Assembly: GCA_002189035.1 (NCBI GenBank)
Contig: NEEC01000024.1
Coordinates: 62,001 to 126,000 of the forward strand
Source: Utricularia gibba
Taxonomy: Eukaryota; Plantae; Magnoliophyta
DNA: 64,000 nt
Direction: 5' to 3'
Part shown: piece after piece, positions 1-64,000 of the stretch
How the letters are laid out: each line of letters opens with the position of its first letter
Numbering within the stretch: the stretch's first letter is position 1
Made by a program: the position numbers and the translations under genes
The notes under the pieces: generated by a model
Seen by the model: only the letters and a program-made list of their open reading frames with translations
Database searches by the model: none
Told to the model about the DNA's origin: nothing

Positions 1-3000
1 TTGGGCGGGTGATGTCGTTGTGAACTTCGTTCTGACCCAAGTTCGGTCTGACTCCTTTTCCACATCGGGTCTACTCGACGAAAATCGTGTTATTGAAGTT
101 AGGATGTCATAAGCACCCAAAATGGTTTTCTCAACCGCATGCTTTATATCTGACGCTCTCGTGGGGCAACGGTATCGAGAAGGAGGTCGAGTCGAGCTCG
201 GGCCCATAGTCATTTGTGCTCGGCAAAAAACTTGATGCATTTCTTAACGTTGGGTTTTAATTGGCTGCCTACATGGTTTCTCAAGGAAAAGCTTGTCGTT
301 TTTGGGCGGGTGATGTCGTTGTGAACTTCGTTCTGACCCGGTCTGACTCCTTTGCCACATCGGGTCCTACTCGACGTCGTGATGCACTCCACCCAAAATG
401 GTTTTCTCAACCGCATGCGGGTCTACTCGACGGAAGTCGAATAGTCGTGGCTCGGCAAAAAACTTGATGCATTTCTTAACGTTGGGTTTTAATTGGCTGC
501 CTACATGGTTTCTCAAGGAAAAGCTTGTCGTTTTTGGGCGGGTGATGTCGTTGTGAACTTCGTTCTGACCCAAGGTTCGGTCTGACTCCTTTGCCACATC
601 GGGTCCTACTCGACGAAAATCGTGATGCACTTATTGAAGTTAGGATGTCATAAGCACCCAAAATGGTTTTCTCAACCGCATGCTTTATATCTGAGGAGGC
701 GCTCTCGTGGGGCAACGGTATCGAGAAGGAGGTCGAGTCGAGCTCGGGCCCATAGTCATTTGTAGCTCGGCAAAAAACTTGATGCATTTCTTAACGTTGG
801 GTTTTAATTGGCTGCCTACATGGTTTCTCAAGGAAAAGCTTGTCGTTTTTGGGCGGGTGATGTCGTTGTGAACTTCGTTCTGACCCAAGGTTCGGTCTGA
901 CTCCTTTTTCCACATCGGGTCCTACTCGACGAAATCGTGATGCACTTATTGAAGTTAGGATGTCATAAGCACCCAAAATGGTTTTCTCAACCGCATGCTT
1001 TATATCTGAGGAGGCGCTCTCGTGGGGCAACGGTATCGAGAAGGAGGTCGGTCGCTGTCATTATTGAAGTTGGGTTTTAATTGGCTGCCTACATGGTTTC
1101 TCAAGGAAAAGCTTGTCGTTTTTGGGCAAGGTTCGGTCTGACTGGGTTACTCGACGAAAATCGTGATGCACTTATTGAAGTTAGGATGTCATAAGCACCC
1201 AAAATGGTTTTCTCAACCGCATGCTTTATATTGAGGAGGCGCTCTCGTGGGGGTATCGAGAAGCGAGTCGAGCTCTAGTCGTGGCTCGGCAAAAAACTTG
1301 ATGCAGTTGGGTTTTAATTGGCTGCCTACATGGTTTCTCAAGGAAAAGCTTGTCGTTTTTGGCGGGTGATGTCGTTGTGAACTTCGTTCTGACCCAAGTT
1401 CGGTCTGACTCCTTTTTCCACATCGGGTCCTACTCGACGAAAATCGTGATGCACTTATTGAAGTTAGGATGTCATAAGCACCCAAAATGGTTTTCTCAAC
1501 CGCATGCTTTATATCTGAGGAGGCGCTCTCGTGGGGCAACGGTGCAGGAGGTTCTTAAACTTGGGTTGGGTTTTAATTGGCTGCCTACATGGTTTCTCAA
1601 GGAAAAGCTTGTCGTTTTTGGGCGGGTGATGTCGTTGTGAACTTCGTTCTGACCCAAGGTTCGGTCTGACTCCTTTGCCACATCGGGTCCTACTCGACGA
1701 AAATCGTGATGCACTTATTGAAGTTAGGATGTCATGAGCACCCAAAATGGTTTTCTCAACCGCATGCTTTATATCTGAGGAGGCGCTCTCGTGGGGGTAT
1801 TCGAGTCGAGCTCGGGCCCATAGTCAAAAAAACTTGATGCATTTCTTAACGTTGGGTTTTAATTGGCTGCCTACATGGTTTCTCAAGGAAAAGCTTGTCG
1901 TCCGTTGTGGTTCTGACCCAAGGTTCGGTCTGAGTCACTTCGTGATGCACTTACGGTATGCGAGGAATATCGTCGAGTCGAGCTTAGTCATTTGTTCGGC
2001 AAAAAACTTGATGCATTTCTTAACGTTGGCTGCCTACATGGTTTCTCAAGGAAAAGCTTGTCGTTTTTGGGCGGGTGATGTCGTTGTGAACTTCGTTCTG
2101 ACCCAAGGTTCGGTCTGACTCCTTTTTCCACATCGGGTCCTACTCGACGAAATTCGTGATGCACTTATTGAAGTTAGGATGTCATAGCACCCAAAATGTT
2201 TTCTCAACCGCATGCTTTATATCTGAGGAGGCGCTCTCGTGGGGCAACGGTATCGAGAAGGAAGTCGAGCTCGATAGTCATTTGAAAAAACTTCGTTGGG
2301 TTTTTTGGCTGCCTACATGGTTTCTCAAGGAAAAGCTTGTCGTTTTTGGGCGGGTGAAACTTCGTTCTGACCCAAGGTTCGGTCTGACTCCTTTTCCACA
2401 TCGGGTCCTACTCGACGAAAATCGTGATGCACTTATTGAAGTTAGGATGTCATAAGCACCCAAAATGGTTTTCTCAACCGCATGCTTTATATCTGAGGAG
2501 GCGCTCTCGTGGGGCAACGGTATCGAGAAGGAGGTCGAGTCGAGCTCGGGCCCATAGTCATTTGTGGCTCGGCAAAAAACTTGATGCATTTCTTAACGTT
2601 GGGTTTTAATTGGCTGCCTACATGGTTTCTCAAGGAAAAGCTTGTCGTTTTTGGGCGGGTGATGTCGTTGTGAACTTCGTTCTGACCAAGTTCGGTCTGA
2701 CTCCTTTTTCCACATCGGGTCCTACTCGACGAAAATCGTGATGCACTTATTGAAGTTAGGATGTCATAAGCACCCAAAATGGTTTTCTCAACCGCATGCT
2801 TTATATCTGAGGAGGCGCTCTCGTGGGGCAACGGTATCGAGAAGGTGGTCGAGTCGAGCTCGGGCCCATAGTCATTTGTGGCTCGGCAAAAAACTTGATG
2901 CATTTCTTAACGTTGGGTTTTAATTGGCTGCCTACATGGTTTCTCAAGGAAAAGCTTGTCGTTTTTGGGCGGGTGATGTCGTTGTGAACTTCGTTCTGAC

Positions 3001-6000
3001 CCAAGGTTCGGTCTGACTCCTTTGCCACATCGGGTCCTACTCGACGAAAATCGTGCTGCACTTATTGAAGTTAGGATGTCATGAGCACCCAAAATGGTTT
3101 TCTCAACCGCATGCTTTATATTTGATAAGGCGCTCTCGTGGGCAACGGTATCGAGAAGGTGGTCGAGTCGAGCTCGGGCCCATAGTCATTTGTGGCTCGG
3201 CAAAAAACTTGATGCATTTCTTAACGTTGGGTTTTAATTGGCTGCCTACATGGTTTCTCAAGGAAAAGCTTGTCGTTTTTGGGCGGTGATGTCGTTGTGA
3301 ACTTCGTTCTGACCCAAGGTTCGGTCTGACTCCTTTGCCACATCGGTCCTACTCGACGAAAATCGTGATGCACTTATTGAAGTTAGGATGTCATAGCACC
3401 CAAAATGGTTTTCTCAACCGCATGCTTTATATCTGAGGAGGCGCTCTCGTGGGGCAACGGTATCGAGAAGGAGGTCGAGTCGAGCTCGGGCCCATAGTCA
3501 TTTGTAGCTCGGCAAAAAACTTGATGCATTTCTTAACGTTGGGTTTTAATTGGCTGCCTACATGGTTTCTCAAGGAAAAGCTTGTCGTTTTTGGGCGGGT
3601 GATGTCGTTGTGAACTTCGTTCTGACCCAAGTTCGGTCTGACTCCTTTGCCACATCGGGTCCTACTCGACGAAAATCGTGATGCACTTATTGAAGTTAGG
3701 ATGTCATAAGCACCCAAAATGGTTTTCTCAACCGCATGCTTTATATCAGGCGCTCTCGTGGGGCAACGGTATCGTGGTCGAGTCGAGCTCGGGCCCATAG
3801 TCATTTGTGGCTCGGCAAAAAACTTGATGCATTTCTTAACGTTGGGTTTTAATTGGCTGCCTACATGGTTTCTCAAGGAAAAGCTTGTCGTTTTTGGGCG
3901 GGTGATGTCGTTGTGAACTTCGTTCTGACCCAAGGTTCGGTCTGACTCCTTTGCCACATCGGGTCCTACTCGACGAAAATCGTGATGCACTTATTGAAGT
4001 TAGGATGTCATGAGCACCCAAAATGGTTTTCTCAACCGCATGCTTTATATTTGATAAGGCGCTCGTCGTGGGGCAATCGAGAGGTCGAGTCGAGCTCGGG
4101 CCCATAGTCATTTGTGGCTCGGCAAAAAACTTGATGCATTTCTTAACGTTGGGGCTGCCTACATGGTTTCTCAAGGAAAAGCTTGTCGTTTTTGGGCTGA
4201 TGTCGTTGTGAACTTCGTTCTGACCCAAGGTGGTCTGACTCCTTTGCCACATCGGGTCCTACTCGACGAAAATCGTGATGCACTTATTGAAGTTAGGATG
4301 TCATAAGCACCCAAAATGGTTTTCTCAACCGCATGGCGGTGTGATGTCGTTGTGAACTTCGTTCTGCCTACATGGTTTCTCAAGGAAAAGCTTGTCGGTC
4401 GTTGTGAACTTCGTTCTTTTCCACATCGGGTCCTACTCGACGAAAATCGTGATGCACTTATTGAAGTTAGGATGTCATGCACCCAAAATGGTTTTCTCAA
4501 CCGCATGCTTTATATCTGAGGAGGCGCTCTCGTGGCAACGGTATCGAGAAGGAGGTCGAGTCGAGCTCGGGCCCATAGTCATTTGTAGCTCGGCAAAAAA
4601 CTTGATGCATTTCTTAACGTTGGTTTTAATTGGCTGCCTACATGGTTTCTCAAGGAAAAGCTTGTCGTTTTTGGGCTGATGTCGTTGTGAACTTCGTTCT
4701 GACCCAACGGTCTTCGGGTCCTACTCGACGAAAATCGTGATGCACTTATTGAAGTTAGGATGTCGCACCCAAAATGGTTTTCTCAACCGCATGCTTTATA
4801 TCTGAGGAGGCGCTCTCGTGGGGCAACGGTATCGTCAGTTTGTCGCTCGGCAAAAAACTTGAATTGGCTGCCTACATGGTTTCTCAAGGAAAAGCTAACG
4901 TTCTGGGTTTTAATTGGCTGCCTGCATTTTTTCTCAAGGAACGTTGTGGTTTTAATTGGCTGCCTACATGTTGTTTCAAGGAAAAGCTTGTCGTTTTTGG
5001 GCGGGTGATGTCGTTGTGAACTTCGTTCTGGTCTGACTCCTCCACATCGGGTCCTATCGATCGAAATACTCGACGATGCACTTAATCTTAGGATGTCATG
5101 TCGTTAACTTCGACCCAAGGTTAGGATTCATGTCCGGTGCTTTCTCGAACCGCGTGCTTCTATTGAAGAGGAGTCATGAGCACAAAATCGGTTTTCTCAA
5201 CGTCGGGCCCATAGTCATTTGTGGCTCGGCAAAAAACTTGATGCATTTCTTAACGTTGGTTTCTTATGTCGTTGTGATTGGCTTCGGTCTGACTACATGG
5301 TCCTACTCTCAAGGAAAAGCTTGTCGTTTTTGATCGATGTGTTCGTTTTGAAGTTCTGACCTCATGAACTCCTTTCGGTCCACATCGGGTCCTACTCGAC
5401 GAAAATCGTGATGCACTTATTGAAGTTAGGATGTCATAGCACCCAAAATGGTTTTCTCAACCGCATGCTTTATATTTGATGGCGCTCTCGTTATCTCTCT
5501 CGTGCTCGGGCCCAGAAGGAGCTTGTCGATGTCGAGCTCGGCAAAAGTCATGGCATTGGCTTGCTCGGGGTTTTCAATTGGCTCGGCCTTGATGCATGTT
5601 GGGTTTTAATTGGCTGCCTATGTCGTTGTGAACTTCGGTTTCTGACAATCGGGTCCTACTCGACGAAGCTTGTCGCACTTTTTGGGCGGTGTGTCGTCGA
5701 GCACCTTCGTTCTGACCCAAGGTTCGGTCTTGACTCCTTTGCCACATCGGGTCCTACTCGACGAAAATCGTGATGCTCACGGTTTTCTCAACCGCATGAA
5801 GCATGTCCCAGGAGGCGTCTCAACCGGTATGCTTTATAAGATAGGTGGTCGTGGGGGCAATGAGGTATCGAGATAGTCGAACTTGGCTCATGGGTTCATG
5901 GACTATGCCAATCAAACTTGATGCATTTCTTAACGTTGGGTTTTAATTGGCTGCCTACATGGTTTCTCAAGGAAAAGCTTGTCGTTTTTTGATGTCGTTG

Positions 6001-9000
6001 TGAACTTCGTTCTGACCCAAGGACGTCGTTAGACTCCACTTCACACCAAAATGGTTTTCTCAACCGCATGCTTTATATCCATCGGTCGCTCTCGTGGGCA
6101 ACGGGTCTTAGGATGAAGCTCCCAAAATTGTCGTCAACATAAGCACCCAAAATGGTTTTTCATGCTTTATATCTGAGGAGGCGCTCTCGTGGGGCAACGG
6201 TATCGCGAGTCGAGCTCGGGCCCATAGTCATTTGTAGCTCGGCAAAAAACTTGATGCATTTCTTAACGTTGGGTTTTAATTGGCTGCCTACATGGTTTCT
6301 CAAGGAAAAGCTTGTCGTTTTTGGGCGGGTGATGTCGTTGTGAACTTGTTCTGACTTTTTGTCGGCACGGTCCTTTGCCACGATCGAAAGGTACGAGTTG
6401 AGCAGGATGATAGTCCCAAAATCGGTTTTCTCAACCGCATGCTTTATATTCGCTCTAACGTTGGAAGGAGGTCGAGTTTAATTGGCTCGCCTACATGCTC
6501 ATGGTTTAACGTCGTTTTTGGGGCTGATGTCGGTTTCTCAACTTCAAGCTTGTCCCAAGGTTCGGGCTGACTCCTTCGTTGTGATCGTTCTGCTACCCAA
6601 GGTTCGAACTCCTTCGCCACATTACTTCGTTAGGATGTCATGAGCACCCAAAATGGTTTTCTCAACCGCATGCTTTATATCTTAGGATGTCTCGAGCTCG
6701 TGGGGCAAAATGGTTTCTCAACCGAAGGAGGTCGTTTATGTCGAGCTGAGGAGGCGTCATTTGTAGGGGCAACAAAATCGAAAGGAGGTCGAGTCGAGCT
6801 CGGCCCATTAGTCATTTGTGGGTTTTAATTGGCTGCCTACATGGTTTCAAAAAACTTGATGCATTTTTGAAAAGCTTGTCGTTTTGGCTGGGTGATGTCG
6901 TCTCGTGAACGGTTCGTTCTTGTCGTTTTTGGGCTGGGTGATTGTCGTTGTGAACTTCGTTCTGACCCAAGGTTCGGGTCCTTTGCCACATCGGGTCCTA
7001 CTCGACGAAATCGTGATGCACTTATTGAAGTTAGGATGTCATGCACCCAAAATGGTTTTCTCAACCGCATGCTTTATATTGAGGAGGCGCTCTCGTGGGG
7101 CAACGGTATCGAGAAGGAGGTCGAGTCGAGCTCGGGCCCATAGTCATTTGTAGCTCGGCAAAAAACTTGATGCATTTCTTAACGTTGGGTTTTAATTGGC
7201 TGCCTACATGAAGGAAAAGCTTGTCGTTTTTGGGCGGGTGATGTCGTTGTGAACTTCGTTCTGACCCAAGGTTCGGTCTGACTCCTTTGCCACATCGGGT
7301 CCTACTCGACGAAAATCGTGATGCACTTATTGAAGTTAGGATGTCATGAGCACCCAAAATGGTTTTCTCAACCGCATGCTTTATATTGAGGAGGCGCTCT
7401 CGTGGGGCAACGGTATCGAGTCGAGTCGAGCTCGGGCCCATAGTCATTTGTAGCTCGGCAAAAAACTTGCATGTTGGGTTTTAATTGGCTGCCTACATGG
7501 TTTCTCAAGGAAAAGCTTGTCGTTTTTGGGCGGGTGATGTCGTTGTGAACTTCGTTCTGACCCAAGGTTCTGACTCCTTTGCCACATCGGGTCCTACTCG
7601 ACGAAAATCGTGATGCACTTATTGAAGTTAGGATGTCATGGCACCCAAAATGGTTTTCTCAACCGCATGCTTTATAAAGGCGCTCTCGTGGGGCAACGGT
7701 ATTTCGAGTCGAGCTCGCCCATAGTCATTTGTGAAAAAACTTGATGCATTTCTTAACGTTGGGTTTTAATTGACATGGTTTCTCAAGGAAAAGCTCGTGA
7801 TCTGTGAACTTCGTTCTGACCCAAGGTTCGGTCTGACACATCGGGTCCTACTCGACGAAATCGTGATGCACTTATTGAAGTTAGGATGTCATAAGCACCC
7901 AAAATGGTTTTCTCAACCGCATGCTGAGAAGGAGGTCGAGTCGAGCTCGATAGTCATTTGTAGCTCGGCAAAAACTGATGCATTTTTAACGTTGGGTTTT
8001 AATTGGCTGCCTACATGGTTTTCAAGGATCGGGTGATGTCGTTGTGAACTTGTTCTGACCCAAGGTTCGGTCTGACTCCTTTGCCACATCGGGTCCTACT
8101 CGACGAAATCGTGATGCACTTATTGAAGTTAGGATGTCATGAGCACCCAAAATGGTTTTCTCAACCGCATGCTTTATATTTGAGGCGCTCTCGTGGGGCA
8201 ACGGTATCGGGTCGAGTCGAGCTCGGGCCCATAGTCATTTGTAGCTCGGCAAAAAACTTGATGCATTTCTTAACGTTGGGTTTTAATACATGGTTTCTCA
8301 AGGAAAAGCTTGTCGTTTTTGGCGGGTGATGTCGTTGTGAACTTCGTTCTGACCCAAGGTTCGGTCTGACTCCTTTCCACATCGGGTCCTACTCGACGGT
8401 GATGCACTTATTGAAGTTAGGATGTCATAGCACCCAAAATGGTTTTCAACCGCATGCTTTATATCTGAGGAGGCGCTCTCGTGGGCAACGGTATCGAGGG
8501 AGGTCGAGTCGAGCTCGGGCCCATAGTCATTTGTAGCTCGGCAAAAAACTTGATGCATTTCTTAACGTTGGGTTTTAATTGGCTGCCTACATGGTTTCTC
8601 AAGGAAAAGCTTGTCGTTTTTGGGCGGGTGATGTCGTTGTGAACTTCGTTCTGACCCAAGGTTCCTGACTCCTTTGCCACATCGGGTCCTACTCGACGAA
8701 AATCGTGATGCACTTATTGAAGTTAGGATGTCATGAGCACCCAAAATGGTTTTCTCAACATGCTTTATATTGATAAGGCGCTCTCGTGGGGCAACGGTAT
8801 CGAGAGGGGTCGAGTCGAGCTCGGGCCCATAGTCATTTGTGGCTCGGCAAAAAACTTGATGCATTTCTTAACGTTGGGTTTTAATTGGCTGCCTACATGG
8901 TTTCTCAAGGAAAAGCTTGTCGTTTTTGGGCGGGTGATGTCGTTGTGAACTTCGTTCTGACCCAAGGTTCGGTCTGACTCCTTTGCCACATCGGGTCCTA

Positions 9001-12000
9001 CTCGACGAAATCGTGATGCACTTATTGAAGTTAGGATGTCATAAGCACCCAAAATGGTTTTCTCAACCGCATGCTTTATATCTGAGGAGGCGCTCTCGTG
9101 GCAACGGTATCGAGAAGGAGGTCGAGTCGAGCTCGGGCCCATAGTCATTTGTAGGGGATGCAAACGTTGAATTGGCTGCCTACATGAAGGAGCTTGTCGT
9201 TTTTGGGCGGGTGATGTCGTTGTGAACTTCGTTCTGACCCAAGGTTCGGTCTGACTCCTTTGCCACATCGGGTCCTACTCGACGAAAATCGTGCTGCACT
9301 TATTGAAGTTAGGATGTCATAGCACCCAAAATGGTTTTCTCAACCGCATGCTTTATATCTGAGGAGGCGCTCTCGTGGGGCAACGGTATCGAGAAGGAGG
9401 TCGAGTCGAGCTCGGGCCCATAGTCATTTGTGCTCGGCAAAAAACTTGATGCATTTCTTAACGTTGGGTTTTAATTGGCTGCCTACATGGTTTCTCAAGG
9501 AAAAGCTTGTCGTTTTTGGGCGGGTGATGTCGTTGTGAACTTCGTTCTGACCCAAGGTTCGGTCTGACTCCTTTGCCACATCGGGTCCTACTCGACGAAA
9601 ATCGTGATGCACTTATTGAAGTTAGGATGTCATAAGCACCCAAAATGGTTTTCTCAACCGCATGCTTTATATTGAGGAGGCGCTCTCGTGGGCAACGGTA
9701 TCGAGAAGGAGGTCGAGTCGAGCTCGACATAAGCATTTCGGGCTGACTCCTTGATGTCACATCGGGTCCTACTCGACGAAAATCGTGATGCACTTATTGA
9801 AGTTAGGATGTCATTACCCAAAATGGTTTTCGAATCCTCGCATTGCATTTATATTGGCTGGGAAGGCGCTTGTCGTCTTCGTTCTGGGCAACGGTATCGA
9901 GCAGCTCGAGTCGCAGCTCGGGCCCGATAGTCATTTGTAGCTCGGCAAAAAACTTGATGCATTTCTTAACGTTGGTTTTAATTGGCTGCCTACATGGTTT
10001 CTCAAGGAAAAGCTTGAAAATTAACGATTCAGAGCACCCAAGGAAAATTCGCTTCGTATTGATGGGGCATGTCTCAACCGTGCTTTATATTGTCTCGAAC
10101 GGTATCGAGAAGGAGGTCGAGTCGAGCTCGACCCAGGTCGGCACAAAGGAACTTGTCGTTTTTGGGGGGTGATGTCGTTGTGAACTTCGTTCTGACCCAA
10201 GGTAAAACTCGACGGTGATGCACTTATTGAAGTTAGGATGTCATAACCCAAAATACCGCATGCTTTATATTGAGGAGGCGCTCTCGTGGGGCAACGGTAT
10301 CGAGAAGGAGGTCGAGTCGAGCTCATAGTCCTCGGCAAAAAACTTGATGCATTTCTTAACGTTGGGTTTTAATTGGCTGCCTACATGGTTTCTCAAGGAA
10401 AAGCTTGTCGTTTTTGGGCGGGTGATGTCGTTGTGAACTTCGTTCTGACCCAAGGTTCGGTCTGACTCCTTTGCCACATCGGGTCCTACTCGACGAAAAT
10501 CGTGATGCACTTATTGAAGTTAGGATGTCATGAGCACCCAAAATGGTTTTCTCAACCGCATGCTTTATATCTGAGGAGGCGCTCTCGTGGGGCAACGGTA
10601 TCGAGAAGGAGGTCGAGTCGAGCTCGGGCCCATAGTCATTTGTAGCTCGGCAAAAAACTTGATGCATTTCTTAACGTTGGGTTTTAATTGGCTGCCTACA
10701 TGGTTTCTCAAGGAAAAGCTTGTCGTTTTTGGGCGGGTGATGTCGTTGTGAACTTCGTTCTGACCCAAGGTTCGGTCTGAACATCGGGTCGACGAAAATC
10801 GTGATGCAGACCACCCAAAATGGTTTTCTCAACCGCATGCTTTATATCGCTCTCGTGGGGCAACGGTATCGAGATTTCTCGTGGGGGTTATCTGACATGA
10901 AGGAAAAGCTTGTCGTTTTTGGGCGGTGATGTCGTTGTGAACTTCGTTCTGACCCAAGGTTCGGTCTGACTCCTTTGCCACATCGGGTCCTACTCGACGA
11001 AAATCGTGATGCACTTATTGAAGTTAGGATGTCATCCCCAAAATGGTTTTCTCAACCGCATGCTTTATATCATCCGCTTCCTCGGGATGCATGTTGGTTT
11101 TAATTGGCTGCCTACATGGTTTCTCAAGGAAAAGCTTGTCGTATGTCGTTGTGAACTTCGTTCTGACGGGGTCCTACTCGACGAAAATCGTGATGCACTT
11201 ATTGAAGTTAGGATGTCATGAGCACCCAAAATGGTTTTCTCAACCGCATGCTTTATATCGCTCTCGGTGATCGAGTCGTCTGTCATTTGTAACACGTTGG
11301 GTTTTAATTGGCTGCCTACATGGTTTCTCAAGGAAAAGCTTGTCGATGTCGAGACGGAGGGTCGACTCGATTCATGAGCACCCAAAATGGTTTTCTCAAC
11401 CGCATGCTTTATATCTCATATCGCGCTCTCAAACGAAAACGTTGGGTTTTAATTGGCTGCCTACATGGTTTCTCAAGGAAAAGCTTGTCGTTTTTGGGCG
11501 GGTGATGTCGTTGTGAACTTCGTTCTGACCCAAGGTTCGCCACATAGACTCATTTGCCGGTTTTCTCAACCGCATGCTTTATATCTGAGGAGGCGCTCTC
11601 GTGGGGCAACGGTATCGAGAAGGAGGTCGAGTCGAGCTCGGCCCATAGTCATTTGTGGCTCGGCAAAAAACTTGATGCATTTCTTAACGTTGGGTTTTAA
11701 TTGGCTGCCTACATGGTTTCTCAAGGAAAAGCTTGTCGTTTTTGGGCGGGTGATGTCGTTGTGAACTTCGTTCTGACCCAAGGTTCGGTCTGACTCCTTT
11801 GCCACATCGGGTCCTACTCGACGAAATCACTTATTGAAGTTAGGATGTCATCACCCAAAATGGTTTTCTCAACCGCATGCTTTATATCTGAGGCGCTCTC
11901 GTGGGGCAACGGTATCGAGCGGAGGTCGAGTCGAGCTCGGGCCCATAGTCATTTGTGCTCGGCAAAAAACTTGGGTTGGGTTTTAATTGGCTGCCTACAT

Positions 12001-15000
12001 GGTTTCTCAAGGAAAAGCTTGTCGTTTTTGGGCGGTGATGTCGTTGTGAACTTCGTTCTGACCCAAGGTTCGGTCTGACTCCTTTGCCACATCGGGTCCT
12101 ACTCGACGAAAATCGTGATGCACTTATTGAAGTTAGGATGTCATAAGCACCCAAAATGGTTTTCTCAACCGCATGCTTTATATCTGAGGAGGCGCTCTCG
12201 TGGGGCAACGGTATCGAGAAGGAGGTCGAGTCGAGCTCGGGCCCATAGTCATTTGTAGCTCGGCAAAAAACTTGATGCATTTCTTAACGTTGGTTTTAAT
12301 TGGCTGCCTACATGGTTTCTCAAGGAAAAGCTTGTCGTTTTTGGGCGGGTGATGTCGTTGTGAACTTCGTTCTGACCCAAGGTTCGGTCTGACTCCTTTG
12401 CCACATCGGGTCCTACTCGACGAAAATCGTGATGCACTTATTGAAGTTAGGATGTCATGCACCCAAAATGGTTTTCTCAACCGCATGCTTTATATGAGGA
12501 GGCGCTCTCGTGGGGCAACGGTATCGTCGAGTCGAGCTCGGGCCCATAGTCATCTCGGCAAGATGCATTTCTTAACGTTGGGTTTTAATTGGCTGCCTAC
12601 ATGTTTCTCATTGTCGTTTTTGGGCGGGATGTCGTTGTGAGTTCTGACCCAAAACATCGGGTCCTACTCGACGAAAATCGTCACTTACATCGGGGCCTAC
12701 GGTATCGTCGAAACGTGCTCGGCAAAAAACTTGATGCATTTCTTAACGTTGGGTTTTAATTGGCTGCCTACATGGTTTCTCAAGGAAAAGCTTGTCGTTT
12801 TTGGGCGGGTGATGTCGTTGTGAACTTCGTTCTGACCCAAGGTTCGGGACTCCTCCACACGCATGCTTTATATTGTCCGAGGCGACGAAAATCGTGAACG
12901 CACTTATTGAATTGGCTTAGGATGTCATGTCGAGCTGACCCAAAATAGTCATTTACCGGCAAATGCTTTATACGCTCTCGTGGGGCAACGGTATCGAGAT
13001 CTTAAGTTGGGTTTTAATTGGCTGCCTACATGGTTTCTCAAGGAAAAGCTTGTCGTTTTTGGGCGGGTGATGTCGTTGTGAACTTCGTTCTGACCCAAGG
13101 TTCGGTCTGACTCCTTTGCCACATCGGGTCCTACTCGACGAAAATCGTGATGCATTATGCTGAAGTTAACGGTATCGTCATCGAGCATAGTCATTAAAAA
13201 ACTTGATGCATTTCTTAACGTTGGGTTTTAATTGGCTGCCTACATGGTTTCTCAAGGAAAAGCTTGTCGTTTTTGGGCGGTGATGTCGTTGTGAACTTCG
13301 TTCTGACCCAAGGTTCGGTCTGACTCCTTTGCCACATCGGGTCCTACTCGACGAAAATCGTGATGCACTTATTGAAGTTAGGATGTCATAGCACCCAAAA
13401 TGGTTTTCTCAACCGCATGCTCAACGGTATCGAGAAGGAGGTCGAGTCGAGCTCGGGCCCATAGTCATTTGTGGCTCGGCAAAAAACTTGATGCATTTCT
13501 TAACGTTGGGTTTTAATTGGCTGCCTACATGGTTTCTCAAGGAAAAGCTTGTCGTTTTTGGGCGGTGATGTCGTTGTGAACTTCGTTCTGACCCAAGGTT
13601 CGCCACATCGACTCGACGAAGTGATTTATTGAAGTTAGGATGTCATGAGCACCCAAAATGGTTTTCTCAACCGCATGCTTTATATCTGAGGAGGCGCTCT
13701 CGTGGGGCAACGGTATCGAGAAGGAGGTCGAGTCGAGCTCGGGCCCATAGTCATTTGTGGCTCGGCAAAAAACTTCGAGGGGAGTCGTCGATCGAACTTG
13801 GGCCCATAGTCTGACTTACATTTCTTTGATGCATCAATTGGACAAAGCTTTCGTTTTTGGGCGGGTGATGTCGTTGTGAACTTCGTTCTGACCCAAGGTT
13901 CGGTCTGACTCCTTTGCCACATCGGGTCCTACTCGACGAAACGTGTGCACTTATTGAAGTTAGGATGTCATGAGCACCCAAAATGGTTTTCTCAACCGCA
14001 TGCTTTATGAGGAGGCGCTCTCGTGGGGCAACGGTATCGAGAAGGAGGTCGAGTCGAGCTCGGGCCCATAGTCATTTGTAGCTCGGCAAAAAACTTGATG
14101 CATTTCTTAACGTTGGGTTTTAATTGGCTGCCTACATGGTTTCTCAAGGAAAAGCTTGTCGTTTTTGGGCGGGTGATGTCGTTGTGAACTTCGTTCTGAC
14201 CCAAGGTTCGGTCTGACTCCTTTGCCACATCGGGTCCTACTCGACGAAAATCGTGATGCACTTATTGAAGTTAGGATGTCATAGCACCCAAAATGGTTTT
14301 CTCAACCGCATGCTTTATATCTGAGGAGGCGCTCTCGTGGGGCAACGGTATCGAGAAGGAGGTCGAGTCGAGCTCGGGCCCATAGTCATTTGTAGCTCGG
14401 CAAAAAACTTGATGCATTTCTTAACGTTGGGTTTTAATTGGCTGCCTACATGGTTTCTCAAGGAAAAGCTTGTCGTTTTTGGGCGGGTGATGTCGTTGTG
14501 AACTTCGTTCTGACCCAAGGTTCGGTCTGACTCCTTTGCCACATCGGGTCCTACTCGACGAAAATCGTGATGCACTTATTGAAGTTAGGATGTCATTGAT
14601 GCTGAGGAGTTAACGGTATCGTCGAGTTTAGTCACTCGGCAAAAAACTTGATGCATTTCTTAACGTTGGGTTTCACATGGAAGCTTGTCGTTTTTGGGCG
14701 TTTGACTATGTCGGGTCCTACTCGACGAAAATCGACTTCGTGGGCATGCTTTATATCTGAGTAACGGTATCGAGAAGGAGGTCGAGTCGAGCTCGGGCCC
14801 ATAGTCATTTGTGGCTCGGCAAAAAACTTGATGCATTTCTTAACGTTGGGTTTTAATTGGCTGCCTACATGGTTTCTCAAGGAAAAGCTTGTCGTTTTTG
14901 GGCGGGTGATGTCGTTGTGAACTTCGTTCTGACCCAAGGTTCGGTCTGACTCCTTTGCCACATCGGGTCCTACTCGACGAAAATCGTGATGCACTTATTG

Positions 15001-18000
15001 AAGTTAGGATGTCATAGCACCCAAAATGGTTTTCTCAACCGCATGCTTTATAAATGGTATCGAGAAGGAGGTCGAGTCGAGCTCGGGCCCATAGTCATTT
15101 GTAGCTCGGCAAAAAACTTGATGCATTTCTTAACGTTGGGTTTTAATTGGCTGCCTACATGGTTTCTCAAGGAAAAGCTTGTCGTTTTTGGGCGGGTGAT
15201 GTCGTTGTGAACTTCGTTCTGACCCAAGGTTCGGTCTGACTCCTTTGCCACATCGGGTCCTACTCGACGAAAATCGTGATGCACTTATTGAAGTTAGGAT
15301 GTCATAAGCACCCAAAATGGTTTTCTCAACCGCATGCTTTATCTGAGGAGGCGCTCTCGTGGGGCAACGGTATCGAGAAGGAGGTCGAGTCGAGCTCGGG
15401 CCCATAGTCATTTGGCTCGGCAAAAAACTTGATGCATTTCTTAACGTTGGGTTTTAATTGGCTGCCTACATGGTTTCTCAAGGAAAAGCTTGTCGTTTTT
15501 TGGGCGGGTGATGTCGTTGTGAACTTCGTTCTGACCCAAGGTTCGGTCTGACTCCTTTGCCACATCGGGTCCTACTCGACGAAAATCGTGATGCACTCAT
15601 GAGCACCCAAAATGGTTTTCTCAACCGCATGCTTTATATCTGAGGAGGCGCTCTCGTGGGGATCGTCGAGCTCGATAGTCACTCGGCAAAAAACTTGATG
15701 TTTCTTAACGTTGGGTTTTAATTGGCTGCCTACATGGTTTCTCAAGGAAAAGCTTGTCGTTTTTGGGCGGGTGTCTGATGTTCGTTGTGAACATACCCAA
15801 GGTTCTCTGCTTTTGAACATCGGGTCCTAGACGAAAATCGCACGTTATTGAAGTTAGGATGTCATCACCCAAAATGGTTTTCTCAACCGCATGCTTTATA
15901 TTGAGGCAACGGTATCGAGAAGGAGGTCGAGTCGAGCTCGGGCCCATAGTCATTTGTAGCTCGGCAAAAAACTTGATGCATTTCTTAACGTTGGGTTTTA
16001 ATTGGCTGCCTACATGGTTTCTCAAGGAAAAGCTTGTCGTTTTTGGGCGGGTGATGTCGTTGTGAACTTCGTTCTGACCCAAGGTTCGGTCTGACTCACA
16101 TCGGGTCCTACTCGACGAAAATCGTGATGCACTTATTGAAGTTAGGATGTCATGCACCAAAATGGTTTTCTCAACCGCATGCTTTATATCTGAGGAGGCG
16201 CTCTCGTGGGGCAACGGTATCGAGAAGGAGGTCGAGTCGAGCTCGGGCCCATAGTCATTTGTAGCTCGGCAAAAAACTTGATGCATTTCTTAACGTTGGG
16301 TTTTAATTGGCTGCCTACATGGTTTCTCAAGGAAAAGCTTGTCGTTTTTGGGCGGGTGATGTCGTTGTGAACTTCGTTCTGACCCAAGGTTCGGTCTGAC
16401 TCCTTTGCCACATCGGGTCCTACTCGACGAAAATCGTGATGCACTTATTGAAGTTAGGATGTCATAAGCACCCAAAATGGTTTTCTCAACCGCATGCTTT
16501 ATATCTGAGGAGGCGCTCTCGTGGGGCAACGGTATCGAGAAGGAGGTCGAGTCGAGCTCGGGCCCATAGTCATTTGTAGGCTCAAAAAACTTGATGCGGG
16601 GTTTTAATTGGCTGCCTACATGGTTTCTCAAGGAAAAGCTTGTCGTTTTTGGGCGGGTGATGTCGTTGTGAACTTCGTTCTGACCCAAGGTTCGTCTGAC
16701 TGGGTCCTACTCGACGAAAAGTCGTGCTGCACTTATTGAAGTTAGGATGTCATGAGCACCCAAAATGGTTTTCTCAACCGCATGCTTTATAAGGAGGCGC
16801 TCTCGTGGGGCAACGGTATCGAGAAGGAGGTCGAGTCGAGCTCGGGCCCATAGTCCTCGGCAAAAAACTTGATGCATTTCTTAACGTTGGGTTTTAATTG
16901 GCTGCCTACATGGTTTCTCAAGGAAAAGCTTGTCGTTTTTGGGCGGTCGTTGTGAACTTCGTTCTGACCCAAGGTTCGGTCTGACTCCTTTGCCACATCG
17001 GGTCCTACTCGACGAAAATCGTGATGCACTTATTGAAGTTAGGATGTCATGAGCACCCAAAATGGTTTTCGCATGCTTTATATTGAGGAGGCGCTCTCGC
17101 AACGGTATCGAGAAGGAGGTCGAGTCGAGCTCGGGCCCATAGTCATTTGTAGCTCGGCAAAAAACTTGATGCATTTCTTAACGTTGGGTTTTAATTGGCT
17201 GCCTACATGGTTTCTCAAGGAAAAGCTTGTCGTTTTTGGGCGGGTGATGTCGTTGTGAACTTCGTTCTGACCCAAGGTTCGGTCTGACTCCTTTGCCACA
17301 TCGGGTCCTACTCGACGAAAATCGTGATGCACTTATTGAAGTTAGGATGTCATAAGCACCCAAAATGGTTTTCTCAACCGCATGCTTTATATCTGAGGAG
17401 GCGCTCTCGTGGGGCAACGGTATCGAGAAGGAGGTCGAGTCGAGCTCGGGCCCATAGTCATTTGTAGCTCGGCAAAAAACTTGATGCATTTCTTAACGTT
17501 GGGTTTTAATTGGCTGCCTACATGGTTTCTCAAGGAAAAGCTTGTTTTTTGGGCGGGTGATGTCGTTGTGAACTTCGTTCTGACCCAAGGTTCGGTCTGA
17601 CTCCTTTGCCACATCGGGTCCTACTCGACGAAAATCGTGATGCACTTATTGAAGTTAGGATGTCATAAGCACCCAAAATGGTTTTCTCAACCGCATGCTT
17701 TATATCTGAGGAGGCGCTCTCGTGGGGCAACGGTATCGAGAAGGAGGTCGAGTCGAGCTCGGGCCCATAGTCATTTGTAGCTCGGCAAAAAACTTGATGC
17801 ATTTCTTAACGTTGGGTTTTAATTGGCTGCCTACATGGTTTCTCAAGGAAAAGCTTGTCGTTTTTGGGCGGGTGATGTCGTTGTGAACTTCGTTCTGACC
17901 CAAGGTTCGGTCTGACTCCTTTCCACATCGGGTCCTACTCGACGAAAATCGTGATGCACTTATTGAAGTTAGGATGTCATAAGCACCCAAAATGGTTTTC

Positions 18001-21000
18001 TCAACCGCATGCTTTATATCTGAGGAGGCGCTCTCGTGGGGCAACGGTATCGAGAGGAGGTCGAGTCGAGCTCGGGCCCATAGTCATTTGTAGCTCGGCA
18101 AAAAACTTGATGCATTTCTTAACGTTGGGTTTTAATTGGCTGCCTACATGGTTTCTCAAGGAAAAGCTTGTCGTTTTTGGGCGGTGATGTCGTTGTGAAC
18201 TTCGTTCTGACCCAAGGTTCGGTCTGACTCCTTTGCCACATCGGGTCCTACTCGACGAAAATCGTGATGCACTTATTGAAGTTAGGATGTCATAAGCACC
18301 CAAAATGGTTTTCTCAACCGCATGCTTTATATCTGAGGAGGCGCTAACGGTATCGAGAAGGAGGTCGAGTCGAGCTCGGGCCCATAGTCATTTGTAGCTC
18401 GGCAAAAAACTTGATGCATTTCTTAACGTTGGGTTTTAATTGGCTGCCTACATGGTTTCTCAAGGAAAAGCTTGTCGTTTTTGGGCGGGTGATGTCGTTG
18501 TGAACTTCGTTCTGACCCAAGGTTCGGTCTGACTCCTTTGCCACATCGGGTCCTACTCGACGAAAATCGTGATGCACTTATTGAAGTTAGGATGTCATAA
18601 GCACCCAAAATGGTTTTCTCAACCGCATGCTTTATATCTGAGGAGGCGCTCTCGTGGGGCAACGGTATCGAGAAGGAGGTCGAGTCGAGCTCGGGCCCAT
18701 AGTCATTTGTAGCTCGGCAAAAAACTTGATGCATTTCTTAACGTTGGTTTTAATTGGCTGCCTACATGGTTTCTCAAGGAAAAGCTTGTCGTTTTTGGGC
18801 GGGTGATGTCGTTGTGAACTTCGTTCTGACCCAAGGTTCGGTCTGACTCCTTTGCCACATCGGGTCCTACTCGACGAAAATCGTGATGCACTTATTGAAG
18901 TTAGGATGTCATGAGCACCCAAAATGGTTTTCTCAACCGCATGCTTTATATTGAGGAGGCGCTCTCGTGGGGCAACGGTATCGAGTCGAGTCGAGCTCGG
19001 GCCCATAGTCATTTGTAGCTCGGCAAAAAACTTGATGCATTTCTTAACGTTGGGTTTTAATTGGCTGCCTACATGGTTTCTCAAGGAAAAGCTTGTCGTT
19101 TTTGGGCGGGTGATGTCGTTGTGAACTTCGTTCTGACCCAAGGTTCGGTCTGACTCCTTTGCCACATCGGGTCCTACTCGACGAAAATCGTGATGCACTT
19201 ATTGAAGTTAGGATGTCATGAGCACCCAAAATGGTTTTCTCAACCGCATGCTTTATATCTGAGGAGGCGCTCTCGTGGGGCAACGGTATCGTCGAGTCGA
19301 GCTCGGGCCCATAGTCATTTGTGGCTCGGCAAAAAACTTGATGCATTTAACGTTGGGTTTTAATTGGCTGCCTACATGGTTTCTCAAGGAAAAGCTTGTC
19401 GTTTTTGGGCGGGTGATGTCGTTGTGAACTTCGTTCTGACCCAAGGTTCGGTCTGACTCCTTGTCGGGTCCTACTCGACGAAAATCGTGATGCACTTATT
19501 GAAGTTAGGATGTCGCACCCAAAATGGTTTTCTCAACCGCATGCTTTATATCGAGGAGGCGCTCTCGTGGGGCAACGGTATCGTCGAGTCGAGCTCGGGC
19601 CCATAGTCATTTGTAGCTCGGCAAAAAACTTGATGCATTTCTTAACGTTGGGTTTTAATTGGCTGCCTACATGGTTTCTCAAGGAAAAGCTTGTCGTTTT
19701 TGGGCGGGTGATGTCGTTGTGAACTTCGTTCTGACCCAAGGTTCGGTCTGACTCCTTTGCCACATCGGGTCCTACTCGACGAAAATCGTGATGCACTTAT
19801 TGAAGTTAGGATGTCATAAGCACCCAAAATGGTTTTCTCAACCGCATGCTTTATATCTGAGGAGGCGCTCTCGTGGGGCAACGGTATCGAGAAGGAGGTC
19901 GAGTCGAGCTCGGGCCCATAGTCATTTGTAGCTCGGCAAAAAACTTGATGCATTTCTTAACGTTGGGTTTTAATTGGCTGCCTACATGGTTTCTCAAGGA
20001 AAAGCTTGTCGTTTTTGGGCGGGTGATGTCGTTGTGAACTTCGTTCTGACCCAAGGTTCGGTCTGACTCCTTTGCCACATCGGGTCCTACTCGACGAAAA
20101 TCGTGATGCACTTATTGAAGTTAGGATGTCATAAGCACCCAAAATGGTTTTCTCAACCGCATGCTTTATATCTGAGGAGGCGCTCTCGTGGGGCAACGGT
20201 ATCGAGAAGGAGGTCGAGTCGAGCTCGGGCCCATAGTCATTTGTAGCTCGGCAAAAAACTTGATGCATTTCTTAACGTTGGGTTTTAATTGGCTGCCTAC
20301 ATGGTTTCTCAAGGAAAAGCTTGTCGTTTTTGGCGGGTGATGTCGTTGTGAACTTCGTTCTGACCCAAGGTTCGGTCTGACTCCTTTTTCCACATCGGGT
20401 CCTACTCGACGAAAATCGTGATGCACTTATTGAAGTTAGGATGTCATAAGCACCCAAAATGGTTTTCTCAACCGCATGCTTTATATCTGAGGAGGCGCTC
20501 TCGTGGGCAACGGTATCGAGAAGGAGGTCGAGTCGAGCTCGGGCCCATAGTCATTTGTGCTCGGCAAAAAACTTGATGCATTTCTTAACGTTGGGTTTTA
20601 ATTGGCTGCCTACATGGTTTCTCAAGGAAAAGCTTGTCGTTTTTGGGCGGGTGATGTCGTTGTGAACTTCGTTCTGACCCAAGGTTCGGTCTGACTCCTT
20701 TGCCACATCGGGTCCTACTCGACGAAAATCGTGATGCACTTATTGAAGTTAGGATGTCATAAGCACCCAAAATGGTTTTCTCAACCGCATGCTTTATATC
20801 TGAGGAGGCGCTCTCGTGGGCAACGGTATCGAGAAGGAGGTCGAGTCGAGCTCGGGCCCATAGTCATTTGTAGCTCGGCAAAAAACTTGATGCATTTCTT
20901 AACGTTGGGTTTTAATTGGCTGCCTACATGGTTTCTCAAGGAAAAGCTTGTCGTTTTTGGGCGGGTGATGTCGTTGTGAACTTCGTTCTGACCCAAGGTT

Positions 21001-24000
21001 CGGTCTGACTCCTTTGCCACATCGGGTCCTACTCGACGAAAATCGTGATGCACTTATTGAAGTTAGGATGTCATAAGCACCCAAAATGGTTTTCTCAACC
21101 GCATGCTTTATATCCGCTCTCGTGGGCAACGGTATCGAGAGGAGGTCGAGTCGAGCTCGGCCCATAGTCATTTGTGGCTCGGCAAAAAACTCTGCCTCGT
21201 TGTGAACTTGTGATTCGTTCTGACCCAAGGTTACTCGGACTCGTCATTAAAGTTAGGATGTCATGAGCACCCAAAATGGTTTTCTCAACCGCATATATCG
21301 AGAAGGATCGGTCGAGTCGAGCTCGGGCCCATAGTCATTTGTAGCTCGGCAAAAAAACTTGATGCATTTCTTAACGTTGGGTTTTAATTGGCTGCCTACA
21401 TGGTTTCTCAAGGAAAAGCTTGTCGTTTTTGGGCGGGTGATGTCGTTGTGAACTTCGTTCTGACCCAAGGTTCGGTCTGACTCCTTTGCCACATCGGGTC
21501 CTACTCGACGAAAATCGTGATGCACTTATTGAAGTTAGGATGTCATAGCACCCAAAATGGTTTTCTCAACCGCATGCTTTATATCTGAGGAGGCGCTCTC
21601 GTGGGGCAACGGTATCGAGAAGGAGGTCGAGTCGAGCTCGGGCCCATAGTCATTTGTGGCTCGGCAAAAAACTTGATGCATTTTTAACGTTGGGTTTTAA
21701 TGGCTGCCTACATGGTTTCTCAAGGAAAAGCTTGTCGTTTTTGGCGGGTGATGTCGTTGTGAACTTCGTTCTGACCCAAGGTTCGGTCTGACTCCTTTCC
21801 ACATCGGGTCCTACTCGACGAAAATCGTGATGCACTTATTGAAGTTAGGATGTCATAAGCACCCAAAATGGTTTTCTCAACCGCATGCTTTATATCTGAG
21901 GAAGGCGCTCTCGTGGGGCAACGGTATCGAGAAGGAGGTCGAGTCGAGCTCGGGCCCATAGTCATTTGTAGCTCGGCAAAAAACTTGATGCATTTCTTAA
22001 CGTTGGGTTTTAATTGGCTGCCTACATGGTTTCTCAAGGAAAAGCTTGTCGTTTTTGGGCGGGTGATGTCGTTGTGAACTTCGTTCTGACCCAAGGTTCG
22101 GTCTGACTCCTTTGCCACATCGGGTCCTACTCGACGAAAATCGTGATGCACTTATTGAAGTTAGGATGTCATAAGCACCCAAAATGGTTTTCTCAACCGC
22201 ATGCTTTATATCTGGAGGCGCTCTCGTGGGGCAACGGTATCGAGAAGGAGGTCGAGTCGAGCTCGGGCCCATAGTCATTTGTGGCTCGGCAAAAAACTTG
22301 ATGCATTTCTTAACGTTGGGTTTTAATTGGCTGCCTACATGGTTTCTCAAGGAAAAGCTTGTCGTTTTTGGGCGGGTGATGTCGTTGTGAACTTCGTTCT
22401 GACCCAAGGTTCGGTCTGACTCCTTTTTCCACATCGGGTCCTACTCGACGAAAATCGTGATGCACTTATTGAAGTTAGGATGTCATAAGCACCCAAAATG
22501 GTTTTCTCAACCGCATGCTTTATATTTGAGGAGGCGCTCTCGTGGGGCAACGGTATCGAGAAGGAGGTCGAGTCGAGCTCGGGCCCATAGTCATTTGTAG
22601 CTCGGCAAAAAACTTGATGCATTTCTTAACGTTGGGTTTTAATTGGCTGCCTACATGGTTTCTCAAGGAAAAGCTTGTCGTTTTTGGGCGGGTGATGTCG
22701 TTGTGAACTTCGTTCTGACCCAAGGTTCGGTCTGACTCCTTTGCCACATCGGGTCCTACTCGACGAAAATCGTGATGCACTTATTGAAGTTAGGATGTCA
22801 TGAGCACCCAAAATGGTTTTCTCAACCGCATGCTTTATATCTGAGGAGGCGCTCTCGTGGGGCAACGGTATCGAGAAGGAGGTCGAGTCGAGCTCGGGCC
22901 CATAGTCATTTGTGGCTCGGCAAAAAACTTGATGCATTTCTTAACGTTGGGTTTTAATTGGCTGCCTACATGGTTTCTCAAGGAAAAGCTTGTCGTTTTT
23001 GGGCGGGTGATGTCGTTGTGAACTTCGTTCTGACCCAAGGTTCGGTCTGACTCCTTTGCCACATCGGGTCCTACTCGACGAAAATCGTGATGCACTTATT
23101 GAAGTTAGGATGTCATGAGCACCCAAAATGGTTTTCTCAACCGCATGCTTTATATTGATAAGGCGCTCTCGTGGGGCAACGGTATCGAGCAGGTGGTCGA
23201 GTCGAGCTCTGGCCCATAGTCATTTGTAGCTCGGCAAAAAACTTGATGCATTTCTTAACGTTGGGTTTTAATTGGCTGCCTACATGGTTTCTCAAGGAAA
23301 AGCTTGTCGTTTTTGGGCGGGTGATGTCATTGTGAACTTCGTTCTGACCCAAGGTTCGGTCTGACTCCTTTGCCACATCGGGTCCTACTCGACGAAAATC
23401 GTGCTGCACTTATTGAAGTTAGGATGTCATGCACCCAAAATGCAACCGCATGCTTTATATTTGATGTGGGGCAACGGTATCGAGAAGGAGGTCGAGTCGA
23501 GCTCGGGCCCATAGTCATTTGTAGCTCGTCAAAAAATTTGATGCATTTTTAACGTTGGGTTTTAATTGGCTGCCTACATGGTTTCTCAAGGAGAAGCTTG
23601 TCGTTTTTGGGCGGGTGATGTCGTTGTGAACTTCGTTCTGACCCAAGGTTCGGTCTGACTCCTTTGCCACATCGGGTCCTACTCGACGAAAATCACTTAT
23701 TGAAGTTAGTAAGCACCAAAATGGTTTTCTCAACCGCATGCCTTATATCTGAGGAGGCGCTCTCGTGGGCAACGGTATCGAGAAGGAGGTCGAGTCGAGC
23801 TCGGGCCCATAGTCATTTGTAGCTCGGCAAAAAACTTGATGCATTTCTTAACGTTGGGTTTTAATTGGCTGCCTACATGGTTTCTCAAGGAAAAGCTTGT
23901 CGTTTTTGGGCGGGTGATGTCGTTGTGAACTTCGTTCTGACCCAAGGTTCGGTCTGACTCCTTTGCCACATCGGGTCCTACTCGACGAAAATCGTGATGC

Positions 24001-24995
24001 ACTTATTGAAGTTAGGATGTCATGAGCACCCAAAATGGTTTTCTCAACCGCATGCTTTATATTTGATAAGGCGCTCTCGTGGGGCAACGGTATCGAGAAG
24101 GAGGTCGAGTCGAGCTCGGGCCCATAGTCATTTGTAGCTCGGCAAAAAATTGATGCATTTCTTAACGTTGGGTTTTAATTGGCTGCCTACATGGTTTCTC
24201 AAGGAAAAGCTTGTCGTTTTTGGGCGGGTGATGTCGTTGTGAACTTCGTTCTGACCCAAGGTTCGGTCTGACTCCTTTGCCACATCGGGTCCTACTCGAC
24301 GAAAATCGTGATGCACTTATTGAAGTTAGGATGTCATAAGCACCCAAAATGGTTTTCTCAACCGCATGCCTTATATCTGAGGAGGCGCTCTCGTGGGGCA
24401 ACGGTATCGAGAAGGAGGTCGAGTCGAGCTCGGGCCCATAGTCATTTGTAGCTCGGCAAAAAACTTGATGCATTTATTAACGTTGGGTTTTAATTGGCTG
24501 CCTACATGGTTTCTCAAGGAAAAGCTTGTCGTTTTTGGGCGGGTGATGTCGTTGTGAACTTCGTTCTGACCCAAGGTTCGGTCTGACTCCTTTGCCACAT
24601 CGGGTCCTACTCGACGAAAATCGTGATGCATTTATTGAAGTTAGGAGGTGTCATGAGCACCCAAAATGGTTTTCTCAACCGCATGCTTTATATTTGATGA
24701 GGCGCTCTCGTGGGGCAACGGTATCGAGAGGAGGTCGAGTCGAGCTCGGGCCCATAGTCATTTGTAGCTCGGCAAAAAAATTGATGCATTTATTAACAAT
24801 TGGCTGCCTACATGGTTTCTCAAGGAAAAGCTTGTCGTTTTTGGGCGTTGTGAACTTCGTTCTGACCCAAGGTTCGATCTGACTTCTTTGCCACATCGGG
24901 TCCTACTCGACGAAAATCGTGATGCATTATTGAAGTTCATGAGCACTCAAAATGGTTTTCGCATGCTCGCTGTGGGCATTGGTATCCTCGAGTTC
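1..24995 (+). repeat. Tandem satellite array, 315-bp monomer (157+158-bp dimer), ~80 copies, single orientation
   Basis: AAGGAAAAGCTT recurs at 19681 and 19996 (period 315), and ORF-track copies repeat with the same offset (19642/19957). The array runs off the left edge and decays at ~24.9-25.0 kb. Several stretches are scrambled or deletion-rich. Confidence 0.99.
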
Positions 24996-25022
24996 GCACA
25001 TAGTCCTCTCGAAATTGACTTG

Positions 25023-25040
25023 ATATATATATATATATAT
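25023..25040. repeat. (AT)9 microsatellite
   Basis: Direct reading; a shorter copy lies at ~25922. Confidence 0.9.
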
Positions 25041-25341
25041 TTATTTTTCATTTATACTGCCACTCGACCCTTAGGAGCATTTGGATTGAGTGGACATCAT
25101 AAGGGCACAAGGACGTGGTTTACGCATAACCCACGCCCGTGTGGCATTGGCATGCTGCTGCGTACGCACACGGCGTGGTTTACGCACAACCCACGCCCGT
25201 GTCGCGTTGTCATGCAGCTGCGTTTGCACAAGGGCGTTGTTTAACCATAACCCACGCCCGTGTGGCGTTGTCATGCTGCTGCGTGTGTTTACGGGGCTTG
25301 CTTGCGGTGCTGTTGCGTATGCACACATGCTGCTTGCGGTG

Positions 25342-25572
25342 CTCGAGCGCAAAGTCAGTGTTAGCCCGGCGAAAAAAGTGATGCATTTCTTATCGTTGGG
25401 TTTTCATGAGCTGCGTAAAATTGTTTTTTGATTAAACGACTTCTAGATTTGGGGCGCTCTCAAGGTGAACTCGGTCCGAGCCCCGGGTTCGGGGTGGCTC
25501 ATGAGCCCAGTCGGGTCCGACTCGACGAAAGTGATGATGCATTTGTAGAAATTAGGATGTCACGTGCACCCC
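25342..25572 (+). repeat. Diverged partial satellite monomer embedded in the 0.9-kb unit
   Basis: CTCGAGCGCAAAGTCAGTGTTAGCCCGGCGAAAAAAGTGATGC matches satellite CTCGGGCCCATAGTCATTTGTAGCTCGGCAAAAAACTTGATGC at 33/43. Colinear similarity continues through TCGGGTCCGACTCGACGAAA...TTAGGATGTCA..GCACCC. Confidence 0.9.
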
Positions 25573-26134
25573 ACATTACAAAAAAATTATTTTTATAATC
25601 ATAAGGTATATGCTTTTTAAAATATAAATAATGTAAATATGTTATTTATTAAACCATATAAAACATACGAAAGTTTCTTATTTTCTAATTTTATTAGCAT
25701 TCGATGCTTAGTTATACTTTGGATGGAGGGTGTATTTTTACTTTCATCATTTTAATTATCATTCAATCCTTGGTAGTGATTCGAATCGAGTGTATGCTTT
25801 TTATTTAAATATTTATACTGCCGCTCGACCCTTATGTATGATTCGGATCGAACGTGTATCTTTTCTTTTAATATTTTTATGCGCAATCGATCCTTAAGAA
25901 TGTATGATACGAATTGACTGGATATATATATATTTATTTTTCATTTATACTGCCGCTCGACCCTTAGGAGTCATTTGGATTGAGTGGACATCACAAGGGC
26001 ACAAGGACGTGGTTTACGCATAACCCACGCCCGTGTGGCGTTGGCATGCTGCTGCGTGTAATGATATCAGGAACAAGGTACCAATGCTACCCTCAAACTC
26101 GTCTCATTGATGTTCACATGTGATGTAAAGGAAG

Positions 26135-27068
26135 CTCCAGACCGTGTGATTCCCTTCCAAGGGGAGACCTTGAGGCATGCTTTGTCCTTTATTTGTAGCT
26201 CCAAGGGTCGGCGCCTTTGATCTGCCCAGCTTTTGTGTCGATCTTGCGCCACCTTGAGTTTCCGTCGAATCATCCTGACATTTTGTTCGGCGTCCTGCAC
26301 CAAATCTGGTCCTAGCATCTTCCTCTCACCCACTTCGTCCCAGTGCAGTGGTACTCGGCACCGTCGTCCGTATAGCGCCTCGAAGGGAGCCATGCCTAGG
26401 CTTGCCTGGTAGCCATTGTTGTAAACAAATTCCGCCAGGTAGACATGCTCGTCCCACCCTCCCTGCAATTCTAGCGCACAAGCTCGCAATAAGTTCTCTA
26501 GTACTTGGATGGTCCTTTCTGATTGCCCATCTGTCTGCGGGTGGAAGGCGATGCTCCTGAGTAGTTTTGTCCCCAGTTCCTCTTGGAGTGCCTTCCAGAA
26601 GCGAGAGGTGAATCTGACGTCCCGATCAGATACTATGGTCGCTGGCGCCCCATGAAGGCGTACGATTTCCTTGAGGTACACCTTGGCAAGGGCGTTCACG
26701 CTCAAGTCTGCTCGCATCGGTATGAAGTACGCGCTCTTGGTCAGTCTGTCCACTACGACCCATGCTGCATTCACACCATTCTTTGTCTTCGGCAGCCCCG
26801 TGACGAAATCCATCGCCACATCTTCCCACTTCCATATGGGTATATCCAGCGGCTGCAAGTTACCTGCTGGTTTCTGGTGTTCTATCTTCGTTCTTTGGCA
26901 TACCTGGCATCGTGCTACCCATCCCGCGATTGAGAGCTTTAGCCCCGGCCACCAAAAGCTCTTCTTTATATCCTGGTACATCTTTGTGTTTCCTGGGTGA
27001 ATGGTCAGGGGCGAATGGTGTGCTTCTCTCAGAATTTCTTCTCTCAGGCCGCCCCTGCTGGTACCCAT
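26135..27068 (-). pseudogene. Integrase (HHCC zinc finger + DDE core), C-terminally truncated
   Basis: HHSPLTIHPG...[48 protein letters not shown]. Similarity ends after KVSPWKGITR. Confidence 0.92.
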
Positions 27069-27856
27069 ACCCGTCCATATGCACAGATTATTCCGTCCTC
27101 TCGTAAGCTGTAGGGTTTGGTCCCCCTTTCAGCGGCGTCTCGTTGCACTTCGCCCGAGTTGTCTTCCCTTTGTGCTGATCTTATCTGAGCCAATAGATCC
27201 GTGGTTACCCTGATCATGGCCACATCTGCATCTGTCCATATCCCCATTCGCGCTAGTTCTCTAGATAAGTCTTCGTTCGCCATCATTCTGCTTAGTGCGT
27301 CAGCCACCACGTTGGCCTTCCTAGGGTGATAGTTTACCTCGAGGTCATAGTCTTTGATGAGCTCCAGCCATCGCCTTTGCCTCATGTTCAGTTCCTTCTG
27401 GGTGAAGATGTACTTCAAGCTTTGGTGATCCATGTATAGATCGCACCGTGCTCCATATAGGTCGTGCCGCCACACCTTTAGTGCATGTACCACCGCTACT
27501 AATTCCAGATCGTGTACGGGATAGTTCTTCTCGTGAGGCTTTAATTGCCGCGAGGCATAGGCTATCACATGCCTTTCTTGCATTAGTACCGCCCCAAGGC
27601 CTATGCCACATGCGTCGGAATACACGGTGTAGTCCTTGCCAGGTTGTGGTAGTCTTAGCACAGGTGCCATGGTCAGTTTTTCCTTGAGTTGATCGAATGC
27701 CGCCTGACATTGTTCCGTCCATGCGAACTTGGCGTCCTTCCTTGTGAGACTCGTTAGTGGTGTGGCTATCTTGGAGAAATCCTGTATGAATCGTCTGTAG
27801 TACCCAGCTAAACTCAGAAAGCTGCGTACCTCACTTGCGGTTCGGGTACCGCCCAT
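27044..27856 (-). pseudogene. RT connection / RNase H, frameshifted at both ends
   Basis: [61 protein letters not shown]. Confidence 0.92.
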
Positions 27857-28875
27857 TGGACCACTGCTTCTACCTTCCTCGGGTCGACTTCTACTCCCTT
27901 CTCACTGATCACATGTCCCAGAAAGGAGATGCTTCCCAAGCAAAAGTTGCACTTACTCTTTTTCCCGTATAGCTGTTTCTCTCGCATGCGCCCAAGTACC
28001 GCCTTGAGGTGCCTGCGGTGTGTCTCCAGGTCGGGTGAGTAAATCAGGATGTCGTCGATGAAAACCACCACGAAGTTGTCTAGGTAGGGCTGGAACACCC
28101 TATTCATCAAGTCCATGAAGACTGCCGGTGCGTTGGTGAGGCCGAAGGGTAGTACCATGAACTCGTAGTGCCCGTAGCGTGTCCTGAAGGCTGTCTTGGC
28201 AATGTCTCCTTCTCTGATCTTGAGTTGGTGGTATCCAGATCTTAGATCTATTTTGGAGAATACCGTCGCCTCCCTTAGTTGGTCGAACAGGTCTTCAATG
28301 CGAGGGAGGGGGTACCTATTTTTGATGGTGATCTTGTTCAGCTCTCTATAATCCACGCATAGCCTCATGGTGCCGTCCTTCTTTCGTACGAACAGCACTG
28401 GCGCTCCCCATGGGGAGTGGCTGGGTCGGATGAACCCCTTCTCTAATAGATCGTCTAGCTGTCTTCGGAGTTCCTTAAGTTCGGCGGGGGCCAGGCGGTA
28501 AGGTGCTTTGGAGATAGGTGTGGCACCGTCCACCAGTTTTATCTGAAATTCTAGTTCTCGGTCGGGCATGCTCCCTGGCAGTTCGTCGGGAAATACGTCT
28601 TCATACTCTGTTAGTGAGTTTCTGGTTTCCTCATCAGTCTCAGTTGGAGTTGAGGTGGCGTAGGCCACCACATAGTGATCTTCGGGGCCGTTTATTTCTC
28701 TGTCCCGGCGCACGCCGGCGTTTACGGCATATTCCCATTGTGTTCCCTGCTCATCCTTCCACCCGATTGTCCTAGAACCACATCCGATGCATGCAGAGTG
28801 CATGCACAGCCAGTCCATTCCCAGTATGATTTCGAATTCTGCCATGTCTATTGCTATTAGGTCGGCCTTGGTCAA
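27814..28875 (-). pseudogene. Reverse transcriptase
   Basis: [60 protein letters not shown]. Same frame as gag-PR but separated by an in-frame TAG at 28879-28881. Confidence 0.95.
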
Positions 28876-28878
28876 CGA

Positions 28879-30129
28879 CTAGCCTATGTTCAGCATGATC
28901 CCCTTGTATAATCCTGTTCCTGCTAGCTCACCACCCCCTGGTGTTCGTACCCTGTACCTATGGTCTTGCCCTTTCCCTAAACCTATGCGCTCCACGCAGG
29001 CTCGCGAGACGAACGAATGTGTGGCCCCGCAATCAAACAAGACCCGAATAGGATGTGAGTTGAGGGCAAAAGTACCTGCGATGGCATTGACATCTTGCTC
29101 TGCGTTGTCCCTGGTAAGATGGAATACACGAGGTCGACCAGTGCCAGTGGTACGGGGCATAGGTGTGGTTCCCTTCTTCTCTGTTACCCCTAACTTCTTT
29201 GGGCATTCCCTTGCAAAGTGTCCAATTTCCCCACAGTAAAAGCACCCGCCCGTCAGTAGGCGGCACTCTCCTGAGTGTGCTCTCCCGCACACTGCGCACG
29301 CCGCTCGTTGGGCCGTAGCGGGTCCGGCTGGTGCTGCTACTACCTTCCGCACGCCGTCTTTGCTCCTCTTTCCCAAGACCGCATCTCTCCTCTGGAGTTC
29401 AGTTTCTACCGCCACGGCTGTAGCGACTAGGTCGGTTAACCTATTCTCCCTAGCAGATATCACTCTGTCCTGGATGCGAGGGGCCAATCCCCTATGGAAT
29501 CTCAGCATCTTCAGCGTCTCACTTGCGGCTATGCCCGGGTCGTATCGCAGCAGCTTCTGGAATCGCCCATGGTACTCATGGACAGTCTCTCCTGGCTTCT
29601 GCCCAATGGTGTCGAACTCCGTGATCTTCTGTAAGATTACTCCCTCTAGTACATACCATTCATTGAAGATCGCCTTGAATTCTTCCCACTTCATGCCATC
29701 CATCGTTGTGGGGCGATGGCTCCGCCACCAATGTGCTGCATCTCCAGTGAGGAGGAAACTCGCCACTGACGCCTTTAGCTGGCTGGGTATTTTCCCCAAG
29801 AACATGTTTTGTTCTATCTCGGCCAGCCATGTTTCTGCTTGCTCCGCGGTGCCTCCCTCATATGTGGGTACCTTTGCCTTCTTCAATTTCCAGTAGTATT
29901 CACGTACCTGCCCCTCAATGGTCAGGTTGTTCAGCGCTTGGGGCCTACACCCTTGGTGAATGACTGTGCCTAGCATCTCTGCAAATTTTGCCATGGTCTC
30001 TATTCCTTCTGTGCCATTGTTGCCATTTGTTTGGCTCCCTTGTTCGCCTTCGTTTTCTGGTATGGTACCATCCCCGCCCCTATGTTCCTGGTTCCCTCCC
30101 TGGATAGAGCTAACCCTAGTTCTAACCAT
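28879..30129 (-). pseudogene. Gag + aspartic protease
   Basis: Gag motif FLLTGDAAHWW, zinc knuckle CFYCGEIGHFAREC, protease LFDCGATHSF. Likely start ATG at 30129 (MVRTR). Confidence 0.93.
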
Positions 30130-30249
30130 TGCTGCCTGCACAATGCTCTTGTTAGTTCTCGTTAGCTCATGTGTTACCTCGACTTGCGGATGGCGGGGAT
30201 GGCCCAAGCAGTGTTCTACACTTTCCTATATGGTCCGCCACGAAACCTC

Positions 30250-30261
30250 GCTCTGATACCA
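30250..30261 (-). promoter_or_regulatory. Primer-binding site (initiator Met tRNA)
   Basis: TGGTATCAGAGC on the minus strand, 2 nt after the LTR end ...GTTACA (30264). Confidence 0.93.
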
Positions 30262-30263
30262 TT

Positions 30264-31720
30264 TGTAACGATCCTTGACAACACCCTAGTCAGGAGGACC
30301 ATCACCACGCACGTCTGGTGGTATGATCGCGCAGCACACTCCGCCGGAGAGGCTTCCCGTGCTGCGCGTCCTGCGCACGCGTGGTACTGCCTCGCCCGCA
30401 CATGCCTTAAGGCCTCGTCCTTCCTCATGCAGGGTCCTTGGCCGAGGGAGCTTAGTATAACGCGAAATAACCGACCTTTATTCATAATGATCAACTAGTC
30501 CAAGTAAAGGAGGAGTGCACGAAAACATCAAGAGAATTAGAGAGAGTTCGGTGGTTGCACTCTAATCGCGTTGTTCCCAGGACTCTACTACTCGGCCGCT
30601 CCACCCTCGCCATCCGCCCCTCCTATCCCTCCCAATGACTCATCCCCAGCAGTACCTACATGACCAGTAAGGGGTTAGCCTATTGTACTATGCGCAAGCA
30701 AGTACAATACGTGAGACTAGCCTTTAGTCACAAGTCCTATGCGCAAGCAAGATTTAAGAGGGGGTTTTCACAAGTAGTGGCTTTCTACTCTAAAGAAATT
30801 ACTAAAGATTCATGAGACAAATTCTACACTAAAATGCAACAAAATACATAGATCAGCATTTTTTGGAAATTTAAAAATTAACTATTTCACTTAAACTGAA
30901 AGTTAATCATGCTTAAAAGAAACTTAAACAATTTCAGGTTAATGAAAACATTCAAACGAGTTCATGTTCTAGCAATTAATGTAAACTGAACGAGTAGGTT
31001 GCAAAAGTGCAGAAATGAAATGCAGGAAATAAAAAGTTCTTTCAATTCTCCAAATCAGTTCTTGCGCAAGTGTCAACTTCTTCTTATTACACTGGTTCTA
31101 AAAGTTTGTTGGGAAGGTTCCAAGTGCTCTGCTACTGTTCTGAGCGATGGAGATGGTTAGAGTGTCACTCTGGAACTGCTTCTGTCGTCTTCTTCACACA
31201 GTCACATCTCTATTCTATAGGCCTCAAGGCATTGGAGATGAGTTCTGCTGTCACGCTAGAACTATCCCTCCTTCATCTTCTTCCCTTAAACTGGTTCGAA
31301 GTCATCGGAAAAGCCTCTCCTTGTGTTTGAAATCTCCATCCTCTCTCTACTCGATTGCGCCTACCCTTGTTGCGTGCCTTGGGGAGGCATAGCTTCCCCT
31401 AGCTCCTTGTTTCCAGCTGGGTTTCTTATCTCTTCGCGCATGCATATGTATAATTCCCATTTTTCCCCTAGACTAATAAATACTATGCAGAGTGATCAAA
31501 ATATGTGGCCCAGCCCAAATAGACTAGCCATTCCTGAGCCTAGATGAACAGTAAGTTCACCCCAACAAGCAGATCGATACAAAATAGGCCCAAAACATGT
31601 TTTTACATAGTAAATTTACTCACACTAATTTTGACGTTTTTACCTATTCTAGCTCACCTAAATCCTTATCCTAACACTGAAAAAGAACACGAATTCTACC
31701 AACTTTGACACAACATCAGC
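30264..31720 (-). repeat. 5' LTR of the 26-31.7 kb Tekay-like element
   Basis: CA terminus adjacent to the PBS; non-coding. The distal end is not sharply identifiable. Confidence 0.7.
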
Positions 31721-31744
31721 AATCTAATCGTAACCCATGCTGTA

Positions 31745-32420
31745 TGGAATCCTCCACTTTGGATGACATAGGCGTGGGTATTGGGTAGCCATAGCCGACG
31801 CCCATATGTGATTCAGTGGTGCATTTAAGAAATTCCATGTCAGCGTGGGTTATGGTTACCCACTACAATATTTTAAAGTTGTATTACTCATCAGTCGATC
31901 TTGAGGTTTTATTTTGGATTGAGTGCATTTTTTATGTTAAATTTGTATTATCACATATGAGCGCGGATTAGCTGTAATCCACACCCATATTTATAGGAAT
32001 TTTGAAATCTCCTACGGGCACAGTTTAACGATAACCCACATCCGTATGAAATCTGTTAACCCACCACTTAGCCAAATATGGGCATGAGTTACACATAACC
32101 GACACCTGTATGAGATTTTACTGGTGCGTTTAAGAAAATGCATACCGACGTGGGTTATTTGGATTAATTGATCCATAGGTCTTATTTGACTCGAGTGCAT
32201 ATTTTTCTATTTGAATATTATATCACGCTCGACCCTTAGGTGTCATTTGGATCAAGTGTATATTTTTTATTTTAAAATTGTAATACAATCGATCCTACGG
32301 TGTTATTTCGATCGAGTGCATATTTTTTTATTTTAAAATTGTGTTATACTTCAATCCTAAGGTGTTATTTGGATTGAGTGCATTTTTTTTATTTTAATTT
32401 TGTATTACGCATCATTGTAT
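31745..32420 (+). repeat. Array of ~60-bp hairpin modules (GGCGTGGGTTAT/ATAACCCAC type, then CTCGAYCC..GGATCGAGTG type)
   Basis: Modules start at 32229, 32289 and 32351 (spacing 60, 62). CGCTCGACCCTTAGGTGTCATTTGGATCAAGTG matches the 25.0/25.9 kb motif. Confidence 0.8.
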
Positions 32421-32999
32421 TTTTAGAAATATTTTGGATCGATTGATGTGAGACTATGACAATGAAACAAGCAATCATAATGTATTAAAAATTATACAAT
32501 CTAAACAGGCAAGAAAACATTACATAATACAAAAGGTGGCAATCCAAGAATGTTGATCCATTGATGTAAAATCAGCAAGACAAATGCCAACCATGTACCA
32601 TGTGTAAAGACATGGCCACCCTATGAGATTCATGCACCTGGTGTAAGGACTAGGGCACTCATGTCATACTAGAGCTCACTATGGGCGGGCAGGGCTGTGG
32701 GTATGGTCCTAGCGACAACGGTGAGCATAAGGGCTCGACGGGTGGAAGGCCACCCATGCGTACCATGTGCAAGGGCACGGACCCCTAGCAGAGAGGATGC
32801 ATTCAAATATGAGATGAGGACAAGGATAGCGGAGACGGAACATATGAGATGGATGCCACGAAAGGGTGTAATAGAGGGAGTTTCACATAGATTCATATTA
32901 GTGTGGTAGATGGGATGGAAAATCCTACAAAGGACTGACTGATGTTGCGTCATATTTCAAAGTATTTGAGTCAATTTCAGTGTTAGAGTATTAGGATTA

Positions 33000-33810
33000 T
33001 ATGAATTCGAATAAAAAAAGGTCAAAACGTGTGTTAGTCAAGATATTTTCGATAAAAATGCGATTTGGGCCATTTTTTCCTTAGTCCAAGTTCAAGGTGG
33101 TTTTATTGTTCCTCCAAGCCCATGTACGTCCAGCTCATTTGGGTTGGGTCGCATTGTCTGTCCAATCTGAAAAGTTGTTATGAGTACATCAGCAAAACGA
33201 GAATTACAGGTCTGAATGCGGAGGAAAAATAAGGTTGGCAAGAAAAAGGCAAGAAAATCGCAACAAATGCAACTAACTATGACTGAGACACGAGACTAGT
33301 GTGAATAATGAAAGGAAAAGATTTGCTGCCTATATAATTCCTTTCGTTCCAGAATATTTCAAGCCGCGAACAGAGACTTCTTCTGTTTTAGAGAGATTTT
33401 CTCTCCCAAGATTTCGGCGATTGGAGTGGAAGTGAAGATGAAGGAGAGGCGTTCTAGCGTGACACTTCATCAGAAGTGCAGGTGAGACCCAAATGAAAGA
33501 GAAGGAGGCTTGGGAACCTACAGTTTGAGAAGAAGAAGACACGAAGAACACAAAACTAGAGAATCGAACAAACATTTTACTTTTCTTGCAAATCTTATTT
33601 CTTGCATCAATGTTTTCATCATCTCATTTACGTACTATATTATTTGCTTTTACTTCAAAAAACAGTAGAAGCCTTGCATTGATTTAAGATAGAGTAGAAA
33701 CCACTTCCAGAAAACCCCTCGTTTAATTCTGCTTACACATCAAACCAACAACTAAAAATTGTTTGCTCTCTATAGATCGACCTGGACTTACTGCTGCTAC
33801 ACTAATTTCT
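33000..33810 (+). repeat. Probable Athila-type LTR fragment
   Basis: CTATATAA box, purine-rich then T-rich segment, and a ...CTCTATAGATCGACCTGGACTTACT... tail resembling the GTTCGACCCT tail of the other Athila LTRs here. No termini found. Confidence 0.4.
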
Positions 33811-34889
33811 TAATGAATGAAATGTGGTTTTTTTGTTCAGTTTATATATTTCTTTTGATGGGGAAAACCTTTAGACTTGCGATATCTACAAAATTTTCCA
33901 TCTGTCACTCACACAAGGGAATAGAACCGTGGAAGTGTATTGGCAAGAAATGAAGGTGTTGATGATTCGAGCCAATATAATATAAGATAGGAAAGGTACA
34001 ATGGCAAGATTTCTGTATAGTTTGGTAGAGTGGCGGAAGAGAATTTGAAGACCCTCCCGCCTAAGGAATCACCTCTATTTATTTACTGTGTTGATAAAGT
34101 GTTTATCAAAATACAGTAGGCAGTGAGTCGAATGCTGTTTGACATGAGATGTCAGAATAAATATGTGGGGGTTCATGAGATGAGCTGACCGAACATGTAA
34201 CGCTGAATAACATGTGCATGGTATTTTACATATGTCAACACAATGTTATTCAGATTGCTTTATGGAAATCCTTCGACTTGAGGTTTCATTGTGTCTTATA
34301 TATTATTGCCTTAGATTTGTTACTATTTAGGCTTGTTGAAATATACAAGTCAGCGATAGTGATGGTCTAAGTTGATAGTATATGAAGATCTTTGAATAAC
34401 CAAGATGGGATTCATTACTCCGGGTAAACGGAGATGAGACTTCAGATTTCCTGATTGTTTCGTCGGGTAAATTCCTGGCCAGGTTGTCGAGATGTTGGAA
34501 TGAGATTCCAAGTTCTCGTTTTGCCTTCGAAACATGTGTTCAGGATAATGTTGATGATCTAGATTAAATGGAATTTGACTATCCATGATTCCATTCCAGA
34601 TCGAAGTCTTCAATGAAGGGATATTCATAAGAATAGCAATCAAGGTTCATTATTGAATATTGGATATAGTTTTAATTGGGTAAAGACAATATTCTATGCT
34701 CGGCATCCCTTGTATTTTATGAGAAACACGATATCTTGGGACAATATCGTTGTTAGAGAAATGAGATTTCTCACCTCTCATTGCCGATTAAAAATGAATC
34801 TAGTAAGTCACACACAAAGAATTAGAAGTTGTCCGAGACGCTTGTGATTCAAGTTTTGGTAGACTCTAGCATGTCTTTGAATTTGGATC

Positions 34890-35450
34890 ACATGTTGGTT
34901 AAACATTGGTTATATGGGCCCAAGCCCATATAGGTAACCAAGGCTCAAATAATATGGGCTGATGATTTGGGCCGCTAGGCCCAAGCCCATATTATTAGCC
35001 ACATTGAAATGCATGCCGCATTAAAATGCGTGCCAATACTAGGCTATAAATAGGAGGCAGTTGGCTTATTTCCTAAGGTTTTGGAGTTCTTCTTCTGGGA
35101 AGAGGTGTTCAAGCTCTGAAAGAGGAAAAGCACTTTAGGAAGAAACGAGACCGGTGAATAGCGATAGGAAGAAGAGAACTCGACTCTGGTTTCGAGTTTG
35201 GTAATTTTCCTCCGCTTATTCCACGTGTTTCTTCTGTGTTGATAGTTAGTGTTGATATGAGATATTAGCATTGGCTTTATTGTGTTTTCCCAATATGTTG
35301 ATTCAAGAGTTGAGTTAAGTCTTGATGTTAATATGAGATATTAGCATCAGATGGATGTATATTCCATGAGATGGTCTAAACATATTTTGGGCAAAATGTA
35401 TGTGATACATTTGTTGGTTTAACCTAGTCGGATTTATTTCTAGTTCGTGT
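34890..35450 (+). repeat. LTR-like promoter fragment (clustered TGGGCC/GGCCCA motifs followed by CTATAAATAG)
   Basis: Motif layout typical of a Gypsy LTR U3/R region; no termini or PBS. Confidence 0.45.
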
Positions 35451-35663
35451 GGATGAGCTAGAGGCATCGTTGTTTCGGTGCTATAAGCGATATGAGATAT
35501 CGTTGGTTATGAAAAGGGAAAAATTTTTGTTTTTCCCACCCTCCGCTGCGTGTAACCCAATAGTGGTAGTTTTTGTTAGTGATATGACAACGTTCACATA
35601 AAAAACAATAATAATGTTTTATTTTTAACATCACTAGCGTAAAATAAATAAACCCGTTGGTTA

Positions 35664-35952
35664 CGCCTAACCTACGTGCGTATTTTCGTATTTGTTGAAA
35701 AACATTTAAACACATTCAATCTAAACCAACAAGGAAGGTCGAGCGCTGTGGGAATTTTTCCAGCATTAATACCACGTAATTTATCCATTCGATCCAAATG
35801 TGCCGTAAATATTGAACGCTCTAATATTTATTCCACGAATTTTGGATGTATTATTTAATGCATTCGAGCTACTTGGCGCGTGAGGATCGAGCGCTTTTTT
35901 ACCGTTAGCCAATCGATTCATACACATCGATAGTGGCGAACGGGAGCACAAA
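35664..35952 (+). repeat. Inverted, diverged copy of the region upstream of the 43.9-45.6 kb gene
   Basis: Colinear with the reverse complement of ~45722-46020: ACGTGCGTAT, CAACAAGGA.GGT.GAGCGCT, ACCACGTAATTTAT, GGATCGAGCGCT, CCAATCGAT.CATAC. Confidence 0.8.
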
Positions 35953-35959
35953 AATTTAG

Positions 35960-37070
35960 TTTTACTGCCTAGTTTTATATTTTTGCGCATAAACACCGTG
36001 ATTGTGTTATTTTAGTCTTAGTTGGGACTAAATGGTAGATTTAGTCCCAACCTTCTAATAGTTTTATTCGAGTAATGCAGTGCAGGTCACAACACAAATC
36101 CCAAGGAGCCGAATATGCATAGTGTAGTGGCAGAAGATGAATCCAAAAGTCTGAAAAGTGGTACACACAAAATCCAAGGAGGAAAAAGGGAGATTTTGGA
36201 CAAAAGGAGGGAAAGTTGGAGAGAGAAGGCAGATCTCCCATTGGAGACTCACGACAAGTTTCTGGAGATTTTTCTGGAGGAAGAAGAAGGAAGGGAACGA
36301 CGAACCAGAAGAACACAGCTTTTCCTTGAAGATTTATTTTCGTTTTTTATGCTTACTGTTCCTAGCTAAGACTAGATTTGGATTTCCTGCATGAACAAAT
36401 TGTCTTTTCTACTTCTGCTATATATTGCTCATTGTTGTTTAGCTTTGAAACAAGGATATTGCTTAGGATATGCTATGAAAACGTTTTCCTTTACCTTATC
36501 ATGAGTGGCTAAGCACTTAGGGGGTCCCTTGGGGTGAAAAGGGGAGAAATATGCTAATCCATCCTTAGACCTAATGAACCATCAGTCACACCACTTCCCT
36601 AACAAACCAGGATAGATCCAGGAGGGGGAAATAGTGAAATCCAACTTGACAACCCTAATTAGAGGTAGACCAAAGATTAGGGGGAAAAACAAGTATCCGG
36701 GTAGACCTGGATCTTGTGAGTTAGTTGTATGATTTATGATTTATGTGAGCTTGTTTAGTGATAGGCATATATTCCCTAGGAGTCCCAAGGTATCACCCAT
36801 TCCATTCCAAAAACTACCGAATCCCAAAACTTGTTACTTTTCTTTACTGCATTCCATTGTAGTTCTGTCTTATTCCTAATTAAGACCAAATTTTACCAAC
36901 GTGACACTAGTTTCATGCTTTGACTAATCACTTGACAAGCACCTGCTCTTCGTGTTCGACCCTGATCACTATGCTCATTATTGTTTTATGCTAGAATGTA
37001 TATTAGGTTATAAATTTATTTGATAGGAGAAATTTTCATTTAACGACATTGCATAATTTTTCGTTTATCA
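35960..37070 (+). repeat. Athila 5' LTR (left end uncertain)
   Basis: Homologous to 39975-40360 and 41099-42236; CA terminus before the PBS. Confidence 0.85.
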
Positions 37071-37073
37071 AAT

Positions 37074-37091
37074 TGGCGCCGTTGCTGGGGA
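37074..37091 (+). promoter_or_regulatory. Primer-binding site (tRNA-Asp)
   Basis: TGGCGCCGTTGCTGGGGA, one mismatch from the Athila-type TGGCGCCGTTGCCGGGGA. Confidence 0.9.
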
Positions 37092-37257
37092 GTGGTGTTT
37101 AATTGTTTTGTGATTCGGTTGATGCATTTGCGTTCTTCTGGTGCATGTGATCTTGTTTTTCACCCTGCACAAGAGTACTATCAGCAAGAACCACACAAGA
37201 GTGAGAGAAGCAGCAAGGTTGAGCAGACTCCCTACTGTTACTCAAGCTAATTGCAAT

Positions 37258-38950
37258 ATGGCAAAACAGGAGAAGACCCTGAATGAGCTTGATGCAGCCG
37301 ACCATACATACAGAGGGCTGTGTATTAGGTTCTCTGCACAACCAACGAATTAAAGCCAGCTATGATTAATTTTATGCCCAAGTATTATGGAAAAGTGGGT
37401 GAAAACCCTCATGAACATCTTGATAATGTCATTGTTGTTTGCACCTCTTTCAAGAGTGCTGGTATGACTGAGGATGCCATCTGTTTGAGGGCATTCCAAT
37501 TTACATTGGAAGGAAGTGCAAAAATGTGGTTCAACTCTTTGAAGCCTGGAAGTATCACAGATTGGATTGGTATGAAGAAAGTATTTCTTAGCAAATATTT
37601 CCCTGCTTCAAAAGCTGAAGGAATAAGGAAGGAAATCAGTGATATTGAGCAGTCAAATGGCGAATCTTTACATGAATATTGGGAGCGTTTTAATCACTTG
37701 CTAGGCTCCTGTCCACACCACGGATTTCAGACCAATGCATTGGTCAAGTATTTTTATGATAGTCTTCTATGCATAGATACAGCCATGGTGGATTCTGCAG
37801 CAGGTGGGTTTTTGAGAAAAAGACTCCCACAGAAGCTCTTGCATTGCTTGAGGAGTTGGCCGAGCACTCCAGACATATAATCACAAAACATGCCTCGAAT
37901 AGAAGGGTTTATGAACTGGAATGCAAGCCAAAGTCATCAGAAAGTGAGTTGACGAAAATGTGGCAGCCACAATGAGATGATGAAGGAACTATTTTTATTC
38001 CAAGCTAAGAATATGCCTTGCAGGAACTGCCACAGAATTGGAAACATTGCTGATAAATGTCCCGAATTGATGGAGGAAGAACATGTGAAAGCAATGGGAT
38101 ATTTGGAGCCACAAAGGAAGAAATATGATCCCTATTTGAGCACCTACAATCTTGGATGGAGGGATCATCCAAATTTCAGATGGAATAATAGTGATAATTC
38201 TTACAAGGGTGAGAGTTCATCAGTTGGACAGCAAGGATTTCGGCAAAATTTCCAGAAGCAGCAGCAACGTTCTTATCAAGCTCCACCATTTCGCAAGCCA
38301 AACTAGTAGATGCAACAGCAATTTCAGCCTCCAAACCAGAATAATTCTGGAGGAAATTCTGGAAGTTCATTGGAGGATATTTTGAAGACTTTCATGACCC
38401 AATCAATCAAAAACCAAGGTGAGAACCAACAAGCTATCAAGAATCTTGAAATTCAAGTTATTGAGCTAGCAATAGAGGTTGGGGAGCTGAAGCAAAAAGG
38501 AAGCCTGCCGTCGCAAGCCAAACAAAACCCCAACTCTAGGGGAGGACAGAATATCAGCGCAATGACATTGAGAAGCGGAAAAGAAAAACCTCGAAGAGAA
38601 TTAGTCTAACCTAAGAGTAATTTAGAGACGGCAGAAGAGCCTGAAGTTGAGGTGGAAGGAGATGCTGAAGAACAAGAAGTGGAGATTGCTACTGAGCCTC
38701 TTGTGGTAAAAGTAACCCCAACACCATTTCCAGGAAGGCTGAAGGCGAGAGAGGAGCAAAATGAAAAAGAAAAGATGTTGAGAGCCTTGGGAAATACCCA
38801 ATTAAATTTGACATTGCTCGAGTATATTGACTTGGTGCCCAAAAGTGTGAAGTACCTGAAGCAGCTCTGTATGTCAAAACCAAAATTGAAGGAAAAAGGC
38901 AAGGTGAAGTTGAGTGAGAGTTGTTTCAGCCCTTTTGACTTGGAAACTAC
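37258..38950 (+). pseudogene. Athila gag, multiple stops and frameshifts
   Basis: GENPHEHL, LRAFQFTLEGSAKMWF, SLHEYWERFNHLLGSCPHHG, STYNLGWRDHPNFRW, ISAMTLRSGKE, split over several ORFs. Confidence 0.88.
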
Positions 38951-39974
38951 CTAAAAAACTTAAGGACCCTGGAACATTTTTTATTCCTTGCAAAATAGGT
39001 GACCTGAACATTAGGAGAGCCATGGCTGACCTGGGAGCCTCCATAAACGTGATGTCTTTTTCTGTATATGAGACTCTCAGGTTAGGACCTCTACAAGCCT
39101 CCGGAGTGCAAATTGAGCTTGATGACCGAAGAGTTATTTCTCCAAAAGGCTTGGTTGAGGATGTTCTTGTGAAGATTGAGCAGCTTGTGTTTCCAGTAGA
39201 CTTCTATGTGGTAAATATGCGTGCTGGAAGTTTGAGGGATACAACCATCATCCTTGGAAGGCCATTCTTGAGCACTTCCAATGCCATAATTAATGTGAAG
39301 ATGGGCACAATTGAGTTATCCTTTGATGAAGAGAAGATTACGCTGGACATGAAAGAGGTGAACAATTATCCCAGCGATTTTGAGAGTGTATGCTCAGTGG
39401 ACGTGATGGATAAATTGGTTGAGGAGCATATTAAGAAGGCTATCCAAGAGAAGGAAGAGGAACATGAAGAATCATTTTTTGCAAGGGTAGAAGCCGAAAG
39501 GGGTTCAGAACAAGTGAATGCTGTGCAAGTCAAGACCCTGGAGGAGAGGGAAGCTGAGTTGAAGCCACTGCCCACACATGTGAAGTACGCATTCTTGGAT
39601 GAAGAAATGAACAACCATGTTATCATCTCAAATAGTCTTAGCTTAGATCAAGAATCGCAACTACTGGACGTGCTGATTAGGAACAAGAAGGCGATTGGCT
39701 GGACTCTTGCAGATATTGAAGGCATCTCTCCTTCTATATGTATGCACGGGATTCTATTAGAAGATGGAGCAATGTCCGCCAGCCACAAAGGCGCCTCAAC
39801 CCAAATATGATGGAAGTGGTAAAGAAGGAAATTGTAAAACTTCATGATGCAGGTATAATCTACTCCATTATAGATAGCGAATGGGTGAGTCCAATCGATG
39901 TGGTGCTCAAGAAGACTGGTATGACAGTGGTAGAGAACGAGAAGGGAGAGATGGTGCCTCAAAGAATCCAAAAT
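38914..39974 (+). pseudogene. Athila protease and RT N-terminus
   Basis: KLKDPGTFFIPC, AMADLGASINVM, ILGRPFLST, QPQRRLNPNMMEVVKKEIVKL, SEWVSP; stops abruptly at VPQRIQN. Confidence 0.9.
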
Positions 39975-40360
39975 AGGGGGAAAAACAAGAGTCCAGGTAG
40001 ACCTAGATCTTGTGAGTTAGTTGTATGATTTGTGGTTTGTATGAGCTTGTTTAGTGATGAGCATACATCCCCTAGAAGTCCCAAGGCATCACCCATTTCA
40101 TTCCATAAACAACCGAGCTCCAGAACTTATTACTTTTCTTTACTGTATTTCGTTTTAGTTCTACCTTAGTCCTAGCTAAGACCAATTTTATCAACTTGAC
40201 ACTGATTTCATGCATTAACTTTCACATAGCAAGCACCTGCTCTTCATGTTCGACCCTAACCACTATGCTCATAATTGTTTTATGCTTGAAGGTGTATTAG
40301 GTTATAAATTTATTTGATAGGAAGATTTACATTTACGACGTGTAATTTTTTCGTTTATCA
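39975..40360 (+). repeat. 3' portion of an Athila LTR
   Basis: Colinear with ~36678-37070 (roughly 80% by eye); ends TTTTCGTTTATCA. Confidence 0.9.
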
Positions 40361-41098
40361 GGCAGTGTCCCATTTCATTCATTTCCACCTTGATTGTAGC
40401 CAACAAGCTTTAATGAATACAACAGGTAGTCATCTCATGCCAATTCTATCTCTCATTCAACCATTGTATCATTGAGTCATCAACTCTTGATGTGTATTGA
40501 ACAAGTTGATAAAATTAGTTAAGCCAACCCACTATGAATCTAATTCCATAATTTAAACATGTCATGTGTAGTGAAGAGCTTGACTATAACCAACAACTCT
40601 ATCAACTAAAAATGACTATGATTCTCCTTATGTTAGTGGGAGGAATTAGCATAATTATTTAGTAAGGGGTTTTTCCATAGGAAACTCTTGCACTATGAAT
40701 ATCGATTCCCTATCATATAGGTTTTTTGACAACCCTTGCCTTTTCGTTCACCACACATTACTTCCTTGGATTTTCAAACACAATAATCAAAAATCCTAAT
40801 TGACCCAAGATGCTTTGGTCACAAATGAATTACCAAACATCTCATGCACTGATAATTCATCAATGTAATCATGCTCATATAATTAAAATTCGTGCATAAC
40901 CCATTATGCACAACAACTACACATGCGCAAACCATCAACATGATTTGCATATACACAAAATTCATAAATCTTGGAAGCATGAAACAACCATACGATTCAT
41001 AAAAGAGAATCTAACATATTCATCACATGCTTTTATGACAATAATCAACATCATACGAGAACATCTTAGAAAATCATAACAACAATTTCTTAAAGAAT
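40361..41098. other. Unassigned A/C-rich non-coding segment, possibly a minus-strand LTR fragment
   Basis: Composition only; no ORF, termini or in-window homolog recognised. Confidence 0.25.
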
Positions 41099-42236
41099 TG
41101 ATAACACATAGTTTTGAGTGCTTCAGAAGAGGAAAATGATTAGTATTATGCTACAAAACTTAGATTTTATTGTGTATTTCTGCGTTTTTGTGATTAGCGA
41201 CCGTATTTATGTCTTTTACTCTTAATTTAGATTTAGTCCCGATCTTAGTTCTAATCATTTCCTTGAGCAATGTCAGTAATCCAAATCCCAAGAAGCCAAA
41301 AGAGAATAATGAAGTTGCAGAAGATGTGGACAAAAGTTGAATGAAGTACACCAAATCCCAAGGTGAAGAAAAAAGATGATTTTTGAAATGATGAGAAAGA
41401 GAAAATATCTACAAACACTTAGAAAAAAACCCCATCAACTTCTGGGGAGAGAGGGGAAGAGATCTGGAAAAACTTACAGGAAGAACAAAGAAGACGAATC
41501 AGGAATCAAGCCCTCTTTTTAAGACTTCTCTTACTTATGAAGAGCATTACTCCTATCTGAGAATAGTTTTAGCTTTTTTGTGCAACTATTTACGATTCTA
41601 GTTATTGCTTATTTTGTTGTTTCTTTTCTTCATGTTAAGTTGTGGAACGAAGATGGTTTTAATGTTATGTTATGGAGTATGAGTAGCTAAGCACCTAGGC
41701 TTGGGACCAAAAGGTGATAGTGTGCAAATCATCATTTTGATCTTATTAGTCATAAATCACACTACTTCCTTAACAAACCAGGATAGATTCAAGAAGGGGA
41801 GGTAGTGACACTCATCTTAAACAACCCTAATTAGAGGTAGACCAAAGATTAGAGGAAAACAAGAGTTCGGGTAGACCTAGACTTTTGCTTGTTAGACGCA
41901 TGATTTGTGGGTTTGGTGAGGTTATTTTAGTGATAAGCATGCAGTCCCTAGAAGTCCCAAGGTATCACCTTGATTAATTTCATATAAAAACCTGTTTTTA
42001 CCCATTTATTGTTTTTCTACATCTTATCGTCGAACTGCCTTAGTGTGAGCTTAAATTAAATCTCTTAACTGTGACAAAAACAGCATGCATCAACCTTTAC
42101 ACAACAAGCACATAGCTCCTTGTATTCGACCTTGATCTACTATACTCATATTTTTCATATGATTGATTGTGAATTAGGCTATAAATTTATTTGATATGTG
42201 AATTTGCAATTCTAATGACTTGCATAAATTTTCGTT
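41099..42236 (+). repeat. Athila-type solo LTR, more diverged subfamily, last bases missing
   Basis: Starts TGATAACAC. Shares ACTTCCTTAACAAACCAGGATAGAT, ACAACCCTAATTAGAGGTAGACCAAAGATTAG and GGYTATAAATTTATTTGATA with the 36-37 kb LTR. Ends TTTTCGTTT without ATCA. Confidence 0.85.
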
Positions 42237-42930
42237 TCCTACCTTGTTACGAGGGGGTTGTCAAGGATTGCTAGGTGTCTAGCAGAGGTGGTATGGTGAG
42301 GATCATGCACCCACACACATTTTCGTAGTCCATCTCCTATGAGGATCGGACACCCCAAGCGTGGGAAGGTGTTGGTAATGGCCTGGCATCTAGAGTGTAG
42401 GTCACAGATCTTTATAATTGGTATGAGAGCCAGGTTGTGAAAAGGGACTAGGAACCTGGAAGGAAACACCGATCCTCTTGCTACCCCACCACTGCCAGGC
42501 ATGATAGTAGATATTATATGTGGATTTGGAACATGATTATGCTGCTATATGAAATAGGAGATGAGGACTTGGTATGGGATTAGCACAGTAGAGGTGAATG
42601 TAATGATAAAATAAGGTGAGATCGATCAGCCAAGTAGTCATACAAAGAATGTGCCTATGTGGAACTTGAGTACTAGTGGTGTTAGATTGGTGATTGGTGT
42701 GATCAATGCATAGAGTGGAGGATGATAAGTAGCATGTACAAGGAGATCTACATGGCCTCAGAGGGCGAGTAGTGGAGATGTGATTGATGACTAGACATGC
42801 AATGTATGGAAATGGATTATTTTGATGGTGTGACAGAAAGTGTTGGGAAGGAACTTTTAGGGGATAAGCGATGCATAAGGGAATAAATTGATGAGAGGAG
42901 AGGCACCAACTCCAAGGGTGTTACCTCTTT
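42237..42930 (+). mobile_element. Degenerate Tekay fragment (LTR end, PBS, leader, gag start) related to the 58.5-64 kb element
   Basis: AGGTGTTGGTAATGGCCT...TGGTATGAGAGCCAGGTT (PBS-like at 42419-42431) matches the reverse complement of ~63876-63950; GATGAGGACT matches the gag start at 63757. Confidence 0.75.
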
Positions 42931-42949
42931 AGAATTTACGGCAGGAGAC

Positions 42950-43110
42950 ATGAACGCGGTTCCAATTCCGGTTAGGTTCTAGGACATGAGCGTCCATACG
43001 GTTCCGGTTCCAGAATCGGAACCATACCATTTCGGTTCAATTCGACATATTTGGAATCGTCGAATTGTTGGTTCTGACCCATGCGGAACCAATGGTTCGA
43101 AACCGTGAAC
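42950..43110. repeat. Cluster of GGTTCC/GGAACC motifs, possibly the subterminal region of a non-autonomous DNA element
   Basis: Repeated CGGTTC/GAACC motifs in both orientations; no TIR or TSD identified. Confidence 0.35.
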
Positions 43111-43489
43111 TACTATGGGTACTATGGGTGTCAAAATAGCTTACTCTAGGCATCCATATGGCCCATTGTAGGTGCCTGCGAATATTTGTCTATTATAATT
43201 TAATGTTTTCAATTGATCCTTAATTAGGTAGTGGATCTAGCACATGTTTTCGAAATTTTAACTATTTCAATTGATTTTAGAAAAATATCAATTGTGTAAG
43301 TGTGTGAGAAATCTACCCATTCTTTTTAATTTTTTTTAATTTTTAACAAATAAAATTGATGTATTTTAATCTTTATCAATATAAATATAATATTTTTTAA
43401 TATTAAAAAAATTATATCATAAAATATGTATAAAAATGAAAAGAATATACATATCAGTAAATCGATAAAAAATAGTATGCGCTCGATAC

Positions 43490-43725
43490 AAAAATGGATT
43501 TTCCACCGAGCCGAGTTCATATTTTTTTTTATATTTTAAATTTATCTTGTGCACTAGCTCCTTAGGTGTTATTTGGAAACTGCTCTACCGATCGAGTGTT
43601 GTTTTTTAAATTTGTAGTATGAACACGTGTGACCGTGTTCCACACACGTAATAGCGATCGAGTGCCGGTTTTTAATTTTTGAGAACTGCTATAGCGCTCG
43701 ATTCACATGCATTATATGGATCGAG
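43490..43725 (+). repeat. Hairpin-module array (GATCGAGTG type)
   Basis: CCTTAGGTGTTATTTGGA, repeated GATCGAGTG and GCGCTCGAT; same orientation as the 25.7 and 32.2 kb arrays. Confidence 0.7.
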
Positions 43726-43869
43726 TAGTTTTGACAACCGTACACAGACAACAACATCGCACGATTGAAATGCACCTATTTCCAGAATTCACCGAATGGA
43801 AGCAGGTGTGCGTAGCTGTTACATTGTCATATTTCACAAGTTTATATCGAAAATTCAAGTTAAGACATA

Positions 43870-45611
43870 TCATAGTCCATATTTCTCTCTATATCTATCC
43901 AGAATCAATTTTTCCCTCTTCAGTTCTTTGATTTCCCGTTCTTGCTCATCAATCTTCTTGTCACTCTCTTTTAACATGTTTTCGAGGGTGGCCAATGTCG
44001 CCTCATAACCATCCCTTCTCTGTTCATATATCTCCGCAGCAGCGAGCTTGAGATGTATCTCTTCCATCGATTTCTCGTGTTGTATTTTCTGGTCCACCCA
44101 TGCATCTACTCTTCTCTGCAAAACAAATAATTTTGCCTTATCATCACCTGCAACACACCAATGCTTCATCTCCTTCCTCAAAACCTCCACTTCGGTTGTC
44201 TTCAGCGCTAATTGTTGTTCAAGATTTTCAAAGTCTCGTATCTTCATTGTCGTGGAGAGTTCTTGAATTTTCTGGTCTCTGCTTGCAAGGTCATCTTTGT
44301 AGTTCTTAATGATGTTCTCCAGAACAGTGATGTGCTCTTTCAGTGGTTGAATTTTGTCATTGAGATAAACAACCTGAAATGCATATGGTAATACAGTAAG
44401 CAAAGAAGAGCTGGAATACAGTGAGGTAAAAAGCATTCATTTTACAATGTCACAGAACATGAACAGACTTTGAACCAAAATCACTAATGCTTGCATTGCG
44501 AATTCACCAAAATATGTAAATAAATCCGACAAGCTCACATCTTGTATTTCTTCTTGATCTTCAGTCTGTGTTCCTTTGGAATGTACCGTAGCCTGTTCTT
44601 CCAGATCTTCGGTCTGAGTTCCGTGGCACAGTACCTCACGATGTTCATCCAGAACATTAGTCTGCGCCCTTTCTTCAGTGGTATGTGGTAATGAAGCTAC
44701 CTGCTATCAACAAAGTTTAATCAGAGTTCAACAGCTTAAATATACTCATACGCACTTGTTCCAATGCTAGAGGCTGTTCCTGTTGATGTGCAATTGGCTC
44801 GAATGCTACGATATCCAGCTTCCTTTTTTTGCTTGGCCTGGTGTTTGTGGGCAGTGGAATATGATCTGATTGTTGATGCCACTCTTGAATTCCATGAATT
44901 CTCTTGAACCCTGCAGTGATATAATTATTGAACCATGTGGTTAAAATTTAACACCAAAGAAAAGTAAAAAACAAAAAAAAAACAGTTTTACCTTTGTGTT
45001 GTGACTTGGGCAATCAACTCTGCCTGCTTGTATGACTTATTCGCAAGCTTTTTTCGCATTTCTTCCCTCTCAATGACAGGTAGAAATTCTTCTTTCTTGT
45101 GGGGTTTTACACTGTCTGGACCAACGTATGTTCGCGGGAAATTCCATTGAGCTTCAACAGGCGGCGTAATCCACAAAAGCTTCTTTTTCCATTTTGGAAA
45201 ATTGGAAGGCAGATCATCGATAAATTTGTACCCAGGGTTAGCTTGAAAATACCAACTAACATGCTCAGAAGCGTTTGATTTTTTCCCTTTTTTGAGTTGC
45301 ACCATTGATAGCAATCTAGGAACACTTGCATCGTACCCTTCTTCCACACAAAATTGGAAAAACGCCCAAAGTTGGATAATTGAACCAGGGGTGATCATAC
45401 AAAGGGGCATGCAAACAAAGTTGAGCAATTCAATAATAAAAGGCAAGAGTGGAATTTGCAAGCCTATTCCGAACATTTTTCTGGGCACAAGATACGCATT
45501 TGGAAGAGTCTGCGGAGCAGGGTCCGTCAACTCAGTGCCCATGGACGCAATCTCAAGACCGTATTCTCGTGGGATTTGGTATTTCAAGCGAATTTTCTCA
45601 ATTGCATCCAT
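43870..45611 (-). CDS. Four-exon Transposase_28 (PF04195)-like plus coiled-coil protein; first splice junction out of phase by 1 nt
   Basis: Exon 1 45611-44992 (IRLKYQIP...LQIPLLPFIIELL...TPGSI...WYF...LPSNFPKWK), exon 2 44910-44756, exon 3 44700-44539, exon 4 44373-43870 (long heptad-rich coiled coil). All three introns are GT-AG; introns 2 and 3 are phase 0 and open. Confidence 0.7.
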
Positions 45612-45734
45612 GGGTGTGGTCGAGGTTACTAACCTGAAAGGATAGACTAGAGAACAACTGACGCCAAATTGGAAAGTTACAGCCCTGATGTTGCGATTAG
45701 GAATCGGTGGAAGGCTACTTTTGCCCCAATCGTG

Positions 45735-46020
45735 TTCCCCTTTCGACACTACCGCTATGTATGGATCGATTGGGTGACGGTAAACAGAATAATAGCGCTC
45801 GATCCTTAAGCACCATATAGATCGAATGTATTAGATAATACATATTAAATTCGTAGACTAAATATCATAGCGTTCGATATTTACGTCGCACTTTGGTCGA
45901 ATGAATAAATTACGTGGTTTTAATTGTGGAAAAAATCCTATAGCGCTCCACCCTCCTTGTTGATTTAGTTCGAATGGTTTAAATTTTGTTTAAATAATAC
46001 CAACATACGCACGTCGGTTT
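45735..46020 (+). repeat. Hairpin-module region upstream of the Transposase_28-like gene
   Basis: GCGCTCGATCCTTAAGCACCATATAGATCGAATG and related motifs; homologous to 35664-35952 (inverted). Confidence 0.7.
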
Positions 46021-47060
46021 AAGCAATCAATCCACTCTTTGGCTGAATAGTTTTATATAATTTCAAAATATATTTTTATAATTTTTCAGTACTGTTTTTA
46101 TCTACTTAATACCTCAATCTTCTGACTTTTTTAGGCAGAATTAAGGTTGCATAATATTACTACATATGATGAGGCGAATGATGATGATGATGATTCACAC
46201 ATTACTTGAAGTAGTATGCTGATCTCCTATCATGTTATCATTGGTGTTGAGATTTTTAAATGTTTTAATTTAATATGAAGTACTAATTGCATTCTAGTGA
46301 TTCATGTGCAAATAGGGCAAATACCTCAACTTTTTTATTTCCTTTACAATTTACCCTACTTTTATAAATATTTTGCTAATTATCAAAAAAATTAGATTTT
46401 TTTTTTTATATTTTACCTCAACTTTATGATTTTCATATTTATATTCCTAACAAAATTGTTAAAAAAATGTATTTTTTAATACGTTAATATTGTTAATAAT
46501 ATATTTTGAATTTAGAATGTAACATTTCAATTTTAATAGGTTTTAATATTTAGGATTTAGTTTTTTTTTAATTTTGGATTTAAGTTTTAAAATTTAATGA
46601 TTTCTTTTGATACATGAATATTATAAATACTCACTTGTCTTACATAATAATTTCTTTTGATATACAATATTTATTAATAATAAATTTTTTATATAATCTA
46701 ATTTTCATATTCCATCTTATCATATGTTTGATATTTATACATGAAATTTATTTCATTGTTTATCTTTAATATAATATTGAAAATTTTTTAACGAAAAACA
46801 ATGTATCACATTTTATTATTCTTATTATTAGATTTTGAAATACTTTAAATTAAAAACATGTTATAAATAAGGTAAAAGGCTAATCAAACACTTCTGACAA
46901 GGGTAAAACGACGAAGGAAGTGATTCACAAACAATAAATGTTTTTGAATAATAAGGGTTCAACGTGGTGTGAGAACATGAGCATCGTCGTGTGAGAACCT
47001 GAGCATGGAGAGAGGGGCAAAGGACAAGTCATTAATCATCTACTTTCAAGTTCAAGTCAC

Positions 47061-47092
47061 CAAAAAACAAAAAACAAAAAACAAAAAAAAAA
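47061..47092. repeat. (CAAAAAA)n A-rich simple repeat
   Basis: Direct reading. Confidence 0.85.
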
Positions 47093-47219
47093 CTGTAGAT
47101 GACGAGTCTAACTCGTTACGGGTCGGGTAGAGGTTTGACCCTTGACAGGTCGACCCGTCTGAATCCGCCCAGTACATATTGACCCGACGAGTTCACCGTC
47201 GGGACTCGACCCGTGCCCT
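47093..47219. repeat. GACCCG/CGGGTC-rich segment with short hairpins, probable end of a non-autonomous DNA element
   Basis: Repeated GACCCG motifs in both orientations; stems CCCGACG/CGTCGGG and ACGAG/CTCGT. Confidence 0.45.
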
Positions 47220-48564
47220 CCATTTGTCTGTCCTCCTGTCTTTGCTTTTTCTTTTCTTCTTTTTCATGCCTACAGTTTCACTACCAATTCCATTAGACTC
47301 CACTTTTGCTGCTTCATCTTCCTCTGCATCTCGTTTTCGCTTCTCTTTCTTTTTCTTCTTCTCAGTTGCAGGCTTGCCCTCCTCAACATTCCCCCCTTCA
47401 CTGGTTCAGTTGCCTCCCCATTCTCTGCATATTGTGGATATCAAAACAAATGGGGGGTTAGGATAAAAATATGTCCACCTGCTAATGTTAATGAAAAGGG
47501 ATCAACCAACAAAGGGCTGCGTGCATCAAGTAATAGTTTCAAAGAGAGTAATCAAAACCTTTAATATCGACAGTTTTTAGAGCAGACACCATCACGTCAA
47601 TATTCTTCCTAGGAGCAACACCGTTGTCATAAAAATCTAATCGCTCCTCCACTTGTTCCCGTAGCTTCTCTCCAAAAGCATTTGTATTCTTCTCTGTGAT
47701 ACAGATGCATATTTATCTACACGGTTAATTCGTTACACATGAGATCTAATAAACAATTCAGAGAGGAAATGCCTAGTTACCCAAGAAACAGTCAATACGA
47801 GACGCAATGGAGCATTTGTTGGCAAGATAACGAGCCATGCGTCCTTTATTTCGAGCAGCTGCCCGACCAATGAATGAAGAGTGAAAAATAAGTCCATATT
47901 TTGGAGTGTTCCCACGTGTTTTTAATGCCCTGGAGATAACAAAGAAAACATTCATTAAAAAAAAAATCAGGTATCAATAGCAGCCAAAAAGAAATAGGCA
48001 CCTTAAGAAATATACCTGAACAGAGCTTTCTCTGCACCAAGAATCTGAAGAGTTGATGAGGGGCACTTGGCCAAGTTCGTAAGACTACCAGCATGTGAAA
48101 TTAAACGGGCGCCAACAACTTCACCAATCAATGCAGCCAAATTGGGGGCTATATCATTCATTTTGGTAACCAAATAGTCATGAAGCTTCTTTCTGTACTC
48201 GGCAAGGTCCATCACCCTCTGTGCAAATAGCTTTACATTGATTAAATCGACGGGTGAGAGATCCTGACCTGACAATAGAAATCCATGTAAGCATAGATCC
48301 ATGGTAAACAACACAATATAGACGGCATGACAATCATAAGCAATGACCTATAGATGGCACATCTTAACAAACATACCCATGGATGCCTTGGCAGCTTCTA
48401 TGATTTCCTTTGCCATGTCTTCATCCCCAACTATGTCTGTGAGACCTGATAAATGGTCTTCCGACAACTTAGATTTGTCCTCCACATACTTTGCAACTTT
48501 TGCGTACAAATAATTGTCGGTGACAATTTTCACTAACTCGGGAAAATGCCAAGAGTACCATTCC
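47193..48564 (-). CDS. NOP56: Nucleolar protein 56 (box C/D snoRNP core), 3' five exons only; partial or interrupted gene
   Basis: Exons 48564-48377, 48268-48016, 47929-47781, 47693-47559 and 47424-47193, with in-phase GT-AG introns. [11 protein letters not shown]...[59 protein letters not shown] is NOP56-type (NOP58 has KHATPKYG). The K/E-rich tail needs one more G in the G6 run at ~47391-47396. Confidence 0.92.
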
Positions 48565-48789
48565 CTATAAAAATCATGATAGAACGCATTGATACTAGTA
48601 AGTTTCTACTGTTCATACACACGCTAGACATCCAACAACAGTCCACAAAACATAAAGCACAGCTACACTAGACATCCAATACCAGTACAAAATGAAGTAT
48701 AGCTAATGCCTTTGACGCAACTGCAATTATGCAGACAGCATCATGAAAGTCTAGGCGCACGGCGCCACAACATGAAGGAAAAGGACGCA

Positions 48790-49350
48790 AACTAGCAAGG
48801 AAGTAGAGCTAAGTTACGAATAGGGAATTAAGACAGCAAGTCTCCCACACAGTCACCCATCACCCATCTTGGCGATCACGCCTCACTCCTCATCCACCTC
48901 CGCTGCACCCGCCTCGCCATCGGCCACGCCACCTACACAGGAAAGAGTAAGGGGAGTCAGTCCTATGCCACACGGTTCCCTCCTCAATCTAGACTACACG
49001 TGTTCCCAAAGTTTCCCCTCCACACGAAGCATCACATCAGTTCACACACATTGCCCCGCAAGGCATCTCCTTAACTTCTCGTATCAGCTCGTTGTTCATC
49101 CTAGGCATCTCCGATGTTCTCGTAATCGATCTGAACACCTTCCCATACCGAATCCTACACGTTTGGCACCTCTCCCACTGAGCACAAGTGCTCAGCGTTG
49201 CTGCCACGACCGTAGTTCGATGGCCCCGCTTATTGCTCACATGGCATCACGATCCGCGGCTTCGCCGCGTTGCCATTGGGGGTGCACTCCCCAATCCCGG
49301 TGTAGCTCACAACTCCTCGATCACACAGCGAGGTGCCTCGATCACACAGC
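48790..49350 (-). repeat. Internal LTR fragment of the same Tekay family as 58490-59362
   Basis: Colinear with ~58490-59020, roughly 85% by eye. Confidence 0.88.
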
Positions 49351-49660
49351 ATAACCCACACCCGACCCTTAGGAGTCATTTGGATCAAGTGGACATCACA
49401 AGGGCACAAGGGCGTAGTTTACGCATAACCCACGCCCGTGTGGCGTTGGCATGCTGCTGCGTACGCACACGGGCGTGGTTTACGCATAACCCACGCCCGT
49501 GTCGCGTTGTCATGCGGCTGCGTATGCACAAGGGCGTGGTTTACCCATAACCCACGCCCGTGTGGCATTGTCATGCTGCTGCGTGTGTCTACGGGGACTT
49601 GCTTGCGATGCTGTTGCGTATGCACACGGGCCAGGCTGCAGCACAAAGTGAGTAATAGCC
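49351..49660 (+). repeat. Third copy of the 0.9-kb unit, hairpin part
   Basis: Matches ~25060-25365. ATAACCCACGCCCGTGT occurs at 49425, 49486 and 49547 (spacing 61). Confidence 0.9.
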
Positions 49661-50076
49661 GAGCAAGGATCTTTTACGTGGAAACCGCCGGAAAGCGGAA
49701 AAACCACGGAGCTGCCGGAGCTTGCTGGAAAAGAGTTTCACTAGATGAAGATCGCTAAGAGGAGAATACAAATTGAAGAAATCTTTTTTTTGTCCCCCTC
49801 CTTCTTGTCATAATTCCGTTTATTTATAGGATAGCTCACTCTGACCGAATTTTGGTGTCTGCAAATATCGGTTGCTTTCTGCTCCTATTATACGATCTCG
49901 CTTTTCATATATCGGCCGCCTATTATACTGTAATTCGGCCGCTTTTCAGAGTGTCATATGGCCATACCTGTCAGATTTTTGACAGACGTCGATCTGTCGT
50001 CTGGCATTATCCCCTCGGGATCTCTTTTGGTAGCCTTTTAGGAACCGATTACCCTTGGCTGATTTTTCCCTTATCA
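49661..50076 (-). repeat. Retand 3' LTR (terminal ~111 bp missing)
   Basis: Matches 58028-58447 with ~25 differences in ~420 bp (about 94%). Confidence 0.95.
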
Positions 50077-50088
50077 TTCAGCCCCTCT
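50077..50088 (-). promoter_or_regulatory. Polypurine tract of the Retand element
   Basis: AGAGGGGCTGAA immediately before the LTR start TGATAAGGG. Confidence 0.75.
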
Positions 50089-50549
50089 GATTCGCCGATA
50101 TTAGCCCTTTTCGGGGTAAATCGGGGGATCAGAACTACTACGATACCGATTCTTGAGCTGCCGCTTCCCCGAATAAGCCACATGCCGTTCTCTGCCACGC
50201 GTTGGCTCGTTGGCACGCCATGTTTTTTCCCGCTCATTCTGGGTTCCCCAAACATCACGATGCTTCGTCTCCCTAACCTTTCCTGTATAAATAAGTGCCC
50301 TTCGCGTCAGTTCTTTCCTTTGCCCTCTCTGTTGCCTGCAAGAGTTTTGTGCCCTCCGTGCTCTGTCACACTCGTCTGCCGCTTGATCGTCGCGATATCC
50401 GTCGGAAACCGCCAATTTTCCAGGTATCATTCAGTTCTTCGTCTTTTCCATTCGGTCTTCTGGGATTTTTGACGGGTCCCCCTTGTCATTCTATGTCCTT
50501 CCCCCTTCCTGACTCCTGCCTCGTTCTAGGGTTTTGGGCTTCTTTGAAA

Positions 50550-52797
50550 ATGGGTAGGAGATCTAGTGAACTAAACATCCCCTCCCTTCGCATTCGGTAC
50601 TCGATCCCTGATGAGTACCAGCTTTCTCATGCTCGGGATACTGAAATCCCTTGGGGGGTAGGTGAGGACCCCCTGCCTCCGTTCAGTCTCCCAATTCCAC
50701 TTGCCTATTTCGAAAGCAGTTTATGCTTCCCTCTTCACCCTGTAATAGTCCGTTTTCTTTATACCTTTGCAATTCCGATTTACTGTCTCGCCCCGAATTC
50801 CATATTCTGCTTTACCACTTTCCTTTTCTATTCGGCCGGTATGGATCCGGCTATGACTCTGGTAGACTTCTGTCATCTCTTCAAGATAGCCGTTCGTAAA
50901 GCTAAGTCCCCGATGGATGGCCGATCTCACTTTCAATTCCGCCGATTCGAAGATAACCCTAACTTTGTTGTTAAAGCCCCCGATACCCACCATGATTGGT
51001 GGGTCTTCTTTCATTTGGATAGCTCCCCCTTTGGGTTCTCGGTGGAACTTCCCAGTCGATCCCCCAACTCCTTTCAGGATCAAGATCTTGGGTGCGTATC
51101 GGTCTTCTTCCGAATCTCACGAAGTCCTTTATGAGAGGCTTAGTCGGGGCTCATTTCGGTATGAGTCTCGTGCCTTGATGTTCTCGGGTGAGTCGTTGAA
51201 AAGATCAGGTATAATCGGTCGTTCCCGAGACCTCCATTGGTCCGATATCATTCCTTTCGACGGCACCGATTCGAGGAGCCTTCCTCTTAGCCCCTCTTCA
51301 TCCTTCCCTCTTGTTCCGGCTTCACCTCCGATTCCCCCACCTGTTCAAACTGGGGCTCCCAAGAAAAAGAAGAGGGTTAAGGCAGTTGCGCACAAACCCT
51401 CAAAGAGGCAAGGAGGTAGTCGGGTTCAGCTTTCCCGAGTCTCAGAATCGGCAATATGCTTTATTGCTTTTCCTTCTTTCGTTTTCAGCTGAAGAGATGG
51501 CTCGAGGAAGCTCTATGGAAGATTCGGTGATGGCGCGATTCTCTGCCGAGATGCAAAGGATGCAGGAACCCGAGGATCCCTCCCCTGCACAAGTCTATCT
51601 CCTATTTAACAGTTACCGCGAATTCCCGATTATAACCTTTTTTTCGGTTTTTCTTTCAGGCTGATATGATTGGAGCTCAGCTGGACGCCGCTGATCCTTC
51701 CTCGGGGGAAGATCAAGTAGTAGAAGTTCCTGAGATCCGGGAGTTGACTCCCCGTCCTTCAGCCGGGAAAGGGAAAGAAAAACTTCCTCCATCACCCGAT
51801 CTCAGCGATACTCCTATTCCTGATGCAAGATTCTTTTCGGCTGGTGCTTCAACATCGGCTCTTCCAATCGAGTTACAGAGGGATTCTGCCCTCATAGAAG
51901 TAAGGGACAACCCGGTGCTTCCTCTACCTTCAGTTCCAGCTGAACTAAGGGGAATCCTGGATGGAGCTATGTCTAGTACCTCGGGTGTTCAGCCGGAGAC
52001 GGTACTTGAAGGGATCTGGCAGGTACGTATCCCGTTTCCTCTTCTAAATTCTAAGTAGTCGGTCCTTGACTTGGGATATTCTTTCAGGCTCTGACTCTTG
52101 GGTGGGGAATGGTTAGAGAGATTGGCTCTCAATCGGAGGCAGTCTCTCGGCTTCAAGCCCAAGTTGTGGCTCAGAGCGCCCAGATAAAGCTGTTGGAGGA
52201 GGAGGGGAGTTCGCTGAAAACCGTTTTAGGGAAACGCAGCCGCCAAGAGGAAGAACTACGAAATGTGATTGAAGAATGGGAAAGGCGGTTGACGACGCTC
52301 AATCAAAGAGAGAGGGCTTCAAAGTCCGATTTGAAGAGGCAAAAGCGGAGTTAGAGCATGCCATGGGCCGCATTTCAGCATTGGAGGCCGAATTACTTGA
52401 TCGACAAGCATCTCGGCAGGGTCTTCTGGATGACTTTGTCAACTCGGCTTGTTTTGCCGAACTCTCCGATATCTATGCAGGAGATTTAATCAGCTTACTT
52501 CTATACCGTCAGAGACGACAATTCAGCCAGGAATTTAGGCTTTCAATCATGGATGCGTGCTTCGACAGGATAAATCCCTTGACGAAGGATGAGAATATGC
52601 TTGATGTTATCGCGAATACTTTCCAGGCCCCGGAGTTCGGGTTTGAAGCTGATCGGGAGCGACTGATTGTGCTAATTCGGGCAAGGATAGGGCGAGAGAA
52701 TGACGCCAAGCAAAGGGCAAGGATGGAACGGCATACTGGTTCCTCTGCCAATCCTCCCGATAATCCCCCATCCCTCCTGTACTTTAGTAATTTTTGA
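50550..52797 (+). pseudogene. Retand antisense extra gene: Transposase_28-like domain + low-complexity linker + coiled coil; four exons, two frameshifts
   Basis: LRIRYSIP...LCFPLHPVIVRFL...LAPNSI. Introns 51416-51488, 51593-51659 and 52023-52087 are all GT-AG and frame-preserving. Frameshifts near 51010 and 52270-52330. Confidence 0.8.
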
Positions 52798-53577
52798 CTT
52801 GATGTTTTCCCCCCTGCTGTGGGGCTTTTTGGATAATTTTGGTCTCCCGGTTCGGGGTTTCCTTCTAATTTACTCTGTTTTTTGCGCATCACTTTTGCCT
52901 TTGGTGACGTTCACATTTCGGGGGAAGCCCTGAGTTGGTTTGTTGTGTCTATTCTGTGCTTAGACTTGGAGATTCGCCTATGCTTTTGTGATTCGGGGTG
53001 GATGCCTCCTCGCCAACCCTTTGATTGGGCTTTTTGATTTTAGTTTGCCTTAGTATTTCCTCATGCGAGCTGAACCGCTGCTAGGGAAGTAGGTCGGAAC
53101 CCCTCATGGGTTGAGCGACTTCCCCAATCCGAAAAGGCCCTCTTCTGGCCATACCCCATTGTTTTGAACATGGGTGGATTTGCTTCGGGTGCTCTTGCCG
53201 CCTCGAGATTCCGACAATAAGGTCAATACTTAAGGGCTTTTCGGGGCTTACGTGTGCGGTTTACATAAACCGGTGCCCGAATCGTACCAGGGCTTATTCT
53301 TGCTATTTACGCCTGGGTTGGTGGATCGCATATATATATCGTGGGAGACCCCGAGTCAATTTGCTGTATCCTGCAGGGGACTCCGATTTAGGAGATTCGC
53401 TTGGGCTTACGTTACTTGGCCAGAGCTTTAGATCTTTGATGATCTGCCTGGGCTTACGCGATTCGGCCAGGACTTGTGTTTTGTTTTCCCATCTCCATTT
53501 CAGAGGAATTTATAGGTGCATGAGCGTTTTGGGGAAGAGAATGTTGAATCCTGTGACAGAGATTGATATTGAGTCGG

Positions 53578-54566
53578 TTAGGCGTAGAACTTCCTTAGAT
53601 GCGATGCATTCCACGACCTTGGGAGTTCCACGCCATCTAATTGTTCCAGGCGATATGCTCCTTTTCCGATCACCCTTGAAATACGATAAGGGCCTTCCCA
53701 GTTGCGGTCTAATTTCCCGACGTGTCTTTGTGGTTGGATGCTTCGGAGCACCAAATCTCCCTCGGAGAATTCCCTTGGGGATACCGAGTTGTTGTAACTC
53801 TTCTCCGTTCTTCTCTGATAAGCCCCTAGTCGGCTATAGATGCTTCGTCGCTTCTCTTCCAACAGCTCCAATTCCAGTTTTCGGAGTTCAGTATTCTCTT
53901 CTTCGTTATAATGCTCTACCCGGTAGCTCTTCAAGGTCAGTTCGATAGGGCATATGGCTTCTGAACCGTAAACCAATAAGAATGGGGACTCTTCCGTGGT
54001 GGTTCGAGGGGTAGTGCGATATGACCACAGTAACTCATCTAAGTGATCTGCCCATGATCCCCCAAAATCTTCGAGCTTAGTCTTCATACCTAGTCGGAGC
54101 GTTCGGTTCGTTACCTCTGTGAGGCCATTGCTTTGCGGGTGATATACCGAGGTGAAGTTGTGCTTGACCGAATACTTATCCAGGAATGCATCCATTTTTC
54201 CTCCGGCGAATTGAGTTCCATTATCAGTCACTAGCTCTCGAGGGATTTCGAACCGGATGAAGATGTTTTTCCACAGAAATCGGATAACAGTCTCCTCCGA
54301 GATAAATATTCAACACCCACGATGACGAATTTCCTTTGACCCGAGGTGTGGGGGAAAGGCCCCATTATATCCACCCCCATCGGTCGAAGTGGCAGGAGAG
54401 TGGGAGAGAGGTCAGTTTGCTTATTGGTTTTCTTGGTATACTTGCATGGTATTGGCACACTTTGCACTTCACCATATTGGTAATATCCTGCTTCATAGTT
54501 GGCTAGTAGTACCCGGTTCATAGAACTTTCCGGCATAAGGATCGTGTTCCAATATGGCTGCCGCAT
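53578..54566 (-). pseudogene. Retand integrase, frameshifted
   Basis: MGVDIMGPFP, TDNGTQF, SVYHPQSNGLTEVTNR, LLWSYRTTPRTTTEESPFLLVYG, GKLDRNWEGPYRI. Confidence 0.92.
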
Positions 54567-55660
54567 TCACCCTCATGTAGATCGGTTATGAGTTCTTGAG
54601 AATGCTTTGCCCCGATGCACCTCAATAAGGGTCCATCTAAGGATTTGCGATAGAGAATTCCATTCACCAACGTATACCTCTTCACTCTAGTCTCTAACTG
54701 TCGGGCTTTCGGCTTATCAGATGGGGTTCTCCCATTTTGTAAATACCGGATGTAGGGCATCGTCCAGTCATCAAGGGGACTCAGTTGTGAAGAGATATTG
54801 TTTCCCGGTTGCTGGGTGATATGATTCACGGCTCGTAGGCTCTCCGAAGGTTGGTCCCACAACCGAATTGTCACACTTCCTTCTCTTAACTCATGAAACC
54901 CTGCTGCGAATCGGGCGAGGCTATCCGCGGACCCGTTTTTCTCACGTGCTATGTGCGACAGGGTGAACTCCTTGAAGGTTTTAGCCAATTCCTTCACCTA
55001 GACACGGTATAGAGCCATGAGGGAGTCATGGGTTGCGTATTCTCCCGAAAACTGCCCTTGCACAAGCCGCGAGTCGGTGTAAACGTTGAGTTCTGCCACT
55101 CCCAGCTCCTTGGCGATTTTCATTCCCTCGATTAGGGCTTCATATTCGGCCACATTATTGGAGGCAGGGAATAAGAATTTCACCGTAATATAAATATGCT
55201 CTCCTTCTCAGGTTCTAATGTCTATCCCTCCTCCGGCGCCATTGTATGTTGAGCCATCCACGTACATAGCCCATCGGTCATTGGCTTCCATGAAACTGTC
55301 TATAGGCCTGGTCATTTCGACCACAAAATCAGCAAGAGGTTGGGCCTTGATTGCTGTTCTCGACTTAAACTCAATATCCATTGTACTTAATTCAACTGCC
55401 CATTTGGCAACCCTTCCGGAAATCTCTAGACGAGATAGGATGTTCTTCAGAGGCTGATTGGTGAATACCACAATGTGCCGATCTTGGAAATATGACCTCA
55501 ATTTGGTGGCTGCCATCTTCAGAGCCAAGATGAATTTTTCTGTCACCATATAGCGAGTTTCAGCTGGTAACAAAACTTTGCTTACATAATACACCGGCAA
55601 GTGATTATCTGCCGAGATGGTTGTCAAGACTGCGTTGACTGCAATGGCGATATAGATAGA
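54518..55660 (-). pseudogene. RNase H-like domain followed by additional archaeal-type RNase H
   Basis: LPVYYVSKVLLPAETRY, AIKAQPLADFVVE, WAMYVDGS, ASNNVAEYEALIEG, YTDSRLV, HIAREKNGSADSLA. Confidence 0.9.
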
Positions 55661-55821
55661 TATAGTCCTAAGGGGGTTCCATTGGTTCCATTGCTTGCCT
55701 AGGGGGTTCCTTTTCTACCATCATCACTCGACTTTTTCGTGCAGGGGTCCCGACAAGAAGATACGTAATAGGACCAGGCGGTTGGTTGGTCGATACCCAT
55801 TGTGCAAATGCCCTTCGACGT

Positions 55822-56573
55822 TCAGAATTTGATTCTCAAATGCACAGTGGAGGGTAACATACCGAATTGGTTGATGCCGGGTCGCCTGAGGATGATGTTG
55901 TACGAGATCTCTGAATCCAGGATCAAGAATTCCAACCTCTCGGTTCGGCTCCGCCCTGCTGCTCCGAATGTTACGCGCAGGGTTATTTTCCCGATATTTT
56001 GCACGGCCTGCTAGTCAAATGCGTACAACTCCATGCGCACATGGCGAATATTTCCCTCGTTAGATGACGCCAGTAACTCGGCCACTTCCTTCTTCATGAT
56101 GTTGCACGAGGATCCTTGATCGATAAAAATCCTCCTTACCTTGGTGCTCCCACATATTCTTGACACCACCAAAGGCTCATCTCTCATTGCTGGGCTGGCC
56201 GTGAGAAGCTGATCTCTTCCTTTTCCCAAGCAGCTTTCTCAGTCGGACCATTTCCGATTTCGAAAACTACTCCTCTTCTGGCTTCATCCAAATATCTCTT
56301 CCGTTCCTTTCCGGACACATCCATCTCGGTTGCTCCGGATATCATATGGATTTCTCGAATATAGGGGGGACTACCCTGCATTTGATGGGCACTACGTGAA
56401 CTTTCCGGTAGGTCTTGTCCTCCTCCAAGATTCGGTTCCCTGTTGGCTCGCAAGTTCGCCATCCCCGGTTTCGGAGGGAATTTCGGATATCGGTTCCCTT
56501 CGTTCCCCATTCGCTCGTTACGTCCTCTTTTCCGGTCCGTCATTGATGTGGGGTTCCGCATCGCGTTGTTCAT
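55822..56573 (-). pseudogene. Gag-pol linker and aspartic protease, frameshifted
   Basis: EIHMISG, DEPLVVS, VRRIFIDQGSSCNIM, YNIILRRPGIN, STVHLRIKF. Confidence 0.85.
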
Positions 56574-56926
56574 CCTTGCTCGATCATCCTCTTCATCAGT
56601 CGGCAGTGGGCAGTACCATGCCCGGTGGTCTTGTGTATTTCGTAGTAGGCATCTGTTCTGGTTGGTTCCACCTGATATACTTCACGACACTTATTCGGCC
56701 TGGGTCCCCGGTTAAGTTGGGTCTCCTGCTATGGGACTGGACGAATCTCCACGCGGCTTTTCATCTCGGCCCTGAGGTCGTCGTCCACTCGGATGTACTT
56801 CATGATTTTCCTTTGCAATTCTCGGAGATTCTTTGGTGGGAAATTCGATAGACTCTATCCCAATTTCGACGTTCCTAAGGCCCGCTTCATTATTTCCACC
56901 CTTTCTTTTAAATCCAATTGGACATC

Positions 56927-57777
56927 CTACGCCAAGCAGTTGAATCGATCGATGAATCTTCGCAAGCTCTCTTTTCGGTGGTCGTACCGAATAGAGTATA
57001 GTGATGCCTTCGAAGGCGGAGCTTCAATGTTAACAGCGTATCGGGTAGTGAAGAGCAGTACTAATTCCCGATAAGATGCCACGCTGCATGGTTCTAAATG
57101 TTTAAACCAAGTCTTCGCTCCTTTCTGGAGCGAGCAAGCAAACAGCTTACACTTCATGGCCTCTGAATGTCGAACCGTGGACATCCTCATATCGAAGTCG
57201 GTTACATGCGATATGGGGTCCCCTTTTCCGTCATACGTGGGTAATCCGTCTGGGACTCTGAATCCTCTCTCGGGCTCTTCTCCGACTAAAACGTCCGAGA
57301 AAGGGTCAAAACGCAGCGTTGTGGTTCCAGCCGCTCCCTCAACTCCACTCTTTAAGGCCAAAGCAATATCGGCCAAAACATCTCCTCTCCCAATGGATAT
57401 GTTCTGAACAAAAACGTCCCTGAAGCCTCTATCCTCTCTTCTCCCTGCCAACATCCGCTTGTCGATAAATCTTTTCCTCTCGCGGATTTGGTCTAACTCT
57501 CTCTTCAACTCTTCTTCTCTTTCTTCCAAGATTTTACTAGTCATGTTTTCCCTATCAGCACCTGGCTCATACACGACTTGGTTGCGCCTCTTTCTCCATA
57601 GCATCTCCTCATCGGTTTCGGATTTAGTCTCCGTATCTGGGGGTACTCTGGAATAAGAGGTTTCTTCGCCGTTCGTGGTGCAGTTTCGGGTGTTCTCTCC
57701 TGGGCGTTGGAGTTGAGACCCGAAGGTGCCCGGAGGTCGGTAAGGATTTCCGTTAGCAGGGCCTTCAGTTGCTCCCT
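56927..57777 (-). pseudogene. Retand gag
   Basis: PTYDGKGDPISHV, KCKLFACSLQKGAKTWF, ESLRRFIDRF. Confidence 0.88.
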
Positions 57778-57894
57778 GCTAGTGATCATAAGGCCGGGTC
57801 TCGCGTGTCGACACTTCCGTCATGAGCCGGGTGGGTGGCTGTGCTATTTTCCGAGTGGCTCTTGTGGGTTTCTCGAATGGGACTGTGGAACATA

Positions 57895-57912
57895 GCCCCA
57901 CGGTGGGCGTCA
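57895..57912 (-). promoter_or_regulatory. Primer-binding site (tRNA-Lys CUU)
   Basis: The plus strand reads GCCCCACGGTGGGCGTCA; the plant tRNA-Lys(CUU) 3' end is GCCCCACGGTGGGCGCCA (17/18). Confidence 0.85.
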
Positions 57913-57916
57913 AATA

Positions 57917-58447
57917 TGTTATGGGTGAAATCGGTATCCGTTGGGTGGACGGTTTCAAGTGATAGGCGCGGTCGGGAATGCCATGCTTGGTCACGTTCTT
58001 CACGGTTGGTGTGATTAAAATAAGAATGAGCAAGGATCTTTTACGCGGAAACCGCTGGAAAGCGGAAAAACCATGGAGCTGCCGGAGCTCGCCGGAAAAG
58101 AGTTTCACTAGATGGAGATTGCTAAGAGGAGAATACAAATTGAAGAAATCTTTTTTTTTTGTCCCCCTCCTTCTTGTCATAATTCCGTCTATTTATAGGA
58201 GAGCTCACTCTGACCAAATTTTGGTGTCTGCAAATATCGGTTGCTTTCTGCTCCTGCTATACGATCTCGCTTTTCAGATATCGGCCGCCTGTTATACCTT
58301 AATTCGGCCGCTTTTCAGACTGTGTCATATGGCCATACCTGTCAGATTTCTGAGAGACGTCGATTTGTCGTCTGGCGTTATCCCCTCGGGATCTCTTTTG
58401 GCAGCCTTTCAGGAACCGATTACCCTTGGCCGATTTTTCCCTTATCA
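57917..58447 (-). repeat. Retand 5' LTR, 531 bp, TG...CA
   Basis: Termini TGATAAGGG...CCCATAACA on the minus strand, adjacent to the PBS. Confidence 0.93.
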
Positions 58448-58482
58448 TTGTATTTTTATTTTCATCATTTTAATTAGCATTT
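58448..58482 (+). repeat. Short fragment of the 0.9-kb unit
   Basis: TGTATTTTTATTTTCATCATTTTAATTAGCATT matches TGTATTTTTACTTTCATCATTTTAATTATCATT at 25731 (31/33). Confidence 0.75.
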
Positions 58483-58489
58483 TAAAAAT

Positions 58490-59362
58490 GAGCACAGCCA
58501 GCAAGGAAATAACGCTAAGTCACAAAAAGGAAAATAAGGCAGCAAGCCTCGCCACTCCTCATCCACCTCTGCTGCACCCGCCTCGCCATCAGCCACGCCA
58601 CCTACATAGGAAAGAGTAAGGGAAGTCAGTCCTATGTCACACGGCTCCCTCCCTAGGCCTAGACTACTCATATTCACGAAGTTTCCCCTCCACACGAAGC
58701 ATCACTTCTGCTCACACACGCTGCCCCTACGAGGCATCTCCGTAACTTCTCGTATCAGCTCGCTGCCCATCCTAGGCATCTCCGATGTTCTCGTAATCGA
58801 TCCAAACACCTTCCCATACGGAATCCCAGACGTTTGGCACTTCTCCTACTGAGCACAAGTGCTCGGTGTTGCCGTCATGACCGTAGTTCGATGGCACCGC
58901 TTATTGCTCGCATGGACTCACGATCCGCGGCTTCGCCGCGTTGCCATTGGGGTGCACTCCCCAATCCCGCCGTAGCTCACAACCCCTCGATCAAATAGCG
59001 AGGTGCCTCAATCACCCAGCGAGGACTTTCAAGAAACTGGAAACATATCTCCACACACGAAGTTAGCTTCCACCACTCTGTCCCGCAGCACAATTCAACC
59101 ATAAAGCCCTTACCTTTGCGCGATTTCTGTCCTCCTCCCGCGGTTACCGTCTCTCTTAGTTAGTTCTCCTCAACCCAGGGCTCTAGTTCCTCTACTTATA
59201 CTCGCAGCTGCCCCTTATCGGGTCTACCCTAAGTCCGTCGGGCCTACTCGAACCCCTAAGGGCTGTTTCGCAAGCACCCTCACCTTGTTAAGGTCAGTCT
59301 CCTGACCCTCGCTGTGACCACATCCAAGCTGTTGTCCTGAGGCCTGGGTCGGGGGTGTTACA
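58490..59362 (-). repeat. Tekay 3' LTR, truncated at its distal end
   Basis: TGTAACACCCCC start after the PPT. The expected terminus (seen at 63897-64000) is not reached. Confidence 0.85.
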
Positions 59363-59376
59363 TTCCCCCTCCCCTT
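59363..59376 (-). promoter_or_regulatory. Polypurine tract
   Basis: AAGGGGAGGGGGAA directly before TGTAACA. Confidence 0.92.
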
Positions 59377-61063
59377 AAGACGCTTCGTCCCGAAGCGGCA
59401 TGCAGAAGAGCTCGGGAAATTCCTTCCGTACCAGCTCCTCGGGTTCCCATGTTGCATCGTCTTGGCTCCTGCTCGCCCACTGTATTTTCACCCATGGTGT
59501 TGCCTTATTCTCCGTCGTAGTCACCTTGCGTCCAAGTATGCGCACTGGCTGCGCTTGGTTTCTCAGGTTATCCCGTAACACAAATTGATCCGGCTGTATC
59601 AGCCTCTCGGGTTCGACTAGTGCCTTCCTCAGCTGGGACACATGAAACACATCGTGCATGCTCTTCATTTCGGTGGGCAGTTTCAGTCGATACGCCACCT
59701 CTCCTATCTTCTGCAGTATCTCATAAGGTCCCACGTACCTGGGTCCTAGTCTCCCATGTTTGGTCCCGCGGGTGGCGCCCTTCCATGGCGACTCCCGTAG
59801 GTACACCATGTCGCCCACCGCAAAGTCCAGTGGCTTTCTACACACGTCTGCCCAGCTTTTCTGCCTATCTTGGGCTACCTTTAGTCTCTCCCTAATGGTT
59901 CTTACTGACTCTTCTGCTTGCTGCACTAATTCGGGTCCTAGCATCTTCTTTTCTCCAACCTCGTCCCAATGGAGGGCCGTCCGGCCCCTCTGCCCATATA
60001 ATGCCTCGTATGGTGCCATTCCAAGGCTTGCTTGATGGCTGTTGTTATACGCAAACTCTGCCAGGTGGGTATGTTCATCCCATCTAACACGAAACTCCAG
60101 CGCACACGCCCGCAACAGATCCTCCAAAGTCTTGATGGTGCGCTCGGACTGCCCGTCCGTTTGCGGGTGCATCGTTGAGCTCATCAGCAGCTTCGTTCCC
60201 AGCGCTTCTTGGAGTGCCTTCCAAAATCGAGCGGTGAACCGGGCATCTCTGTCGGACACAATGGTAACCGGCACCCCGTGATGCCTTACTATCTCGCGCA
60301 AATATATCTTGGCCAATATGGAGTTGTCCCACGCTGTTTGGATGGGCAGGAAATGGGTGTTCTTGGTAAGACGGTCCACCACCACCCATATCGCATCCAG
60401 CCCTTCACGGGTTCTTGGCAAATGGGTTACGAAATCCATGGTGACATGCTCCCACTTCCACTCAGGGATGTCTAGGGGCTGGAGCATACTGCTGAGCCGC
60501 TGGTGTTCGATTTTCACGCGTTGACAGACCTGGCATTCTCCAACGTAACGCGCGATGTCCCTCTTCATGCCTTGCCACCAGAAATCTTGTCGTAGGTCCC
60601 TGTACATTTTCGTGCTTCCCGGATGGATACTGAGCTGAGAGGCGTGAGCCTCTCTGAGAATGTCCTGTCGCAATTCCTGTACAGCAGGCACCCACACACG
60701 GCCTTGGTAAACAATGAGACCATCTCCGGGTACCTCGAATTGATCCTCACCCCGAGATGCCTTCCCTACGAGTGCGTCCCAAGATTGGTCCATCCTTTGC
60801 GCTTGGTTTATCCTCGGCAGCAGGCCAGAGTCGATCCGAAGGGTGGCAATTCTCCCTTCCAATTCCTTGAGTTGCTCGACTAGTCCCTCGTGGTCTTTCC
60901 TTGCGTGTACCCGACTAAGACCATCCGCCACGACATTTGCCTTACTTGGGTGATATAGGACCTCCACTTCATAGTCCTTGATCAGCTCCAACCATCTTTG
61001 TTGTCTCAGATTGAGTTCCTTCTGCGTGAAGATGTACTTCAAACTTTGGTGGTCCGTGTACAA
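59375..61063 (-). CDS. RNase H end + integrase + chromodomain-like C-terminus (open 562-aa segment of a broken pol)
   Basis: [20 protein letters not shown]...[41 protein letters not shown]...VKIQW...DATWEPEE. Confidence 0.93.
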
Positions 61064-62231
61064 CTCGCACTGGCTTACATACAGATAATGTCTCTATAGT
61101 TTTAGCACAAACACCACGGCTGCTAGTTCCAGGTCGTGCACCGTGTAGTTCTTTTCATGTGTCTTGAGCTGGCGAGACGCATAGGCTATTACTTTCCCTT
61201 CTTGCATCAGCACACACCCCAGTCCCGCCCCTGATGCATCTGTGTAGACCGAGTAGCCTACCCCTATGCGGGGTAAGGCCAACACTGGTGCCGAGGTCAG
61301 CCTCTCCTTAAGCTTCAGGAAACTTTGTTCACATGCTTCATCCCAACGAAAGGCAGCCTCCTTGCGTGTCAATTGAGTCATGGGGCGTGCCAATTCCGCA
61401 AACCCATTGATAAACCGTCTATAGTATCCTGCTAAGCCAAGGAAACTCTTGACCTCTGTGGGGTTCTTGGGCGTCGGCCACTCCACCACAGCTTCGATCT
61501 TCTTTGGGTCTACTTCCACTCCTGCTCCACTGATAACATTCCCAAGGAACGCTATACTTTTGAGGAAGAATTCACACTTACTCTTCTTGGCGAACAGCCT
61601 TTTCTCGCGTAACACCTCCAGGGTCCGTCGTAGGTGCTGCACATGTGAGGCTCCGTCTGGGGAATACACCAGGATATCGTCGATGAACACCACCACGAAC
61701 TGATCAAGATAGGGCTGGAAGACCCTGTTCATCAGATCCATAAAGGCGGCGGGGGCATTGGTGAGGCCGAATGGCATCACCACGAACTCATGATGTCCAT
61801 ATCTGGTCCGAAACGCTATCTTCGGGATGTCGCTGTCCTTGATCTTCAATTGATGGTACCTAGACCACAAATCAATTTTGGAGAATATAGATGCCCCTTG
61901 TAGTTGGTCGAACAGGTCCTCAATTCGAGGTAGGGGTAACGGTTCCTCACTGTTACCCTATTCAGCGATCGATAGTCCACGCACAGCCTCATTGTGCCGT
62001 CTTTCTTCTTCACAAATAGTACGGGGGCTCCCAGGGTGACACACTCGGCCTGATGAACCCTTTCTCTAGGAGGTTTTCTAGTTGTACCTTTAGTTCTTTC
62101 ATTTCCGAGGGCGACATCCGATATGGTGCCTTGGTGATAGGCTCCGTCCCTTCCAGCAACCTGATCTCTAACTCTATTTCTCTATCCGGCATGTGTCCGG
62201 GAAGTTCTTCAGGAAACACGTCACTGAACTC
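61064..62231 (-). pseudogene. Reverse transcriptase / RNase H, frameshifted
   Basis: [67 protein letters not shown]. Confidence 0.93.
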
Positions 62232-63757
62232 CTACAGCAAAGCCTCGACCTCACCCACCCCCGGGGTTTCCTTGGCGGCCATGTGGGCGAGAACATAGAA
62301 TACCGCGTGCTCGCACGCCTCCTTCTTCTTGTGCGCGCATGTTCCGCTCCGCGCTGAGAATTCCCACCAATCCCCATTATGTCCACGAAGCTCTATACTT
62401 CTTTCAGCACAACTGATTCGTGCCCCATACTTCCCCAGCCACCTCAGTCCCAGAATCACATCGAATTCACCGACCTGTACCTCAATGAAGTCTGCCTCGC
62501 TGGTCATTTCCCCAAGTCTGAAACTTACCGCCCTATGTACTCTACAGCACATAAGACACCCACCTCCAGCTACCTCAACCCTTAGTCCCTGGCGGAGTTC
62601 TTCTCCTAACCTGCCTAGTCTCCTAACACACGTTCTCGACACAAAGCAATGCGTAGCTCCACAATCAAACAAAGCAGACACGTTCAAGTTGTCGAGAAGG
62701 AGTGTACCCGTGATGGTGCCACTGTCTTCTTCGGTGTTGGCCTTAGTGAGGTGAAAGATTCTTGCTCCAGCACGTCCCGTGGTCGCCCGTGTGGCATTGG
62801 TGACAGCCCCTAGGTTCGCGTTCAGCTTCCTTGGCTTCGGGCACTCCCGCGCCATGTGCCCTGCCTCACCACAGTTGTAGCACACTCGAGTTGTCAAGTA
62901 GCACGTACCCGTGTGTCTCCTACCACAAGTGGGGCAGAGGGGGCGTTCCCAATTAGTGGCTTCGTTCCTTCCCCCTCGGTTCACCACCGCAGCACCCTTT
63001 CTATCACCAAATGCTGTCCTCTTGACGCTCGCTTTGTCCTGTTCACGTAGTTCCGTTTCCACCATTACCGCAGCAGCTAGTAGGACGGTGAGATGTGTTG
63101 CAGGATACGGGGCAGCAATGCTTGGCGAAATTGTGTTATTTTCAGCCCTTCGTTGGTAGTGACTCCTAATAAAAACTGAGACAACTTCTGGAATCACGTG
63201 TGCAACTCTTGTACGCTCTCGTTGACCTCTTGAGTGAGGGTCACGAATTCGTTCATCTTCTGTGTTTTCACCACCTCTGGGTAGTAACGATCTAGGAACT
63301 CCTTTTGGAAGTCCTCCCATTAAGTTTCCCCTTCCAAGCCATTCATGCTAGTCCATCACTGCGCAGCATCACCCACCAGAAAATATTCAGCGACGGTGAC
63401 ACGGATGCTGGTTGGTGTTTCGTACAGTCTCATGTTCTGTGTCAGTTCCAACAGCTAGGCTTCCGCCTCGTCAGGTGTCCCTCCACCAAAGGTTGGCATG
63501 CGGGCTTTCTTTAGTCTTTCATACTGAGCACGCACCTGTTCTCCCAAGGACACAGATTGGTTCTCCTGATTGCCCCCACTCCCTTCGCCATTCCCACGGG
63601 CAGCATCTGCCACTGTGTTGGCCAATTGTTCAGCAGTGAAAGTATCCGCGGCCTAAGGGCGGGGTACATTCCTACGCGGAGCCCTAGTAGGAACGTTCGC
63701 TGGTACTTCTTCGTTACCTTCAGTCCTTGCTGCAATAGCTCTCGATCTAGTCCTCAT
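62232..63757 (-). pseudogene. Gag + protease, frameshifted
   Basis: Probable ATG at 63757 (MRTRSR); zinc knuckle CYNCGEAGHMAREC; LFDCGATHCF; FDVILGLRWL. Confidence 0.9.
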
Positions 63758-63882
63758 CCCTATCCTGTCACGGCACACCTTTGGTTAACACACTCATAAA
63801 CCATCTTGGAGTACCTGGCAGCGGCGGGGCAGCGAGGGGACCGGGTTTCCTATCCCTGTTCCCAACCCCAAAACTCAACCTG

Positions 63883-63894
63883 GCTCTGATACCA
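63883..63894 (-). promoter_or_regulatory. Primer-binding site (initiator Met tRNA)
   Basis: TGGTATCAGAGC 2 nt after the LTR end TGTTACA. Confidence 0.95.
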
Positions 63895-63896
63895 TT

Positions 63897-64000
63897 TGTA
63901 ACAACCCACGACCTGCACCCTAGACGCTAAGGCCATTACCGACACCTAACTCTCCGCGCTGGTGTCCCAATCATCATGAGGGTGGGTTAGGAACGTGGTT
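63897..64000 (-). repeat. Tekay 5' LTR, 3' end only
   Basis: CA terminus next to the PBS; continues beyond the window. Confidence 0.9.

Follow-up and report, generated by a model that had tools for sequence, protein, structure and literature searches.

How does a lone, diverged piece of a tandem satellite come to lie just outside the array to which it is related, surrounded by repeats of another kind, and is it the source of that array or a remnant of it? An earlier note on this part of the Utricularia gibba genome had taken the piece for an ancestral copy and the 0.9-kb unit that contains it for the progenitor, or birthplace, of the satellite. We have followed up this proposal by analysing one 64-kb window (the whole stretch of 64,000 nucleotides, to which all positions below refer) together with short public contigs. 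Our best explanation is that the piece, at positions 25341-25576, represents a fossil sister copy of the array repeat, a reading to which we give about an even chance of being right.

The satellite array occupies positions 1-25009 on the plus strand and was recognised as a tandem repeat of 314-bp dimers, each composed of a B subunit of ~160 bp and an A subunit of ~156 bp. With its period of ~314 bp it fills the first 25 kb of the window and ends at ~25009. The B and A subunits are distantly related to each other (~52% alike in a global alignment). Numerous deletions and irregular stretches are present in the interior of the array, and the final ~250 bp are degenerate with several deletions. 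According to Tandem Repeats Finder, the interior block at 6900-9700 is much less uniform (80-84% matches, 11-13% indels) than the parts at 16700-24900 (94-96%); hence, the array is composed of blocks of different age, and its most diverged part does not lie at the right edge. A literature search on bladderwort satellites gave no published description of the 314-bp repeat, and strings of the satellite sequence had no match in a full-text literature search. Moreover, a pattern scan of metagenomes with the B-start motif of both types returned three unrelated chance matches, and searching 23800-26100 against Rfam (E up to 10) for a 5S rRNA gene remnant or another RNA origin gave one chance-level snoRNA match. 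Within the window, no significant homology between the satellite and element sequence was detected, the best E value being 0.05 at 51820-51905.

Beyond the array end the DNA is non-satellite for ~330 bp, and the fragment then begins, in the same orientation as the array, about 332 bp past its end. Local alignment of 25341-25576 (236 bases) with the dimer gave 175 matches over 242 columns (72%) in a colinear arrangement, and in BLAST the fragment matched the array dimer with an E value of 1.5e-35, which rules out chance similarity. These measurements agree with the earlier description of a 231-bp segment, 350 bp past the array end, that is colinear with ~0.7 monomer at 70-77% identity. The fragment covers the last ~20-23 bp of A, the entire B and the first ~56-60 bp of the next A; it corresponds to 0.75 of a dimer, i.e. 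less than one period, and ~80-100 bp from the middle of A are absent. Its parts, all on the plus strand, are referred to below as F0 (25341-25360, ending one base before 25361; an A-end-like start with 15/20 bases matching the A end), F1 (25361-25516; a complete B-type subunit, at best 70% identical to array B and with 22 A-shared states) and F2 (25517-25576; the first ~60 bp of an A-type subunit, 78% identical to the A start and 58% to the B start). At the diagnostic sites of F0 and F2 taken together, 25 match A and five match B. Since the fragment crosses both the A-to-B and the B-to-A subunit junctions in the register of the array, and has clear A- and B-leaning parts, it derives from a tandem A-B-A arrangement, and its colinear, in-register homology makes it a member of the 314-bp dimeric family. 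All array copies are 70-74% identical to it in register and ~60% out of register, and no array unit exceeds 74%. It does not grade into the array; the registers of the two are nearly equal, with the array ending at A position ~150 and the fragment starting at A position 134. BLAST revealed no further satellite relics to the right of 25576.

The age of the fragment relative to the array was judged from F1, which was aligned with 30 clean A units and 41 clean B units of the array. When F1 is compared with the A and B consensus, 63 columns are identical in all three, 44 are shared with B only and 23 with A only; F1 is private at 17 columns where A equals B, and all three differ at 13. The coexistence of A-only and B-only motifs in this B-like subunit, on which the earlier note had built its case, proved to be exact: GGCGCTCTC is present in 30/30 of the clean A units and 0/41 of the clean B units, GTGAAC is present in 0/30 and 41/41, respectively, and F1 carries both. 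The sequence GGGTTTTCATGAGCTGC occurs nowhere in the array. There is also a general excess of A-shared states, as, among the 34 ungapped sites at which both A and F1 depart from B, F1 has the A base at 22 (1/3 expected; binomial P 1.8e-4), and none of these 22 states appears in array B (0/902 cells in the 41 B units). The A-type states are interspersed among B-type sites (runs test P 0.42), and a single gene-conversion tract from A into a B unit is thereby ruled out. In the mutation spectrum, the private changes of the fragment show no excess of transitions or of C-to-T.

In a maximum-likelihood tree, of the kind that had been proposed for these subunits, F1 is not nested inside either of the array clades (support 100/100 for A and 99/96 for B) and is thus no member of the homogenised A or B units; it falls outside both, on the branch connecting them and nearer to B. 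The path lengths are 0.49 for F-B, 0.92 for F-A and 1.16 for A-B, with within-clade distances of 0.006-0.016. F1 split from the B lineage before the last sweeps of the array, and a rough clock on the change counts would make this split about half as old as the A/B duplication. With A as outgroup, the relative rate comparison gave 13 private changes for F1 and 22 for array B (p 0.18); as both have changed, F1 represents a sister lineage and not an ancestor.

The question remains whether the fragment also predates the differentiation of A and B, as the earlier note had it. The start of F1 is 55% alike to F2 compared to 66% for the array B start and A start over the same stretch; the short end stretches reverse this relation (flank 64% vs array 46%), and start and end stretches combined give ~57% for the flank and ~60% for the array. 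The subunit types in the flank are thus as unlike as A and B in the array, and the fragment is not in a less differentiated state. Early branching therefore stands in one sense, since both the tree and the retained states make the copy older than the last homogenisation of the array, but not in the other, because A and B were already differentiated when it branched (25 vs five diagnostic sites, 44 vs 23 columns, 55% vs 66% likeness).

The sequence surrounding the fragment consists of two kinds of short tandem repeats, identified by repeat comparison. On the left, an AT-rich unit of a 62-bp type (25010-25077, plus strand) forms the start of the 0.9-kb period and is followed by ~3.5 copies of a 61-bp imperfectly palindromic ("hairpin") unit with a GC-rich spacer (25078-25340, plus strand). 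On the right, the fragment is followed by a degenerate run of the 62-bp AT units (25577-25975, plus strand) and by the start of a second hairpin block, belonging to a second copy of the 0.9-kb period and cut off at 26057 (25976-26057, plus strand). The flanks are locally duplicated: a 136-bp direct repeat, 25029-25163 and 25922-26057, is 97% identical and defines the period, so that a 0.9-kb unit is indeed present in the flank. Its characterisation as a hairpin-repeat setting holds insofar as 61-bp units with imperfect palindromes flank the fragment, but their folding z-scores are modest (-0.9 to -2.2). Neighbouring repeats have diverged by 3-11% compared to 28% for the fragment against the array.

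The flank runs straight into the integrase of a Ty3/gypsy retrotransposon at 26058. This element, referred to as element 1, lies on the minus strand at 26058-32450 (the upper LTR limit is provisional) and was recognised by its coding domains and LTR. Its gag, protease, reverse transcriptase, RNase H and integrase core are recognisable (gag to integrase core, 30207-26067); the element lacks the integrase C-terminus and the 3' LTR, and alignments with homologues reach right to the end of its last open frame. The 5' LTR ends at ~30263, next to a tRNA-Met-type primer binding site, TGGTATCAGAGC, at 30261-30250. An exact look-up of the integrase open reading frame found no record, and the best identity in a word-based homologue search was 62%. 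The AT units of the flank, including those at 25577-25975, have homologues of the same orientation among the AT units in the 5' LTR of element 1 (32155-32445), with 63-75% identity and E values down to 9e-27, and this LTR also has hairpin-like motifs; a satellite-like piece is absent from it. Judging from the shared AT units and hairpin-like motifs, the flank is LTR-type (U3-like) tandem-repeat sequence of the Ty3/gypsy group to which element 1 belongs. We also considered whether the flank is the 3' LTR of element 1 itself and rejected this, as the match is limited to the AT units (63-75%) and 30263-31700 has no counterpart in the flank.

Other copies sharing the left flank of the fragment, for which the proposed origin in a hairpin-containing unit calls, were found both in the window, at 49359-49659, and in public contigs from three studies. 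The copy in the window is on the plus strand; its hairpin part, 49359-49627, is 93% identical to 25061-25326, and it is cut by the LTR end of a further element. An ungapped alignment of bases 49635-49659, which follow directly, with the first 25 bases of the fragment has 19/25 matches, a score that was reached in 0/5000 shuffles, while an unconstrained search gave no significant satellite likeness beyond the second hairpin block. Between the two loci the hairpin part is thus 93% identical and the 25 satellite-like bases only 76%, which implies a mosaic history; the hairpin blocks may, for instance, have exchanged sequence later on. Compared to the first locus, 25366-25730 (F1, F2 and the first AT units) is absent.

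The element that cuts the second copy, element 3, is a degenerate Ty3/gypsy element on the minus strand (49660-58447) with LTRs at 49660-50076 and 58027-58447 that are 93.6% identical, and with remnants of gag, RNase H and integrase at 57604-53578. No target-site duplication was seen flanking its LTRs. About 3.5 kb separate the end of the integrase remnant (53578) from the 3' LTR (50076), and in this respect element 3 resembles elements with a Tat/Retand-type 3' region. On its far side lies a piece of AT unit (58448-58481, plus strand) that is 94% identical to 25731-25763. The second hairpin module, in turn, sits inside the 3' LTR of another element, element 2, a chromodomain-bearing Ty3/gypsy element on the minus strand; the first part of this LTR is at 58482-59362, starting with TGTAAC at 59362 next to a polypurine tract at 59376-59363. 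A segment of the LTR is duplicated (48884-49350 and 58553-59020, 89%), and the two copies flank the hairpin module and element 3. The homology of this 467-bp segment extends for another 70-100 bp.

Other parts of this region are also rearranged. Minus-strand sequence at 47200-48563 contains spliced exons of a host gene with a Nop domain (NOP56/58-type, snoRNA-binding; Pfam E values 1.6e-34 and 9.5e-12); its N-terminal exons were not seen before the element 2 LTR begins, and the retrotransposon nest therefore truncates or disrupts this gene at a distance of only ~22 kb from the array. Direct repeats at 36678-37070 and 39974-40360 (85%) and at 36501-37066 and 41679-42237 (70%) surround plus-strand gag and protease remnants (37362-39810), and this arrangement at 36501-42237 points to another nested LTR element.

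Part of 25000-26060 is present in ten public runs from five studies, and aquatic metagenome runs contain small shares of the words sampled from it, as would be expected for a water plant. Contigs of four of these runs were aligned to 24850-26250 at 80% likeness; the depth of these contigs is not readable as copy number. The junction between the hairpin units and the fragment is bridged by contigs from three studies: organism A (three contigs), a plant metagenome and a second organism code, organism B, for which one contig places 283 bases on 25172-25453 with 16 mismatches and eight gap letters. The junction exists in two versions, one of which has small deletions at 25328-25336 and ~5% mismatches and is common to three runs including that of organism B; it may correspond to an allele, a paralogue or the element-free state of the second locus. 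The right junction of the fragment is also bridged (two contigs), and several contigs begin their exact match at 25578. The contig joints, whose intervening letters are undefined, suggest further places where an A-type start abuts AT units. Loose contig ends contain satellite variants that are absent from the array in the window, e.g. the A-type continuation variant GATTTTTTCAACAACATACTTTAAACTTGA (16 contigs) and, in organism A, the B-end variant GGTCTGGCTCCTGAGCCCA. Within the window the latter matches only F1, from which it differs at 3/19 bases, and its resemblance to F1 implies that F1-like states occur elsewhere in the satellite family. In organism B the loose ends are of the array type, which means that the array-type dimer is itself not young.

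Based on these data, we favour a scenario in which a fragment of 1.5 subunits (the end of A, a whole B and the start of A) would have been taken from an earlier tandem satellite that was already dimeric, so that the direction of descent would be from satellite to fragment rather than from fragment to satellite. The fragment would have reached its present site either through rearrangement with retrotransposon-derived sequence or by being captured into it. Separated from the array by non-satellite DNA, the fragment would then have been excluded from unequal exchange and conversion within the array. Meanwhile, the array would have fixed ~22 B-specific changes and become nearly uniform, and the fragment would have kept older bases and gathered ~13 changes of its own. 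A copy that keeps older bases outside a homogenising array looks ancestral for that reason. Against the fossil reading count the recurrence of the junction inside the 3' LTR of element 2 and its presence, in two versions, in contigs of three studies, one of them under a second organism code, which is what is expected of a retrotransposon-borne piece. The near-equal register of array end and fragment start would fit a plain split of an old array edge, too.

One alternative turns the direction of descent around: a short tandem repeat of ~157-bp units, carried by a Ty3/gypsy element in its LTR or 3' region, would be the source, from which a dimer was amplified into the array, and the flank copy would be the surviving donor. 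The LTR-like setting of the fragment, the same junction in the 3' LTR of element 2 and the bridging contigs from three studies, a second organism code among them, all speak for such a seed. An array and a fragment in the same orientation only 330 bp apart would also be expected, and tandem repeats internal to Ogre/Tat elements are a documented source of satellites (PMC7004042). The fragment's position outside the array clades and its older states agree with this alternative too; a copy set apart at any time before the last sweep would be placed outside these clades, and the tests proposed in the earlier note cannot tell a seed from a fossil. The evidence against it comes from the make-up of the fragment. 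As it stands, the fragment cannot supply a whole monomer, being shorter than a dimer with the middle of A missing; the differentiation between its subunits has already gone as far as that between A and B; and it is a sister with changes of its own, not an ancestor. In addition, the array is not contiguous with it, and the LTR of element 1 has the AT and hairpin motifs but no satellite-like piece. In the material covered, the junction was seen at two places in the window (one in the 3' LTR of element 2) and in a few contigs, and not as a dispersed family of high copy number; F-like states also occur in another satellite variant. The contigs of organism B carry array-type units; however, only six of its contigs matched at 80% likeness, and a species with the module but with few satellite copies remains compatible with them. 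We consider a seed of this kind unlikely. That the LTR-derived module is the true source of the satellite, its donor having been preserved within 330 bp of the product and being conserved in a second species with few copies of the satellite, is in our view quite unlikely. As to the 0.9-kb unit in the flank, the proposal that it is the progenitor is not supported: it already contains an A|B|A arrangement, the middle of A is missing from it, a foreign gap of 330 bp separates it from the array, and by relative rate its satellite piece is a sister.

A fossil of the neighbouring array must also be weighed against an origin in another extant subfamily, the fragment having been imported by segmental duplication, as filler DNA at a double-strand break or by recombination, with no special tie to this array. 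The loose contig ends make this conceivable, as they show that other variants exist (GATTTTTTCAACAACATACTTTAAACTTGA in 16 contigs, and a B end close to F1), and so does the heavily rearranged flank with its truncated elements and no target-site duplication around element 3. Yet the B-end variant is not identical to F1 (3/19 bases differ), none of the contigs could be shown to contain F-type units in tandem, and the orientation and the near-identical register that the fragment shares with the adjacent array would have to be coincidental. An import thus strikes us as unlikely too. Finally, that recent array units were cut off and then mutated in place, leaving a plain decayed edge, is highly improbable and, for a recent unit, refuted by the tree as well as by the way in which the differences are biased: the degenerate last 250 bp of the array with their several deletions and the shared orientation and nearly shared register would agree with it, but departures from B are biased to the A base (22/34, P 1.8e-4), the B clade excludes F1 at 99/96, no array unit is more than 74% identical to the fragment, and the fragment has diverged by 28%, far more than the neighbouring repeats (3-11%).

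Read as a fossil sister copy, the fragment has value beyond this locus. Arrays erase their own history by homogenisation, so that few records of earlier states survive, and isolated old copies belong to them; here, the fragment shows that the A/B dimer was already differentiated at the split and that array B has fixed ~22 changes since. For now it serves as a useful outgroup for polarising changes in the satellite and is not a demonstrated origin. The locus also shows how, in a small plant genome prone to deletions, this satellite family has become entangled with tandem repeats of the LTR type from Ty3/gypsy elements. If it were true that the element-borne copy is the source, the route from retrotransposon to satellite would extend beyond the Ogre/Tat elements of legumes.

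For that route, the FabTR satellites of Lathyrus sativus provide the published comparison. They originated from short tandem repeats located in the hypervariable 3' regions of Ty3/gypsy elements of the Ogre/Tat type (PMC7004042; Macas et al. 2009, cited therein). In the published cases, short arrays are found at a fixed place in many element copies, and carriers are present in relatives that lack the satellite (PMC7004042). The present locus is similar in that a satellite-like repeat lies in retrotransposon-derived sequence downstream of pol, beside a long related array, and in that the module is present under a second organism code. However, the short and long arrays in the published cases are close in sequence and exist in many copies, whereas we found two or three low-copy junctions, and the piece described here is 28% diverged and shorter than one dimer, so that its 0.75 of a dimer does not amount to the whole monomer that the element-borne copies supply in the Ogre/Tat cases. 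Moreover, its hosts are rearranged LTR fragments, one of them from a chromodomain-bearing element rather than from one of the Ogre/Tat type.

Retrotransposons that insert into satellite arrays may also capture satellite fragments or intersperse them. This resembles the present situation, where Ty3/gypsy elements nest beside the array and the satellite piece lies between LTR-type repeats; it differs in that no clean insertion boundaries or target-site duplications flank the fragment, and the junctions look like deletion or recombination joints. In humans, old layers of alpha satellite flank the active centromere arrays, and the relic monomers in these layers are diverged. Like them, the fragment is an isolated copy outside the homogenising array that keeps older states and falls outside the tight array clade; unlike them, it is a single piece of 1.5 subunits rather than a layer, and it is set in LTR-like repeats that recur with the same junction. 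The closest match to the fragment is the familiar one of diverged relic monomers that lie outside homogenised arrays, in this case in an LTR-derived setting.

Follow-up and report, generated by a model that had tools for sequence, protein, structure and literature searches.

The gene described here lies on the minus strand, at 45611..43870, of a 64,000-nucleotide stretch of Utricularia gibba DNA, referred to below as the window. Direct reading of the sequence gave four exons separated by GT-AG introns, as an earlier note on this DNA had stated, with a total of about 476 codons. The ATG is at 45611 and the stop at 43872-43870. The parts of the gene are as follows.

45612..45749, minus strand: leader; the frame is open upstream of the ATG as far as 45749
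44992..45611, minus strand: exon 1, 206 codons + 2 nt (620 nt); TRP28 (Transposase_28) domain
44901..44991, minus strand: intron 1, 91 nt with the in-frame acceptor AG 44902/44901
44756..44900, minus strand: exon 2, short (145 nt); its translation contains a basic KKRK motif resembling a nuclear-localisation signal
44701..44755, minus strand: intron 2, 55 nt, unusually short among plant introns
44539..44700, minus strand: exon 3, 162 nt, phase 0; acidic low-complexity linker (14 D+E, 3 K+R)
44374..44538, minus strand: intron 3, 165 nt (GAT/GTGAGC ... TTTCAG/GT)
43870..44373, minus strand: exon 4, 167 codons plus stop (coding part 44373-43873, 501 nt); all-helical, of coiled-coil type

Slashes within sequences mark splice junctions. 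Exon 1 ends at the donor AAG/GTAAAA (phase 2) and exon 2 ends at 44756 with CAA/GTGCGT (phase 0). The phases read 2,0,0, where the earlier note had left the first as 1 or 2. In intron 1, the first AG (44912/44911, CAG/G) gives an 81-nt intron and a frameshift, and a stop is reached in exon 3. The second AG, 10 nt beyond the first, is the sole acceptor that gives an open product, just as had been noticed before. The dependence of junction 1 on this second AG for its frame and the small size of intron 2 (just 55 nt) are the weak points of the gene model.

The long stop-free character of exons 1 and 4 was also confirmed. Exon 1 together with the upstream leader runs for 253 codons without a stop, and exon 4 for 188 codons. 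Because about 0.063 stops per codon are expected at the ~40% GC of this DNA, ORFs of these lengths are far beyond chance. The GTQTED repeat reported inside exon 3 is present in two copies. A putative 5'UTR intron is suggested by a possible donor GT (45752/45751) and by an acceptor-like AG (45635/45634) that lies 22 nt ahead of the ATG. In the searches and structure predictions described below, the exons were searched and folded one by one.

The TRP28 domain and its relatives

The Pfam model PF04195 (Transposase_28, TRP28) matched exon 1 with an E value of 5.8e-4 and 20.5 bits, which is under the cut-off of 26.2. A HMMER search of exon 1 against 1.84 billion proteins returned 33 matches with at most 32% identity, and the named ones were angiosperm proteins annotated as 'Transposase (putative) gypsy type'. 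PF04195 was present in 24 of the 24 database relatives placed in the alignment (A1), with a best E value of 1.2e-16. The HMMER check proposed earlier thus found a PF04195-like match, below the cut-off when made directly and carried by every aligned relative. ESM features of exon 1 gave values of 0.96 and 0.95 to PF04195 clusters. The conserved TRP28 region spans ~200 aa, about three times the length of the 69-position Pfam model, and the PNS motif conserved in the family reads PGS in the focal gene. Judged by its sequence, exon 1 is a diverged but real TRP28 domain.

An HMM built from the A1 relatives scored the focal ORF at 141 bits and the TRP28 ORF of a Retand-like element in the same window at 44 bits, scores that are biased by the selection of the relatives with the focal query. 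With this HMM, no TRP28 gene copy was found in the window beyond these two ORFs. A word search with exon 1 and the leader gave no match, and the control search with the Retand-like TRP28 ORF likewise gave none. The lack of close kin of exon 1 is therefore uninformative, and points to poor database coverage.

Among the TRP28 proteins, one of ~846 aa from Gossypium (P0011, P0034-P0047) forms a cluster of 36 members at >=90% identity from many species. Its members lie on A12 and D12 chromosomes, have RefSeq LOC identifiers and isoforms, and show a weak PHD-type match. From its sequences and annotation, this cluster looks like a conserved host gene, against the statement that TRP28 is absent outside TEs.

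Structure prediction, also proposed earlier, gave confident models for the two large exons. The AF2 model of the TRP28 domain (44991-45749, minus strand; alignment A1) is an alpha/beta fold of ~200 aa with a pLDDT of 82 and a core above 90. We found no neighbour of this model in the PDB with Foldseek (best E 0.22), in a wide VIA-align search (best Z 2.4) or among the predicted viral structures of BFVD (best E 0.5). The model of exon 4 (pLDDT 88) is all-helical, with helices at 2-42, 45-75, and 79-164, and Pfam gave only sub-threshold coiled-coil families for it. The combination of TRP28 and a coiled coil also occurs in the database relative P0030 and in the Retand-like gene. A TRP28 ORF with a coiled-coil part on the same strand, one of the criteria for a Retand-lineage antisense accessory gene (aORF-3R), is thus a feature of the focal gene, and its earlier description as a TRP28 and coiled-coil gene of the Retand aORF type was upheld.

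The Retand-like gene lies at 50550-52797 on the plus strand, antisense to the minus-strand gag to integrase region at 53581-57604. A TATA (50286-50293) and a likely 5'UTR intron (50424-50529) precede its ATG at 50550, and the coding part has three introns. This copy carries two frameshifts, one near 50985 in exon 1 and one near 52300 in exon 4. The ends of its element are permuted: segments A, a 61-bp array, and B follow each other on the 3' side (48884-50078), and B and A on the 5' side (58028-59020), which is why its LTR boundaries are not simple.

The earlier note had ascribed the same exon plan to both genes. The order of the parts is indeed common to them: domain, basic motif, acidic or low-complexity part, and coiled coil. 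The two genes differ in exon sizes, in the intron 1 phase, and in where the basic motif lies. The coding exons measure ~866/103/363/710 nt with phases 1,0,0 in the Retand-like gene and 620/145/162/501 nt with phases 2,0,0 in the focal gene, and the basic motif is KKKKR in exon 1 of the former and KKRK in exon 2 of the latter. Only exon 1 can be aligned (25% identity over 192 aa, E 2.5e-5); exons 2-4 of the two genes have no sequence similarity. The 5' layout is comparable, with an acceptor 22 nt before the focal ATG and a 5'UTR intron just before the Retand-like ATG. A shared exon plan is therefore loosely true as a resemblance, and orthology of the introns is putative. At both loci, a single spliced gene seems to include the TRP28 ORF and the coiled-coil ORF as exons; surveys based on ORFs give such ORFs as separate entries.

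Flanking arrays and neighbouring elements

The focal gene is surrounded by repeats and by relics of several LTR elements. A gene of the Nop56/58 type lies on its 5' side.

1-24937: 313-bp satellite
26067-30207, minus strand: chromovirus-like gag-pol
35655..35950, plus strand: inverted second copy of the 5' flanking block, 80% identical to 46035-45735
36552-42237: cluster of Athila-like LTR relics, 1.6 kb from the 3' end of the focal gene
36552-37070: LTR, with a polypurine-like tract before it and a PBS (TGGCGCCGTTGC...) after it
37362 to 39967: gag (37362), protease, and the start of RT in the downstream Athila-like element; at 39967/39968 the RT start joins the middle of the element's 3' LTR, the second LTR copy
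41150-42237: third LTR copy with a homologous 3'UTR
42376-42522: chromovirus fragment
43478..43740, no strand assigned: 3' flanking tandem array of 66-70 bp units with the motif (A/T)GCGCTCGAT, oriented as in the 5' block
45735..46035, minus strand: 5' flanking block of three tandem units of 73-75 bp, with ATAGCG(C/T)TC at the start of each; CpG o/e 1.9
46036-47150: spacer of 24% GC, beyond the 5' side of the focal gene
47200-48560, minus strand: Nop56/58-type snoRNP gene with three collinear intact exons (Pfam Nop 29-207) and a lysine-rich tail

The PBS TGGCGCCGTTGC... that follows the LTR at 36552-37070 is presumably of the tRNA-Asp type, and the elements are called Athila-like for this reason. 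This LTR is common to two internal regions (cluster 36036-42237). The second LTR copy, which runs from mid-LTR to 40360, is 85% identical. On the other side, the Nop56/58-type gene is cut at 48884 by the Retand-like sequence and its 5' part is missing from the window; the focal gene has the same orientation and lies 1.2 kb downstream of the apparently intact part.

We found no pol relic near the focal gene with tblastx in 40361-43870, 46020-47200, or 30500-35655, and detected no LTR, PBS, or PPT of the Retand type around it. LTR-like or TIR-like repeats closely bracketing the gene were limited to short module matches at the level of shuffled sequences. Rfam and tRNA scans found nothing. The focal gene thus does not occupy the aORF-3R position, which in a Tat/Retand element is antisense to gag-pol, with pol on one side and the 3' LTR on the other. 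Its placement outside any recognisable Retand/Tat element, without gag/pol, LTR, PBS, or PPT, was borne out for the Retand type; Athila-like LTRs occur 1.6 kb away.

The flanks had been described before as hairpin modules. Repeats are present on both sides, and they are tandem units of 66-75 bp with short palindromic arms of the TCGA type. Folding of the array blocks was no better than that of shuffled sequences (z -0.14 and -1.34), and the hairpin part of the description was not supported. The presence of tandem arrays in the gene's own region, another of the aORF-3R criteria, is a feature of this locus. The 5' block contains a TATA-like CTATATGG and is a putative promoter and 5' leader region of the focal gene.

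The arrays are linked by similarity to others in the window. The stretch 43512-43577 resembles an array at 32313-32373 with 76% identity, and the chain continues from 32184-32380 to 25779-25986 and from 32224-32258 to 49357-49391 (91%). The last of these falls at the start of a 61-bp array (49359-49627), which precedes the Retand-like TRP28 gene and is part of the 3' region of that gene's element. By these similarities, the arrays flanking the focal gene are members of one repeat superfamily with the 3'-region array of the Retand-like element. The order of array, upstream region or promoter, and TRP28 gene is common to both loci.

Other repeats were seen in this part of the window. The 61-bp array at 31790-32410 is bracketed by an inverted repeat, 31437-31719 and 32939-33220 (66% over 288 nt). 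A reading in which the 61-bp arrays at 25.0 and 49.4 kb (93% identical) are the LTRs of one giant element around the focal gene was considered and rejected, the similarity being limited to 269 bp of tandem units.

CpG o/e is 1.5-1.9 in the array blocks, 0.35 in the Athila-like relics, and 0.56-0.69 in the Nop gene and the exons of the focal gene. A comparison of the two 300-bp copies shows CpG columns conserved as well as other columns, with no excess CpG loss. The motif AGCGCTCGAT has nine matches in the window, six of which fall in three array blocks (35738-35895, 43478-43702, and 45794-45878); none of 100 shuffles reached nine.

The two ~300-bp copies (35655-35950 and 46035-45735) are inverted and 9.8 kb apart, with Athila-like relics between them. 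Such a pair could be taken as the ends of a second vehicle, a non-LTR unit with the gene as its cargo in which the Athila-like elements were nested later, and whose TRP28 protein would bind the AGCGCTCGAT arrays. The 80% identity of the pair and the concentration of AGCGCTCGAT in three blocks, with its CpGs retained, are in favour of this. On the other hand, the two arrays immediately on either side of the gene have a direct rather than an inverted orientation, and they are related to those of the Retand-like element. The left block is sharply fused at 35950/35951 to a 5'-truncated Athila-like fragment (3'UTR-PPT-LTR), and the pairing may have resulted from rearrangement.

Origin of the locus

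We consider that there is about an even chance that an old element of the Retand/Tat lineage, distinct from the adjoining Retand-like family, left this locus as a detached accessory-gene module, with its backbone lost. This reading is favoured because of the TRP28 membership, the shared architecture, the linked arrays, and the same order of array, upstream region, and gene. The source would be the module that lies in the stretch from pol to the 3' LTR in Retand/Tat elements of the Ty3/gypsy group and is antisense to gag-pol. This module would comprise a spliced gene and the upstream region belonging to it, and on either side would be the short tandem arrays that are typical of this section of an element. 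An antisense gene keeps its introns through retrotransposition, since they are opposite to the strand of the genomic RNA.

The predicted product of ~476 aa would have an N-terminal alpha/beta TRP28 domain (~200 aa), the KKRK motif, the acidic linker, and a C-terminal coiled coil (~165 aa) through which it would form dimers or oligomers. From the literature, it may be a nuclear regulator encoded by the element. The gag-pol region, LTRs, PBS, and PPT would have been lost, likely by deletion and by nesting in an old AT-rich TE cluster beside the Nop56/58-type gene. About half of the Retand elements have tandem arrays in the region concerned, and non-autonomous copies exist (PMC11963269); PF04195 is given as specific to Retand in PMC6317226.

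The family of the focal copy is only ~25% identical to the Retand-like element 5 kb away. The copy is almost intact, with one splice junction out of frame at the expected acceptor. This intactness is no proof of selection when set against the observed decay of the Athila-like gag-protease nearby (LTRs 15% diverged), which has three in-frame stops and one frameshift in 2.6 kb. This rate of decay predicts about two disruptions in the focal gene, where zero to one are seen, so its intactness is not exceptional. Three observations count against a detached module. No pol relic, LTR, PBS, or PPT of the Retand type was detected around the gene, and the nearest LTR elements are Athila-like by their PBS. 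The flanking blocks are rich in CpG and conserve it, unlike long-methylated junk. The gene also has the same orientation as an apparently intact part of a host gene and lies 1.2 kb downstream of it.

The last two observations would fit an exapted or host-retained gene of retroelement origin that stands alone beside Nop56/58, is expressed and nuclear, and uses the CpG-rich array block as its promoter. We regard this as possible, though rather unlikely. It agrees with the four open exons and canonical splice sites, with the genic neighbourhood, and with the upstream block, which is CpG-rich and shows no excess CpG loss. The TRP28 cluster shared by the Gossypium A12 and D12 chromosomes is a possible precedent. 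Under neutral decay in place (~10% per lineage, estimated from the 300-bp blocks), the chance of the gene's intactness would be <1e-5, from a model that overpredicts damage; by the Athila-like yardstick, intactness is not significant. A host gene would also have to use the second AG at junction 1 and an intron of 55 nt, and to have PGS for the family's PNS. It would have no relative above 32% identity among 1.84 billion proteins, which the control search makes weak evidence.

Another unlikely reading is that of a dead pseudogene fragment, in which exons 1 and 4 are ORF remnants, the short exons 2 and 3 owe their open frames to chance, and nothing is expressed. Exons 2 and 3 have 48 and 54 codons, with a chance of ~3-4% each to be stop-free in one frame, and more when splice sites can be chosen freely. 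Neither has detectable homologues, and the frame problem at junction 1 and the 55-nt intron 2 are in accord with a fragment. Against this, there are six good splice signals in the right places and phases, and the succession of basic motif, acidic linker, and coiled coil is that of family members. The ORFs of 253 and 188 codons are, moreover, far longer than chance would give.

It is distinctly unlikely that the TRP28/coiled-coil gene has left the retroelement, whether to become a lineage-specific host gene or to be carried as cargo in a unit with CpG-rich AGCGCTCGAT arrays at its ends, which the gene's protein would recognise. The separate hairpin-array vehicle proposed in the earlier note is the least supported reading and very improbable, for it comes down to one inverted 300-bp pair with no target-site duplication at its outer ends, no transposase or other mobility gene, and no second copy of the gene within the window.

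Relation to known systems and significance

The closest known genes are the TRP28 extra ORFs antisense in Retand elements, such as ORF4 of Silene Retand (Vicient, 2025, PMC11963269; Vicient & Casacuberta, 2020, PMC7264820). These have an N-terminal TRP28 domain, a basic motif, and a coiled-coil C-terminus, as in the focal gene, and they likewise have short tandem arrays beside the gene and their own upstream region. The focal gene differs in its lack of gag-pol, LTR, PBS, and PPT, in its Pfam score below the cut-off, and in having PGS for PNS. The Retand surveys (PMC11963269, PMC7264820) describe ORFs and no spliced multi-exon gene.

Elements of the Tat type have Smc-like or coiled-coil antisense ORFs (PvRetro13 ORF2, maize Grande gene23, and rice RIRE2; PMC7264820), which resemble exon 4 in being long coiled-coil ORFs antisense to pol, and a nuclear role has been suggested for them (PMC7264820). 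In contrast, the coiled coil in the focal gene and in its Retand-like neighbour appears to be the last exon of a TRP28 gene; the likeness is drawn from descriptions of those ORFs. The PMD (PF10536) proteins MAIN and MAIL1 (PMC5418596, PMC7156037) offer a precedent for a TE-borne domain that is also found in the form of a free-standing nuclear gene of the host. TRP28 belongs to a different Pfam family, and these proteins are likened to it as a precedent only.

The simplest view of the locus is that of an ordinary relic within a TE nest. Antisense TRP28 genes are characteristic of Retand, and a nearly intact copy free of the backbone is a candidate in which stand-alone action or retention can be tested. 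The motif arrays beside the gene are candidate binding sites; the array binding and the anti-silencing role that the earlier note proposed for the protein are conjectural. If the gene does act outside a retroelement, it would be the first TRP28 gene shown to be functional outside a Retand element and would provide a testable DNA target for a domain whose model has no neighbour among solved structures.
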